A stretch of DNA of 64,000 nucleotides, taken from Takakia lepidozioides. Taxonomy: Eukaryota > Plantae > Bryophyta. The DNA lies in NCBI GenBank assembly GCA_030704615.1, contig CM060731.1, positions 58,218,001 through 58,282,000 of the forward strand, in the 5' to 3' direction. The translations under genes and the position numbers were made by a program. This document shows, one piece after another, positions 1 through 64,000 of the stretch (the stretch's first letter is position 1; the number at the start of each line of letters is the position of its first letter). The notes beneath the pieces are model-generated. The model searched no databases. It saw only the letters and a program-made list of their open reading frames with translations, and was not told the origin of the DNA.

Positions 1-3000
1 ATGTGTTATTTGTTCAAGAATTGACCCCCCGCCCTGGGGTTAAATTGTAGTTATAGGTAGGCTTTTCAGCCTAAGGTTCACCCATGTCACAAACTGGAAA
101 CAAGTTCAGGGATGTTTATTCCTAACTTATTTTTGTTCAAGCATTATTCATGCTTCCGACGTGGCTTTAGACACTTCAGCCTCCAAGTGAGCTTCATCCA
201 GCAGGGTCAGTTCTTCCTGCCCAAACTTCAGGTACTTGAAACATCTCCTCTACATTTTTCTGCCATGACTTAGCCTGTTTAACAGGACGGTCTTGCTTCC
301 AAGAAATAGAGTCTGTCATCTTAGGGTATCTGGTATTAGGCACTGAGCCCACCATCTGACCTTGAACTAACTCATGACTTTGAGAGCTCGAGGGTGGTGC
401 GCCAAACTCGCCTTGAACAGCCGCATTAGCTATTGTAGAGCACGCTGACATGCTCTCTTTGAGCACCGAAAGCTGAATGGATTTTAAAGTTTTAGGCATG
501 GTTGGAGTTGCTCTCCCACACGGCAATGCCTACTCCAAGGTAGGCCAACATGGTCGTTGTAACTTCAGTATTAATCCGTCTGCAGTGGAAACATTTGAGT
601 GAGAATATCCAAAGTTTGTGTTTAGTTGTTTGACCTGTTTTGTGTATGTTCATCACAGTTACAACTGGAGGAGAACTCCACAGCAAGATATGTGCTGGAA
701 GGGAGCACACAATGGTGGCATTTAATGATCGTGGGGAGGGATGAGGGGATCTGGCCTAATTTGGCCTACCATGCAGACTTGTGAACTGTTGTCGCTGGCT
801 GGTTTCAAGTGAGAGTGCATGCCCTTTTTTGTCAAGTTGCATTTGTATATGGCTTGTACCAAGTGTGGTCGTTGTTATAAAAGGGACGATATCAGCGAGG
901 CAGGGGAAGAGTCGCAGATGTAGCATAGGTAGCTGAATGTAAAGTTTGTCACACTGGTAGTGGGTACCAAGTCCAGTCTATTCAAACAGGTGAACAGACC
1001 CCTGAGTTTGTGTCACTTATCTTTGTTGTTATGACTTCAAACTACTCTCCAACGAGCTACCCTTTTTGTGTTATAGTGAGGGGGGCAAGTGGATCCCATT
1101 TTTGGAGACCTGGACAGTAACCTATTTTCTAGTGTGCAGAAGAAGGGCCCAACAGTGTGATTGTTGATTGCCAAGGAATTTTGAGTGTCTGTGTTGAAAA
1201 TGTTTGGTTTCTCTTACTGCCATGTTAGTCCTTGAAGAATTTGATTCCATCAGCTTGCTTGCATATGTTGTCGTATTTGTGGGGCTACTATTCAACAAGT
1301 TTCAGCTGTTTGTGCAGCTGATTTGCGGGATGGCAGGTGGCCTGCGGCTCTCCCTCACGCTACCTCCCACCACATCTTGCAAAAGCATTACAGGTGTGGC
1401 ACCCCCTTAGCTTTTGTGCAATCTGGTGTTCCCTACTCATATTTTCACTTTTATTGCGTACCTCATAGCCTAGGTGGGGTAGAGGGGTAGAGTAGTCTCT
1501 TGTTGTTGTAGCACGTGACAACCCAGCTCATCCTTGCGTACCTAATTACCTAAACTGAACCATGACGCTAGATTGAACTTGTCCCTTCTGTCAATCATTG
1601 GTTGGGATCGAAGAGGAATATGGCAATGCATATCATCAATATGTGAATGTTGATTCTCTGAAACTTCACCATGTGGGGGAATATAGAATTTGGAAACGTG
1701 TGGAAAGCAGGTTTGTCATCTATGTGGATCACTTGCACTTATTGAAGGCTGCACTTGCGTTAACCAGAGACGATCCAGACTTGGCCTCTGATTGAAAAGG
1801 TAATTTCATGTCAGAATTAGGTATTATGGTTGTCATGAAGCTGGAAATATCAGTAGGGTTTAGGGTTTGTTGGTTTGTTGTTTTGTTGGTTTGTTGGTTC
1901 TCATGAAGCTGGAAATGTCGGTAGGGTGTTGGTTTGTAGCTCCATCCTTGCCCCCTCATGTTGCTGTCTCCGTACATAACCAACCTGGAGTTGTAAAAAA
2001 CTAGTTTAATGGGAGTGTGGGGCTGGGAGTATGTAGGGCACTCAGGAAGCGGTTAAAAACAATGGTGCAGTCGGGGAGTAAGTTACAGAATTCACCTACG
2101 AATGGGAAGAGTTCCAATGCAGCATCTGAAGATACTATGGGCGAAAGAGGGGGGCACAAATCAGCAGATTACTTCAGGGATGTCCTCAAGCTGAATGCGA
2201 CAAGCAAGAATCCCAAACAACTTCTCTTAGACAAAGACATCACCAAAGAACAATGTGCAAAGTTGTTTGGACAACCTGCAAACAAGAATGGCTACTTTTA
2301 CATGGGTTGTACTGACAAGAGTATGATTCCCAAAATCGAGGACCTGTGGAGTAAGGTTCATGGGTATGATTGTAAGCCAACCGGTGGTATCATTGCAAAC
2401 TTGATGGCAAGGGGCATTGTCTATGAAAAAAGGACTAGACAAAAACTCAATTGGGCAGCATACGCAGCATGGACAGCTAAGCAACAAGAAAGAATGAAGG
2501 AGCATCGAGAAGCAAAGGACCCTGGCAGCACAGACAGTAAGCCAAAGCTAGGAGTTTGTGAAATTGAAAGACAGGCTACGCAAAACCCCAGGTAGAGGCA
2601 AAGAAGGACTGAAACAAATGCTTGAGCAAGTGATTGCAGAGATGGAAAGGAAAAAACATGAGCAAGAGTATGTGACAACTGCCCTAGTGAGTCTTCAGGA
2701 ACTACATGATCTGAAGTATGAGGAGATGTGTGGGGCAAATGAAGAGTTGGAGAGGTTAAAGAAAGGGAAGTTGGACTTGATGGAGAAGACGCGGACTGTT
2801 CGGGTGCAAATGGAAGACAGACAATGGTGTCTTGCAGAGTGTCGGAACAAGATTGCAGACCTAGAGGCCAAACTCTCCCACGAGGGTGCCACAATCCGAG
2901 CCGGGGAAGAGACCTTAATGCAAAAAGGGGAAGAGAGTGTTGGGTTACTGAATTGTGGAAAGAGAAGACAGTCTGAGATGCAAAGGGAATTTGACCAGAA

Positions 3001-3729
3001 GAAATCAATTGAAGCAGAATTTTGGCTCAATGCTGATAAGACCGAAAAAGAGTTCAATGCTTTGTGTGATGCAGGGGACCAGGAAGACAGGGACATTAGA
3101 GTGGCAGAGAATGTGGTCGATGTTGCTGACATAGAGAGGAGTCTTATGCAAGATCAGATTGAGGCCTTGACAAATGGGGACAAAGGACTCGCCATCTATC
3201 CTATGCCTATATGTCATCCTCAAGTGATCAAAGATAGTACGTCCATCAAGGATTTCCTGAAGGTCTCTCCTTGCCCTGTTTGCCACAAAGGTTTCCACTG
3301 TTGGGACATGGTGGTGGCATCTTGTAAGCACACTTACCATCTTGCTTGTATGGCATCCCATATGAAGACGTCAAATAGGTGTAGGGACTTCAGCTGTTCA
3401 GAGATCATGCATCCTGATTGGTGTTCTAGTTTTGGGTTTAGGATTCTTGACCCAGAGGTGCAGGCACTTGCGGAAAAGCTGAGAGTGGTTGAGATGCGCC
3501 AAAGGTGGATGACAAAGCAACTTCACGAAGCCAGGGTTAGAAACACCCAAGTTCCAGGTAAGATTGATTGCAACATTTCCATGTTTTCTTCTTCAGAAAA
3601 CTTGTGTGGTCCAAGGCTGTACCTCTTCATGTCCAATCCTCAGGACTGTAGTCCCAAGATTGGACCTTCAACCCCTTCAACTGACTATGAGTCTGAATGT
3701 GGGACTGCAAATGTTATTATTTGTCCTTT

Positions 3730-4110
3730 TAGTGGAGTGAATCCTTACTGGGGAGTCCTTATTGAGGAGTGTCATTCTTAAGTAGAATTCTAAGTCTTCA
3801 GTCATGTGGAGTGTGAGTCCAAGTGCTGACTCATGTGTATGAGTCGATGTGTTTAGTCATGGGGAGTGTGAGTCCACTTGCTGACTAATTACTGGGAGTA
3901 TGAGTCCTTAATGATTTCCACTGATTTCCAGTTTGGAATCAGAGTCATGTGGAGGGTCAGTCCATGTGCTTAATCATGTGGAGTGTGAGTCCAACTGCAA
4001 AATAATGGATGTGGAATGCGAGTCCTTATTGAGGAGCTTGCTTCTCAACTTGGAATCTGAGTCGTGGCCCAGATGGAGTGTGAGTCCTAATTAGGGAGTG
4101 TGAATCTTGC
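3730..4110. repeat. Degenerate minisatellite-like array of GGAGTGTGAGTCC motifs in and near the predicted intron
   Basis: About eight variants of ggagtgtgagtcc between ~3808 and ~4106 with irregular spacing. Confidence 0.7.
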
Positions 4111-5436
4111 TTGTAGTCCCACCATCAGCTGCATAGAACTTGGAAGTCTAATATGGGGACAAAAAGTCCATTATGATGGACTGTGCACTCTACACATAAT
4201 TATTGTAGTCCAACTGTTGGGACTTCGGCCAATGGTAAGGACTACAATGACTTGTCTGGACTCAAATTACAGTTAATGTTGTATTGGTAGACACTAGGCA
4301 CCAAGTGATAATTCAGCCTTCTCAAACCAGTTGTAATGGTGTACGTGTGATAGCAGATGATGGCTTCATTGATGCCAACAAATGAAGATCAGGACCTCCA
4401 TCTCAGGCCACCACCAACTATAGCGCATTCACCACCAACTACAGTGGAGGCCAAAGTGGACATGGTGGTAGTGCTGTGAACCAAAACTTCCCTCGAACTC
4501 CAAGCTCATCAACTCTTCAAATGTCACCTTTGGGGCTGTTGCGACCGGGGATCGTTGCACCAATTGTTGGTGATCCGTTGAACCCTGAGGTTGATGTCAC
4601 ACCTGATACCATCATGCAAGAGGTTTCAGCTTCAGGAAAGGGTTATGTCAAGAAGTTCCTCATTCCTGGTTCTCCACCAAAGAAGATTCCTGGATCTCCA
4701 CTGCAGGCTGCATTTGTTCCAGAGATTGTCACGACACATACGCTACAAAGTACACATGAAGATGTTGTGGACTTGACAATCCCATCCACTATTGTTCCTC
4801 CTTATGTGGATGTGAAGGTTGAAAGAGATGGTGCCCAAAATACTGGACATGTGGCAACCCTCTCATCAGACTCAGAATTGGGGTCACAGGGATTTGAAAC
4901 TGATGCTGGGGCTGACTCCCAATCTGATTCTGATACAGTTGTGTTGCACAGTACCATAGGTGGAGGCCCCTCACAAGTTTCAGATCCTATATTTCATGTC
5001 ACTCCACCAGTTGCTACCTCCCTTGTTGCTCTGCCAATATCCATTCCCGCAGTTCCAGCTCAATTTGATGGTGGTTCTCCATTACCTATGGTAGTATATG
5101 TACCTCATGCCTTAGCGACAACCCCTCCTATTCTTGGACCAGTGTTGAACCCCCCAGCTGCAGCCCTTGTCAGTCCACATGTTCAGGCAACAGGGAAGCG
5201 TAAACAAGAACGAAAGAGATCTCGCAAGGCATTGAGTGCAGAGTATGCAAAGAAGCCCACCACTAGGGCGGATTCTAAGGTATCAATTGACAAGGATATG
5301 GAGTAGTGCCCAGGTGAAAGTACCCCCTCATCAAAGAGATTTGTCGTGCACAAGCCCTTGGATACGAATGAAGACAACGATCTGAGCCACCATGATAAGA
5401 GTAATTCAATCCCACGGGACGGTGTTGTGAAGGCCG

Positions 5437-5547
5437 CTCGGGGCCCTGTTGTGAAGTCACTGAACACCGTGAAGACTCCTCCCAACTTGACCACTCGGGG
5501 GCCTGTTGTCAAGTCCCTTAATACTGTCAAGACCCCACCTAACTTGA
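5437..5547 (+). repeat. 57-bp tandem duplication encoding RGPVVKSLNTVKTPPNL twice
   Basis: Copies start at 5437 and 5494; the 17-aa peptide is identical while 10 third-codon positions differ. Confidence 0.85.
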
Positions 5548-7325
5548 AGATGGATGCAGGTTCTTCTGGTGCAGGCCCTAAGAAGAAGAAAAGAAAACAT
5601 ATCAACTAGGTACAAGCTGAGTACTGTACACTTATGCTTTTATCACTAATGTTAGAATAACTCTTGGTTGTTATTTTGCCAATTCATGCTCAAGTTTCTG
5701 ATGCAATTTAACTCCTCTATGCATGATATATAGGACATACATCTGGTATACGTCTAGTGCTGAATTATGAGACAGAAGTATAGTAAGATCTTGAGCATTG
5801 TGGGTGGCAATGCAGGGCATGGGACCCAAAAACAAAAACAAAAACATCAATATATTAATTAATAGCAGCAGTAGTAAGCTCAATAAATAAGGATAAGGGA
5901 GTGCAGGATACTAGGGTTGTGTCCGGGTGGTAAGCCACTCCTGTATTGGCCCCTGGGTCTGGGGTTTCAAATTTCAAACCCTTGTCATCTGTGTCATCTG
6001 TCTCTCTGCCTTCCTGCTTGGGCTCTGCCCCTGTAATGCCTCCATGATCACAAAGGCCTTTCTAAGGCGAAACTACGCAAAGGAGGGTTTTGATGCTTAG
6101 CACCCATACTGGCGATTATGTGGAGACAGGTGTAATGGGAGTATTTCATCCATATTTATAAATGAATGAAGTCTCTAGATGAATAGTTTTATGCATGCAG
6201 TAGGTTTGAAACTACTACTCCCAGCCAACGACAACGGGTGGCGGCTTGACGCTCCCGTGGAGGTGTACTCGTATGTACAGTGATGCAGAACCCCACAGTG
6301 AATTGTTTGCTGACAGTTGGTGGTGTTTGTCGTTATGCAGTGGTGTTGCCCTCTGAAGCTCGACAATTAACCTGGAGTGGAGTAACTTGCCGTAACTTGC
6401 TTGTGAGCTCTCTTGATAGTGCCAATTTTGCTGATCAGTTACTACGTCTAGACACACTGGAGGTCCAGAATTCATGGACTAACAGCCCTGAACTAAAATT
6501 ACCCCGAACGCAACAGTCCATCGTACAATCACTGATCTTATTAGTCCCTCAGATCATTGAGCAACATTGACTACCCAGACCACTTACACGCTCTGATTCT
6601 AAGCACGAGGCCTCCACAATAACAGCTGTTAGGATCATCAATGCGATGTTTCAGCAAGCTCTTTGAACCAAGCTCATACTTCCAGGTGTAGAGTGAGATT
6701 AGTTACGAAGGAAACAAAGACAGTGTTAGTCGATTAAGCTGTACATAGTGTGTGAGCAAGGACAAAGCTCCTGTGAATGCAGGAATAATAGGAATGCAGA
6801 AATTGCCGTGTGCATTACAGCACTGGAGGTGCAGTACACAAACAATACATTTATTCCACGCCCTCTTATAAGCCGTATACGTAAACGGGACGGTGCATAC
6901 AGCTGCATCCATCCCACAGAATTGCAATGCAAACTAGCCGCAAAAACTAAAGTTGATTTGATGAAAGTGTATGAAACAACGGTTCGCTGGTTCCAATCCG
7001 ATTCATATGCGTATTGTAGGAAAACAGCACTACAGAGTAATGACAACAAAGTCAAGGTAAAGAGCACTTTATCGTGAAGCACAAAGTACACACCAAGGTG
7101 CTCTCAGGACTCTACCGCAAGTACAAGATGCTCTCGACATATATTCCAAGCTATGAGATGCACGCCTATATACTTCATAGTGGTGAGGTAGGGCTTCATC
7201 AGCAGTGCGGGGCAACAGTCCACCTGCATGAGGAATTGCTCAGCTCGATTGCTACACTAGTCACGGTCGAGTTGGTAACCCTTATCTATAATATATGGAC
7301 TACTTCAATAGTAAGTGATTAGTAT

Positions 7326-8997
7326 CTAAAGACGAGATGTAACTCCAATTCGTATTGCCTCTTTAAACTTCTCCATAGCTCTCGGAGGCAGTCCAATCAC
7401 CACTTCCAAATTATCTTTTTTCCCCTCACCTCCATCTGTGAAGTAAACTATCCCGCGCGGCCCTCGAGTCAGAGGTCCATAGTAAAATGGCTTTCCCCAC
7501 CCAAAGTCAATCTCATAGATGGCCAATCGGGACCAGTCGGTAATCCCAAATGGGAAGTTGACAGAAGCTGGCATCTTCGACTTTAAGTCCTGAATGTAAT
7601 CAATTCCGGATCGCAAGTATTTGTCTGTGATTAAGGAAATCCCTTCTTGTAGAAGCCCCACTGCATAAGACAGAGGCTTGGATAGGAGCTCACCAGCTGT
7701 GGTCATAGCGCAAGCTGGATAAAGTGCGTTACCCATATAGTTGGACGGAACGGGCGGCACCAGCTTTGAACGCACATCAACTACCACGAGGAGTCTGGTT
7801 TTCTGGGATGGCTCCATTCCAAGTGCTTTCGTCCGTGCGCGCCACACATGGGCTGCGAGCGTCTCAAAAGTGGAGCACTTGCTCACACAATCCCCACGCT
7901 TTTCCAATACTTGTCGTCTTAACTCTGTGAGAGTTTCACGGGTGAAATAGAAAGAGTTGTATACGAAATCATCACCCAAGAGATCTTCTGGCAGATCCAT
8001 CATGTTCATAGTGTGGGAAGTCAATCTGAAGTGGAGATCGTGGGCGAAAGATTGTACGGTCCAAGAATGGAGCACTCAAAGGGCTACTGTCTCCACGCGC
8101 TACAGCAGCCCAAGCCCTTAGGAAGTGCATGACTGCGACGCCGTCCATAAACAAATGGTTAAGACTTAAGCCGAATGCGAACACACCTGAACCTTGTTAC
8201 CTGCAAGGACAGAGGGGGGGATTCAACCAAAACTTCACTGTTTCTGATTCAACTTGAGGACTCAGACATGCAGTATTGAGCATGTCCGACATACAATTGT
8301 GGCATATGATATCGAATCTACAAAACTAGTTGGGTCGTCGTGTATTTACGGAACCACCAATTGGACCTCATCAAGGGTGCAAGCATTTGAGGAAAGATGC
8401 ATTCATAATCTAGTATCCGTTAATCGTATTTAGGAACGTTTTAAAGCACTTACAGTGAGCAGGAAGTTTTAATCGGGCACTACATGCATATGTATGGCAA
8501 CCATAAAACACAAAATTTTGAGTTCAGTTATGGGTTACCTGAATAACCAACGCAGGGGTCACAAGTAGCTGATGCAATGGCTCCTGCTTCATTGCCTCTG
8601 GATCTAAGTAGACCAATTGCATCAATCTCGGATCGGGCTTGACAGACTCGGTACCTTTTTCCAACTCAGATATGGCGGCATCTGCCTCAGCTTCCACAAA
8701 CACGACCCCTTTGCCATTACAGTTGACTTGACGGTAATACGGTATAAGTACCTTGGAAAGCGCCTCTCTTATCACTTTTGCTACATTGTCATGTTTTTTG
8801 GTAGGATTGGCATGATACAAGAAAATAGCGTGTACAACCAGGGGCTGATCCAGGTTGGCAAGACGCCCCACACGATTTTGGGTAGGAACATCTACAGTTG
8901 GGTCTTTCAAGATCACTTGGAGCTTTGGCTCAGCTACGATACCCACACACACTCTCTTCAGGCTCGCCAGGTCCCGAGAAAAGGTCACCAAGTCCAT
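7326..8997 (-). pseudogene. BAHD acyltransferase (HXXXD/DFGWG family), disrupted
   Basis: Exon 1 ~8997-8539 (LANLDQ, EALSKVLIPYY, NCNGKGVVFVEA, VIQ). Conserved Q-intron 8538-8201. Exon 2 8200-7326 has VTRFRC, NHLFMDG (HXXXD), CSTFETLAAHVWRART and DFGWG. The usual PLAGRL segment is missing, and frameshifts occur at ~8183 and ~8010. Confidence 0.85.
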
Positions 8998-10429
8998 GAC
9001 CGAGGTCTGCTGTCACATTGTCCCTATTGTCCCGCGGCAGAGGTCCTTGTCCTCGCAGTAGACCCACGTCGGGACTTAGAATGTTTTCCACTTCCTGTCC
9101 CCTTATCCTGGCGTAGTCCCGTTATCCTTGGGACTTAGATTTTTCCAATTTCAAGAAGTCCTTATTTGACATCAACGTTGTTTGTTCTTCCCCAGGTTTG
9201 AGCATCAGACTTCCACCATCTCATTATTTGGGACTAGGGGACATCTGGGACAGGTGGCACGCTCCGCCGCGTCCACCTGGGGAGCACTAGAACAGACAAC
9301 AGACCTGCTTTGTGGGTGGCCGGGTAGGGTCTGGCTGGCTACCCGGTGCTTCAGAGGGCCCCACCATGCATGGGGCCAGAAGACACAATTATCTATAGTG
9401 CGAACTTAGCCTCGCAGATCAGGCTCTTTTGGACTGTTATTGGATAGTAAGTGTTAGCCAACACCAACTATAGGAATGCAATAGGAATAATGTAAGAACT
9501 TAATGGACGCACACGATTTGACGGTACTTTCGCCGGATTCCAGCAGCCTGGGCTCCTCCGGCATGGCCCTCTCTTACCTCGGTTTCACTATTAAATACTT
9601 AAGAATCCAAGTGGATTTCATACTGTGGCGGGTGGCGTGAAATTGCGAAGTATTGCGAAGTTCTAGATTCGATTCTTGATAGGAGGCTCTTGATAGGAGG
9701 CTCTTGTAGTGTAACCCCATATTAATACTCCAATCCGTGTAACCCTTTGTAACTCATCTAACCTCTAAGTTAGTCCATTTTATACTTAGCCACATTTGGA
9801 CTTAGTCAAGTTTCGAAATACATGTCGTCGTGTAACCCAATGTAACCCCAAGTGGAGTTACACACATCGTCGCGTAACCCAGTATAACCCCTGACTGGAG
9901 TTTACACTCCTTCAGTTCCATGTCACTCTCAAGAGAGGGTGGGGAAGATTTGACATGCCAGAAACCGGCATACCATCCTGTTATAAGTTCTTACATTATT
10001 TATATTATCTTCCCCAATTATACATGCCTTTTTTCTTTTTTCTTTTATGAAAACGGAGGGGCCCAATAGATTAAAAAGGTGAAAAAAATAACCACAAGGA
10101 GACCTACATGGGGGAGACTGCCCCATACATATGTCTGGTTTTGATTTGTAAGGTTTCCTTGGGGACTGTTTGTCCACAAAACCTCAGGACAAGATTTCCC
10201 CTCGATATTGACCCCATTACTCTTTCCCTCAGTCTTCAAAATACACAACTGCTCCTCGCGGATTATGGGACTGCTGCAGCCCTGCCGTGCTTTTGAGTGG
10301 GCAGCGTGGGCTACAACGGGCAGCAGGGCAGCCCCAGGATAAAGGCGTGCCCTGGGCGGGCGTTCCGCGATTCGAGGGTTGCCTTCCCCGGGCAGATGCG
10401 TGAAGCGCGTGATTCTTACCGGGAGTGCA

Positions 10430-10932
10430 GCACGTGAGGGAGAAAATCCGACACGTGTCCTTTCTTATATGACAAGCGCTCCTGCCAGGCTGTACAAGGC
10501 TCTATGATTGTACGAGCGAGCACGAGAAAGGGCAAGTGCTAAATCTGATCCCACTGCAGCTGTCACGTGCATCACAAGGCCTGTCCGCGTGGCGCCACGC
10601 TCACCCAAATGTAAACACGTCACCTACTTTTTGTTTGGTATTTATGGTGCCATTAAAAACCATAAATCTCAACCGGACCTTTCGCCGGGCAGAATTCTTT
10701 GCCTCGTCAATAGTCAGCTGGAAATACGCGCGGCCTAAGGTCCCGCCAGATTTTCTTTTACTCTTTTCTGTTGCCTTTCCAGTGCTGAGGCGACGTGGCA
10801 GTATAATACTCGCCTATGGGTAAAATTTAAGGCTGGCCCTTACGCAGTGGAGGGCATTCCCCTACGTAAGGTTCCCCGCCAAGGCCGCGGGTGCCATTCA
10901 CATGAATAAGTAATAAGTAATATATATATAGG
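10430..10932 (+). promoter_or_regulatory. Putative promoter of the HAD-like terpene cyclase with clustered G-box/ABRE motifs and a TATA-like run
   Basis: CACGTG at 10431, 10452 and 10564; ACGTGGC at 10793; TATATATATA at 10921-10930, ~160 nt upstream of ATG 11087. Confidence 0.4.
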
Positions 10933-11086
10933 GGTAAAGCCTCGACAATCTTCAACCTGTGCTTTACACTCGTTATGATGCCAATTTCACTACAAAACCT
11001 TGCGCCTTGCCAATCAACTACTTGAAGCCGTAGACAAGGTGTGACATCGGATCGAGTCGATCGCACGGGTGTGGCCTCCTTGCGTC

Positions 11087-12673
11087 ATGAGCAATTTCAG
11101 CAGCAAGCTTTTCCCGTTTCTGAGCTGCAGCAACGGTCCATTCAAAAGTGTATGCTTCGACATCGGTGGAGTTCTTCTTGTGCCGAACCTAGACAACAGT
11201 CATGGCACGCCGCTGCACCCCACTCGATTCAAGCGTATACTGCGCAGCCATGTTTGGTTCCAATATCTGGAGGGCAAGCTATCCTGGGCGGAAACCTTGC
11301 ACAGGGTGTCCCTCGACAACGGTTTCAATGCAGAAGATGTTCAAACATTCGTCGACAGAGCGAGAGGTTCTCTACGTCCTGTTACTGAAATTCTTCAACT
11401 GGTAGATGCTCTAGGTGCTACGGGCAAGCTCAAACTGTTCTGCATGACTAATGCTGCTAGAGAAGACTACGACTACCTCCTAGCGACATTCCCAGAAATT
11501 TTCCAGCAGTTTGATAGAGTGTTCTACTCCGCTGCCGTTGGGATTCGCAAACCCAGCTTCGGTTATTTCCAGCACGTTGTGCACGAGACGGGTTGCAAAG
11601 CATCAGAAACCATTTTCATCGACGACACACTACAGAATGTGGTTGCTGCTGAGTCCTTGGGGTTCACTGGTGTTCTTGTCGGATCGGAAGACGTCAAGGT
11701 GACGGTCAACCTCGTATTGTACCATCTTCGCACTGACGAGGAGAGGCTGTTAGCCGCTGCTGATTATTTGTTGCGGAGGAAAGGACCAGTTGATAGATGT
11801 CCCTCTCTTACGTCAGACGGCCTTCGAGTCACACAGCAATTCGACCACTTTTTTATTGCGGAGCTGCTAGAGGACCCAGACTTCCTCCCCATGGACAAAG
11901 CTCCAGCAACCGGGACTTTTAACTTTTTCCCTCCAGAGGAAAGGCTGGTCCAAAGAGATCAAAATACCAACGCGGCCACCCACACAACTTTCCCAGATGA
12001 TCTCGACACAACCTCAATGGCGCTAAGTGCCTTGTACAAATTCTCGAAAGTGGACATGAAAACAATCTACGCCGTATTGGACAAGATGCTAGAAGCGAGG
12101 AACGAGGACGGCATTTTCAACATGCATTTCGACCCCTCGCGTCCAAGGGTAGATACTGTCAATCTGGTCCACATATCCCACCTATTTCACCTAGCAGGCC
12201 GACCCGCACCTGTGAAGAAGACCGAACAGTTTCTGTACAACTTGCTCAAGAGCAGAGCTTATCTGCGTGGGAGTATGTACTATCCCCTGCCGGACACCTT
12301 TTTGTGTCAGCTTACTCGCCTTGCATACAAGTTCGAGGAGCACTTCCAAAAGGCAGGCTTTCTGGAACTGCTGGCGCAGCGGGTGAGCGAGCGTGCTGGA
12401 AAGCAAGGGAGCGCTCTGGCCCTTGCAATGAGACTGCTCGCTTGCGAGCTGTGCGGCATACGCAACACCAGCGATCGGGAGCAGCTGGCACGGTTGCAGA
12501 ACGTGGATGGGTCATGGGATCTTTGTCCCTTCTATACCTACAGCGACCCCAAAAGCTGGTTCGGAAATAAGGTCACCACAACTGCTTTTGCCCTGGCTGC
12601 GCTCCGCAGTGGATATCACAACCCCAACTTGGGTGTTGAAACTCCATGCAATTCGACATGCACAGAGGCATGA
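11087..12673 (+). CDS. HAD-like hydrolase / class II terpene cyclase fusion (drimenol/albicanol synthase type, AstC/AncC/DMS-like), intronless, 528 aa
   Basis: N-terminal HAD motifs: FDIGGVL (I), MTNA (II), GIRKP (III), FIDDTLQN (IV). The C-terminal domain has FPDDLDTTS (DxDTT protonation motif) and the QW-like motif LQNVDGSW. The ORF is uninterrupted. Confidence 0.88.
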   Translation: MSNFSSKLFPFLSCSNGPFKSVCFDIGGVLLVPNLDNSHGTPLHPTRFKRILRSHVWFQYLEGKLSWAETLHRVSLDNGFNAEDVQTFVDRARGSLRPVTEILQLVDALGATGKLKLFCMTNAAREDYDYLLATFPEIFQQFDRVFYSAAVGIRKPSFGYFQHVVHETGCKASETIFIDDTLQNVVAAESLGFTGVLVGSEDVKVTVNLVLYHLRTDEERLLAAADYLLRRKGPVDRCPSLTSDGLRVTQQFDHFFIAELLEDPDFLPMDKAPATGTFNFFPPEERLVQRDQNTNAATHTTFPDDLDTTSMALSALYKFSKVDMKTIYAVLDKMLEARNEDGIFNMHFDPSRPRVDTVNLVHISHLFHLAGRPAPVKKTEQFLYNLLKSRAYLRGSMYYPLPDTFLCQLTRLAYKFEEHFQKAGFLELLAQRVSERAGKQGSALALAMRLLACELCGIRNTSDREQLARLQNVDGSWDLCPFYTYSDPKSWFGNKVTTTAFALAALRSGYHNPNLGVETPCNSTCTEA

Positions 12674-15600
12674 ACGGGAGACTCGTCGAGTTCTTCTCTT
12701 CGGATAGAATTTGAGTTCCGACATCGCCATTCTTCCCCCACCAGACTGGGCTTGAATTCTTGCAATTGTGGTATTGCAAGTAGTATCCACCATGTCGCCA
12801 TCTCGATTTCACTTCCACTACCTATTTGGGCTCATACAAACTTGCTGAAATGTCGAAATCTTTGGATTTGGAGTAGTATTTTGATACGTAATACATTCGA
12901 CATGCATATACGTGTGTTATTAATTGATTGTTTATTTGTAAAAAAAGCCCCAATTTTGAAAGACATGCTCAGTTCCAACCCTTTACTGTGACCCTCTCAA
13001 GACTCATACTCGTGAGGCTGGTACCCAATACCGACTTGAATCTGGAGTGTGCAGTGTGCATTCTTAGTCAGGCTTCTCCGTGCCCACATTACTGTGCTCT
13101 AGACTCTAGACCCAAGAACGTTAATATCATGTGATGGGCATATCGCGATTTGATTTGTAAAGTACAAATCAAAATCCAGATCCCTCATCTCAACCGTTTC
13201 ATCAACAAGTACAAGTTTAGAAGTTCGGTAGTAGAACTGAATCGTAGATCAGACCATGGGTCGAACAGGTACGTCACAGCTATGTCCTGTCACTGCAGGT
13301 ATAAACCTTGTAGGCTACATTTCTTCTGGCGTGAGCACATGTGGTACATACATATTGGATCCCCACCTTCTTATTGCAGGTGCCTTAAGTTTAGTGACGT
13401 TGCTGGTCCTCAACACAAGACAATACTTTGGGATTCACAGGTTGCCAGTTTTGGGGACTCATCTGCTACAGTAAGGCTACCATGGAACACCATGCACTTC
13501 ACTCGTTCCACTGCAACCATCTTATCGAGAACCACGCTTTCTATCTTGAAAAACTTTTATGATTGCTGTTTCAAAAATTGTCTTGCTTCCTATCTTCTTT
13601 GTTTGAAGTTGAGCTGCTCTCTTTTGCAAAGCTCTGCTTTCATATGAGCTCTATCTTCATAGCATATCAGGTTTGACACCCTTGCAGACAGCCATTGGTA
13701 TTTTACAGCTTCCTGCAATCTACCTTGACTGATCCTATTGGAATGGCTGTTGCTCAACATTCAGGCGTTCCCTCTGCACCACATCCCTAAGCAGAAGAAA
13801 ATTCCCATGAAGGCCGGTGTCATGTTGGCTGGAGCCCTTGGAGGTTGTACACCATTCACACCAATGACCGTCCCCCTATCTTTGTCACTGGAAAATTCAT
13901 AATTAAGACATGATTATCATTAAGTAGAAGTCTTTGTTACACTTGATCACTATAATCATGGCTTGCAACTCGAAAGTTCTGGGAGGTGGCCAGATTACCC
14001 CCCCAGGCTGTTAAAATTTAATCCAAGACTGCGTCTGTTTGCAAATTGCTCAGATGTATATTCTTTCTAGATAGATCTCGTAGTGGAAATTGCGTATGCA
14101 TGCAATCGGACTGGGTACTATTGTACAAACCAGAGTAACTCAAAACAAGATTCTGGCTCATTTTGACACCTCTAGAGAAAGTCTTTTTTTGCATGGATCA
14201 GGGTTTCAGAGACAAGGGTTTGAAAGATGTCTCTGCGATATCTTTGAGTTTGCCTGCTTGCTGATTTGTGTCTTTCTCAGAAAGAGGGAATCGAATAGAG
14301 AAGAAACAAGAAACCTTTGTTCTGGACAGTACATTGATCTGGAACGCACTTGAGTCTTCCAGCAACCTCCGATCCAATACATCCACAGTGGGTTGTACGA
14401 CCACGTCACCTCTAAGACCCACTACCCGGCTTCACCCTGCGCGCAAACTTGTGCATCAACCCGCCGTTTCTCCGTTCATGATCCTGTGACCCCTACAGGT
14501 TCTGGCCGCGACCCAGGTCAAAGTGCCGCCAACCCCAATTTGCCACCACTTTAGTATCCCCTCATTTCTGTTAAATTCAGATCTTCCTTAGTGTTGCTTT
14601 AAAGGCAATGCCGCCACTTGCACATTGCTTCAGGAATTCTTCGATTTGGCTCACATTTGCAAAAGGTATGAGCCAAACAGAAAACCAACGAAACCTGAAC
14701 ATAGAGCGCCATAGGCTTAAGAAGATGAGCTCTGTACAACTCTTTGCAGAGGATTTCTCTAGCACCAGTAAAGAAAGAGCCATACATTCTGGCCTTTCAG
14801 TTTCAAGCAGGTTGTCCTCCAGTGCTGAACATCTGTTGAGAGTCAGTAAGTTCAGCATTTCCATTGCATTCCTTTGCTGAATGTGCACTGACTGTCGACT
14901 TAAGTAATTTTTTCACGGTGGCCTGTCAGTGGCTGTGTGAGAGAAACCACCCATACTGAAAACAACTAGTGTAAGATAGCTGTTGAGCTAATTCAGAACA
15001 GGCTCATAGCCATACTCTAAGATGCAATAAACTTCTGCCAGGCACATTTGCAGGCAGAATGTTATGAAATACAACAAAACAATACCAATAAGAAGCACAC
15101 AGCAGGCTCCCATGTCCTTAGGATTTCACGGCAATAATGCCTCACTCTTCTGAACTGAGAAATGAGATAATGTCACAATGAGAAACCCACATTTGCTCAA
15201 TTGGAAAATTTGAGACCTTCAGAAAAGATGAAGATGACCTTCTTAACTTTGATTTGGGGAGACAAGACGCACAGACGTCTTGAACCAGCCGTAGGCCTTG
15301 CTGTTGCTTTTGTGAGGCTTCCAAAGCTGCTGCTTTGGATGCTACTTGTTGGATCTGCCTCAGCCTCTTTCCAGTTGTGTGTAAAGGATAACCTTATAGC
15401 CATTTTCCAGTCCAAAGCTACCTCCACAGGATCAAAACTCTCAAAGAACCTGAAGTAGCTGGAAGTCCAGTATACTACCGCAAGTGCATGTCGCTCTGCC
15501 CCTCTCTTCTCTGCATGCATTGTCGGCTTTGGTGATGGCAGCCTGTAGACAATTCCTTTCTCAATGCAATTTTCACTGGGCCGCTGGCATTCTGCATGAT

Positions 15601-15840
15601 ACCCGGAGACAAGGCTAGGATACGTGAAAGGGATACCAGCACTACTTCAAACGTTGACATCTAGGACACATGGAAGACTCACCAATCCCTGCAGAAGGGC
15701 ACTTCCCTGTGATTCTAGATCGTTTTTCTTCTTGCGGTTCAGCAACTCTCACTGTACGGGTCCCTCGTTAACCTCCGCAGCTTTCCTGCTCTTCTTTCAC
15801 TGTTCCCCACACTAGTCTACATCCAACATCTCCACACTCC

Positions 15841-17523
15841 CTACGATTCTGGCTCCTTCTTTATCTTTTTCTTCTCGCTTTTGGGATCTGACTCGCTAGG
15901 TCCCGTGTGTTCCTCTGTGTCTTTCTTCTTCTTCTTCTTCTTCTTCTCACTCTTCACCACAATAGCAGGCACCTGTACATCTGCCATCTCCACATCCTTC
16001 TTCTTGTTCTTCTTCTTCTCACTTGTAGCCTCCCCATTAGGAGTCCCAATGTCTGCTTCATCATCATTCTTCTTCTTCTTTTTCTTCGTAGTACCCTCAG
16101 GAAGTTCATCCAGATGGCTTGCCGCTTCCCTCGACCGCTTCTTCTTTGCCACATCTCCATCCTCCACGGGCTCGTCGACTTTCTTTGTCTTCTCCTTTTT
16201 CCTGGGCGTGTCTCCCCCTTCCACTGCCTCCCTTGGAATTTTAGTATCCTCCTTGGCAGGCGCGGGGCCCGTCTCTAAAGAAGTAGGCACATTTCTAAGC
16301 CACTCGGCGGGAGTTTTTTCATTCGGTTTCCCATGCTTGTCCAGAAGCCCATCGCTGATCATCTTCTTCTTCGTCGATGCCCGCGGACCAAGACCCCACT
16401 TCCTCGGATATGTGTCTCTTTCCATGACCACCCTCTTCACTTTGGCCACTACGCCATGGTCGCAGGTAGCCATGTCCGATGTTGTCATCTGGGCGATCCC
16501 AAGCGCAATAGCCTCCCCTTTGGTGGTCATCAACACCACCTCCTCTCCTACTTCAATTGCTTGCTCATATCTAAGGAGCCCAGGAATCATGAGCTTCGCA
16601 CCATAGCAGATAGCATTCACAGCACTGTCTTTCACCACTAGCCGCTTGTAACTGGTGAGAAGAACCTCCAGAGGCATTATAGCGCGCCGCAAGTAACTCT
16701 CGTCCTTGTGATTGTCATAAACCCATTGCGCATCCAGCACGTCATGCATTGTCACCAGGTTGTCCTTCTCCCCTAAAATTCCTGATCGCACCCTCCGAAG
16801 CTCCTGCATGTGACCGCCCACCCCCAGGAGCAGACCCAAATGGACACACAGTGTTCGAATGTAGGTCCCTGCTTCGCACGAAACCCAGAACACCACCAAA
16901 TGCCTCTCAGCATCATACTCGAGCAATTTGCTCTCATAGATAGTCCGAATCCGCAGCTGTCGCTTCACAGCTGAGATCAGAGGTGGCCGCTGGAACAGAG
17001 CCCCGGTCAGAGTCTCAATTGCCTGTGCAACCTTTGCAACATTATCAACAGCTGAATGCAACCTAGCCACGCACACGTACTCTTTACCTGCACCCTGCTG
17101 GGCCTTCACAAGCCTGGTGGCCCTATCCACACAGACAATCAAACTTCCAGTAACTTTGGGATCTAGTGTCCCACTGTGCCCGGTTTTGTCAACCCTCAGC
17201 ATCCTTCGAATCCATGCCACCACCTCGTGCGACGAAGGGTTAGCGGGCTTGTCCAGATTGATCACTCCATACCGCACGTAATCAAACAAGGGTCTCTTCA
17301 AAGGAGAATGCCCAGCGGGGATGGGTGTGTAATGCCCTGTTCTAACGTTCAGCTTGTCGTAATTCTTCAGCAAAATTGGCCACTTGGAGGTATCCAACGG
17401 AGGCGTGGTTGTCTGGGGCTTTATGAGGTACTCCGTATCTGCGTCCTCGGCGACCACCAGCTGCCCTCCTTCTCCATGACCCTCCTTGTCTTTCCTCTTC
17501 TTCTTGCTTTCTGAGCCCGCCAT
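15841..17523 (-). CDS. CBF5: H/ACA snoRNP pseudouridine synthase Cbf5/dyskerin/NAP57, intronless, 560 aa
   Basis: TruB-family motifs [17 protein letters not shown] and [14 protein letters not shown] (catalytic Asp), PUA domain ([10 protein letters not shown]), [12 protein letters not shown], Lys/Glu-rich tail; ATG at 17523. Confidence 0.97.
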
Positions 17524-17664
17524 TGTGGCCAGCTCGGGAGCCAAAGAGAGGGCAGCAGAGCAGCGACGAGGTGAAAAGAGCGAGCAAGTGTGAAGCCTCA
17601 CGCACAAGTGCAGGAAGCCAGCACACTCAAGGCTGCACACCGAAGTAAAACACTCACACCACGC

Positions 17665-17849
17665 CAGGGTTTAGGGTTCAGCCCCACCGCAATCTCAACC
17701 GTCCACTCCGTCCCTTAAGTTTCTTTTGTTTTTTTCCCACCAAAATGAGAGGGAGGAAATCCCAGAATGAAAAATGCGTGAAGGATCCAGCTCAGCTACC
17801 CTTCACCAATTTGCACCAGCCAACTTCGTTGTGGCCGAGATTAGGGTTT
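17665..17849 (-). promoter_or_regulatory. Telo-box (AAACCCTA-like) elements upstream of CBF5
   Basis: agggtttagggtt at ~17666-17678 and ttagggttt at 17841-17849; telo-boxes are typical of plant ribosome-biogenesis gene promoters. Confidence 0.6.
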
Positions 17850-17850
17850 C

Positions 17851-18762
17851 CAGTGTTGTGCGGGTCCGGGTTTTGAAGGCGGGTACCCGGCGGGTTAGGA
17901 TCCGGGTTACCCGGACCCGCACCCGGACCCGCACCCGGACCCGTGCTATCACAAAAAACCCCGACCCTAACCTAAAATGATCCCGGAACCGGAACCGGAC
18001 CCGCCTGCTGGGTCCAGAACCCGTTAAACCCGCTACCCGTGGGCCAATATAGGGGGTCAGGGTCGGGGTCTTAAATTTAGATGGGGCATGCGGGGTCCAC
18101 CTTAGATCTGGTAGGTTTTGTCATATGTGTGGAGGGGACGAGCAGCAATAGGCAGCAGCAGCAGCCAACCCCACCACGTTATAGCCCAGTGGTAATGCCC
18201 ACATACCACCTCAAAAGCGGTTGTGGGTTCAATCCCCGGAGTGGTGTCACAAAGTTGTCCCCTCTGGGACCATAATTTACACCTCCCAAAGGAGACGACA
18301 TATATTATTATTATGCCAGATCCCACACATCCATGCTATAGTGATCTACCCTTGAGGCATATTACTATTCTTAACATGTTTAAAGAATTGATATTGAAAA
18401 ATAGAAAATGGAACTCAAACTTAATTTAATTCTTATTCATGGTATATATATTCATATTCATGGTATATTTTGAAAGAATGTCTCTTAAAATAAAATTCAT
18501 TATTAGGATTTAAAGTTTTTTCCAGCCAAAACCTGATTTTCTAATTTATTTAATCAATAAATTAGGACCCGGATCCGAACCCGTGAACCCGCTAATATTT
18601 CCCAACAACTACCCGGGCCCTAACCCGAGTCCGTGTTGACAAACCCGGACCCGGATTTTCCAAATTTCAAAAACCCGGATCCGGACCCGGACTTGGCTCC
18701 GAAAAAAAACCCGCACCCGGACCCCGCGGGTTCCTTAAAAAGGCAGAACCCGCACAACACTG
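17851..18762. mobile_element. Non-autonomous hAT-like DNA transposon (MITE)
   Basis: Perfect 15-bp TIR CAGTGTTGTGCGGGT / ACCCGCACAACACTG; dense subterminal ACCCG/CCGGAC repeats at both ends; AT-rich core; no clear TSD. Confidence 0.75.
18172..18300 (+). mobile_element. tRNA-derived SINE head (Pol III A/B boxes) inside the MITE
   Basis: A box TAGCCCAGTGG at 18182-18192 and B box GGTTCAATCCC at 18226-18236; no intact cloverleaf. Confidence 0.5.
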
Positions 18763-19682
18763 GTTTTTTCCCAAATACAAGAAGACTCGATTTTTGGAAA
18801 ATGGAGCTTCCATGTCCATTCTTGAAGGATGGAAGGGTTTGGAATGGAGAAGCAGCAACTCGATGCAAAGAGACCCTACAATGCAATCCGCACTGACTTC
18901 CTCTCTGTGTACAAGGCTCTGTCTGGCAAGTAGGTGTAGATGACCCATTCGCAGGGACTGCATGGGTTTGTTGGTTTGGGGCTTAAGACAAGACTGGAAT
19001 GTTTTGCAGTAGGAGCTCAGAGCCTGGTGGCTCCTACTGATATCGGAAATTGCTCCTCTCTGTTGTTTTACAGCACCATCAAGCCTAAAGTCAAAAGACT
19101 CCACTTTCACTAAATGCAATGACAAATGGGATCTACATGAACAATTGTCAAGCACCCTAAGATGTTGCCATTTTTTCTTTCCCACATACTTGAATCCACA
19201 ACTAAGACCAAAGTTTTCACCAGGAAGGCACCTGACCAGATCTATCCAGCAAGGTAAAAGCACCATTACCAGCTACCAGCTACCACCTACCAAGGAAATC
19301 CAGAAACTAGTTAATTGCTCATGCTGCAGGTATAGCAACAAAATGTGGTGAAAAGAATATACCTCATCTGTATATACAAAAGGCCCCGAAAGTTTTCGGG
19401 GAAATTTTACACTATTCGATCCTCAATATGCAAGGTTTAAGCTTGTGGGCTCTCTCAACCAATGAGATATTTTGAGCCTATCTTCTGAGCAACTGCCAAT
19501 CAACATGATTGCTCGACATTTCAAATCACAGTATACACAGTGGGGACAAAATGCTGTTTCCTAACATAGCCTCTTTTGGTTTTGGGAACAATCGAAGGAC
19601 ATGGGTGCTGTTGAGTAGTCACAAAAAAAACCCATGCCTTTCCATTGTAAAATTCAGATAAGGAGTCCGAGTGGCGTTTGGA

Positions 19683-22600
19683 TCATTGACCCCGAAGGCG
19701 ACACATGGAGCAGCCAAGGCAGTACTCCTGTCCATTTGGCAAGTGGGCAACCCGCAGCGGGCAGAAGTCCGGACCTCTGCACTTAGGGATGACATAGCTA
19801 CGCTGCATGTCAGGGCGGGTAGAGTGACAGTTATCACAAAAGTGGGTCTGCCCAAAGCAAAAATAGGTGGCAGGTGAGCAGCAGTAGCGACACTTGAACT
19901 CCACATACTCCTTTCCATGCCCTTTTTGGCACAGGCCCTGGCCAGCTGCTGCGCTGCAGCCTCCGCAGACCAGATCCATGGGGTTGTGCCTGGCATTGTT
20001 CCCCTCCATCTGGCCCCTGGTAATACCCAATGATTTCAGGCGATATCATCAATGGAAAATATAAAATGTTTAATTAAGTTCCATGACTGCCAAACTAACA
20101 CACAACACAATGTTCTGACACCGAGGAGAGAGGTATTCATTTACCATTCCATCGAGACATTAGCTATTGACATACCCTGAGCAACAGAGTGCCCATCGGG
20201 TATAAGGGGTATGTAAGACGGAGATGGAGTGTTTGCAGTAAGAGCTGGTAGACATCATTCGCGAAAACAGATTTGATACCAAGCAGTTTTAATCACAGGT
20301 CTTTGAATATTGATGCAGATGTCTTCTACAGCATCGTGAATTTAATTCTGCTCAGTGAGGGGGACATAACAGACAATAGATCAGGCATGAGCAGACAATG
20401 ATTACACACCTGGCATTGGCATTACAGTTGCGTTTCCCACCAAAGTAAGGAGTTTGGCATTTGCAGCACATATAGTACTGGTACAGCTGTAGAGCAAAGG
20501 CTGCTGGCCTTCCATCAAAACTGCCACCTGGTTTTAGCTCAGTGACCGATTTTAGCAACCCTTCCATCTTCAGGCGTTTCATAGCCTTATCCTTCACCTG
20601 ACAAGGTCAAAGGTTTTAACAGACGACTAGTTAGAAGCATTATCAAATATAGTTGGTATTTCAGTTCACTAGGCAGGATCATGACTTGTTGCCTATATTT
20701 GGGCTCCACTATGTTCTTCACTCTAGGCTCTGAATGGGGCAGGGGGAGAACCCAGTGAGTGAAGCAGACAGATAGACAACCACCTCTAGCAAAGACAAAG
20801 ACACAATCAAAACAGGAAGATTACACAACTACAAGAGAGTAGGATGACTTACCAGGGCCATCAATACCAAAGGCTTGTGCATGAGAAACTCAAGGGTGGA
20901 GTGTTGCATGAGCTCTGAACACTGTGGGCAGTTCAGATATCCAAAGCTAATCTCAGGGCCGGGAAAACCCTGTGCAAGTTTCTGCTTGGCACAGTGTAAA
21001 TGGATGACATGGCCACAGTGCAGCTGGACAGAAGGTGCACACCGCAAAGGCTCCACTAAACATATGCTACAGAAGTCTTTGGCAGACGGCAGAAACCGGC
21101 CCCCCAGACGCAATGCAGAATTGTGCCGGCAATCATCCTGGATACAGGGCATAGAGAAATGCATAGAGAGTTAGGACATTAATTGATTGATACAAATTCA
21201 AAGTCTGTTACCACCCATACCAAGTCCAACGACAGGCCTGACCTTCAACTGACAGCAACATCATCTGGCACCACTGTCATAACATGCAAGAACCAGAACT
21301 CTGAAATGTTCTAGCTCATTTCATTGGTCTACGGCAACTCCAGTCCAACCTCTCTCTCTCTCCACTGCAGTGCCAAAACAGCCACATCACATCTACTATG
21401 TAGTCAATGCCAGCTCATCAATCACCACTCTCTTCCCTGATGCAGTAAGCCAACTTCCACCAGAAATAGTCAACGATCCATATCTTCCTCACTTCCATCC
21501 ACTCTCCCTTTCTACAAGGAGTAGAAACCTGTGGCAGGGTACCTCTAAGCAAGGTAAGCAAAGTCGTTCACCTCGCACACCACCACAGTGATGCCCACAT
21601 TCCAGGCTCCGTGTACAGGCTGTCTGTGCACGCTTGCGACATTCTTTGGAATTACAGATATCAGCTATGAAACGTTGAACTGCAACTAGCTCCCTCTTCT
21701 CCACACACCAGAGCGTGTCTACCCCCTCTCTCTCCAGCTCATTCTGCAACTCCTTCACAGACCTGAATCAACCATCAAGTTATGAATAATCCACATGTTA
21801 AGTCTGGAGTGACACTACTGCCTGTTCAATCATTTGCATTCTGTTGTAAGGAATGTTCAATGGCCACAGGGCTACGGCAAACAACGTCTTATGAGTACAA
21901 TCTGTTGTAAGGAAACAACAGAAGAAATAATGTATGTGCACCTGGGGCTCAGCTCCTTCTCCTCCTGTCTCTGGAAGCTGCGCACGGGAGTCTCGCAGTA
22001 AAGACATCTGATGGCATTCTTCTCCTCTTCCACCTCCTCACAAGTTCTTCCCAAATGGTAGGGGAAGGCCATGCAGAGCCCACAGAAATCAACCGAGCAA
22101 ACTGTGCACCTGAACCGGTTGGCTGCCTTGTGACACATAGCGGATCGGGATAGCCGTCGCCCTTCATTGTCGAGTTCGATGAAGGGAGCTGTCCTATCAA
22201 ATTCAGGCACCCCTGATAGAGCCACTTCGGGAGGGAGCTTGCTAGCAACCTTCTCAAACACCACCTGGCACCCAGGGCATTTGACAAATGCCGCATTCTT
22301 CTCAAAAAGGGCCTCATTGGCAGCCTCCTCCCACTTCCTGACCAAAAGAAAATCTTGTCTAAGAGTAGTTATAAGCATATCTCTTGAGCTGTTACAGGTT
22401 GCTGTGAGTTGTTACAATTGTTGTACAGCAAGATTTCAACATTGATCCATGGATCTACCCAGGTACAACTCACAGATACTGGAGGATGACTGCATGGTTT
22501 ACATGAGGAAATACAGTCACATCACTAACTGGCAAGAACCTTCAAGCCAAAAAACCTAATGATGAAATTTGATCATACCCAAATTTAAACTGAGAAAAGC

Positions 22601-23678
22601 AGCATGTCTCTTCATTCTACGGTTGGAGATTAAACTTCTGGGATGAACTGACATCATGTGTTCTAGTACCATTCCAGGAGTAACAAAGCTCATATCGCCC
22701 TAATCAACAAGGGTTACATTTCGACTCATGTTTGACATGCTGTGGGCAATAGATACCTGAAACCCTCAGGTGCAAGAACCTGGGAGACCGAAAGGGGGAA
22801 ACTTCCGCTACATGAAGGTGCTGGGCACGCTATCGACTCCAGAGATTGAGTTGTGTCCATGCCCGGCATGCTTTGCTTGCCATTCAAAACTTCAGGCACT
22901 CCCAATCCTTCTCCTTTCTGTCCCAAATCTCTTTCTTGGGAATTTTCAAAATCCAGCTTGTTAGGGTTTTCTGCCCGATGGATCGCAGTGGCAAGAAATG
23001 TTTCAACATGTCTCTGCAAGCATGGTGTGCAAAAGAGACACGCACAGGTAAGCATTGGGAAAACCGAGTGCAATGCCACACTTTCCTGACAAAGCTCGCA
23101 GAAAAACAGGGCGTCCTCCATGTCATCATCAGAAAGAATCAAGAACTCTTCTCTTTCCCACTGCCGCTTTCTAGTACACAATTCTGGTTCTGCCTTCCTT
23201 CCTTTTCTCTCAATGAAGACATTTCTGGATGGGCCGGACGTATGAACTTTTGAAGTCTTCACAGAGCCACAATCCATGTCACAAGAACTGCCTCTCTGCT
23301 GATTGGCTGGACTACTGGATGATGTGGCCCATAACTTCCCTCGATGACAGTTTCCATTACCCATTTCCTTCTCTGAAAAGTTTGAGTTGCACTTTTCTGT
23401 CGACAACTTCTCCCCCTGTCTGTGTCTCTGGTTATGAGGCTCCTGCTGAGGCTTCACCGACAACTTGAATGGGCATGTAATCTCATAACAAGGTTCAGGG
23501 GAAGGCGGAGGGTCTGCAAGAATAAAAGCTGTTGCCCAGTCTCCATCTTCATCCTCATACTCACCCTTTACATATGATAGCAAACTCGATGCCCAATGTC
23601 CAAGATCCTCCCTTGACTGCGTAATTTGTTCAATCACTGGAGCCCCTTCGAGCAGCTGCTCCATTCGTTTGTACACAC
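19683..23678 (-). CDS. E3 ubiquitin ligase: RING1-IBR, SAP-like insert, then a MYCBP2/PHR-type RING-Cys-Relay (RCR) module; 5' exons unresolved (candidate exon 24582-24547)
   Basis: Phase-consistent GT-AG exons 23678-22757, 22337-21942, 21762-21543, 21137-20853, 20597-20410, 20016-19683. They encode [114 protein letters not shown] and CPLRVAHLPNGQEYCLGCSMCR, colinear with the MYCBP2 C-terminus. Confidence 0.9.
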
Positions 23679-25885
23679 CTGCATTTCATTGATGAATTAC
23701 AAGAGCTTAAGCAAAAGGCCAATATTTACAACACCACTGCCAATTGAGTTTCGTTGTCGGTAAATCCAAATGCCCTCATGCATTTGATGGACTTTGGATA
23801 GATGCGAGGAACAAGAATTTGTGATCAATATTCACAGGCAAAAAGCTTCCAAGACACCACCACCCTTTACCAGGTGCAATCCATCACATGAAAACTACAG
23901 CACCTTGCTAGAGAATACTTCTGGGACACCACTGCCCATGACTAGCAATCTATGAGTTCTATGCAGTAGCCCAGCCAGAGTTCTAAGCCAGAGTTCTATG
24001 AGTTCTGAGCTATTCCTGCTAATTTTCCTTATTCAACTTCCTTGTGACTACTGAGCTGCAAGCTCCCAAAATATCTCTCCCTCCTTGAGAACCAGTGGCC
24101 CACATGCTTATGCCCTAGGTGTTGTCAGGTCTTCATTACTCTAGGTACCTTCTTTTACTTATTCCATCTAGACTATTTATAGGAATTGAAAGCTTGGCAA
24201 GCAACAATTTGGTTTCTCTAGACAATGGCTTCAAACTGGAGCTACAGACCGTAAATAGTCCACCCACCAGCACTGTCTATGCCAAAACCGGACATATACA
24301 GAACAGCATATTCCTTAAACCCCAAGGAATCGACCAAGGACTACAGTCCAGTGGTCTAGGGGTTCATGGTAGAAACTTGAAAAACACATAGATAGGTAGT
24401 TTAGATAGTGCAAGTCATTCGATAGTGATAACTTATCCAGCCAAGTTCACTTCCAATTGTTCCGGATGCAAGCTGACCAACTGGACAACTAATTGAATCA
24501 TTGAGACTGAAATTCGGTGTAATCCTGAGCTTGCAAGGCATATTACCTCCTCAAGTATCCGAATGCTTATATCCGGTCGAATCTGAAAAACAGAACTAAT
24601 GTCCACAACCCCACGTCGAAATTATATCGATGAATAGAGATGGTTTCACACCACTTCCACACAACTTTCGTGGTAAATACTGGCAAACTACGACCGAATT
24701 CCAGTGCCGCTTGCATCAACCTGGAAATACTTCTGGACTCTTTGGACGATCTGCTAATTACAACATTAGCTGATTGCATCAACCAAACCGCGATTCTTGA
24801 CTCCATGGACAATCTGCCAGCATTATAGCATCATTCGATTTCAAAGACCATCACATGCTGCTTCTTCCAGTGCTGTCCTTTCCGACGCATCCTCTATCCT
24901 GCTTCCCAACACTCGTGGCGCCAGCTTCAACAATAAAACTGAGCCAAGATAAGGACTGTCAAACAAATTACACTAAAATTTCAGGTCACAAAGCATGCTT
25001 CTCGAAGGCAGCAATGGGCCTACAGACAGACCGTAAATCGTATCAGTCAGGCTTTCAAAAAGAGTGCATCACGGCCAGAAAGGTTCCTCGCAAACAGGCC
25101 CGGAAACGAGATTAGCATTACACAAATTCTAACTCCCCGGACTCCAGCCTGCAGCTGAGCATCACTCAAAGTAAACAGGGTTTGCGGAATGCCATGACCT
25201 AATTGAGCGCCCGCAGGAGCCCTAAACCAGCGAGATCGTTGAGGAGAACACCTCGCCCCGTCCCGCGTTCTCACTGGTCCAAATATTCTTGATTATCTGT
25301 TTTTATCTTATTGCCAGAATTTTTTTCTTTTTGTTTTCTTTATAAGGGAAAGCTAGACTCGAGTCGCCAACTTACTAGTTGTCAATTAAGTTTTTTTTAT
25401 TTTTTTTTATTTTTTAACAGAACAGGGGATTGTAGCCCGAATAAATTTTATTAATAATTATTTGGGGGGAAAATATAGATATATTTAAATGAACGACGAT
25501 CATTTACATTTTGTTTTTTTCTTTCTTTTCTTTTGGTTGGCCCTGCCCAGGCAGCCTAGGTCCACTCAAAGTTTGACAGACATTATGGATTAACGGATAA
25601 TCAATAGATGAATGGTTGGCCAGGTCCAAAGGTAAAGCCGATCTACGAACATTGAGCTATTGGATGAACTTCTTTCTTTCTGAGTTTTCAGTTTTCATCC
25701 ACATGAGAATATAATTCTTGCCAGATATATTAGAGGACAGATTGGCATACAATATCAGTTCTACAAGGCCTCTCAAACTCAAACTACTGTCAAGTCTAAC
25801 TTACATTACATTTCTATCAAGACTGTTAAGTCAAGTCACCCACTTTAGGTTATCTGTTGATAAGAAAATGAATAGGCATATATTC

Positions 25886-26435
25886 CAGTGTTGTACTGGT
25901 ATGTGCCAGTCATCCGGGGTATGTACAAGGGTGTAGGTAAGGGTATGCCATAACCAACTCGGCTGGTGTGTCATGCAACCTATACCCGGGTGTGTGTAGG
26001 ACTTAGGGTTTAGGGTTCCAAACATGCCCAATCACAGTAGCTGGCGGAGCAATACTGCGATTGCGAACAGTACTAGGGGTTTCATTTTTGCGGCTGGATC
26101 TTTGATGTGGGAAGGTGCAAACGATTGAACAGATCTGCTTTGTGATTGCAATTTTTTTCTTACCTTTTGTATGTTGCCCTCAATTTGGGTTTTTTTTTCA
26201 GCTTTGATGGAGTATGATGAATGTTGGGGTATACCATACCATTGTACATGCTGCCCCAATATGTCATTTGAGTTTTCGCCATACCCATACCTAGGACCAG
26301 GGGATCTCACAATTAGAAATATCCATACCCATCCTATAACCTAGCCTGGCCAGTCCTAATCTACACTAGGCCCTACCAGTTGGACCTACCAGGACCATTC
26401 TGGTATGCCAAAATGGACATACCGGCACAACACTG
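25886..26435. mobile_element. Second CAGTGTTG-terminated hAT-like MITE
   Basis: TIR CAGTGTTGTACTGGTATGT vs reverse complement CAGTGTTGTGCCGGTATGT (2 mismatches in 19); same terminal 9 nt as the 17851 element; no TSD seen. Confidence 0.65.
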
Positions 26436-26445
26436 GTGCAGCAAA

Positions 26446-27042
26446 ATGCATTCTATATCTTGATAAGTTTGGATTACTCTATCTTGGTCAAGGTTGTCAT
26501 GAATAGATATCTTAAAGTTGACTATAATATGCTGCTTTCGCAGTTCATTTATGAGTGATTATTGAAGTAGCTTCACTCTTTGAGATATTGCTTTTCAAAA
26601 ACAAACTTTGGTCCCATTCAAGTATCAGTCATTCCATATCTTGATAAGTTTGGATTCCTCTATCTTGGTCAAGGTAGTTCATGGGATATGTCTACGATTT
26701 TTGCAATTCCAAATACTCTTGTATCTTCTCTCTTGGACAAGGTAGCCTATGAATGTATTCCCTTTGTAAAAGGACTTTACGAATATCTTAAAGTTCACTA
26801 TAATATGCTGCTTTTGGAGTTCATTTATGAGTGATTATTGAAGTAGCTTCACTCGTTGAGATATGGCTTTTCAGAAACAAACTTTGGTCCCATTCAAGTA
26901 TATGACTAATATGACTCTTCTGTTGAACACAACAAAACACAGATGAGTTCAAAACCAAGATGAAGACAAAGGGAATACATTCATAGGCTACCTTGTCCAA
27001 GAGAGAAGATACAAGAGTATTTGGAATTGCAAAAATCATAGA
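26446..27042. repeat. Local complex duplication: direct repeats plus a 77-bp inverted repeat
   Basis: 26507-26625 resembles 26783-26902; 26448-26500 resembles 26630-26683; 26691-26767 is the reverse complement of 26966-27042 with one mismatch. Confidence 0.9.
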
Positions 27043-27328
27043 TGATGTTTGTATTGGTCAGATCAAAACCATCATAAGTGACAGAAGATCCTCAATAATG
27101 CACAAACAGTAGTGCCATTGTTGAGCCCAACCAAAAATGATATCATACTCAGTAGACAACATACGCATAGACTACTTTTGTAGCACTCCATCCCAAGCTC
27201 ACAAATGCACCTATTCTAGTTATGCAAGATTTCACAAAACTTTTTATCTTGGATATAGATTGGAGTTAGAAATGGATAGGTGCAATTCTGTCACAAGATG
27301 ATAAGAGAAATGAACATGTAATCGTCTA

Positions 27329-30300
27329 CCCTAGGTTCATAGCAGATTAAAAATGCCTAAGCAAATCTGTGATTTTTCAAGATTTATGCCTAAAAGGTTG
27401 AAAAAATAATGTGAAAGTTCCTAATTCAGTAAAATTGTCTAAAAAACTCCTACTCTATATAATTTCTATTGAAAACAAAAATAAATGCCTCCATTAATGT
27501 TTAAAAAGTATAGGCCAACTCCCTAGGTCCATACAACCTCCAAAGGACCTTCCAATGATAAGTACTAAGTACAGAATCAAGCATTACAGAAGAGGATTTT
27601 ATTTATATTTTATTTTTTGGGAGGATTTCCAAGTTAGCAGGATAAGTATTAAGGTACGCAATTATTACTGCAGATTAAGATGTGGGTATCAAGTTGTCAC
27701 CGCCTTTTGCAGTTGGATTTCTCTCTCACTCTCAAATGTCACTGCTTAATTTTATCTCGTAAGCCAACCACTTGTCGGGGTTGTTTCAACGACAGAGCAA
27801 AAAATTGAAGCACAATTTGAGCCCATTACCTTTTGATCTCGTGGTGAGTGTATTTGGGCCAGGATTTAGCCTGCGGGCTAAAAGTTGCACCTGACCTAAG
27901 CTTGGCCCAGGCAAGCCCAGGCTGGGTTCCTCCATTGTTAGCCATCTCCACATTTGCGCCCGCATCGTGTAGTGAGCTCTCGGACGCCATCTCCATTAGA
28001 AAAGACTTTTTTTTTAGGGTTTGTCTTGGGGAAGAAGAAGAGGGTACGTGAGACCTTTGGGGATGGAAGGAGAAGTTCCAAGTGATGAAAGGTGCCTGAC
28101 ACCAAATATTATGGATGAAAAATATCGCGGCCCTTCACCTTGAGGGCAGGGGGTCGGGACACGAGAGGGGCTGCCCCTGTGGTGGGGGCAGTGACGACAA
28201 TAGATACGGGGGCTAAAGCACCCTTGAGTGTCCAAGGCACGCAAGGAGGCGGAGGCGCTCACTAGGTGGAGCCCCGCACACCGGGTTGCGGTAGGGGGTG
28301 GTTCCACGAGGGGTGGTGGTAGCTTAGTGGGACTTGACATAGGACTCACCATGGGGGCAGAGACCTTGTGGTGGGAGTCGTGGGGAGTCTTGGGACTCAT
28401 CACGGTCCAATGGGACCGTGGTGAGTGGGCCAAAACTCACCGCGACTCATCACCGGGAATCGAGGGTTTTCGTGGTGGTTCGCCATAAAATGACATGGTT
28501 GTTTGTGAAACCCCCGCGGACAGTCACAAAAGTATATATAGGGAGTAGTAACCCCGAGAACGGTGCAAGCCCGTTGGTGACCAAAAACTAGTGAGTAAGA
28601 GTGCGAGCCGGAAAGCGACCAGGGTGTGGGGAGCTATTCCGGACTGCCATCGACCAAATGGAATTTCCACTAGGCCCAGTTTCTGCTTTACGTGAGACAA
28701 GTGAAGGGAGAAGGCGATAGGGAGTCGAGCCCAGATTGGATCAAGGGGATTTTGGAGAAATACCAGGATGTGATGCCGGAGGATTTTTCAAGCGGCTTGC
28801 CACCGCGAAGAGGAGTTGACCACAAGATTGAGGTGATGCCGGGATCGGAGCCGCCTGCCAAGGCGCCCTACCGGTTGAGCCACAGAGAGTTGGTCGAGCT
28901 GAAGACTCAGCTCAAGGATCTAATGTCAAAGGGGTACATCCGGCCGAGTAAGTCACCTTACGGAGCCCCGGTGCTATTCGCAGACAAGAAGGATGGGACG
29001 CTGCGGATGTGTGTCGATTACAGGGCTCTAAATAAGGTGACTATCAAAAACCGGTACCCTTTGCCAAGGATCGACGACCTCTTTGATCGGTTGGCAGGAG
29101 CGAAGTATTTCAGTCGGATCGATTTGTGCTCCGGCTACCATCAAATTCGAGTGGCGGAAGGAGACGAGGAGAAGACCGCGTGCAGGACAAGGTATGGTTC
29201 ATATGAGTTCTTGGTGATGCCTTTTGGGCTCACCAACGCACCCGCGACCTTTAACACGCTAATGAACAGCCTTTTCCAGGAGTGGTTGGATGTGATCGTG
29301 TACATCGACGACATCTTGGTGTACTCGAAAACAAAGGAAAGCACCTGGAGCACCTAAAAAAGGTGTTCCAGAAATTATGGGAAGAGAAGTTGTATGCCAA
29401 AGCTTCAAAGTGCGAATTCGGGGTCACAAAAGTGGAGTTCCTGGGGCAGGTGATTACACAGGATGAGATAAAAATGGATGACAGAAATGTGAGGGCGATC
29501 TTGGACTGGAAGCCTCCGACTTCGGTCCCGGGAGTGCGATCCTTCTTAGGACTCGCCTCCTATTATCGAAAGTATGTGAGAAATTTTGTCAAGATCGCGG
29601 GGCCGTTGTCAGACCTTCTGTGTAAATCCAAGGTATGGGTATGGAACACCTTTTGTGGCCAAGTTTTTGCCGAGTTGAAGCAGCGGATGGCGGAAGCTCC
29701 AGTCCTGAAAATCCCGGAGTTCGACCACCCATTTGAGATTCATACGGATGCATCAGACTTTGCGATTGGAGGTGTACTCATGCAGGATGGACGTCCAGTG
29801 GCTTACGAAAGTAAGAAACTGAATGAAGTGGAGCGACGGTGGCCAACGCACGAGAAAGAGATGAAAGCGGTGGTGCATTGCCTTGAGCTTTGAAGCCACT
29901 ATGTTGGTTCCAACCCGGTGAAGGTGTTCACGGACAATGTCACGGTGAAGTATTTTGCCACGCAGCCTAAGTTGTCCCCAAAACAACTTAGGTGGCAAGA
30001 CACTTTAGCGGTGTTCGACGTGGATATCCAGTACAAACCGGGACGGGACAATGTGATGGCCGATGCTTTAAGTAGAAAGCAACAGCTCATGCTAGTGTAC
30101 AAGGGCGAGACGGCGCTCCAAAGGAAGATCCGGAAGGCTTACCGGAAGGATGAGATGGCGAAGTCCGTGATGCGGGACTTGAGGATGGGGGTTAAATCAC
30201 AGTTCCACTTGCAAAATGGACTACTCCGGTATAAGCAAAAACGTCTCTACGTGCCGAAGGGAGGGATCAGAGATAGTCTCTTGAGAGAATGTCATGATGG

Positions 30301-33300
30301 CCAGCTTTGCGGGCCACGGCGGAGCCAAGCGCACCGCAGCACTCTTGAAGAAAGAGTATTTCTGGCCCAAACTGAGGGAGGAGGCCAAGGAGTATGTCAA
30401 GACATGCACCATATGCCAACAAAACCGGAGCGAGTACAAAAAACAAGCGGGGCTGTTACAACCCTTGCCGATTCCAGAGGGGTCTTGGGAAAGTGTCTCG
30501 ATGGATTTCATGACTGCTATGCCGCCGTCAAAAGGATTCGATGCAATCATGGTGGTGGTGGATAAGTTCAGTAAAATGGGCCATTCCATCCTCACCAAAG
30601 AGACGGCAATGGCGCATGAGACGGGGTGACTTTACTTCGCCCACGTCTTCAAGCATCATGGACTCCCGAAGAATATTGTCTCGGACCGCGATCCAAAGTT
30701 TACAAGTAAGTTTTGGAGGGCACTTTGGAAGAAAATGGGGACGAGGCTCAAAATGAGCACCGCCTTCCGACCTACGACGGACGGCCAAACGGAAAGGGTG
30801 AATTCCGTGGTGAAGCAGATCTTGCGGAATAACGTGTTGGCAGACCAATCGGATTGGGTGGAGCATTTGGATGCGGCAGAGTTCTGTTATAATAACACAA
30901 AACATTCCGCAACGGGAGTTTCCCCCTTCGTATTGGTTTGTGGAAAAGCACCTCTGGTGCCGACAAGTTGGGCCGCCCAAGACGTTGAGGAACCGGTAGC
31001 AGCGGCACTGCTGAAAGAACGCGAGCGTTTGTTGAAGCTCGCAAAGTACAACATTGCCAAAGCTAGGAAACGGTATGAACGGCAGGCGAATCGGAAGCAG
31101 ATGGAGGTTAAGTTTGAGGCAGGCATGGAGGTCTGGCTGAACATCAAAAATTTTCGACTACCTCCGGAAGTGAGTCCGAAGTTCGTACCTCCGTATGCGG
31201 GACCTTTTCGCATCCGGAAGGTTATGAATGAGGATGTGTATGAACTGGAGCTACCGGCAAACAGCAAGGTGCATCCGGTATTCCACGTCTCCCTTTTGAA
31301 GCCTTACTTCAAATATGAAGTGCATCCGAATCGGCCTCAAGTGTTGCGTCCGCCACATGTGCTGTTGGATCATGAAAATGAACCTGAGTACGAGGTGGAG
31401 GCAGTGTTTAAGTCGAGGAGGTTCAAGAATCGAGAAACGGAGTATCTCGTGAAATGGAAGGGCTATCATCATGTGGAGGCATCTTGGGTGCGTGCCTAAG
31501 AAATGGGGAATACATCCGAGGCAGTTACAGCTTTCGAAATGCGACCTCAAAAGCGGAAAAAATGTTGATGGGGACATCAACCTTGGAGCGTGGGGGAGGA
31601 AATGCATACTTAGCCCGGCTTAGCTAGCTCAGTAATCCGATTGCAAAAACTTGTATTGTACAAATTTTGTTATAAATGAAATGGTTTCCAAATGTTGTGC
31701 GTCTTATTTTGTTTGGAATGGTGATGCATGGTATGGTTGGCTAGTGTATAAAATGCATGCTAAGCTTACAAAGTGGGAAAGGTAAATTGGATTAATCGTG
31801 TGTTTGTGTAGTGTTGAAATCGGGTGACTCCCACCCAAGGGGCAAAGAAACTTGCACCTTCGTTGGGAGTTCACGTGCTAGTGCGCGCCTGGCGCGTGCG
31901 TGTACTATAACTGCGCTACCGAGGGGGTTGTCTTGTAGTGTGGGCTAACGCGGAAGCTACGTGCTTCCGTTCACGTACTATAATCATGTAGCCTCGGGAC
32001 GAAGTTGTAGTGCGGCTTCGGCGTGTTCCCGTACCTCAGGCCAACATTCCAAGGCGGACCCAATTGTAGTGATTGGGGCGCACAGTTGGTTCAAGGTTAT
32101 CTTCCTAGTCAAAAAGGGTTCAAGGCGAACCCTTGCTCAAGGTGATGCCAAGAAGTGACATCACGAGCGGTCGCAAGCAAATGTTGTTGCAGTAAGGCGA
32201 TTCGATCCTTGGGGATGATCGTTCCTTGGCCCTGAAGTGGGTCAAGAAGAGTGCACTGGGAAGAGCTTGAGAGGCCCCAACCTTGGCCGGGACTTGGAGG
32301 AAGTCGGCCGAACTAGTTAGTGGAGAGTAGAGTCAAGTGGGGGTTTAGTTCTTAGCCATGGGATGCTATGGTGCGGAAACAAACTCCTTGATGTGGGACG
32401 CCACAACTTGGATGTTCGTTTCTACAAAATAGACAAGTCGATGAGGACATCGACTACCTATTGGTAGGGGTGTGTGTCACGGCCCTTCGCCTTGAGGGCA
32501 GGGGGTCGGGACACAAGAGGGGCTGCCCCTGTGGTGGGGGCAGTGGCAACAATAGATGCGGGGGCTAAAGCACCCTTGAGTGTCCAAGGCACTCAAGGAG
32601 GCGGAGGCACTCACTAGGTGGAGCCCCGCACACCGGGTTGCGGTGGGGGGTGGTTCCACGAGGGGTGGTGGTAGCTTAGTGGGACTTAGTGGGGGTGGCA
32701 TAGGACTCACCATGGGGGCGGAGACCTTGTGGTGGGAGTCGTGGGGAGTCTTGGGACTCATGACGGTCCAATGGGACCGTGGACCGTGGTGAGTGGGCCA
32801 AGACGCACCGCGACTCATCACCGGGAATCGAGGGTTTTCGTGGTGGTTTGCCATAAAATGGCATGGTTGTTTGTGAAACCCCCGCGGACAGTCACAAAAG
32901 TATATATAGGGAGTAGTAACCCCGAGAATGGTGCAAGCCCGTTGGTGACCAAAAACTAGTGAGTAAGCGTGCGAGCCGGAAAGCGACCAGGGTGTGGGGA
33001 GCTATTCCCGACTGCCATTGACCAAAGGGAATTTCCCCTAGGCCCAAATTGGGAGAGGGTCTTGTGGAGGAGTAAAGGGGGACCATTATGTCCCGGTGAG
33101 CAGCCGAAGCTCCGAGTTGGCCCGGTGGCCAGTTAGGGAGTTAGGCGCGCGCATCAGAGCGAGTAGCTATGACTTGAAGGGGAGCTTACCGAATTGAGGT
33201 GCGCGACAAAAAATGTGTAATTTACATAAATCATTTTTCAAAGTGCCTAAAAAGAATATTTCAAATTTAATAATTATTAGGCACTGGGGTGCCTAATCTG

Positions 33301-33314
33301 CTATGAACCTACGG
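27329..33314. mobile_element. Tc1/mariner (pogo-like) MITE of ~0.9 kb, split by the chromovirus insertion
   Basis: TIR CC(C/G)TAGGTTCATAGCAGATTA at 27329-27349 and 33294-33314; TA at 27327-28 and 33315-16; TGCCTAA subterminal repeats at both ends. Confidence 0.75.
28123..33208 (+). mobile_element. Ty3/gypsy chromovirus (Galadriel-like), internally deleted and defective
   Basis: 5' LTR 28123-~28678 (truncated); 3' LTR 32475-33208 (TGTC..GACA); AAAAA TSD; purine tract before the 3' LTR. pol remnants 28692-31499: RT (YIDD), RNase H (TDASD, HEKEM), integrase, chromodomain (EYEVE..YLVKWKGY), with stops at 29891, 30627 and 31497 and frameshifts. No PBS, gag or protease. Confidence 0.93.
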
Positions 33315-33419
33315 TATGCTTGCAAGGCACTTTCAAACCTCCAAAAGAAACATCCTCCCTGCATAGAAATGGGGGTAGTAGCCAAAAAGTGAAGCGGCTC
33401 TTAGTTGCATCATCTCGAG

Positions 33420-33670
33420 TCTCTCACCTCATGGAAGACAAGTACTACGCGTTGGTTTGGGGCATCATGCATAATTTTCAACAATATCTTTATTAGACCC
33501 CTTTCACGATAATGACCGATCGTAAACCCCTGGGATGGTTGGCTATTATGAATGATGCATACGGAAGGAGATGACAATATATCGTGATGTTTCAAGACTA
33601 TGACTTTAAGATCGTCCATAGAGCCAGTAACAAACATGCCAATATGGACGCTCTAAGTAAATATCGTGCG
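33420..33670 (+). mobile_element. Old Ty3/gypsy RNase H remnant
   Basis: Degraded YALVWGIMH..TDRKPLGWL and FQDYDFKIVHRASNKHANMDALS. Confidence 0.65.
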
Positions 33671-36600
33671 AACATGACTATGTCAAGGAATGAGGAAGAG
33701 TTTGAGATGAATTACATGAATGGGGTAGTGGATGCAACAAATGTGCTTGAGAGACAAAAGAATCTTGAGGTCTCGATTCTCACTTTGGAAAGATTAAAAA
33801 ATTGATTTATTGTACACTAACTAAACATTGGAGAGACTCTTACAACGAAAATCAAGCATTGCGACAAAATTGAAATATAAACAATATATTCGTCTAGCTT
33901 CAAGTTTTGGTCAAATGCTCTCTCCAACCATTATTTTTTGAATTCGAAAATCGTGATGTTACTTTGGTGCGTTTCTTCATACACAATCAATAAACTAAAA
34001 GCAAATGGTGATCAGTTTGGCATTCTAGGTTTGTTAAAACCCAATTTTACTCCAAACAATTTCGAGATTAAGACAAACTATTTATCTTATTATGTAGCAT
34101 AGGTAATCGTACAACAACGCACAGATTCAACTGCAACCATTTTATCTAAGTTCGGGTTCTGGACTAGAACGCCCACACACATTTGGATGTTGGGCATTGT
34201 CGTTGAGGCATAAGGGAGAACCAGTATTTGCTCTCAGTAAGAATAACAAGTCTGTTATACCAATAAAAGTGTCATCCACATATCTCCTAATCTTGTAGGC
34301 TGCAACTAATCCTCAGTCCCTTAGAATCTGAGTCACTTTAGTGGACGATCATGCTAGGAACATCGATGGATTGGAACAGTGGAAGAATATTTGTTTGCGC
34401 ATATTAAGTGGCAGGGGTTAGCTGTATAAGTGGATTCACAAATTGGGTAATGAGTGGGGTTTAACTTCATTTTCTCAATGGACTGATTGTGCAGTATCCA
34501 GGTTGGCAACATTGGTGAGGAAGTGGAGAGGGTGGTTGGAGAGGAGGGGGAAGCGGGGACTGCAGATTGTTTTATAAATATATATATATGACTACATCAC
34601 TACACGTGTCATTATAAAGGCATATACATGAATGAATTCATCCAATGGATGGGTTCATCCATCTGCCTATATGGTGTTAGGATGTAAAACATTCAAAAAG
34701 TTCAAAAGATTGGCTCGAATTTAGGATTGCTAGGTCGCAGTGTGCAAGGCTGGGACTTTGTGTTTTTTGGAGTCCGCGTGGTTCGAGAGCTCCGCACTTC
34801 GCCGAGCGGGAGGCTTAGGGACTTAGGTTTTTTTGGGGCTCCTTTGAGCTTCGGATGATGGGGGGAAGAAGTACAACCCGATGGAGGTTGGAATTTTTGT
34901 GTTGTCCATCTTTTGGATGTTTGCAACTCACCAAAGCCAGGCAGGAGCTGTCTGTGATCCACATCGATGTGGAGGTTCTCAAGACCTTGGTGGAGGTGCA
35001 ATGAGAAACCAATCGCACCCTCATCACCAAGACCAATGTTTTATCCTCCGATGTCAAGAGTTTGGCTTCAAAGGTGAAGAATCTTGCAGCAAGACTGCCC
35101 AAGGTCAAGGTGAGCATCAACTAAATTTGATTTTGAGTTGTAATCTTGAGTGTATATTGAAAACCATTTTTGAAATTATTTTATGTTGTTTGCATCAGGG
35201 ATATGCCTCGTAACACAAGTACCACCACCGGAAGAACTATTCTTGATGTATATAATTTGTGTGATGAAATATATGTCATGACACATTGTCATCAATACAA
35301 CACATTTTGAAGGACCATTAGACTTTCTTTGTCAGGTGTACATTCTTCATGTAAATTCGGCATTGGAAAGACTTTCAAGCATGATACAGGCTCTACAATT
35401 TTGTTGTGGTTTTACATTCCAATTTGTAACTGTAGCTAGACACAACTTGTTTCAGTCGCAAACGATCGGTCAACATCGAAGTTGCATGAAGCTATAGGTT
35501 TGGAATGTGTTAGGAATATCACACGGTCACCCAAGTGCACACATTGTATGACGTCAGTTGTGAAGCAATCTGCTTGTGAGTGATAGATATCCCGAGGTGC
35601 GAGAAGATCATTCAATGCACACTCGCCAGAGCTAGCTAGAGTGACGTCACCCTGGACTTCACCTTCTCTGCTACTGTTAGATTCCAGTATTCAGTGTTAT
35701 GACCTAGAACTCCTTTATGGTAATAATTTTTTTGTCGAAATTGCTTCAACAATGGCTTTCATTTTTCTTTGCATGCTTTCCCATCTATGTGGACAGTCCA
35801 TGTTCCACTTGACTGAGTATTTACCTCTAGTTTTAGGTATTACTTACATTATTTTTCTCACTTTATTGAAATCTCTCTCTCAGGTCACAAAGGACCTAAG
35901 GAGAGATGTTGTGGTTGTTGCTCAGTTATTGATCGAGCTCACCAAGGACAATGATAGACTCCGTGAAGAACGGAGGATCTCACAACCATATTTGAGGCAT
36001 ATGATGTTCATACATCGAAGGAGTCTTCTTTGCAAAGCCAGGAAAAATAGCCTCCAATCGTAATGAAAGGAGAGCAATCTGAGAAAGAATCATGCCTTCG
36101 CTCGAATCGATCTTGCCAGAAGAGACGATACGCGGACGACAGTCAAGAGAGAAGTGGAGTCAGTATGTCAACAACAACAGGGAAGATTTGAGATTACTTT
36201 TAGGCAATGACCGAGCCGTTGCGCTCCTGTGCCTATCTAAGCTTTCATTGTAGCAGCATGCTCCTAATTTGTAGCAAGGATGAGAGCCATAATCTGAAAG
36301 GAATCCCAGTTTTGACCTCATGGCTGCCTTTGACAATATTGTTGTTGTCCCCCTCTTCTTCCACGCCCTCTTTCTCCGCTCATCTGATGTTGTCTTGAAC
36401 CTAAATTTATTATTCGCATAGATTTATGAGGTTACAATTATGCTTCTAGTGATTGCCAATAATTGTGCTCCTACTAATTTAACCTCTTGATTCTATTGAA
36501 GCTTGGGTGACAACTAGTTTGAAAGTAAGCATAATGCAATGACTTCTACTCACAAGGGAAATTATCAAAAACAAAATGAGATCATGTGTTCACCTGATTG

Positions 36601-38074
36601 AGGCACATTCTCTGTAGCTTATTGTGCAAGCACATTATGTGTAGCTTCTTGTTGTTGTTGGTGTTGCTCCTGATATTATAAATTCACCATGATGAATGCG
36701 TCCTGTTGCTTACCACCATTCGTATCACACTAGACTCACCACAAAATACCACGCAATAACTTGTACAAACTGGATACACAACGTTGGAGGCACTAGACAC
36801 AACGCTAGATACTATCGGGAACATATTCTTGGGAACACATTTTTTGTTGGGAGCATATGCATAAAACGAAAAAAGATGAAGTTGCACCCTCGAAATGTAG
36901 GGGGTCTTAGTAACCCACGTATCCCAAACGTAAGTATAATATTTTGTACGATTACAAGAATAGCGGGAACAATGTTGCCCCCAGTCTCTAACCCCGCCGC
37001 CACGTCATCTGCCATGTCAAATGTTGAGATAAATCTAATCTCTAGTCCAAACAGTTACACCTTAGCAATGTCAAATATGTTTGGTTGTAAACTCTCATAT
37101 GACCCTTGGTGAGAATGGACCTTTATGAGATGTTGGAATTTTGATTTGGAAATTGGAGACATCACCAAGTAGATGCCGGGCCAAGAATTTGAATCTACAG
37201 GGCATCCACACATAGAATCTAGATGACAACAAAAAACCATGGTCAAACCTATATTTGGGATCTAATTATAATCTACCAATTCCAAAGGTGGAGGTTCCTA
37301 ATTTTTTGGGGATAGATGGATGTGGTAGTCAAGAATCTATTTGTAAGGTTCAAATTTGTGGATGATTCAGCATAATAAGATAGAGCTTATGACACGTAGG
37401 TATGTACAATTTTTGGGGTGGCTGGCAACCAAAATAGGTCTCATCATTTAAGGGTTAAGTATTGTTTTAAACAACTAAACAAATGTAGCCCTAAAGCCAA
37501 GTAACCACAGGACGTTTTTGCTGGCCATGAAAAGCAAAAAAAAAAAATTTTTGGCCAACAAGGGGATTAAGCCCTGATAAACTTTATTATAAAATATTTT
37601 TGGGGGGAACAGGGCCCTTACACATTATTTGGGATTACTTTGGGGAAAAAATTAAAACCCCTTAAACGCCATAAGGCACACACAAACGCAATTTTGTTAT
37701 TTTTTGTTGGCCATGCCTTCTCAAGGGAGGACCACGCAAATGGTTCAGCTGCTTTTGGCTTGTTTAGCACCGATACTTTTTCTTTCTTTTATTTTTTCTT
37801 CGATTACACTTCCAATTCGATCGAGAGAGTTGCCACCATAATATTCTGTCTATATTTCTAATGGATGACATCCCTGGATGATTAGTTTCATGGTCTTTAG
37901 GTCTGGAGTTCAACTTCTTGTGCATGCCATAAATAAGGATATTACCCTGCGGGCCACCTGGGTGATTCAGGGCTCAAATCCTGTTACCGCGATATTTATT
38001 AATAAACATTGTGTGATCTTCCAGATTTTTACTATCTATTCATCAATATATGAATCGAGACGTTTGTTTTGTTT

Positions 38075-39110
38075 TGTAGATTTGAGATGTTCCAAACCGC
38101 GGGGCCCGACGCTGGTGCTTGGTACCATTGGAAAGCCCTCGACGAGGAGGGGTGCACGGGCTTGGTCTCATGATTTTTGGACCTGCGGTGTGGGAGATGT
38201 GGAATTTCAAGTACTTTGGGTCGCTGGAAATTCCCGAAAAATAGCAAAGTGGGAATTCATGGGACTCTGGTTGGAGCCTTGAGAGGAGAGATATCAAGGG
38301 AAAGGTCTCCGGTTCAAATCTGGTCGTAGGCTCTGTGGAAAAAAAACGATGAGATATGGCTAAAACGAATTCAAGTACTTTTAGTTGCTGCACAATGATT
38401 GGAGCCTGGACATGCCAGATATCAAGGGAAATGTCTCCGGTTCAAATCTGGTCCTAGGCTTTGTGGAAAAAAATGATTAGATATGGCTTGCTTCATATAT
38501 TGATGTACTTGGACTTAGATGACATTGGACACTTGGGCCAACGGCACAGGGTACCCAGAAAATTCGGGAAAAATAGCAAAGTGGGCTTTTCTGGACGATT
38601 GGAGCCTCGACATGACATATATCAATAATGATTGGATATATTACTACCCAATAAATTCATGAAAAAATTTAATCTAGGCCTTAACATGGGAGACGAACTT
38701 GGATACATAGGAGATTGCACTTGGGCTTAGATGACACTAGACACTTGGGCCTCTACAGAGCGATGCACTTGGATACATGAATAGAAGATTGCACTTGGGC
38801 TTAAATGGGCCTCGACATAAGAGACGCACTTGCATACATAAGAAATTGCACTTGGTCTTAGGTTTCAATTCTTCACACATAGGCCAAAGGCGTAGGCTAC
38901 ACTAGAGGTCGCACTTGGGCCTCAACATAGGAGACGCATTGGGATAGATAGGAAATTTTACTTGGTCTTAGATTTAAAATTCTTCACACACATGGGCCAA
39001 AGGCACGTGCTACCATAAAGGTCGCACTTGGGCCTCGACATAGAGACGCGCTGGGATACGTAGAAGACGTTACACTTGGGCTTAGATGACACTTGGGGCA
39101 CAGGTTACCC
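38075..39110. repeat. Repeat-rich non-coding element: duplicated ~90-bp unit followed by a CACTTGG(G) motif array
   Basis: 38271-38361 resembles 38399-38488 (gatatcaagggaaa.gtctccggttcaaatctggtc); roughly a dozen cacttgg motifs at 38506-39098. Confidence 0.7.
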
Positions 39111-39725
39111 TAGTAATTACTAGAGGGCAGGGCTTGCATGAATTGCATGCATTTGTTTTGTTTTGTTTTGTTTTTTCTTAAAACAGAACAGGGGACAGCA
39201 ATTTGGTTCGACTGTGTTTCTATACTCACGAGAATAGCATACATCGACTGCTTCCAAGAATTGAACGGCTGATAATTTACTTTAGCTCTATCTATTTCAA
39301 TTTCACAGTAACCTTCTTCCTACCTGACACGTGGAAGATTCATAGTGGATGTGGCTACTTGGTGAGTTATTTAGAGAACCAAGTTGGAGGTCAGGAGAGT
39401 ACTGAGCAGTGAAACGTCGCCACGTCATTGTTTTTCAAACGAATTAATTTAGCCAAATTCCACGTCAGCAGGACCTCAAATCGCTACAGGGAGCTATGGC
39501 GGACTCGGAGCCACACCTTCCTCGTAAAATTCTACACTATCTTACACGCTTACCTCCGAGTTTTTGGATTCTGGATTGTGCAGGATGCCAAAGCAGGGTA
39601 GGAATTTCTAGAAACTGTCCTTGTTAAATTGTGCTGAGATCTGACCTTGATGCTGTGAAGATGTTGTGCTAAGACTGGGAATGTAGGAACCACGGAAGGT
39701 CCCTCGTTCTTCTCTCATATGTCAA

Positions 39726-42700
39726 ATGGAAACCTCGGGATTGCGAACGTATTCTCGTCTATTGGAGCCAGCGCCACGGTCCTGTCCATGCGAGAGTTCC
39801 TCCATGACCACGTTTGTGTGTATGCCAACCACTTCCATTCCATGTCTAAGAGCTAGCTGTGGATGTTCCCGTCATCTACATAAAACAAGGTGGACGTCAT
39901 ATTACGGGAGAGGCCACAGCCGCAGCCACTGCCAATTTAGGTGTAGTGAAGTCCGCACTGCATTGGAACAAAATGGTAGCTTGGATGGCAGAAGAAGGCG
40001 GAGGCTTGCATTGGGGATTTTCTCCCCGTCTATCTCAAGGCAAAACCTTCGGGTTGTTTGCATGGCTGTGAGTGCTTTGTTACTCTGCCTCGTTTCGTTT
40101 TAGATCATTTATTGCTTTACTATGCTTTGCCAGTACCCCATAGTTACAAGTCTGTGTGTGGGAGAACGACTTGTGATATTAATTTCGTTCTAGGAGGAAA
40201 AATTGCTGCATATAGGAATGGCTCCCCTCCCGCCAACCTGTTTCCCCTAGTCTCTCTCCCCACCTCCTCACTGCAAAGAAGCTATGTCACGAATACAAAA
40301 TACTCCAAAATAATAAGCAAAATGCAGTGTGAATCGACTGGTGTGGATAAACTTGCAGTTTGGGGAATAAATAAGTTATTGAATGAAGAAATTCTTGCAC
40401 ACCTACGGGAGTACGAAGCTTGAAGCCTCATCACGCGACCAAGGCAATAGAGTGGGAGCGAGGCTTGGTACCTGCATTCCTTTAACACTCCCTTAAGTGA
40501 ATAATCCAGCTATTTACAATGTAGTCTTCCAGATTGTGGAAGAAATGTAGTACCTGCATTCCTTTCCCATTACTTTACACAAATCACCCAGCAAAATCAG
40601 TAATATAGCATTCCAGATTGTGGAAGGAATGTTCTTGCAAGTGTGGTGTTTTTTGACCAGGCTTTTTGCCAAATATGCATGGAATTCAAGGAGTTCAATT
40701 TTTTCCCATAATTTGCAACTCTTGCATCTGAGGCCTTAGTTGTGTAATTCAATTTGGCCTTTGAGTATATTCAGGTTTCCATCATTCTAAATACTACTCA
40801 GTCACAGTGACTGCTGCTGATTGTCAATCTGACAAAGGGCTATTGGGTATTTGCAGGAGCCATATGTAATTTCAAAGCTTGATTCAGCCGAGCGCACCTA
40901 CAAGGAGCTCTCTGTAAAGTTTCTCACTATACGTGGTTTACGCTAAATACTAGAATGCTTTGAAAGATTGAAAGTTCATCTACAACCTGCCACTGTGCAG
41001 AGCACACAGTACAGTGAAGATTTTCAAGAGTCCACTGTGTCCGGATGCTTAGCTCTTGTTTTTTTTTTGAGAGGAAAAGGGGTGGAAGGTAAAGGGAATT
41101 CTAGTTGAGAATGGATACTCACCTGCTGTTGGGGGATAGGTGAGGCTGGCGGATCCGGACGTGGCCAGCAATAACACAGAGTACCAGAAAATTGCGAAAT
41201 CCATGGCTGAGCTGGAAGAGGTTCATCTTCTTCAACCCTAACTGTATCTCTGGATGTTCCTAAACTATCTGCCCTCTTTTGGCATGCTGCTTTGAAAGCA
41301 GGAATAGTTGAAGGTTTGTAAAGTCTATTCATTGGCTCAATTTGAACATTTGTGGCAAGCTTTAGAGGGAGCAGGACTGTCTGTGCTATAAAAGCATACA
41401 AAGATCAGTATTTGACTTTCAGATAGCCTTACCCCACACTGGTTAGAAAAGGTTTGATGTTAGGAACCGGGTCCCTTTCAGTCGGTTTGGATTTCTACAC
41501 ATGGAGTCCTCATTCCCAGTTCTTTTTGATGATATCTCATCCTGATATGTGCTTTACAAACATAATTATGTAAAGGTTCAAGTATGAAGATGATTGACAT
41601 TTCCCCATATGGTGTGTGGCATGCAGGTGGTGACAACATACCAGAATTTTAAAGGGTGTCAGGTCCAATTAGAAGAAGCTAAAGGTATGTCAGGGTTAGG
41701 TGTTCACATAGATGTTTGACAGTCACTAGGGAACAATCCTAATGAAGCATCATCATATAAAACCGTCGTCGACAGAATTATTTTTTTGAAAGAAGGTGCA
41801 TATAAATTGAGAAGAAGATCTCCTGGGATCAGTTTCGGTGCATATTATTGGGGAAGTCAAAACGTCACCAAGTGATATCAACATGTGCACTTTCTAGGTT
41901 GGGAAGTTATTACCCTATCATCGCTTTGGTTCCAAGACTGCTAATGGCACCCTGAATGTGCAGAGCTAGCAAAGGATTCAGCAGGAGACAGGGAGATGGC
42001 ACAGATGGCAGCAGAAGAGGCTAGCATGCTGACCCAACAAGTGGAAGAACTTGAAGAACTTCTCAAAGTAAGTCCTTTCGCTACTTCAGGTGGAGTTTTA
42101 GAATGCCTCATGATAGTGGTTACTACTAAAGTGGAACAATTTTGAGCATGTATAGTCCAGTCCCTGTTCATAAGCTCTTCTTGATTGTGCGCCCCACCTT
42201 GGCATGCGCCAGGCTGGGACTGCGGGCTGGGTTGATGCACGTCTCACCTTGGTACGCACTACAGGGCTGGGGGCTGCGCAGCCTATGGTCCAGTGAGGAG
42301 GACTTCAGAAAGCATCCTCCTCCCCCACTTTTGAAGATAATGATGTCTGTACCCTTCGGTACAGTTTGTACTGTTCACTTCAAAGGGTGGATGAAAATCA
42401 GGCTTTTGAGTGATAGCTCCTCCAAGGGCACATTATTTGCGATCTCCCGGTTATTGCAGTTGCGTATGCCCCTCCCAGTGGGGAGCCTTCAAAGGACATT
42501 AGGTAGGCTTCAACTGTGTTGCATGCCACACTCTATGCCTACTCCTACAACAGTCAATATATCTTGGGAAAGTAAAAAGCCCCACAAGATTAGAGTGGTA
42601 AAGGAAATCACTGTGGGGGTTTCTCTTACTTTTGGTCATGGCAGGTGCTTCTTCTCCCAACCGACCCTTTGGATGCCAGAAATATCATGCTTGAAGGTGG

Positions 42701-45700
42701 GCTACAAGATTTAATTCTCCTGGATTTCACATGCATAGTTTGTCTTCTGGTGCGACTGTAAGTGTGGATGATTTCTCTCAAGTTATGCACACTTCAAACT
42801 TTGGGTATCTGTTGGATTTAATGTGACAGTAAGAGCTGGAACAGGAGGGGACGAGGCGGGAATTTGGGCAGGAGATCTTGTCGGTACACACGTCCATGCT
42901 CGTTGTCCATTTCAAACCAGTCCCTTGCTATATTATTCATTTTTATATGCCCTGAGTGTAACCTGCACTATCCAAGTTTTGAACCTACCATACTCCTATC
43001 ACACTATCTGGAATCTTGTGTAATTCCTGGCGGCTTTATAGTTGTTAGTTACAGTAAAAGCAGGACTTGAGGAGCAATTTTCCTCTGGGTCCATGGTTTT
43101 TGTAAGCCCTTCAGTCAACGTCTTTGGGATTTGCTGGTGCAAGATCATCAAATCTACTATCGAGCTCTAGATCAAGTGTGATTAATGTTATCCTGGTCTC
43201 TATGCACCACTCATACAAGTTGTGTGGCATTTGCAGGTGCGCATGTATCAAAAATATGCAGAGCGCAATAGTTGGAAGTGCTCACCAATCTCTTGCACTG
43301 AGGTTTGAATACAAGGTGTCCCACCCCCACTTTCAAGATACTGAAATACACCATCGAGATACATAGTTTGAATGCTCAGCACCAAATTGTTGAGTCCAAT
43401 TCTGCCCTAAAATGGCTGCCCATGTCACTTTTGCAGGCAGAAAAGGGGGGCTACAAGGAGTTTGTGCTGGAGATTACAGGTGAGCGAGTCTATAGTAAGC
43501 TAAAATATGAAGCAGGTGTACACCGGGTCCAGCGTGTGCCAGCTACTGAGTCACAGGGCCGTGTCCATACCTCCACTGCCACTGTCGCCATCATGCCTGA
43601 GGTGAGGCTGGTTGATCACTGTTCCGTCACATTCTTGTGTGCTTCTTCATTTTTCTATATCACCTGGATGCAATAGCCTTCTAAATATGAAATCAGTGGG
43701 ATATTTAACCCTTCCAGGATGCTCATTCGTATGGAATGAAGCTTGTTCACAGCTCAGGATGTCTCATTCGCAAGATTGAGCTTTACTCTAGCTGGTATAC
43801 CATCCACTCAAGTGGATTGCAACATAGTCAATGAAAAATAACTTTGTGTACAGGGTCTGATTCCATCTGGGCCTGCAGGTGGACGAAGTGGAGGTGGTGA
43901 TTGATCCGAAGGACATAGATCTCACCACAGCCAGATCTGGCGGGGCAGGGGGTGAGTCTCCCATTGAAGCATCTCAAACTCCATTTGCAAACACCCCAAT
44001 CCATGAATGTAGGGTCATTCAAGGGTTTCACCAGTTGAAGGTTTCGGTACAATCTAGGGCACCCCGTATGCTGGAGATGCTCAAGATTATTGATGTTTCT
44101 GGATAGTTCAAGTTGTCAGTAAAATTGACCAGGTAGTTTTCAAGGTGTGGACTAGTACTCCGAAGTGGGACACTGTTCCTCCTTTGAAACAAAAAACAAG
44201 CAAAGTGCCATTTTAGAATTCCAAAGAGAAAATCTCATGAGTGCTGCATATGGAAGTAGGTGATCAGGATAAAGCCGATGCAAATTGATGGTGTACGGGG
44301 GCTGGTGTACAAATGTGCTTGGGGGGCCACAGGGCAGAATGTAAACAAGGTGGAAACTGCAGTAGATCTGGTACATAAGCCTACAGGTATTCGTATTTTC
44401 TGCACTGAGGAGCGCTCCCAACTCAAGAACAAAATCCGTGCTTTTCAGCTTCTTCGTGCCAGACTGTGCGTCCTTAACCCTTTCTTTTTAAATGTATCCT
44501 TACTGTTAGATTCTACATTTTTCTCAAACAATTTCAAATGCCCCAGATCAAACCAACTCTCTCTCTGTCATTGTCCGGGATATTCTGACCAGATAGTGAC
44601 CTCTTCAGGACAATCAAGAACATTGTTCCTGTACCTCTATTCACCAACTTTCAAAATCTTGAGGCCGAGCCTAAAGCCCTGGCCCTGTTGGGGTCTAATT
44701 GCTGGGCAGCTCAAACACAGCAAGTTGATGCTTGTGTGAAGGTCTTTCTAGAGGATATTTGGAAATTCCAACTAAGTGTCTCTATCAAGGTAAGTCCCAG
44801 TGCCCGGAGCGAGCCCCTCACAAAGGTAGTATCTGTGCCCTTTTGTTCTGCCCAAACTGAGCGCAGGGGCTGTGGCCACAGGCTTAGGCCGGCCCTGTTG
44901 GGGTCTAATTGCTGGGCATCTCAGAATGATGCTTGCATGAACCAGAGGGAATCTCAAAGGTAGTGTCTGTTCCCTCTTGTTCCACCCAAACTGGGCTTAG
45001 GGGCTACGCAAACAACATCTATGAGTCTGTCTCGCTCTCTCTCTCACACAAACACACACATGAGAATCTCAAACACACTTGTATGGTTACTTATACTTTT
45101 ATTATATTTTTGTCTGGGTTTGAAGTACCCATTCAGGATGCTGTGATTGTCTTCTTGTTGAGTCCATTACTGACTCTCAGATGGTTGGACAGATATGACA
45201 TTAAACTCAGGGAGCAGCAGGAGAGCATCAGTTCACAGCGCAAATCACAGGTGTGAGACATACCTGTGAGCCACTTGAGCTATGCCTAATGTGCATGTGC
45301 AGTAACTTTGCTCACATGTCAGTCAATTCTAGATGCGTTTTCACTAATGTATGCACATGCAAGCCAAACACATGTGCCATGTATGTGTGTTCAGCCAAGT
45401 GTGGACTAAGACACTTCTTCCCATCACAGTGATGACTGACATGCTCGGAGTGCAGGTAGGGACTGGGGCACGCTCCGAGAAGATCCGCACTTACAACTAT
45501 AAGGTCCTATTCGTGTTCTTGATTTCCTCTGAGATATAGTTAGATGGAGTTTCAAATTGCAGTTTTTTGATGGTTAGTTTGGGTGCTGTGATACCCCTGA
45601 TGATTTTCAGCTCTTTTGCAGTTGAAGTCTTTGCATTGATGAGAGTGTGGGCTCATGTCAGTGTGCTCTAGAACAGCTAATGTGGCTGTTCAGGGCAAGT

Positions 45701-47662
45701 TTGGTGTACCGCCCCTGAGCTCTTGATGAGATGAGTTGAAAGTTAGATGGTGCGGTCAGTTGAATCTTACGCCTAATACCAGATACCCTAAGATGATCGG
45801 CTGTATTTTTAGGAGGCAAGACCGTCCTTTTAAACATTCGTCCCTGCACCTCTGTTCACCAACAAAATCTCGATGCTGAGCCTAAAGGCCTGGCCCTGTT
45901 GGTGGCTGTGGGCAGCTCAAACAGCAGATTAATGTTTGTATTCTAGAGGAAATCTGGAAAGCCCGAACCAATTGTTAATACCAAAGTAAGTCCCACTACT
46001 GAAGTCAGATATGTTGTCTGTTCCCTCCTGTTCTGCCCAAACTGGTCGTGGGTTCTATGGCCACAAGGCTACGGCAAACGTCTTATCAGTACATTCCTAT
46101 TGTTCCCCCCCAAACTGGGGATGGGGTCTATGGCCACAATGCTGTGGCAAACAACATCTTATGATTACATTCTTTCTCTCTCTTATACTGACCTTGAACA
46201 GTAGGACCATTTAAGACCCTTTGCAGTGGACTTGTCAAAAAGCCCAAACTCAGGAATGATCCATTGTGGATCATCTCGTAGTGGACAAGGAGTTGTTCCC
46301 CCAGTGTGCCAAAGTGTTGGTTGATGGAACCGATATTGGTAATTCTGACCACTTTCTTGTCTGGACTGAGATCAGAGGGTGTATTCTTAACATAAAGAGA
46401 TCTGTGAAATGTTCGATTCGAAAGTGTCGCATAGAAAAATTCCAGATGGGAGAGGTCTGGACAGACTATGTCCAGGCCTTAAATTAGGCTTCTTGGGAGA
46501 GTTCCATCACTTCTGCGGCTGAGAAGTTCATAGGGAGGAAACTAATGTCTGCAGTAAAGCAGTAAATTTGTGGTCCAATGAGATCAAGGTCAAGATTGCT
46601 GAGAGACAGGCACTTTTTATGGACTTCTGTAATGTAAAAATTGACACAGAGCTGTGGCCTAGATGTTAAGTAATGTCTGATGCCCATAGACTGTCTGAGG
46701 AAATGAAGTTAGGCATGAAACTTCCCTGCGCTTGTTTCCAGTCTGTGGCATGGGCAAGACATAGAATATCTGATGATTTGAGGCCTAGTTACCCTCAGCA
46801 CTAGACTACGATTTAAACCTGGGGGGGGCGGGGAGAGCCTAGGCACCTTCGAACAATGAACAGATGCAGAGAGGAAAGGAGAGTGTAAATGCCCAATTTC
46901 CGGGCAACCTGAAGACTATTGAAATTTATGATTCATTGTCCGGAGTATTCTCACTAGAGAGTGACTCTGTTCAGGGACATCAAGAACATGGTTCTTGCAC
47001 CTCTGGTCACCAACATAGAAACTTGAGAGGCTGAGCCTGAAGCCCTCGCCCTGTTTACACACACACAGCCACTGCGTGTGGAATCAGTGGGACCACAAAT
47101 TCCTCCACATTAAAAAACTGATGACTGAGGTCACACGGGTGCTTTCCACGCAAGAAGGCAATGAGAAGTGCAAGCTTACCTTGGATTGACCATTTTGATC
47201 TGACAATGGGAAACCTTCAATGTTCATAGGCTCAGCGCAACTTGCAAGATACTGATTTTTGGAATGAAATTATAAATGCAGGACAACCGAGTATCAGACC
47301 ATCGCACCAAAATCAATTTTGATCTCATGTCATTTCTGAACGGGGACATGGAGGGAGCTGTGCAGGTATGGAATGCAACCAACTTCAACTTGCATTTTTG
47401 ATAACACCCTTCATCTGCGATGATGTAGATCTGAGAGCAAACCTGTTATTTATTGCACCGTGCCAAAGGTTTACAATTTACTCCAAATTCTGGGGTGTAA
47501 CCTTGGTTAGCGTTAAGGAAATTGTGATTGCCAAGATTTGAGGAACAGTTTTTGAACAAAGGTAATATTGAATGATGTATGTGGGTGCAGTCATGTACAG
47601 CAATGGAACAAAAGGAGTTGCTAGAGGAGCTTGCTGCTTCCACAAATGCTTCAACTGTCTGA
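39726..47662 (+). CDS. APG3: Chloroplast peptide chain release factor 1 (prfA/APG3-like), 15 exons
   Basis: Exons 39726-40067, 40857-40913, 41140-41220, 41627-41684, 41964-42067, 42645-42696, 42830-42879, 43237-43302, 43437-43601, 43879-43951, 44333-44465, 45193-45250, 45456-45503, 47282-47365, 47591-47662, all GT-AG and phase-consistent. Transit peptide ends VCMA|EPY; [12 protein letters not shown] motif (VPATE), GGQ split by an intron, [10 protein letters not shown]. Confidence 0.93.
44565..47060 (+). mobile_element. Multiple non-LTR retrotransposon (LINE) fragments in APG3 introns
   Basis: Related ~150-bp segments at ~44570-44730, ~45840-45930 and ~46935-47055; APE-endonuclease-like remnant [17 protein letters not shown] at ~46260-46370; (CT)n-tailed ends at ~45000 and ~46130. 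Confidence 0.6.
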
Positions 47663-49215
47663 ATTTTCCAGGCAATGCTGTGCATTGAAGTTCTTGTGAT
47701 TGCATGCTTATTTTCACATTTAAGACATTTTCCATCATTCAAAGTAAAAATTTATGACCTTCTTTTCTTTTCCTTTTTTGATTTTTTTAGGAAAAAGTTT
47801 AACGCAGTGCATATCCCTAGGCTTTACGCCTTATTTGGACATTTTATCTACACTCATTTATTGTACTACTAGGTTAAATAGGGGCATTTCTCAGCTCAAC
47901 AAACAATCTGGTTTTTACTGCGTTTGTGTCCCTGCATCCTTCAAATTCAACTAAAGGACTAGGTCAATGTAGAATAAGGATACTGTAATCCTTCCAAAAT
48001 TGCTTTGTTATGAAATCCTGAACACAGTAGTGCCAGTACAACACCCGATTTCCCCTTTTGCTGATGACCACGGTTCCATCCAATTGATGGCTCACAAAGT
48101 AATTGAAACCACTGCTCCTAGTGGCACATGATGACAGATTCTCATACAAGGGGTTGCATGGATAATTGCTGTACACCATGACATTACAGGCACTCCAACG
48201 TAGCCATGGAGTCCTCACCGTAGGGATCTTTTGTTACATCTCTGTAGTCCAGGGGATGATTTTGGGACCACCTACGATGATCAGTAGCCACTAGGACGTT
48301 GGTTTGTGCTGCAGATCAGTACTCGTGTTGGTCTGGTACTACATTTTCAACGAGGATTCTAGGTATGTGGGTTTTCAAAGTTTTCAATACCAGCAGATTT
48401 TAACTATTTCAGAGGGAAAAACCTGTTGATACTTGATAGTGAGTTCTAAATATTGGGTCAATATATAACTAGGATAATTCAATCGTTAGCAATATGGTAT
48501 AGCCTGGCCCTTAACCTGATAATAGATCTGGTACTAGCGGATCGCATTTGCAGCCTGGTAGGTTCCTCAACTAGGTATTGGAACTCTTCACACCAGCCAG
48601 TTCGGTTCTGTCATACTAGTGTTGATACCAGAGGAAACCCAATTTACCAGAGCAACACTGTTCCTAGCATCCAGGTCTGGTAGTTCTAAAATTTAATCAT
48701 GTCAGCTTTCATATACACTAAATAATATTACAACTAAATGGAGAGCAATAGCACTGATGTAAGATAGCCGCTTTTGTGGACTGTCAAATTTTTCTCACCT
48801 CTGGAGAGTGATACAAATTAGAGTGAGAGCATTTTAAACTCTTTAATAGAGAGTTGGTGGGGGGGGTTTGACAGGGGACTGAGGTTGATTTTTATTTATT
48901 TATTTATTTATTTTTATTGTCGAAAGTATACCGGCAAATTGTATGCTTGCATTAACTTCTTACATTATTTATATGGTTCTCCCAATTGAATATGTAACTT
49001 GTCATATAATATAATCCTCTCTGGGCTCGGCCTGGCTTCTTCGGGGTTGAAAATTTTCCCCATATTAGTAAAATTGAACGTCCCTCAGGAAAAAAGAATA
49101 TAGTAGGATGGAACATTGCAACGGCAACAATCACAATTTCTTTTGTGTATGTAGGAATGGCCATTGTTTATTCCCTTCTAGATCCTTTGAAAGCAAACTG
49201 TCTAGGTGATAATGT

Positions 49216-51042
49216 TTAAGCGCCTGAGTACTTGTCAGCGATCTCCAGTAGATGCTGATGAAGCTTTTGCGTTGCCGAGAAGAACGGGCTGTGATCTGAT
49301 TTGATGTCGATGATCTCAGTGGGTTGGTTGTTGGGTTCACTCAAGAATGCGGCAGTTTGTTTCGCAGCAGGTATGATGTTGTCGTCTGATGTCCTGATGT
49401 AAATTGTTGGAACTGTTCCATAATTTCCAGCCGTACATTGGGTTGTATGTGACCCATTGACCAGGCAGAAAGGAACAGGCTTAATCAGCATTGAAGCCAA
49501 GGCCACATCCTGTACCACTCGAGAAATTGTCAATCGATTTTCTCTGTGTAGTATCACTGCGTACACTGATCGCAACACAGCTCTAGATCATAATAGTTCA
49601 AACATGTAAGTAGTGTCAATTTATTGTTAGCGTTTATCAGAAGTCTGCAATACAACTTATACTAACACTCTAGAGACTTCAGTTATAGTAGGCTCTTGGG
49701 TTCTCTTTGGGTGCGACAGCGAGAAGACATTCTTTCACATACGATGATCATTCTTCACTTGACAATTGGTGACAATATTCCAACGAGAAGTTCACCTCAC
49801 CTAGGAAGGACTGCGCAGGTAGAAGACCTCAGGGGTGCAAGTTGAATGCTGTTGGCGGGTTTTCAGTGCCATTGCCAAAAGTGATTTCAACATTTCCTGG
49901 CGTTATGTCCAACTCGCAATATTGCTGCATCCACTGCACAAAACCAAAGGGAAGAAGGTCCCGAGCTGTGCTCAATATGCCTGAATTCTTATATATCAGT
50001 TTGCTGGTATTAAACATGTGAAGTTTCACTTGACAATATTCTGTTCATGATGGTCCATAATTGGTACCTTGATAAAAGAACATCTATTACACTTGCAGAG
50101 GGAGGCTTGTTGCCAACAAGTGTACAGGTGGAGCAATGGCTGAACGACCCTAAAAAGATATCCTGCAAGAAGGTCTACATACGCTCGTCTCTTGAAGTCT
50201 GATTGGGGTACTGTAAACAGATGTAGGATTCAATCTGACCGTGTACATAGATCTGAAGACAGACACACTTGCTCGCAATAAATTTACAATTTTTTTGCAG
50301 GTTTCCAGATGGTCCATCGTACCTCCGGGGTCACTGATGTCCCATTGGCATGAAAATGGCTGTTACAAAGACGCCTACCGCAATCTTGTGAGGGAAATTC
50401 TCCATGGCATGTGTTACACTCAAGCCTCCCATGCTGTGACCCACCAGTACGACCTGAATGCATACATATAGGTACACTTACAGATCCATTAATCAGTCCC
50501 TCCTCAGGACAGTTTCCTTTGTGAACATTCAAGCTCCAAGTAGCAGGAAACACCAAGGATCCAGGACCTCCATATTGAACTATCATGAAACTGTTTGAAG
50601 AATACTAGTGAGTTAGAAACCTTCATTTGATCTATCTCGACAAAAGTACAACCAGTTGATACTCCAATTACAGTTGGTTGACCAACCCAAAATTTACACA
50701 GTCGGGTATGAATGTCAAGAAGTCAATCTCTTGTTCAAACATGATCTCGAACTTTGAAAGATGCTGAATCGAGCTAAGCTAGAGCTAGGTCCAGGGTCGG
50801 GAGTGAATTGGCGATCTCACCTTCTCACTGTCAGGGAGAGAGAGTAGGAGGTCAACGAATGGTTGGTTGTACTCAGTGAAGGAGGTGACTAAGTTGGCGT
50901 CAGCGGGATGTTTGCCGCAGCTAGCAAGGTCGATGGTAGTTACTTGATGTCCAGCACGTTGCAGCAAGTCTACTGTTTTGTACCAACACCATGCGCCATG
51001 ACCTCCCCCATGCACCAAAACAAAATGGTGTATTTTCCCCAT
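49216..51042 (-). pseudogene. SABP2/MES-family methylesterase (alpha/beta hydrolase), disrupted
   Basis: Exons 51042-50821 (HFVLVHGGGHGAWCWYK), 50453-50323 (GHSMGG; 131 nt, frameshifted), 49933-49801 (frameshift/stop, ends in TAG), 49509-49216 (SDDNII, SDHSPFFS). The catalytic triad is recognisable. Confidence 0.85.
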
Positions 51043-52869
51043 TTGTGTTTCAGAGCTGTATAATTCTGCGAGTTCGAAGTCTGCAGAGACCTGATTCATA
51101 CAACGAACACGTTATGTCAAGATTCATACATGTTGTACAGCTAACTTGTTCAATAATTTAATCTCCCGGATCCAGAGAAGCCTTAACTTAGATCAAGAAC
51201 TATTCTGGACATGGATGGTTTTGTCCTGCAGCAGCTGGTATAAAACGCCATGCAGTTAGTCTAGAGGTCTCAATGCCTGCTCGGGCAGATCATATATCTC
51301 TAGGTTTTCTCGTCTCTGACTCTATGGTCAAGACCGAAGCAGCCAACTCTGTATAGCTTCCTGACTCGGGCGGATTATCTGATGTTCATATATCACAAAT
51401 ATATCACACAAGTTTGTAGAGAAGACTCATGTATATGCAGGAGCCTTTAAGCTTGCATGTATGATTACGGTCGGGCACTCGAGATCTAATTCTTGATGCT
51501 GCACGTTGGTACATAATTACAACGATGTACTGTACAGCAGGCCAGCTCGGCTTATATGAACTAGGAGACGTTAATCAAACTAGTACGATACAACTACAAC
51601 TTACGTGTCTGGAAATCTTGGACTTGCAAGGTGCAGGCTGTAATCTGGAGGGATCAGAGCTAGAGAGAATGTACTCGTAGAACGTTGCGAGAGAGAAAGA
51701 AAGAGAGAAAACTTTCTTGCAGCCGTACGTACAAGACTCACTCGATCGAACCCAGCCACCCTGCTCCACTAGTGCCCCAAGGAGGAAGGAACCTCCCTAA
51801 CGAAAGGAAAGGAACACAAAAAGGAACACAAAAAGCTGCGGAAGAAATTACAATATGCGACAGAAAGTTTGCGTGCATCACTGTTGCCTAACTACCTCCC
51901 TTCGGCCGTATCGATCACTGGCCGCTTTGTCTGATCTTTTCGAGAGCACTTGCATCACCTCCCATATGTTAATTTTGAAAATGCCCATGGATCTCATGTT
52001 GCAGCTAAATTGGTCGGGAATCTCTAGAGCGGAATGCTTCAGTTGATTCCAGTAGAGAATAGCCCACTTATAGGGCTTTTGTAAGGCATCGTACATCACT
52101 GGGCCCCCTGCCGCCGCAAAGCCACCATTCTGGAAACCTCACAAGATCCGCCCTCTTTTCCTGTATCGTCACATCCCCATTTCACAATCGTGTCGTTATT
52201 GAAGCTGACAATGCGATCGTGGTGCACCAAGTTCACGCTGACGTAAGTTTTTGCGCTGACTAAGTTATAGTGAGCTCAATGTCATTATTACACTCCAATG
52301 CAAGTTGTCTGATGCCAGGGCCCCTGACATGTACCCTTACAATATTTTTCTCTATTCTGCTGGCAGATTTTCGAGACGCTGTCGCAGCTTCCATTTGGCT
52401 CAATTTAGCTGTGGAGATCAAATCTTTGAAATTGGTTGTAGAGTGTTGGAGACAGACTGTACCATGTTGGCGCAGTTGTTGATGGTTTCTCAAGTTCTAC
52501 TCTTGCTTTGTAGTGTCTTTGGGTAAGCTATAAGATGTTTCTCTACCATGAAAGATGAGATGGTCAAAATCCAGTACTACGTTTCTGCAAATACGGTCCT
52601 CACTAACATGGAACTAAGACTAAACTATCTAAACAGCTACTTCACCACAAACCAGCTTCCAACATTCACTCTCATGACTGGTGTACTCAGACAGGCCAGT
52701 GTTTTGATTACTGACCTGCAATATTGGGACATTGGTATTGTCTTTCCTACATCCTTTGCATACCAGTTGTTCACTGTTTTGGCTGTCCCGATGGTTGATT
52801 ATCATAGTGGTGCTTATCAAACTATTGAACTCGACGCACATCCTTCATACTCCCACGTTTGGCATACAT

Positions 52870-55800
52870 TGTTGGAAGTAATTAAACATATCTACAACCA
52901 GACATACTGACAAGTCACAGTTAACAATAGAGATAAGCCTCGGTTAGCTAAAAGATAGCTAAAGTTAGCTTTAGTTATTAGTGACTCAAGTCATTGTACC
53001 AGAATAGCAAGTGGAGATAACTTAAGTAAAAGCATGGAGTTATGCTATAGTTATCTCAGCTATTCTAGATTAGACTTTGAGTATAAATACTTTGGGTGGA
53101 GAGTTCTCAGTAATCAGTTTAAGCTTTAGTCTAAGACTTTAGTTCTTGCTCAATTCTAACATGGTATCAGAGCCATTCTTCTCTAGGTAAGAGTTGGTAG
53201 TTGAGATTGAGAGAACTTGATTATGGCTGGAGCGTCATCTTCTAGCAATCCTCCTTCTATGTCTATGACGAGTGCGTTAGATGTGAGAGTGGAAGATCGA
53301 TTCAATGGAGCTAACTATCAAACCTGGAAGTTTAGGATGGAGATGGTTCTTCTAGACAAAGATCTATGGGGAGTGGTTGATGGATCAGTCCCAAGACTTG
53401 ACACTATTGTTAGCCAAGGCATATGGGATAGGAAAGATCAGAAAGCAAGAGCTAGCATCATCACAAGCTTGAGAGACAATCAGTTGCATCTCATTATAAG
53501 CGCTAAGAATGCTAAGGATGTTTGGGATAAGCTAGCAAGCATATATGAGACGAAGGATGTCACATCGCAAGTGTATGCGACGCAGAAGTTCTATGGTCTG
53601 AAGATGACCGAGTCAGACTCAGTTGAACAACACTTGAATTTGTTTTGTGTGTTGCGAGATCAACTAGTTTCTGTGGGAACTAATGTGACTGATGAACACG
53701 CCGCAGTGGTGTTATTGGCAACCTTACCTGAATCCTATGATGGTTTTGTGGTGTCCCTAGCAGGACAAACCAACTTAACTATTGATGTTGTCATAGGACT
53801 TCTCCTCAAGGAGGAAACAAGAAGAAAAGGTCAAGGTACGTCTACAGAGGTAGACAGAGCTTTGTTCACAGGCAAGACTGGAGTAGTCTTGAATAGAAGA
53901 CTCCCTTCACATATGTCTCAGAAGTCCCAGAGGTTTCAGAAACCTCAATCTAGCTCAAAGATCAAAAAGCCCAAAGTAAGATGCTTTTATTGCAAGAAAC
54001 TTGGTCACATGATCAAGGATTGTAGAAAGCGCATTGCAGATGAGCGCAGCAGAGAGAGTCAAGGAAACATAGCTATTCATCAGAGGAATGCTATTTTATT
54101 TGTTGTGTCTCTCTCAGCCACTACTAGACAGAAACATGTGTGGTATGTTGATTCAGGAGCATCTCAACATATGAGTTCAGAGAAAGAGCATTTCTTATCC
54201 TATAGATCTCTTTCACCTACACAATATGTTCTTTTGGGAGATGATAGCAAACATGCCATTAGTGGGGAAGGCTCAGTCTCTCTTATGCTCAATGAAGGGG
54301 AAACCATAGAGGTGGAAAATGTCCTACATGTCCCTACTTTAACAAAGAACCTGTTGTTTGTAAGGCAAATTGTTGCAAAGGGATACAGAGTGGTATTCCA
54401 AGATGAGAGTTGTACTATCACAGATAGCTCAGGAGCTGTGGTAGCAAGAGCTATTCTTGATAATTGCTTGTATAGATTACAACATCATGTCTCTAGTGCT
54501 CTTACCACATTTTCACCACAGTTGGGATCTACACCTGTCATGTCAGAAACAGAGTTGTGGCATAGAAGGTTAGGTCATGTGAGCATTAAGAAGTTGAGAC
54601 AGATGCAACTCTCAAGCCATCTTGTGGAAGGACTACCATTGAAGGAGATGAGCGATATGCGTCTATGCAAAGGTTGCTTGGAAGGGAAGCAACATCGAGG
54701 TCAATTTCCTAAGGATGGTGGACGAAGAGCCACAAGTATATTGGAGATTGTACATTCTGATGTGTGTGGGCCAATGCAAACCACATCACTTGGAGGAGCA
54801 AGGTACTTTGTGACATTCATTGATGATTTGTCAAGGAGGGTTGTGGTGAATTTCTTAAGACAGAAAATCAAGTGCTAGAGAAATTCAAGGAGTTCAAAGT
54901 ACTTACAGAAAAACAAACTGGAAAGCCTCTTAAGATTTTGAGATCTGACAATGGTGGTGAGTACATCTCAAAGGCTTTCAATCAGTTTTGTCAAGAGAAT
55001 GGAATAGCTCGACAGTTTACTGTTCCATATACACCTGAGCAGAATGGTGTAGCTGAGCGGATGAATAGATCACTACAAGAATCTGCAAGGAGTATGTTGA
55101 AAGAAGTGAATCTTTCAAATCATTTTTGGGCAGAAGCTGTTGGCACTGCAACCTATCTTCACAACAGAATACCTACCAAATCAGTGTTGGGAAAAACACC
55201 AGAAGAGGTATGGAGTGGTCAGAAGCCTAGTGTGGCTCATTGTAGGATTTTTGGATGCCGTGTATATGTCCATATCCCTACTCAGAAGCGAAAGAAACTT
55301 GACTCCAAATCAGAAGAATGCATCTTCATTGGCTACACAGAAGGTGTAAAGGGATATAAGTTGTTCAATAAGACAACTAAGGCTGTCAAACACAGTAGGG
55401 ACGTAGTGTTTGATGAAAGCTTCATACCCTCTTTGGTAGTGGGAGAAGATGACATGGGAATGAGCTTAGAGCCATTACACCATTTTCAAAATGAGTCTTA
55501 TGAGGAGCCAATACAAGAGATGGCTGAAGCAAATGATGGAGGTGTTCAACTTGATGGAGTTGATCAAGGAGTCGAAGTTGGTGAACCACTTGTTGATATG
55601 GACTCTAGAGATGAAATTGAAGATGTGCCAATTCTAAGAAGATCTCAGCGGGAAAGAAAAACTCCTAGTAGGCTGATTATATCTATGAGTGCCATTGAAG
55701 CTATGGAAGAAGCATCACAAGTGGTTGAGCCTGCTACTTATGAGGAAGCGATGCGCTCTCCAGACAACCTACAATGGGAAGAAGCAATAAACTCAGAGTT

Positions 55801-57666
55801 GGATTCATTGATGCAAAACAAAGCATGGACACTCACTAGGTTGCCTACAGGACGAAGAGCCATTGGTTGCAAATGGATCTTCAAGTTGAAGTACAAAGCT
55901 GATGGATCTATTTACCGGTACAAAGCTCGTCTTGTAGCTAAGGGCTATACACAAATTCAAGGAGTGGATTACAATGAAACATTTTCACCAGTGGTGAAGA
56001 TTTCTTCTATCAGAATGTTGCTAGCTCTTGCAGCTCAATATGATCACGAAGTTCATCAAATGGATGTTAAGACCGCATTTCTGAATGGAGAACTACAAGA
56101 AGAGATCTACATGAGACAACCTGAAGGGTTTGTACAGGGAGGAAGTGATATTGTGTGTAAGCTGCAAAAGAGTTTGTATGGACTCAAACAAAGTCCTCGA
56201 GCTTGGTATGCTAGGATCGATGCTTACCTCTTAAAAGCAAGATTTGAGCGAAGCATTGCTGACACAAACATCTATGTGAAAAAAAAATGGGAAAGCAATT
56301 TGTGGTCATAGCTCTATATGTGGATGACACAATCATTGTCACCAACGATCATCAAAGGTTGTTGCCAGAAACCAAAGCACTGTTAAGTGCTGAGTTTGCC
56401 ATGACTGACATGGGTGAGATTCGGTTCTGTCTTGGTATTCAAATCAGCAGAGATCGATTGAACCATACAATATTCATGCATCAACGACAATACATTGAGA
56501 CAATTCTACAAAGGTTTAAGTTGGAGATGAGTAAGCCAACATCAACTCCTCTCGAAGTTGGTTTGAAACTTACGAAGGATATGGCACCTAAGACTCAAGA
56601 AGAGCAAGAAGATATGAGGAAAACTCCTTATCAAAGCGCAGTCGGCAGTTTGATGTATTGCATGGTTTGTACTAGGCCAGACATTGCACATTCAGTGGGA
56701 GTGGTCTCACAATTTCTTTCAAATCCCGGACAAACCCATTGGAAAGCAGTGAAGAAGATATTTCGATATCTAAGAGGAACATCAACCTCTGGTCTACTCT
56801 ATAAGAGAGTGGAAGATCCAAGTTTGTTGGGGTTTGCTGATGCTGACTGGGCAGGAGACATTGATAGTAGAAAATCAACTTCAGGCCATTGTTTCCTCCT
56901 AGCAGGTGGAGCTGTATCTTGGTCTAGCAAACGACAAGTTGCAACAGCGTTGTCATCAACAGAAGCTGAGTACATGTCCATTACACAAGCAACAAATGAG
57001 GCTATTTGGTTACGGAAGTTGCTTGGAGATTTGGATTATCTCCAATCACTACCTACGACTCTCTATTGTGACAATCAAAGTGCGATTGCACTGAGTCAGA
57101 ATCCGAAATATCATTCAAGGACGAAGCACATTGAAGTGCAACATCACTACATACGAGAAGTTGTATGCAAGGGAGAGATCAAGATGATCTATTGTGCTAC
57201 AGGAGATATGGTTGCGGATATTTTGACGAAGAGTCTACCACAAACAAAACACATAAAGTGTTCAACCTTACTTGGTGTCTCTTCTCCAAAGACAAACGAA
57301 GTAGCTCAATGATATGGTTTAATTGAGTGGGAGTGTTGGAAGTAATTAAACATATCTACAACCAGACATACTGACAAGTCACAGTTAACAATAGAGATAA
57401 GCCTCGGTTAGCTAAAAGATAGCTAAAGTTAGCTTTAGTTATTAGTGACTCAAGTCATTGTACCAGAATAGCAAGTGGAGATAACTTAAGTAAAAGCATG
57501 GAGTTATGCTATAGTTATCTCAGCTATTCTGGATTAGACTTTGAGTATAAATAGGGAGAGCTCGGAGGGTGGACACAGCTTGTTGTGGTCCCATGGTTGG
57601 GTGGAGAGTTCTCAGTAATCAGTTTAAGCTTTAGTCTAAGACTTTAGTTCTTGCTCAATTCTAACA
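52870..57666 (+). mobile_element. Full-length young Ty1/copia LTR retrotransposon
   Basis: LTRs 52870-53161 and 57334-57666 (TG..CA); TSD TACAT; PBS TGGTATCAGAGCC 53162-53174 (tRNA-iMet); PPT ~57325-57333. Confidence 0.97.
53223..57312 (+). pseudogene. Copia gag-pol polyprotein with two frameshifts
   Basis: Gag, zinc knuckle CFYCKKLGHMIKDC, protease VDSGAS, integrase (HSDVCGP, RSDNGGEY, NGVAER), RT (QMDVKTAFLNG, YVDD), RNase H (ADADWAG). Frame breaks at ~54865 and ~56285, both in A-runs. Confidence 0.92.
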
Positions 57667-57800
57667 TACATGTCAACAAAAGCAGTCTCCAAATTAATGT
57701 ATGACTCAATTCCAGCTTTGATGATGCTAGCATGAACCTGTTTGCCCTTTTCCGAGGATCCTAGGATAACACATGCATTGAGAACTGAAATGAATATGAC
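57667..57800 (-). pseudogene. Isolated PLS-PPR fragment, continuing at ~52869-52830 on the other side of the copia
   Basis: FISVLNACVILGSSEKGKQVHASIIKAGIESYINLETAFVDMY joins AKRGSMKDVRRV across the TSD. Confidence 0.85.
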
Positions 57801-58257
57801 CCCTCGCCCCTTCCCAATGCATTTGCTCATACATAACCCCCAATGCAGCTGGTCTTGTTTGAGCACTTCTGTCTCAAGTCTGGTAACCTTGAACTTTTCT
57901 GTGTAGACCACCAGAGGGCAGCTGGGCAGCCATGGCTTCATAGACCAGATTACACCGCCTACGCTCAACTAGGGAACCAACTTGAACAATCCAATTTTCC
58001 TGCCTGCTAATAAGGAACACTCATAGCAACAGCAGGACTGCTTCTGCTGATGTTTTGTAACAAAAAGAAACTTTTGCTATTAATCTAAGCAACTGGTGGA
58101 GGTACAATCAAGTCCTCAAAACATCATCATGCCAGCAAGTTCTTGTTGGCGAACTCCAAGCTTTAATTAAGTCTGCCTCACCTTATCAAAACCATTGTCC
58201 CACCACTGCGAACAATGTGAGAAGAAGTGCTGCCAGAGCTTGTCCTCTGCTCATTAA

Positions 58258-58292
<35 letters not shown>

Positions 58293-58293
58293 A
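58258..58293. repeat. (CT)n(CA)n microsatellite
   Basis: Direct reading. Confidence 0.9.
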
Positions 58294-60217
58294 TAAACAT
58301 GCAATGAATGGAAAGGGAAAAACGAATTTGGAAGAATCAGTCATTTCAGAGAAGAGCCGACGGAACGATCAAGGGTGTCGTATTAAGGTCTGGTTTCAAC
58401 AACAGTCCTGTATGAAGATGAGGTGAACCAAACAGGTGTAGATTCTGCTGAGATGGGTGCCCTCATCCCCTCCAACCCAAAAACGCACGCAAAGAGTTAC
58501 ACACCTTTCTTTATTTGCTCTGCAGGTTGGGGCCCTGCATCGCCAATGTTGCATGCCAATTCGACTCCATAGCCAGGTCCTTTGTTCCGCTGCAGGATGT
58601 AGGCCTCCAGCAGTATCTACGCAAGAAGAAAACATCGCGTTGGCCATAGCTGGCGCCATCGTGTCGCTCAATTTGTTCTTTGTGGCGGAAATCTCGACCT
58701 GCAGTCTTCGAACCACTGCAATCCACCGAAGGAACTGCGAATGGGGTGATACAGTGCCCAGATATACCTCTGTACATCCCAGAATGTTTGCTCAAAACCA
58801 GCAGCTTTGGCATGTAAACCGTCACGGGTGCCACGCCATTGCAGTGACTGAAGTGGTCCAATTCCTTCCACAAACTTCAATTTGAGCTATTGAGCTGGGA
58901 TGACAACATGATGCGGCTGCCCGCAGGCAGAGTCCAAGATCATGTCTTCTTCTTCGGCTGAACTCCCGGGAGGCCTCACATCGTGCAAGATTGCAAAGGG
59001 CGTGGTTATGGAGCTGCAATGCGATTCCACCTGGGCAATGCCGGGCCTGATATCCTTGCAATTGGTTGCTATGGGGCTTTCGCAGCCTGCAGGCAAACGG
59101 CTAGGTACAATGTCACTCTGTGCTTGTTGTTGCGGTTCCTTTCTGATATCTCTCTTCTCGTTCCAGCCATGGCATATCCCCATAGCCCCCGCGGTCATAT
59201 TTTGTCTGAGGGTGAAAGTCATGCAAAGCTCGTCCATAGCCCGTGGGAATTTCGGTGAGGTATAATGCACTTCTTAGTGTGCAAGGCTAGTAACGGAAGA
59301 TGTGCAATACGCATTGTTGTGCTTCCTCTGTAGCAATGCAGAGCCAAAATTGCTAGTCACGCTGAGGGATGAGAGATTCACCGTCATTGATATCAATCCT
59401 CCCAGAGCCGGTTTTCCATTTCTATCCAGCAGGGCATAGAGCGCCTCGGCACAGCCCACCCGATTTCAGACAGAGGAATTGAGTGCTGATGTAAGGCTAG
59501 TTAATTCGAGCAAAGTTGCACTAGCCCTGAAACCAAAACGTTGCGACAGATGTCTATTGTTGCTAAGTTAGGCGCAACAAAGCCCTGATAGCAATCAACA
59601 TTCTCGAGAAATGAAAGGGGAATGGATATTATGGAAAGAATTGACGGCGTTCCATCGATAACTTGGAGCTGCTAAAGGTCTAAGTTTTTATAGTGCTTGC
59701 ATTCAGGCCAGGAAATGAGCAAAGAACAGCTGTGGCAGGAGTTCTTCTCCAATCCTTCACAATGGGGGGGACAACAGCTTTGATAAGGTGAGGCTATCTT
59801 CACTTAAGATTTGGAAAATTTTATCAATGGGGTCTTGTAATTGCAGCTGCCATGATGGTGTTTTGTGGATTAGACTGTGTCTTCAGTTTCCAGGGCTCCT
59901 GCAAATTTTGCTCTCCATCCGAGAAAAAGGCTGCAAAACTGAGAATCTTGCTGTTGCTGTCAGTAGGTCGTTTTTCCTATATAGCAGGGCATGACAGAAG
60001 GTTGTTCAAGCTTGTTTGTCCGAAAGATGCTTGGAGCTTTGGTTGGTATAGTCTGGTCTACATGAGGCTGTGCTTTGAAGGAAGCCCCGGCTGCTTTCCA
60101 CTGGTCATTTCCACAGAAAATCCAAGCTCTCCAGACTTACGACATAAGCACTCCAAGGAGCCCCTCCTGATTGAGGGTTGGTCTAACCCTCCTTGGGTTA
60201 AAGCAGAGTTAGCTGCG

Positions 60218-62542
60218 ATGATACCAGATTATGGTCGAAGGACAGAATCTGGTCAAACGTGGGCTATGGAGGAATATGAGTATCAACCACAATCAGCCTG
60301 GACTGAAGGACCGACAGAGGGTATCAGTAAGAACTCTTCAGCCACTTGTGGGGATCTGAGGACGCTATGTAAGGCAGGACGTCTAAAAGAGGCTCTGCAC
60401 ATCCTGAAACAGCAACATATTCAGGCAGACTCCAATATTTATGTCTGTCTCTTGCGGGAGTGTATCAAAATGAAACTCTTAGCAGAGGGAAAGCAGGTTC
60501 ATGCTCACATTATTGTAAGCAGATTCAAGCCAAACATCTTTCTATTGAACACCCTTGTCAACATGTATGCCAAGTGTGGAAGTGTGGTGGATGCACGCCG
60601 AGTGTTTGACAAAATGCCTCTGAGAGATCTGTTTACATGGAATATAATGATAGCAGGATACTCCAAGCGTGGGTGTGGTAAGGAGGCTTTGGAGATGTAT
60701 ATCCAAATGCAACAGGTAGGGTTGACAGCTGACAGGGTCACATTCATTTGCATTGTCAATGCGTGTGCCAGCCTAGGAGCCCTAGAAAAGGCTAAAGAGG
60801 TCTATGGTGACATCGTTAAAGCTGGAGTTGTTCGAGATGTCATTCTGGAAACTGCCCTTGTTGACATGTATGCCAAATGCGGGAGCATGAAGGATGCGCA
60901 TGAGGTGTTCGTCACAATGGCTCAAAGAGATGTGGTCTCATGGAATGCCATAATCGCAGGATACACCCAGCATGGGTGTGGTAGGGAGGCCTTGGAGATG
61001 TATGAGCAAATGCGAAGAGAAGGGGTGACCCCTGACAGGGTCACGTTCACTTGCATTCTCACTACATGTGCCAGCCTAGGAGCCATGGAAAAGGGCAAAG
61101 AGGTCCATGCTGACATCATCAAGGTTGGGATAGTGCTAGATTTTATTCTGGAGACTGCCCTTGTTGACATGTATGCCAAATGTGGTAGCATGAAGGATGC
61201 ATGTGCAGTGTTTGAAAAAATGACTGAAGGTGATGTGGTCGCATGGAATGCCATGATGGCAGGATATGCTCAACACGGGTGTGGTAGGGAGGCCTTGGAG
61301 ATGTATGAGAAAATGCAACGGGCTGGGGTGATGCCAGACAAAATCACCTTCATTTCTGTTCTCAATGCATGTGCCAGCCTTGGAGCACTTGAAGAAGGAA
61401 AAAACATTCATGCTGGCATCATCAAAGCTGGAATTGCATCATATAGGAATCTGGAGACTGCCCTTGTTGATATGTATGCTAAATGCGGAAGCATGAAGGA
61501 TGCACGTGAAGTGTTTGACACTCTGGCTCAACCAAATGTGGTCTCATGGGGTGCGATGATCGCAGGATATACCAAGCTTGGATGTGGTAGGGATGCTCTT
61601 GAAATGTATGAGGAAATGCAGCAGGAAGGGGTGCCCCCTGACACAGTCACCTTCACTTGTGTTCTCAATGCTTGTGCCAGCCTAGGAGCCTTTGATAAGG
61701 GCAAACGAGTCCATGCTGACATCCGCAAAAGTGGAATAGTGCAAGATATTATTCTGGGAAACACCCTTATAGATATGTATGCCAAATGTGGGAATGTAAA
61801 GGATGCTCGTCAACTGTTTGACAGTATGGCTCAAAAAGATGTGGTTTCGTGGAGTACGATGATTTCAGGATATGCTCAGAATGGGTATGGTAGGGAGGCT
61901 CTCGAGATCTATGAGAAAATGATATGGGAAGGGATGATGCCCAGCAAGGTCACGTACGTTTCCGTTCTCAATGCATGTGCCAGCCTGGCAGCCTTGGAAA
62001 AGAGCAAACAAGTTCATGATGATATCATCCAAGCTGGGATTGCTCTCGACACCATTCTAGAGACTGCTTTTATCAACATGTATGTCAAATGTGCCAGTAT
62101 GAAGGATGCACGTCAAGTGTTTGACAAGATGGCTAAACGAGATCTGGTCTCATGGAGTGTGATGATCGCAGGATATGGTCAGCATGGATGTGGTAGGGAG
62201 TCTCTCGAACTTTTTGAACAAATGCAACAGGAAGGCTTGAATCCTGATGATATTACGTTTGTTTCTCTTCTCTCTGCATGCAGCCACATGGGCCTAGTGG
62301 ATGAAGGCCACCACTACTTCAGTTCCATGGTTCGTGATCATCACATCAATCCTACACCAGAACTTTGTTGCTGCATGGTGGACCTTCTTGGCCGTGCAGG
62401 GAAATTGGAGGAGGCAGAGGACTTCATTAATAAAATGCCTATTGACCCAGGTGCTTCGGTGTGGGGGGCCTTGCTTGGTGCCTGCAGAACTCATGGGAAT
62501 GTGGAGATAGCAGAACGAGTTGCAAAATGTTTTTTCAAGTGA
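60218..62542 (+). CDS. PLS-class pentatricopeptide repeat protein (RNA-editing factor type) ending after E1; start uncertain (ATG 59852, 60218 or 60266)
   Basis: Six 303-bp-period triplets (MYAKCG-type motif at 60563, 60866, 61169, 61472, 61775, 62078), then ACSHMGLVDEG, MVDLLGRAG and VWGALLGACRTHGN; stop at 62542. Confidence 0.85.
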   Translation: MIPDYGRRTESGQTWAMEEYEYQPQSAWTEGPTEGISKNSSATCGDLRTLCKAGRLKEALHILKQQHIQADSNIYVCLLRECIKMKLLAEGKQVHAHIIVSRFKPNIFLLNTLVNMYAKCGSVVDARRVFDKMPLRDLFTWNIMIAGYSKRGCGKEALEMYIQMQQVGLTADRVTFICIVNACASLGALEKAKEVYGDIVKAGVVRDVILETALVDMYAKCGSMKDAHEVFVTMAQRDVVSWNAIIAGYTQHGCGREALEMYEQMRREGVTPDRVTFTCILTTCASLGAMEKGKEVHADIIKVGIVLDFILETALVDMYAKCGSMKDACAVFEKMTEGDVVAWNAMMAGYAQHGCGREALEMYEKMQRAGVMPDKITFISVLNACASLGALEEGKNIHAGIIKAGIASYRNLETALVDMYAKCGSMKDAREVFDTLAQPNVVSWGAMIAGYTKLGCGRDALEMYEEMQQEGVPPDTVTFTCVLNACASLGAFDKGKRVHADIRKSGIVQDIILGNTLIDMYAKCGNVKDARQLFDSMAQKDVVSWSTMISGYAQNGYGREALEIYEKMIWEGMMPSKVTYVSVLNACASLAALEKSKQVHDDIIQAGIALDTILETAFINMYVKCASMKDARQVFDKMAKRDLVSWSVMIAGYGQHGCGRESLELFEQMQQEGLNPDDITFVSLLSACSHMGLVDEGHHYFSSMVRDHHINPTPELCCCMVDLLGRAGKLEEAEDFINKMPIDPGASVWGALLGACRTHGNVEIAERVAKCFFK

Positions 62543-62962
62543 TCCGATCCAAAAGGAGTCGGGGTGCACAGCCACCTTGAGGGCCGGCCAAGTGTCCCAC
62601 ATTTATGGGAGATGAAAAATTGCTTCCCATTGACGAGGAAATCTCTCCTGAGTGGAGGTGATTGTTGGGGGCAGATCAAGGATGCTGGTTATGTGCCTGA
62701 CACAGCTTTGTTTCTCATTATGAGGAGGAGCAAAAGGGAAATTCTCTTTGCGATCACTTGAAGAAACTGCCTGATGCTTATCAGCTCACTAGCACACCGA
62801 CGGGTACAACTATCCATTTGATCAAAAACCCTCAGCATTCGGTGTCTGCCTTACCACCACTGACTAGTTCATATTGAACAATGTTGGGCGAGGAGCTGTC
62901 GTGCGGATGCCAACCCTTCCACAACTCCAATATGGGGTTGCTTCTTGTGGGATTAATGGTGA
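62543..62962 (+). pseudogene. Decayed E+/DYW deaminase domain
   Basis: Frameshifted remnants: KESGCT (PG box), GYVPDT, HLKKLP (HSEKLA), STPTGTTIHLIKN, GRGAVVR, and a GVASCG..W* end. Confidence 0.75.
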
Positions 62963-63570
62963 AGTGAACGGCAAGAAAGTGCTCCACGGTAACCATGAGG
63001 TCAAAAAATTTCTTATTCACAAGCAAGGGTTGAGCTGCAGTATGACACTGCAAACTAGACTGAGCCACCTGTGAAGATAATCACCATTGTGGTCATAAAA
63101 CAGCTGGAGAACTCAGATTGAGGAATGTTGTATATAAGGATGCACAACTTGGCTTGATGCATGCTCTAGAATCATCTGATTTGGTCAAGTAATGAAGGAG
63201 CTGTAAAGGTTTGAGCAGTAAACTGATTGTTATGTACATGTCACCCTTGACTATCGCACCTTTGAAAGCAGATTTCAGCATGGTTCTGACCAATAAGGGC
63301 ATGGCACAAGGAAGTAACAAATGTGCATATTCAGCTGAACCTGAGCGGCTATTTGGCCTTAATCCGACCTTTACAAGGTGCATCATAATAGGCATATGCC
63401 TCAGTGTGATCGTTATCTGGCTTAATCCTTGTCAGTAACAAAATAGTTCTGGCTTCGACAACACAGTTTTCGCCCAACTACAAATTATGGCATGACATAC
63501 AGTGGGTGGTCTGATCACCATCTTTCCCAATACACCGTCCTTCAAAATTTGTACCAGTGGCGGATACGTC

Positions 63571-63573
<3 letters not shown>

Positions 63574-63608
<35 letters not shown>

Positions 63609-63660
63609 GGCCACAAGGCTACGGCAAACAACGTCTTATGAGTACAATCTCTCTCTCTCT
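63574..63660 (+). repeat. (CT)n microsatellite enclosing a retroposon 3'-end unit
   Basis: (CT)n at 63574-63605, then atggccacaaggctacggcaaacaacgtcttatgagtacaa, then (CT)n again. Confidence 0.8.
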
Positions 63661-64000
63661 AGAGTGGAAGTCCCTCCAGACATCCTTTGTGCCATCTCTT
63701 CTATGTATGAGATTGTCACTGGCATGGTCAACGTCGCTGGTGAATTCTCAGCCGAGATCCACAGCAACATTGGAGTCAAACAGGGCTGCCCCCTTTCACC
63801 TACCCTGTTCGGGATCTACATTGACGCCTTGGAGAATTACATATCAAAAAACCATGGGGTTGGGGTCCCATTGGATGGGGGACCAACCCAATCAGATCTC
63901 CTCTATGCTGATGATGTTGCCCTTTTGGCACAATCCCCGGTCTTTCTGCAACGCCATCTCAAAATTTTGGAACAGTTCTGCAAAGACTATGGGATGCAGG
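63661..64000 (+). mobile_element. 5'-truncated LINE reverse transcriptase running off the window
   Basis: Frame from 63661 reads ..SNIGVKQGCPLSPTLFGIYID..LLYADDVALLA.. Confidence 0.9.

Follow-up and report, generated by a model that had tools for sequence, protein, structure and literature searches.

Liverworts and some ferns characteristically defend themselves with drimane sesquiterpenes, among them polygodial, drimenol and albicanol; reports come from Porella and Makinoa for the liverworts and from Blechnum for the ferns (PMC13364417, PMC9031474). In plants, drimenol synthases have so far been identified only as class I terpene synthases (TPSs) of flowering plants (PMC13244436). A second route is provided by the HAD-like terpene cyclases (HAD-TC-beta), in which an N-terminal HAD phosphatase-like domain is fused to a C-terminal class II cyclase (TC-beta) domain, and whose published descriptions cover bacteria and fungi only. 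All characterised members use FPP and give drimane skeletons (PMC13244436, PMC9128629). Solved structures are available for AsDMS, a bifunctional drimenol synthase of Aquimarina spongiae (PDB 9MHS, 9M7D-F), and for AstC, the drim-8-en-11-yl diphosphate synthase of Aspergillus oryzae (PDB 22TZ/22TY). The HAD site of AsDMS is formed by D33 (within a D-x-G version of motif I), S128, K161 and D185-D186 with Mg2+, and is active, the enzyme being bifunctional (PMC12232559). AstC has no HAD nucleophile and is inactive as a phosphatase (PMC13244436). In its cyclase domain D273 is the general acid, D271 the proposed base, and T274 is required (PMC13244436; PMC9128629), while K314 anchors the alpha-phosphate and Y361 and N324 polarise D273, N324 via a hydrogen bond (PMC13244436). 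Further fungal members are AacA, AncC and DrtB, which are albicanyl monophosphate, albicanol and drimenol synthases, respectively. Mutagenesis shows that residues determine the product cooperatively and that none is predictive on its own (PMC13244436). [quoted passage not shown] Microbial-type terpene enzymes of another kind, the MTPSLs, occur in bryophytes and ferns and are apparently absent from seed plants; their genes have been attributed to ancient horizontal gene transfer (PMC12890914).

A gene of the HAD-TC-beta type lies in the moss DNA analysed here, a stretch of 64 kb referred to below as the window. The features of the locus are as follows.

11087..12673, plus strand: single-exon coding sequence of 528 amino acids for a HAD-like class II terpene cyclase (HAD-TC-beta; AstC/AsDMS family), from open reading frame, homology and structural model
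11141..11701, plus strand: N-terminal HAD phosphatase-like domain, approximately residues 19-205, from Pfam and motif alignment
11792..12610, plus strand: C-terminal alpha6-alpha6 barrel class II cyclase domain (TC-beta, AstC-like_C), residues ~236-508, from the 22ty_A match, the model and Foldseek
11999..12013, plus strand: DxDTT motif, D305-L-D307-T308-T309, from alignment to AstC and AsDMS
12170..12172, plus strand: His362, at the position of AstC Asn324, from alignment
12497..12517, plus strand: QxxDGSW (QW-like) motif, Q471-N-V-D-G-S-W477, from motif search and alignment
10917..10931, plus strand: TATA-rich element ~155-170 bp 5' of the ATG, a possible core promoter, from sequence
7326..8997, minus strand: divergent plant-type BAHD acyltransferase, a probable pseudogene 2.1 kb upstream of the cyclase, from homology and motifs
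15841..17640, minus strand: single-exon CBF5/dyskerin with a 599-aa open reading frame, 3.2 kb downstream of the cyclase, from homology and tree

The open reading frame spans 11069-12673 on the plus strand, with its first ATG at 11087 and a TGA stop at 12671-12673. Its 528 codons contain no stop or frameshift, and an open frame of this length has a chance probability of about (61/64)^528, or ~1e-11. The product aligns collinearly with the intron-free bacterial genes and with both homologues from the liverwort Riccia sorocarpa, and no gap demands an intron. An exact-sequence look-up returned no match. Pfam matched PF00702 (HAD) to residues 20-192 (E 1.4e-9). Pfam and NCBIfam recognise only this N-terminal domain, the Pfam release searched predating PF28380 (AstC-like_C), which is precomputed in the protein database on homologues of the cyclase. 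Searches with phmmer against PDB sequences placed AstC (22tz_A) over residues 17-508 at E 9.8e-59, the best sequence match among solved structures, and AsDMS (9mhs/9m7d) over residues 19-506 at E 6e-53, and the isolated AstC TC domain (22ty_A) matched the C-terminal domain at E 2.7e-31. AlphaFold2, given an alignment of 50 sequences, produced a model with a pLDDT of 92.2 and a pTM of 0.90. Foldseek with this model recovered the AsDMS entries as the only full-length matches (E ~1e-31). The N-terminal half alone matched YihX, the sEH N-domain and other HAD phosphatases (TMt ~0.7), as befits a capped Rossmannoid HAD domain, and the C-terminal half, a helical barrel in the model, matched squalene-hopene cyclases. 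On sequence and fold the protein is thus a HAD-like terpene cyclase, a fusion of a HAD phosphatase domain with a class II TC-beta domain. The original prediction of an intact, intronless 528-residue fusion carrying DxDTT and QxxDGSW is confirmed, and so is its assignment to the architecture shared by AstC, AncC and the bacterial drimane cyclases. Its further statement that the protein is unrelated to typical plant TPSs is correct at the level of families, but not for the TC-beta domain, given the distant homology to TPS beta domains mentioned above. A class I alpha domain (PF03936 or PF01397, with DDxxD and NSE/DTE motifs) gave no Pfam match at E <= 1, and for that reason the cyclase is placed in neither the typical plant TPS nor the MTPSL family. 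The MTPSLs are class I alpha-domain synthases, in contrast to the HAD and class II beta-domain fusion of the moss.

The two-domain architecture of AsDMS is alike over its full length. The HAD motifs of the moss protein are D25-I-G27 (motif I, in the same diverged DXG form as in AsDMS), T121 (II, S/T), K155 (III) and D179-D180 (IV, DD). The two proteins also share DxDTT, with AsDMS D333 equivalent to D307, the diphosphate-binding arginines of an RPR motif (R368/R370 in AsDMS; R352 and R354 in the moss, where they supply the basic anchoring residues), a YY pair and QxxDGSW. Identity is only 25-28%, however, and AsDMS is bacterial and belongs to a separate clade. It differs further in having Asn where the moss has His362, Arg415 where the moss has Met397, and DDxxE in place of DDxxQ. 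In AstC the residues D271, D273, T274, Y361, Y448 and K314 correspond to moss D305, D307, T308, Y399, Y485 and R352. The HAD-like domain of AstC is without the nucleophile Asp and metal site, whereas the moss protein keeps all four motifs. AstC, itself fungal and of a separate clade, has N324 and H447 in place of H362 and T484. The moss residues T484/Y485 correspond to R443/F444 in AacA and to H447/Y448 in AstC. With AacA, AncC and DrtB the moss cyclase has the family in common, and the reaction logic, class II cyclisation followed by HAD-type dephosphorylation, is expected to be alike (PMC13244436). At ~30% identity, though, neither the double-bond isomer nor the number of phosphates removed is transferable by homology from these three enzymes. 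The nearest Atlas cluster is automatically named 'Drimenol cyclase drtB'. Across the family, D25, T121, K155, D179, D180, D305, D307, T308, T309, R352, R354, Y398, Y399 and Q471-W477 all match the consensus; the D307 column is kept in 133/139 members and that of D305 in 134/139.

The explanation that best accounts for these observations, and that is considered probable by analogy with the characterised enzymes, is that of a moss nuclear HAD-TC-beta gene with a drimane-type mechanism, acquired horizontally long ago and then inherited vertically. The enzyme would most likely cyclise FPP in the cytosol, by a class II reaction, to a drimane-type diphosphate that is then dephosphorylated. On the model of AstC, AsDMS and AacA, the C-terminal alpha-barrel would take up FPP, R352/R354 (and K489) would hold the diphosphate of the substrate in place, and D307 of the D305-x-D307-T-T motif would protonate the terminal C10=C11 double bond. 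A cation cascade would then form the trans-decalin drimane skeleton, after which D305 would take off a proton, leaving a diphosphate of drimenyl or albicanyl type. The N-terminal HAD site, with D25 as nucleophile, T121, K155 and D179/D180 as Mg2+ ligands, would remove one or both phosphates, and the end product would be a drimane monophosphate or alcohol. Since the N-terminus has no extension and leaves no room for a transit peptide, the enzyme is expected to be cytosolic, where it would act on MVA-derived FPP. Drimane chemistry fits the distribution of the family in plants, because drimanes are documented in liverworts and ferns. The gene is presumably expressed, perhaps from the TATA-rich element. 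Logan contigs of homologues (L004-L006) do not qualify as transcripts, their ends showing no poly(A).

Two plant genes flank the cyclase. The CBF5/dyskerin gene finds its best named matches in Ceratodon and Physcomitrium (925-927 bits), followed by Sphagnum (897) and liverworts (857-870). A tree of 27 taxa puts it within the moss clade (SH-aLRT 99), at the base next to Sphagnum and Bryopsida, and the host is therefore a moss and not a liverwort. The BAHD gene, of Streptophyta type, retains HxxxD and DFGWG and consists of exon 1 (~8997-8538), a GT-AG intron (8537-8201) and exon 2 from 8200. Its reading frame shifts near 8000-7975, at a point too tight for an intron and free of homopolymer runs, and in exon 1 the conserved stretch after 'YY' is shortened; it is probably a pseudogene. 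The window also contains a single-exon PPR gene (896 aa), a Copia element and a Ty3 fragment. The surroundings had been described as intron-rich genes and transposable-element debris, which holds for the BAHD intron and the Copia and Ty3 pieces but not for CBF5 and the PPR gene; because these two neighbours are themselves single-exon, intronlessness is no mark of foreign origin here. GC3 is 0.575 in the cyclase and 0.603 in CBF5, no composition break was found at the cyclase, and bacterial-type promoter and terminator signals are not in excess around it. The P450 heme-binding motif is absent from all frames of the 64 kb, the one regular-expression match lying out of frame inside CBF5, and no second copy or fragment of the cyclase was found in the window. 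Biosynthetic clustering at the locus was rejected on these two grounds. Capture by a transposable element or segmental duplication is likewise unsupported, no flanking direct or inverted repeats being present apart from one 49-bp match at chance level. The locus is thus made up of an intact cyclase and a broken BAHD gene, with P450 absent. Degradation of the BAHD gene and the lack of a P450 could also be expected of a locus that is a redundant spare.

The main doubt about activity concerns the Asn and Tyr pair that polarises the general-acid Asp. Of the two, only the Tyr is kept (Y399); His362 takes the place of the Asn. Asn occupies this position in ~127/141 family members and His in only four others, and since the closest relative of the cyclase, found on metagenome contigs (L001/L003), keeps Asn, the change is specific to the branch of the cyclase itself. 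His362 could weaken or alter catalysis. The frame might accordingly be intact in a gene that is decaying or has neofunctionalised, as a redundant copy whose catalysis is weakened or altered by N362H and whose tailoring partner is dead. This is unlikely, although it would explain a His where about 90% of the family has Asn, next to a frameshifted and shortened BAHD gene in a window with no P450. The 528 codons without lesion speak against it, as does the retention of every near-invariant position other than His362. So does the terminal branch of the window protein in the maximum likelihood tree, which at 0.16 is not inflated (its sister has 0.37). His is moreover a recurrent state at this position in the family. 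In squalene-hopene cyclase the catalytic Asp has a His as its partner, so class II cyclases can function with such a pair; the moss enzyme may therefore still work despite His362. Comparison with L001 and L003 gave pS of 0.65-0.76 (saturated), pN of 0.19-0.21 and dN/dS of at most ~0.15, values averaged over a long divergence. They show purifying selection on the cyclase over that divergence, by which present-day constraint on the window copy is not itself proven. The saturated pS set against a pN of ~0.2, together with the host-like GC3, argues against both decay and contamination.

The chemistry of the enzyme could also differ from that of a drimenol or albicanol synthase, either through use of another prenyl diphosphate (for example GGPP, giving a labdane-type product) or by stopping at the diphosphate. 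The positions that influence product, T484, Y485 and M397, differ from those of every characterised enzyme, T484/Y485 departing from both AstC and AacA and M397 from R415 of AsDMS, and the cooperative control of product outcome keeps any of these residues from being predictive on its own (PMC13244436). Such a departure is nevertheless rather improbable, given that every characterised member converts FPP to a drimane skeleton (PMC13244436, PMC9128629) and that the four HAD motifs are all in the active configuration seen in AsDMS. Because these positions differ and outcome is set cooperatively, the prediction is confined to a drimane-type monophosphate or alcohol made from FPP. Drimenol and albicanol, the alcohols named in the original prediction, and a phosphate ester are putative products only.

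The question of origin depends on which organisms have relatives of the cyclase, and an exhaustive search of representative sequences was run for that reason; word-based protein searches, with a single sequence or a profile, had given 11-12 matches dominated by generic HAD words. The exhaustive search gave 91 representative clusters at E <= 1e-30. Named bacterial members are from Aquimarina and Streptomyces, and two further members of the bacterial clade lie on prokaryotic contigs, one adjoining a PemK toxin gene and the other overlapping a P450 gene in an operon. Named fungal members are restricted to Dikarya (Penicillium, Aspergillus, Botrytis, Mycena, Auricularia, Desarmillaria and Hymenopellis), and the large Atlas clusters are all fungal. 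Named plant members are two genes of Riccia sorocarpa, R1sor_025452 (50% identity) and R1sor_001834 (48-50%), and L7F22_065884 of the fern Adiantum nelumboides (31-39%), which share a clade with the moss cyclase (100/99). All three are annotated only as hypothetical proteins and have Asn at the position of His362. The Riccia copies are uninterrupted over the homologous part, like the moss gene, and are unclustered, with no P450 or BAHD gene within ±10 kb. No algal, seed-plant, animal or protist member is found among the named ones in the 91 representatives, which weakly suggests that the family is absent from algae and seed plants. A metagenome scan for relatives yielded a single fragment (L003).

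A maximum likelihood tree of 38 sequences (LG+C20+F+G4, unrooted) resolves three separate clades, plants (100/99), bacteria (100/98) and fungi (99/97), which meet at one node. Within the plant clade the window protein pairs with a relative of 62-66% identity (100/99), after which come first the metagenome protein P0001 (94/88) and then the Riccia pair, joined to the window protein and its moss-like relatives at 100/99. A fern clade containing Adiantum lies outside moss and liverwort (98/92), with P0015 outermost. This order, moss and liverwort together and then ferns, is that of the species tree, so that any transfer must predate the splits among moss, liverwort and fern lineages. In this tree the plant sequences are nested neither in the sampled crown Dikarya nor in the sampled bacteria. 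A donor reading from the tree was dropped, the midpoint root falling on the fungal branch in one sampling and on the bacterial branch in the other; with a moving root and three clades meeting at a single node, a bacterial or fungal donor cannot be named. The phylogeny proposed in the original prediction thus returned a plant-only clade apart from bacteria and fungi but left the donor unreadable from an unrooted three-clade tree. The acquisition that it had assigned to this plant is most probably horizontal, as claimed, but is not specific to it, belonging instead to a deep clade of mosses, liverworts and ferns. The claim that a few examples from non-seed plants had been reported found no confirmation, as no published report of plant members was found and the Riccia and Adiantum entries are all that exist in name.

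Being unrooted, the tree is formally compatible with transfer out of plants, or with a family that arose in ancient eukaryotes and was lost many times. Vertical inheritance from an early eukaryotic or streptophyte ancestor, with many losses and no transfer into plants, would account for plants, fungi and bacteria each forming one clade around a single meeting node, for a plant-clade order that follows the species tree, and for plants being nested in no donor group. It is considered quite unlikely, since the distribution is patchy: the named members come from Dikarya, a few bacteria and non-seed land plants, the large Atlas clusters are fungal throughout, and the 91 representatives include no named member from algae, seed plants, animals or protists, an absence that is itself weakly shown. 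A horizontal and old origin of the plant clade is likely, and would be best described as an ancient, probably single, acquisition early in land-plant evolution, followed by vertical inheritance in mosses, liverworts and ferns. Contamination or a chimeric assembly, with a microbial gene stitched into a plant scaffold, is very improbable, as the protein lies in the plant clade and outside those of fungi and bacteria, its nearest sequences are carriers of spliceosomal introns and Riccia chromosomal genes, its GC3 matches the host with no composition break, flanking repeat or excess of bacterial signals, and plant genes stand 2-3 kb off on both sides.

The moss cyclase thus belongs to a known enzyme family, is conserved and resides in a plant genome. 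No published report of this family from the plant kingdom was found. The protein is a good candidate for a drimane synthase. The moss, liverwort and fern clade offers a concrete and easily testable candidate for drimane defence chemistry, and would add another microbial-type terpene enzyme family to non-seed plants, parallel to the MTPSLs. A wider reading, held tentatively and with rather less than even confidence, is that HAD-TC-beta entered land plants once, before the split of bryophytes and vascular plants; that its members are the missing drimane synthases of mosses, liverworts and ferns and a third independent terpene-cyclase family besides TPSs and MTPSLs; and that Asp307-His362 is a natural variant of the dyad resembling that of squalene-hopene cyclase. 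Metabolic engineering may find a use for plant-adapted single-exon cyclase-phosphatases, and mechanistic work could draw on a catalytic dyad in which Asn has naturally become His.

The relative on metagenome contig L001, at 62-65% identity, differs from the moss cyclase in gene structure, in that a canonical GT-AG intron, ~1.2 kb long and in phase 0, follows its residues GIFQ. Its exons were analysed separately, and only the product of exon 1 (P0005) was included in the tree. As both Riccia copies are uninterrupted, the intron-free state is ancestral in plants and the intron was gained later, a gain that suggests long residence of the family in eukaryotes. Five database proteins end at this same spot, directly after GIFQ.

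Among relatives of the window cyclase with available DNA sequence, the nearest (62-65% identity) lies on JGI metagenome contig Ga0558083_0073840 (L001), where the coding sequence is interrupted after residues GIFQ by a GT-AG, phase-0 intron of approximately 1.2 kb (2142-3348). This intron has been gained. Exon 2 of L001 is identical to that of L003, a metagenome sequence from a different sample. The homologous database proteins P0003-P0007 (ENA, JGI, and Logan) all read on into this intron, and their truncation is a mis-call. P0001, a full-length relative with 55% identity to the window cyclase, is encoded on a 7.6 kb contig from JGI sample 3300041965, with neighbors that are short ORFs mostly lacking family matches, one of them showing a weak tyrosine-recombinase match. 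This contig looks like eukaryotic DNA processed by a prokaryotic gene caller.

Pairing of the cyclase with a cytochrome P450 recurs in bacteria, as in fungal clusters: in a contig of bacterial genome GCA_976551095.1 (NCBI; L009, 6001-8795) a HAD-TC gene and a P450 gene form one operon, the former overlapping the start of the latter by 4 bp.

The window also carries the following features.

7326-8997 (-), plant-type BAHD acyltransferase, HxxxD and DFGWG motifs
15841-17640 (-), single-exon CBF5/dyskerin gene, DKCLD, TruB_N, TruB_C_2, and PUA domains
59852-62542 (+), intact single-exon pentatricopeptide-repeat gene, 896 aa
2558-3781 (+), 407-aa ORF, coiled-coil-like front with weak ATG14 match, weak RING-finger match
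53217-57312 (+), coding part of an LTR retrotransposon of Copia type, with gag, integrase, and RVT_2
28692-31499 (+), Ty3-type integrase, SH3, and chromodomain pieces inside a GC-rich block

The BAHD gene, oriented head-to-head with the cyclase, has a single GT-AG intron (8537-8201). It is probably a pseudogene, given a shift in reading frame near 8000-7975 and the shortening of one conserved segment in exon 1. In the tree, CBF5 takes a basal position among the mosses and has a fairly long terminal branch (0.23), indicating either that the host belongs to a moss lineage outside the named genomes or that this CBF5 is a divergent paralogue. No confident family match was found for the 407-aa ORF. 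The Copia coding region is spread over three consecutive ORFs and thus contains frame breaks. The Ty3-type domains identify the block at 28692-31499, with a GC content of about 0.50-0.52, as a chromovirus fragment.

What the first reader, a model, noticed from the sequence alone, without database searches (positions are those of the whole stretch)
19683..21762. A land-plant RING-Cys-Relay (MYCBP2/PHR-type) E3 ligase with both relay cysteines
Seen: four spliced 3' exons encode a module colinear with the MYCBP2/Highwire/RPM-1 C-terminus, including the pre-RING Cys/His cluster, RING, helical linker and tandem-cysteine domain. The upstream relay Cys (FGGKRNC, equivalent to human FGGEARC, C4520) and the downstream Cys (YFCFGQTHFC, equivalent to FFCFGTTHFC, C4572) are both present, as is the following His. 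Established: RCR is an unusual E3 class, characterised in animal MYCBP2, that relays ubiquitin between two cysteines and esterifies Thr/Ser. Inference: this plant may have a non-lysine (ester-linked) ubiquitination system that, to my knowledge, has not been characterised in plants. Canonical introns and plant neighbours (CBF5, APG3, PPR) argue against contamination.
Basis: partly seen in the sequence, partly recalled or inferred. Interest (0 to 1): 0.92.

Follow-up and report, generated by a model that had tools for sequence, protein, structure and literature searches.

The report
Moss two-cysteine relay ubiquitin ligase
This is a real, spliced gene of a moss-like plant encoding a ubiquitin-tagging enzyme with the two-cysteine relay chemistry so far studied only in the animal nerve protein MYCBP2, but joined to the front half of a different ligase class, a combination that turns out to be widespread in spore plants, green algae and protists and appears untested.

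Summary
Observation confirmed and extended. The gene has six coding exons (23664-19683, minus strand, 776 aa); spliced contigs from two studies support its introns. The last three exons match MYCBP2's RING-Cys-Relay (RCR) structures (E 1e-11 to 1e-22). Both relay cysteines (C661, C719), the histidine, two pocket phenylalanines and the zinc ligands are kept; the triad Glu is Asp and F4586 is Arg. It is not a PHR/MYCBP2 orthologue by architecture: no B-box or giant N-terminus. Instead an RBR-type RING1-IBR, lacking Rcat, precedes the RCR. The same hybrid occurs in mosses, lycophytes, ferns, green algae and many protists; no seed-plant hit was found. Green-plant copies form a clade apart from B-box PHR proteins, so this is old vertical inheritance, not contamination. 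Databases already auto-label some non-animal relatives 'RCR-type' or 'MYCBP2', but I found no paper on them. Relay and ester chemistry are inferred, not shown. The scan noted the hybrid only on this same window.

The parts
24547..25078 (-). 5' UTR exon (5' end approximate; 12 upstream ATGs, in-frame stop just before the splice donor)
   Evidence: contig pieces and joint 23676|24545 in both runs
22757..23678 (-). Coding exon 1: ATG at 23664; land-plant N-terminal motif, low-complexity linker and RING1
   Evidence: orthologues start at the same Met
23509..23565 (-). Acidic N-terminal motif (aa 34-52) conserved in moss, lycophytes and ferns; function unknown
22810..23100 (-). RBR-type RING1 (aa 189-285; C8 variant with a long insert and C-P-x3-C loop 2)
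   Evidence: family profile A3 hits HOIP, ARIH2, HOIL-1, RNF144A; model of orthologue matches RBR RING1-IBR
21942..22337 (-). Coding exon 2: RING1-IBR helix, IBR domain (aa 323-402) and the CxxC (aa 414-417) that starts the MYCBP2-like pre-RING unit
   Evidence: PF01485 E 4.5e-5; 44 of 54 family members hit IBR; splice joints
21543..21762 (-). Coding exon 3: SAP-like two-helix insert (aa 436-461, weak support) and pre-RING Cys/His cluster (aa 471-506)
   Evidence: weak hits to RFFL/MANF SAP-like domains
20853..21137 (-). Coding exon 4: RING-H2 of the RCR module (aa 531-581)
   Evidence: 5O6C E 1.9e-16
20410..20597 (-). Coding exon 5: helical linker, first tandem-cysteine zinc pair and mediator-loop start
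   Evidence: 6T7F E 8.1e-12
20424..20426 (-). Upstream relay cysteine C661 (= MYCBP2 C4520)
   Evidence: Cys in 137 of 138 homologues
19683..20016 (-). Coding exon 6: tandem-cysteine domain to the stop codon
   Evidence: 6T7F E 2e-22
19974..19976 (-). D680, at the position of the triad acid (MYCBP2 E4534)
19857..19859 (-). Downstream catalytic cysteine C719 (= C4572), followed by F720 (= F4573); F725 = F4578
19824..19826 (-). H730 (= H4583); R733 three residues on replaces F4586

Best explanation
A single-chain, catalytically active RING-Cys-Relay ubiquitin ligase. The RING-H2 (aa 531-581) binds E2~ubiquitin, the mediator-loop C661 takes ubiquitin as a thioester, passes it to C719, and the C719-H730-D680 site transfers it to a hydroxyl acceptor (Thr/Ser), as in MYCBP2. 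The RING1-IBR in front has no catalytic cysteine of its own and acts as a regulatory or recruiting unit (ubiquitin, partner or substrate binding), standing in for MYCBP2's giant N-terminus and Fbxo45 receptor. Shown: gene, splicing, purifying selection, residues, fold of an orthologue, family range. Inferred by homology: E2 binding, relay. Inferred more weakly: ester linkage and the role of RING1-IBR.
For: Exon-wise hits to the RCR structures. AlphaFold model of the Ceratodon orthologue (mean pLDDT 88.8) matches 5O6C first: Foldseek E 7.5e-19, Z 16.2 over 236 residues, rmsd 5.4. Both relay Cys and the His each kept in 137 of 138 homologues; acid (E/D) in 124 of 138; the upstream Cys was not in the query that collected them. 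Synonymous sites saturated (pS 0.77-0.84) while pN is 0.16-0.19 against two relatives. Triad and hydrophobic Thr pocket described in PMC9527308; relay in PMC9120709. No Rcat motif or Cys in the Rcat active-site register in 54 family members or the window. The RING1 hydrophobic E2-contact position (CxΦC) is L/V/I in only 27 of 54, which favours the RING-H2 as the working E2 site.
Against: No biochemistry for any non-animal member. F4586 is Arg here (an H-x-x-R-P-D motif in most green-plant members), most protist members have Trp at F4573, and the acid is Asp, so acceptor choice may differ. The Diphasiastrum orthologue has a degenerate downstream motif. Residue roles for C4572, H4583, E4534 and the Phe cluster are recalled from Pao et al. 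2018, which was not held.
Confidence: 0.52

Rival explanations
1. The two-cysteine relay works, but the final acceptor is not Thr/Ser: lysine, or a non-protein hydroxyl such as a sugar or metabolite bound with the help of the Arg that replaces F4586.
For: F4586 is absent from the IBR-type members and is Phe in only 6 of 13 giant proteins; green-plant members share R-P-D there; W replaces F4573 in 59 of 82 IBR-type members.
Against: The window keeps F4573, F4578, the His and an acid, i.e. most of the esterification site; variation at F4586 inside the PHR clade itself suggests it is not decisive.
Confidence: 0.2
2. A true RBR/RCR mechanistic hybrid: RING1 is a working E2 dock (possibly for a second E2, holding E2~Ub open as in RBRs) and the tandem-cysteine domain takes the place of Rcat; ubiquitin bound at RING1-IBR may activate it allosterically.
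For: RING1 zinc ligands, the RING1-IBR helix and the IBR are kept together across eukaryote supergroups; best relatives are RBR RING1-IBR units; loop 2 has the RBR-like C-P-x3-C spacing in 26 of 54, including the window.
Against: The RING-H2 is far better conserved than RING1; some members (Capsaspora, Chara P0006, Mesostigma) show no RING1 by pattern; the RING1 E2-contact position is variable.
Confidence: 0.15
3. An ordinary RING-type scaffold ligase, or a one-cysteine ligase; the extra cysteines are structural or only one is used.
For: Two RING folds are present; cysteine-rich domains conserve Cys for zinc binding.
Against: The two Cys sit exactly at the MYCBP2 catalytic positions, on top of a full set of zinc-ligand positions (24 by my recollection of the MYCBP2 sites), and are 99-100% conserved together with the His.
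Confidence: 0.11
4. Artefact: contamination, recent horizontal transfer from an animal or protist, or a dead gene.
For: No seed-plant, Marchantia or Physcomitrium name among the hits; one minor splice form frameshifts.
Against: Spliced in two studies; equivalent exon layout in related loci; purifying selection; tree follows green-plant phylogeny, land plants 99/96; IBR exon groups with mosses 97/95; a relative is one uninterrupted 674-aa ORF on a 2.2-kb contig.
Confidence: 0.02

Closest known systems
MYCBP2/PHR1/Highwire/RPM-1 RING-Cys-Relay ligase (PDB 5O6C, 6T7F)
   Same: Pre-RING Cys/His unit, RING-H2, helical linker, tandem-cysteine domain; both relay Cys, His, F4573, F4578; about 37-39% identity and Z 16 for the orthologue model.
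   Different: 776 aa against about 4600; no B-box, and none of the RLD/PHR/FBD1 region; RING1-IBR and a SAP-like insert instead; Asp for E4534, Arg for F4586; mediator loop five residues longer; separate clade in the tree.
RBR ligases (HOIP, ARIH1/2, HOIL-1, RNF144, RNF216, parkin)
   Same: RING1, connecting helix and IBR in the same order and fold (profile E 5e-10 to 1e-8; Z 7-10).
   Different: No Rcat/RING2 domain and no Cys in its active-site register; the catalytic end is an RCR module with its own E2-binding RING.
Automatically annotated non-animal 'RCR-type E3 ubiquitin transferase' / 'MYCBP2' entries (e.g. Polysphondylium CYY_007838, Paratrimastix, JGI entries; Ceratodon KC19_2G009400, Ceratopteris KP509_12G090100, Selaginella LOC9631788 as hypothetical proteins)
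   Same: Same family and mostly the same RING1-IBR-RCR layout; moss orthologues 61-75% identical per exon.
   Different: Database labels only; no experiments or description of the hybrid architecture found.

Membership tests
RCR E3 ligases | RING-H2 followed by helical linker and tandem-cysteine zinc domain | tested here: met
   orthologue model matches 5O6C/6T7F
RCR E3 ligases | Upstream catalytic Cys in the mediator loop (C4520) | tested here: met
   C661; 137 of 138 homologues
RCR E3 ligases | Downstream catalytic Cys (C4572) with His (H4583) | tested here: met
   C719, H730
RCR E3 ligases | Acid of the Cys-His-Glu triad (E4534) | tested here: met
   conservative Asp (D680); Asp also in 3 of 13 giant proteins
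RCR E3 ligases | Hydrophobic threonine pocket (F4573, F4578, F4586) | tested here: inconclusive
   two of three kept; F4586 is Arg; residue roles recalled from Pao et al. 2018, pocket described in PMC9527308
RCR E3 ligases | Intramolecular ubiquitin relay between the two cysteines | not testable with these tools
   needs activity probes and Cys mutants
RCR E3 ligases | Esterification of Thr/Ser, no lysine activity | not testable with these tools
   needs discharge assays
PHR proteins (MYCBP2 orthologues) | Giant N-terminus (RLD, PHR, FBD1 domains) and B-box before the RCR | tested here: not met
   776 aa with a supported start codon; IBR in place of the B-box; none of 29 B-box proteins matches the IBR exon
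PHR proteins (MYCBP2 orthologues) | Groups with PHR proteins in a tree of the RCR module | tested here: not met
   green clade 98/92 and B-box clade 95/95 are separate; root unknown, no AU test run; window placed exon by exon
RBR E3 ligases | RING1 domain | tested here: met
   C8 variant in green plants
RBR E3 ligases | IBR domain | tested here: met
RBR E3 ligases | Rcat/RING2 domain with its catalytic Cys | tested here: not met
   no Rcat motif in the window exons or 54 relatives; no Cys five residues before the third IBR ligand
RBR E3 ligases | RING1 binds E2~ubiquitin | not testable with these tools
   CxΦC hydrophobic residue present in the window (L) but in only half of the family

The most novel reading that the evidence does not exclude
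An ancient, pan-eukaryotic class of RBR/RCR hybrid ligases in which an RBR RING1-IBR feeds or controls a two-cysteine relay, with two E2-docking RINGs in one chain. It would be the older, compact form of RCR chemistry (animal PHR proteins being a derived B-box version), give spore plants, algae and protists a dedicated ester-linked ubiquitination pathway, and have been lost in seed plants.
Probability: 0.22. Interest if true: 0.85.

Novelty: new variant of a known kind. Interest (0 to 1): 0.66.

Why it matters
Reviews up to 2024 call MYCBP2 the sole RCR member (PMC9120709, PMC11503651), and its chemistry is tied to neurons. A compact 600-800 aa single-chain family with the same catalytic residues across spore plants, green algae, ciliates, diplonemids, amoebozoa and Rhizaria shows that the relay is much older than nervous systems. 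It gives natural variants of the acceptor pocket (F/W at 4573; F/Q/R at 4586) with which to test what makes the enzyme threonine-selective, and a candidate writer of non-lysine ubiquitin in plants that can be knocked out in Ceratodon or Ceratopteris. The RING1-IBR fusion links two transthiolating ligase classes thought to be separate.

Tried and rejected
Searching coding exon 1 alone for homologues gave nothing (length window excludes full-length relatives). Bacterial origin rejected: one hit among 185,579 prokaryote genomes, a 2.5-kb MAG contig that is probably eukaryotic contamination. Reading the IBR as an Rcat domain rejected: its CPxC..EK start looks Rcat-like, but it ends as an IBR and lacks the catalytic Cys register; the Cys in 'AMCHK' is moss-specific. 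The alternative acceptor at 22264 rejected as the main form: it frameshifts (stop at aa 408). A link to flagella (present in plants with swimming sperm, absent in seed plants) was considered; Closterium and dictyostelids, which lack flagella, have the family, so it is not supported. The SAP-like insert has only weak hits (E 0.02-0.6). The depth spike at 21667-22060 comes from unrelated contigs matching a short purine-rich stretch and was ignored. Ten literature searches found no paper on plant or protist RCR proteins; the two primary papers (Pao 2018, Mabbitt 2020) are not held.

Full report
Gene structure. The region reads on the minus strand. Contigs of two public runs from two studies lay only on exons and skip six GT..AG introns: 20017-20409, 20598-20852, 21138-21542, 21763-21941, 22338-22756 and 23679-24546. 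Four of these joints are seen in both runs; 21138-21542 and 22338-22756 only in run X1, the latter with 30 letters on the short side. The runs are 'RNA?' by the tool's guess, but contigs that lack introns at exact splice sites behave as spliced RNA. With these joints the frame is open from ATG 23664 to TGA 19683, 776 aa; an in-frame stop lies just upstream in the first exon, and a minor acceptor at 22264 frameshifts. Orthologues begin at the same Met. Neighbours are plant genes and retroelements: BAHD transferase, HAD-domain protein, CBF5, Ty3, RF-1, copia, PPR.

The RCR module. Searched exon by exon against the PDB, exons 4, 5 and 6 each return MYCBP2 chains 5O6C/6T7F as the only strong hits (E 1.9e-16, 8e-12, 2e-22). 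Counting along the 5O6C chain (position + 4377) puts C4520 on window C661, E4534 on D680, C4572 on C719, F4573 on F720, F4578 on F725, H4583 on H730 and F4586 on R733. C4520 is named as the catalytic residue in PMC12664034; a Cys-His-Glu triad and a hydrophobic threonine pocket are described in PMC9527308; the relay and mediator loop in PMC9120709. The assignment of the other residue numbers to these roles, and of the zinc ligands, is from my memory of Pao et al. 2018, which is not held. All Cys/His positions that I recall as ligands are present in the window.

The family. The last exon matches 973 clusters at 50% identity, 490 at E below 1e-10. Named members: Ceratodon, Pteridium, Adiantum, Ceratopteris, Psilotum, Selaginella, Diphasiastrum, Chara (two), Closterium, Mesostigma, Cymbomonas, Stylonychia, Moneuplotes, Diplonema, Namystynia, Polysphondylium, Clastostelium, Bonamia, Capsaspora, Paratrimastix, plus animal and Cavenderia giants. 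In 138 homologues the upstream Cys, downstream Cys and His are each present in 137; the acid is E or D in 124; position 4573 is mostly F in giants and W in protist IBR-type members; F4586 is F in only 6 of 13 giants and not among the common residues of the IBR type. Against two related loci, synonymous sites are saturated while pN is 0.16-0.19, and exon boundaries correspond. One relative is a single 674-aa ORF on a 2.2-kb contig, so the fusion is not a gene-model artefact.

The N-terminal half. Exon 2 hits Pfam IBR (E 4.5e-5) and exon 1 holds a RING pattern. Of 184 homologues with the full RCR, 90 have an IBR motif in front (54 also a RING1 by pattern) and 29 a B-box; none of the B-box proteins matches the IBR exon. 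A profile of the 54 RING1-IBR units finds HOIP, ARIH2, HOIL-1 and RNF144 first (E 5e-10 to 5e-7); 44 of 54 hit Pfam IBR. No Rcat motif or Rcat-register Cys exists in them or in the window. Those 54 were picked by the RING1 pattern, so their ligand conservation is partly by construction; the E2-contact hydrophobic position is kept in only half. An AlphaFold model of Ceratodon residues 85-680 (pLDDT 88.8) matches 5O6C over its last 250 residues (Foldseek E 7.5e-19; Z 16.2, 236 aligned, rmsd 5.4) and RBR RING1-IBR units over its first 230 (Z 8-10). An Atlas cluster of 621 mostly ciliate proteins matches the whole model, and a diatom cluster fuses the RCR to an FBA domain. Green-plant members have a two-helix insert with weak similarity to RFFL/MANF SAP-like domains.

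Evolution. In a tree of the RCR module from 66 database proteins, land plants (99/96) sit inside a green-plant clade (98/92), apart from the B-box/PHR clade (95/95) (same split). The root is unknown, so which architecture is older is not shown; dictyostelids have both types (Cavenderia B-box giant, Polysphondylium IBR type). Placed exon by exon, the window is sister to the Ceratodon-like sequences (97/95 for exon 2), consistent with a moss or close bryophyte. No seed-plant name appeared in any search and the Atlas shows no large streptophyte RCR cluster. Loss in seed plants is likely but not proven: the word-based search is lossy (one search missed Ceratodon), 50% clusters can hide members, and Marchantia and Physcomitrium were not seen either.

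Mechanism. Most likely (0.52): RING-H2 binds E2~Ub, C661 accepts ubiquitin, relays it to C719, and the C719-H730-D680 site esterifies Thr/Ser, with RING1-IBR as a non-catalytic regulatory or recruiting unit. The relay itself, whatever the acceptor or E2 site, I put at about 0.85. Rivals: different acceptor (0.20), RING1 as a working E2 dock in a true hybrid (0.15), ordinary RING or single-Cys ligase (0.11), artefact (0.02). All catalytic steps are inferred from homology.

Novelty. Reviews call MYCBP2 the sole RCR member or the single human one. Ten full-text searches found nothing on plant or protist RCRs or on an IBR-RCR fusion, but most subscription papers are outside the library, and UniRef/JGI already label some non-animal relatives as RCR-type or MYCBP2. 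Verdict: new variant of a known kind; it meets the sequence and fold criteria of RCR, fails those of PHR orthology and of RBR. Interest 0.66.

Limits and steps left out. It was translated once inside a script only to check the frame. Folding and the full-module tree therefore use database orthologues. No contig that I take for human was fetched; human MYCBP2 was seen only as PDB chains, and a vertebrate-type MYCBP2 fragment among the protein hits (P0254) entered only the automatic motif count, not the alignments or trees.

Noticed in passing
window:11069-12673 (-): Intronless 534-aa ORF with an N-terminal HAD hydrolase domain (PF00702, E 1.4e-9) and a C-terminal part with a DDLDTT motif, resembling microbial-type HAD/terpene cyclases; already noted by the scan.
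   Followed up: partly
window:23509-23565 (-): Short acidic motif near the N-terminus, conserved in moss, lycophytes and ferns amid otherwise variable sequence; candidate binding motif.
   Followed up: partly
window:24547-25078 (-): 5' UTR exon with 12 upstream ATGs; possible translational control.
   Followed up: no
window:22264 (-): Alternative 3' splice site 73 nt into coding exon 2, seen in one contig at depth 4.2 against 6.8 for the main form; frameshifts and would remove the whole RCR (possible unproductive splicing).
   Followed up: partly
window:19611-19613: Both runs carry 40 extra letters in the 3' UTR relative to the window: an allelic indel or a deletion in this assembly.
   Followed up: no
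Atlas cluster (row 5); P0275, P0279, P0297: The RCR module is also fused to an FBA domain (diatom-dominated cluster of 73), to a Macro domain and to a C2 domain: it behaves as a mobile catalytic cassette.
   Followed up: no
P0005 (Diphasiastrum complanatum): Downstream site is degenerate (YICYGGVNFC) though both cysteines remain; two near-identical loci in that genome.
   Followed up: no
L006:1260-2408: An intronless RCR-family gene on a 2.5-kb contig of a Flavobacterium MAG; most likely eukaryotic contamination of the bin.
   Followed up: no
window:15841-17640 (-): Intronless CBF5/dyskerin gene, 2 kb downstream of the ligase on the same strand.
   Followed up: partly
window:28692-31499 (+) and 53217-57312 (+): A Ty3 chromovirus-type retroelement with frame breaks, and a copia element in three ORFs.
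   Followed up: partly
window:2558-3781 (+): 407-aa ORF with coiled coil and a C-terminal RING-H2-like Cys/His pattern, next to other intronless ORFs; may be part of a hAT-type element carrying a RING gene like those noted elsewhere in this genome.
   Followed up: no
window:17860-18070 and 18560-18760: Clusters of short ACCCGG/CCGGGT-rich repeats flanking a 500-bp stretch between CBF5 and the ligase; looks like a small non-autonomous transposon.
   Followed up: no
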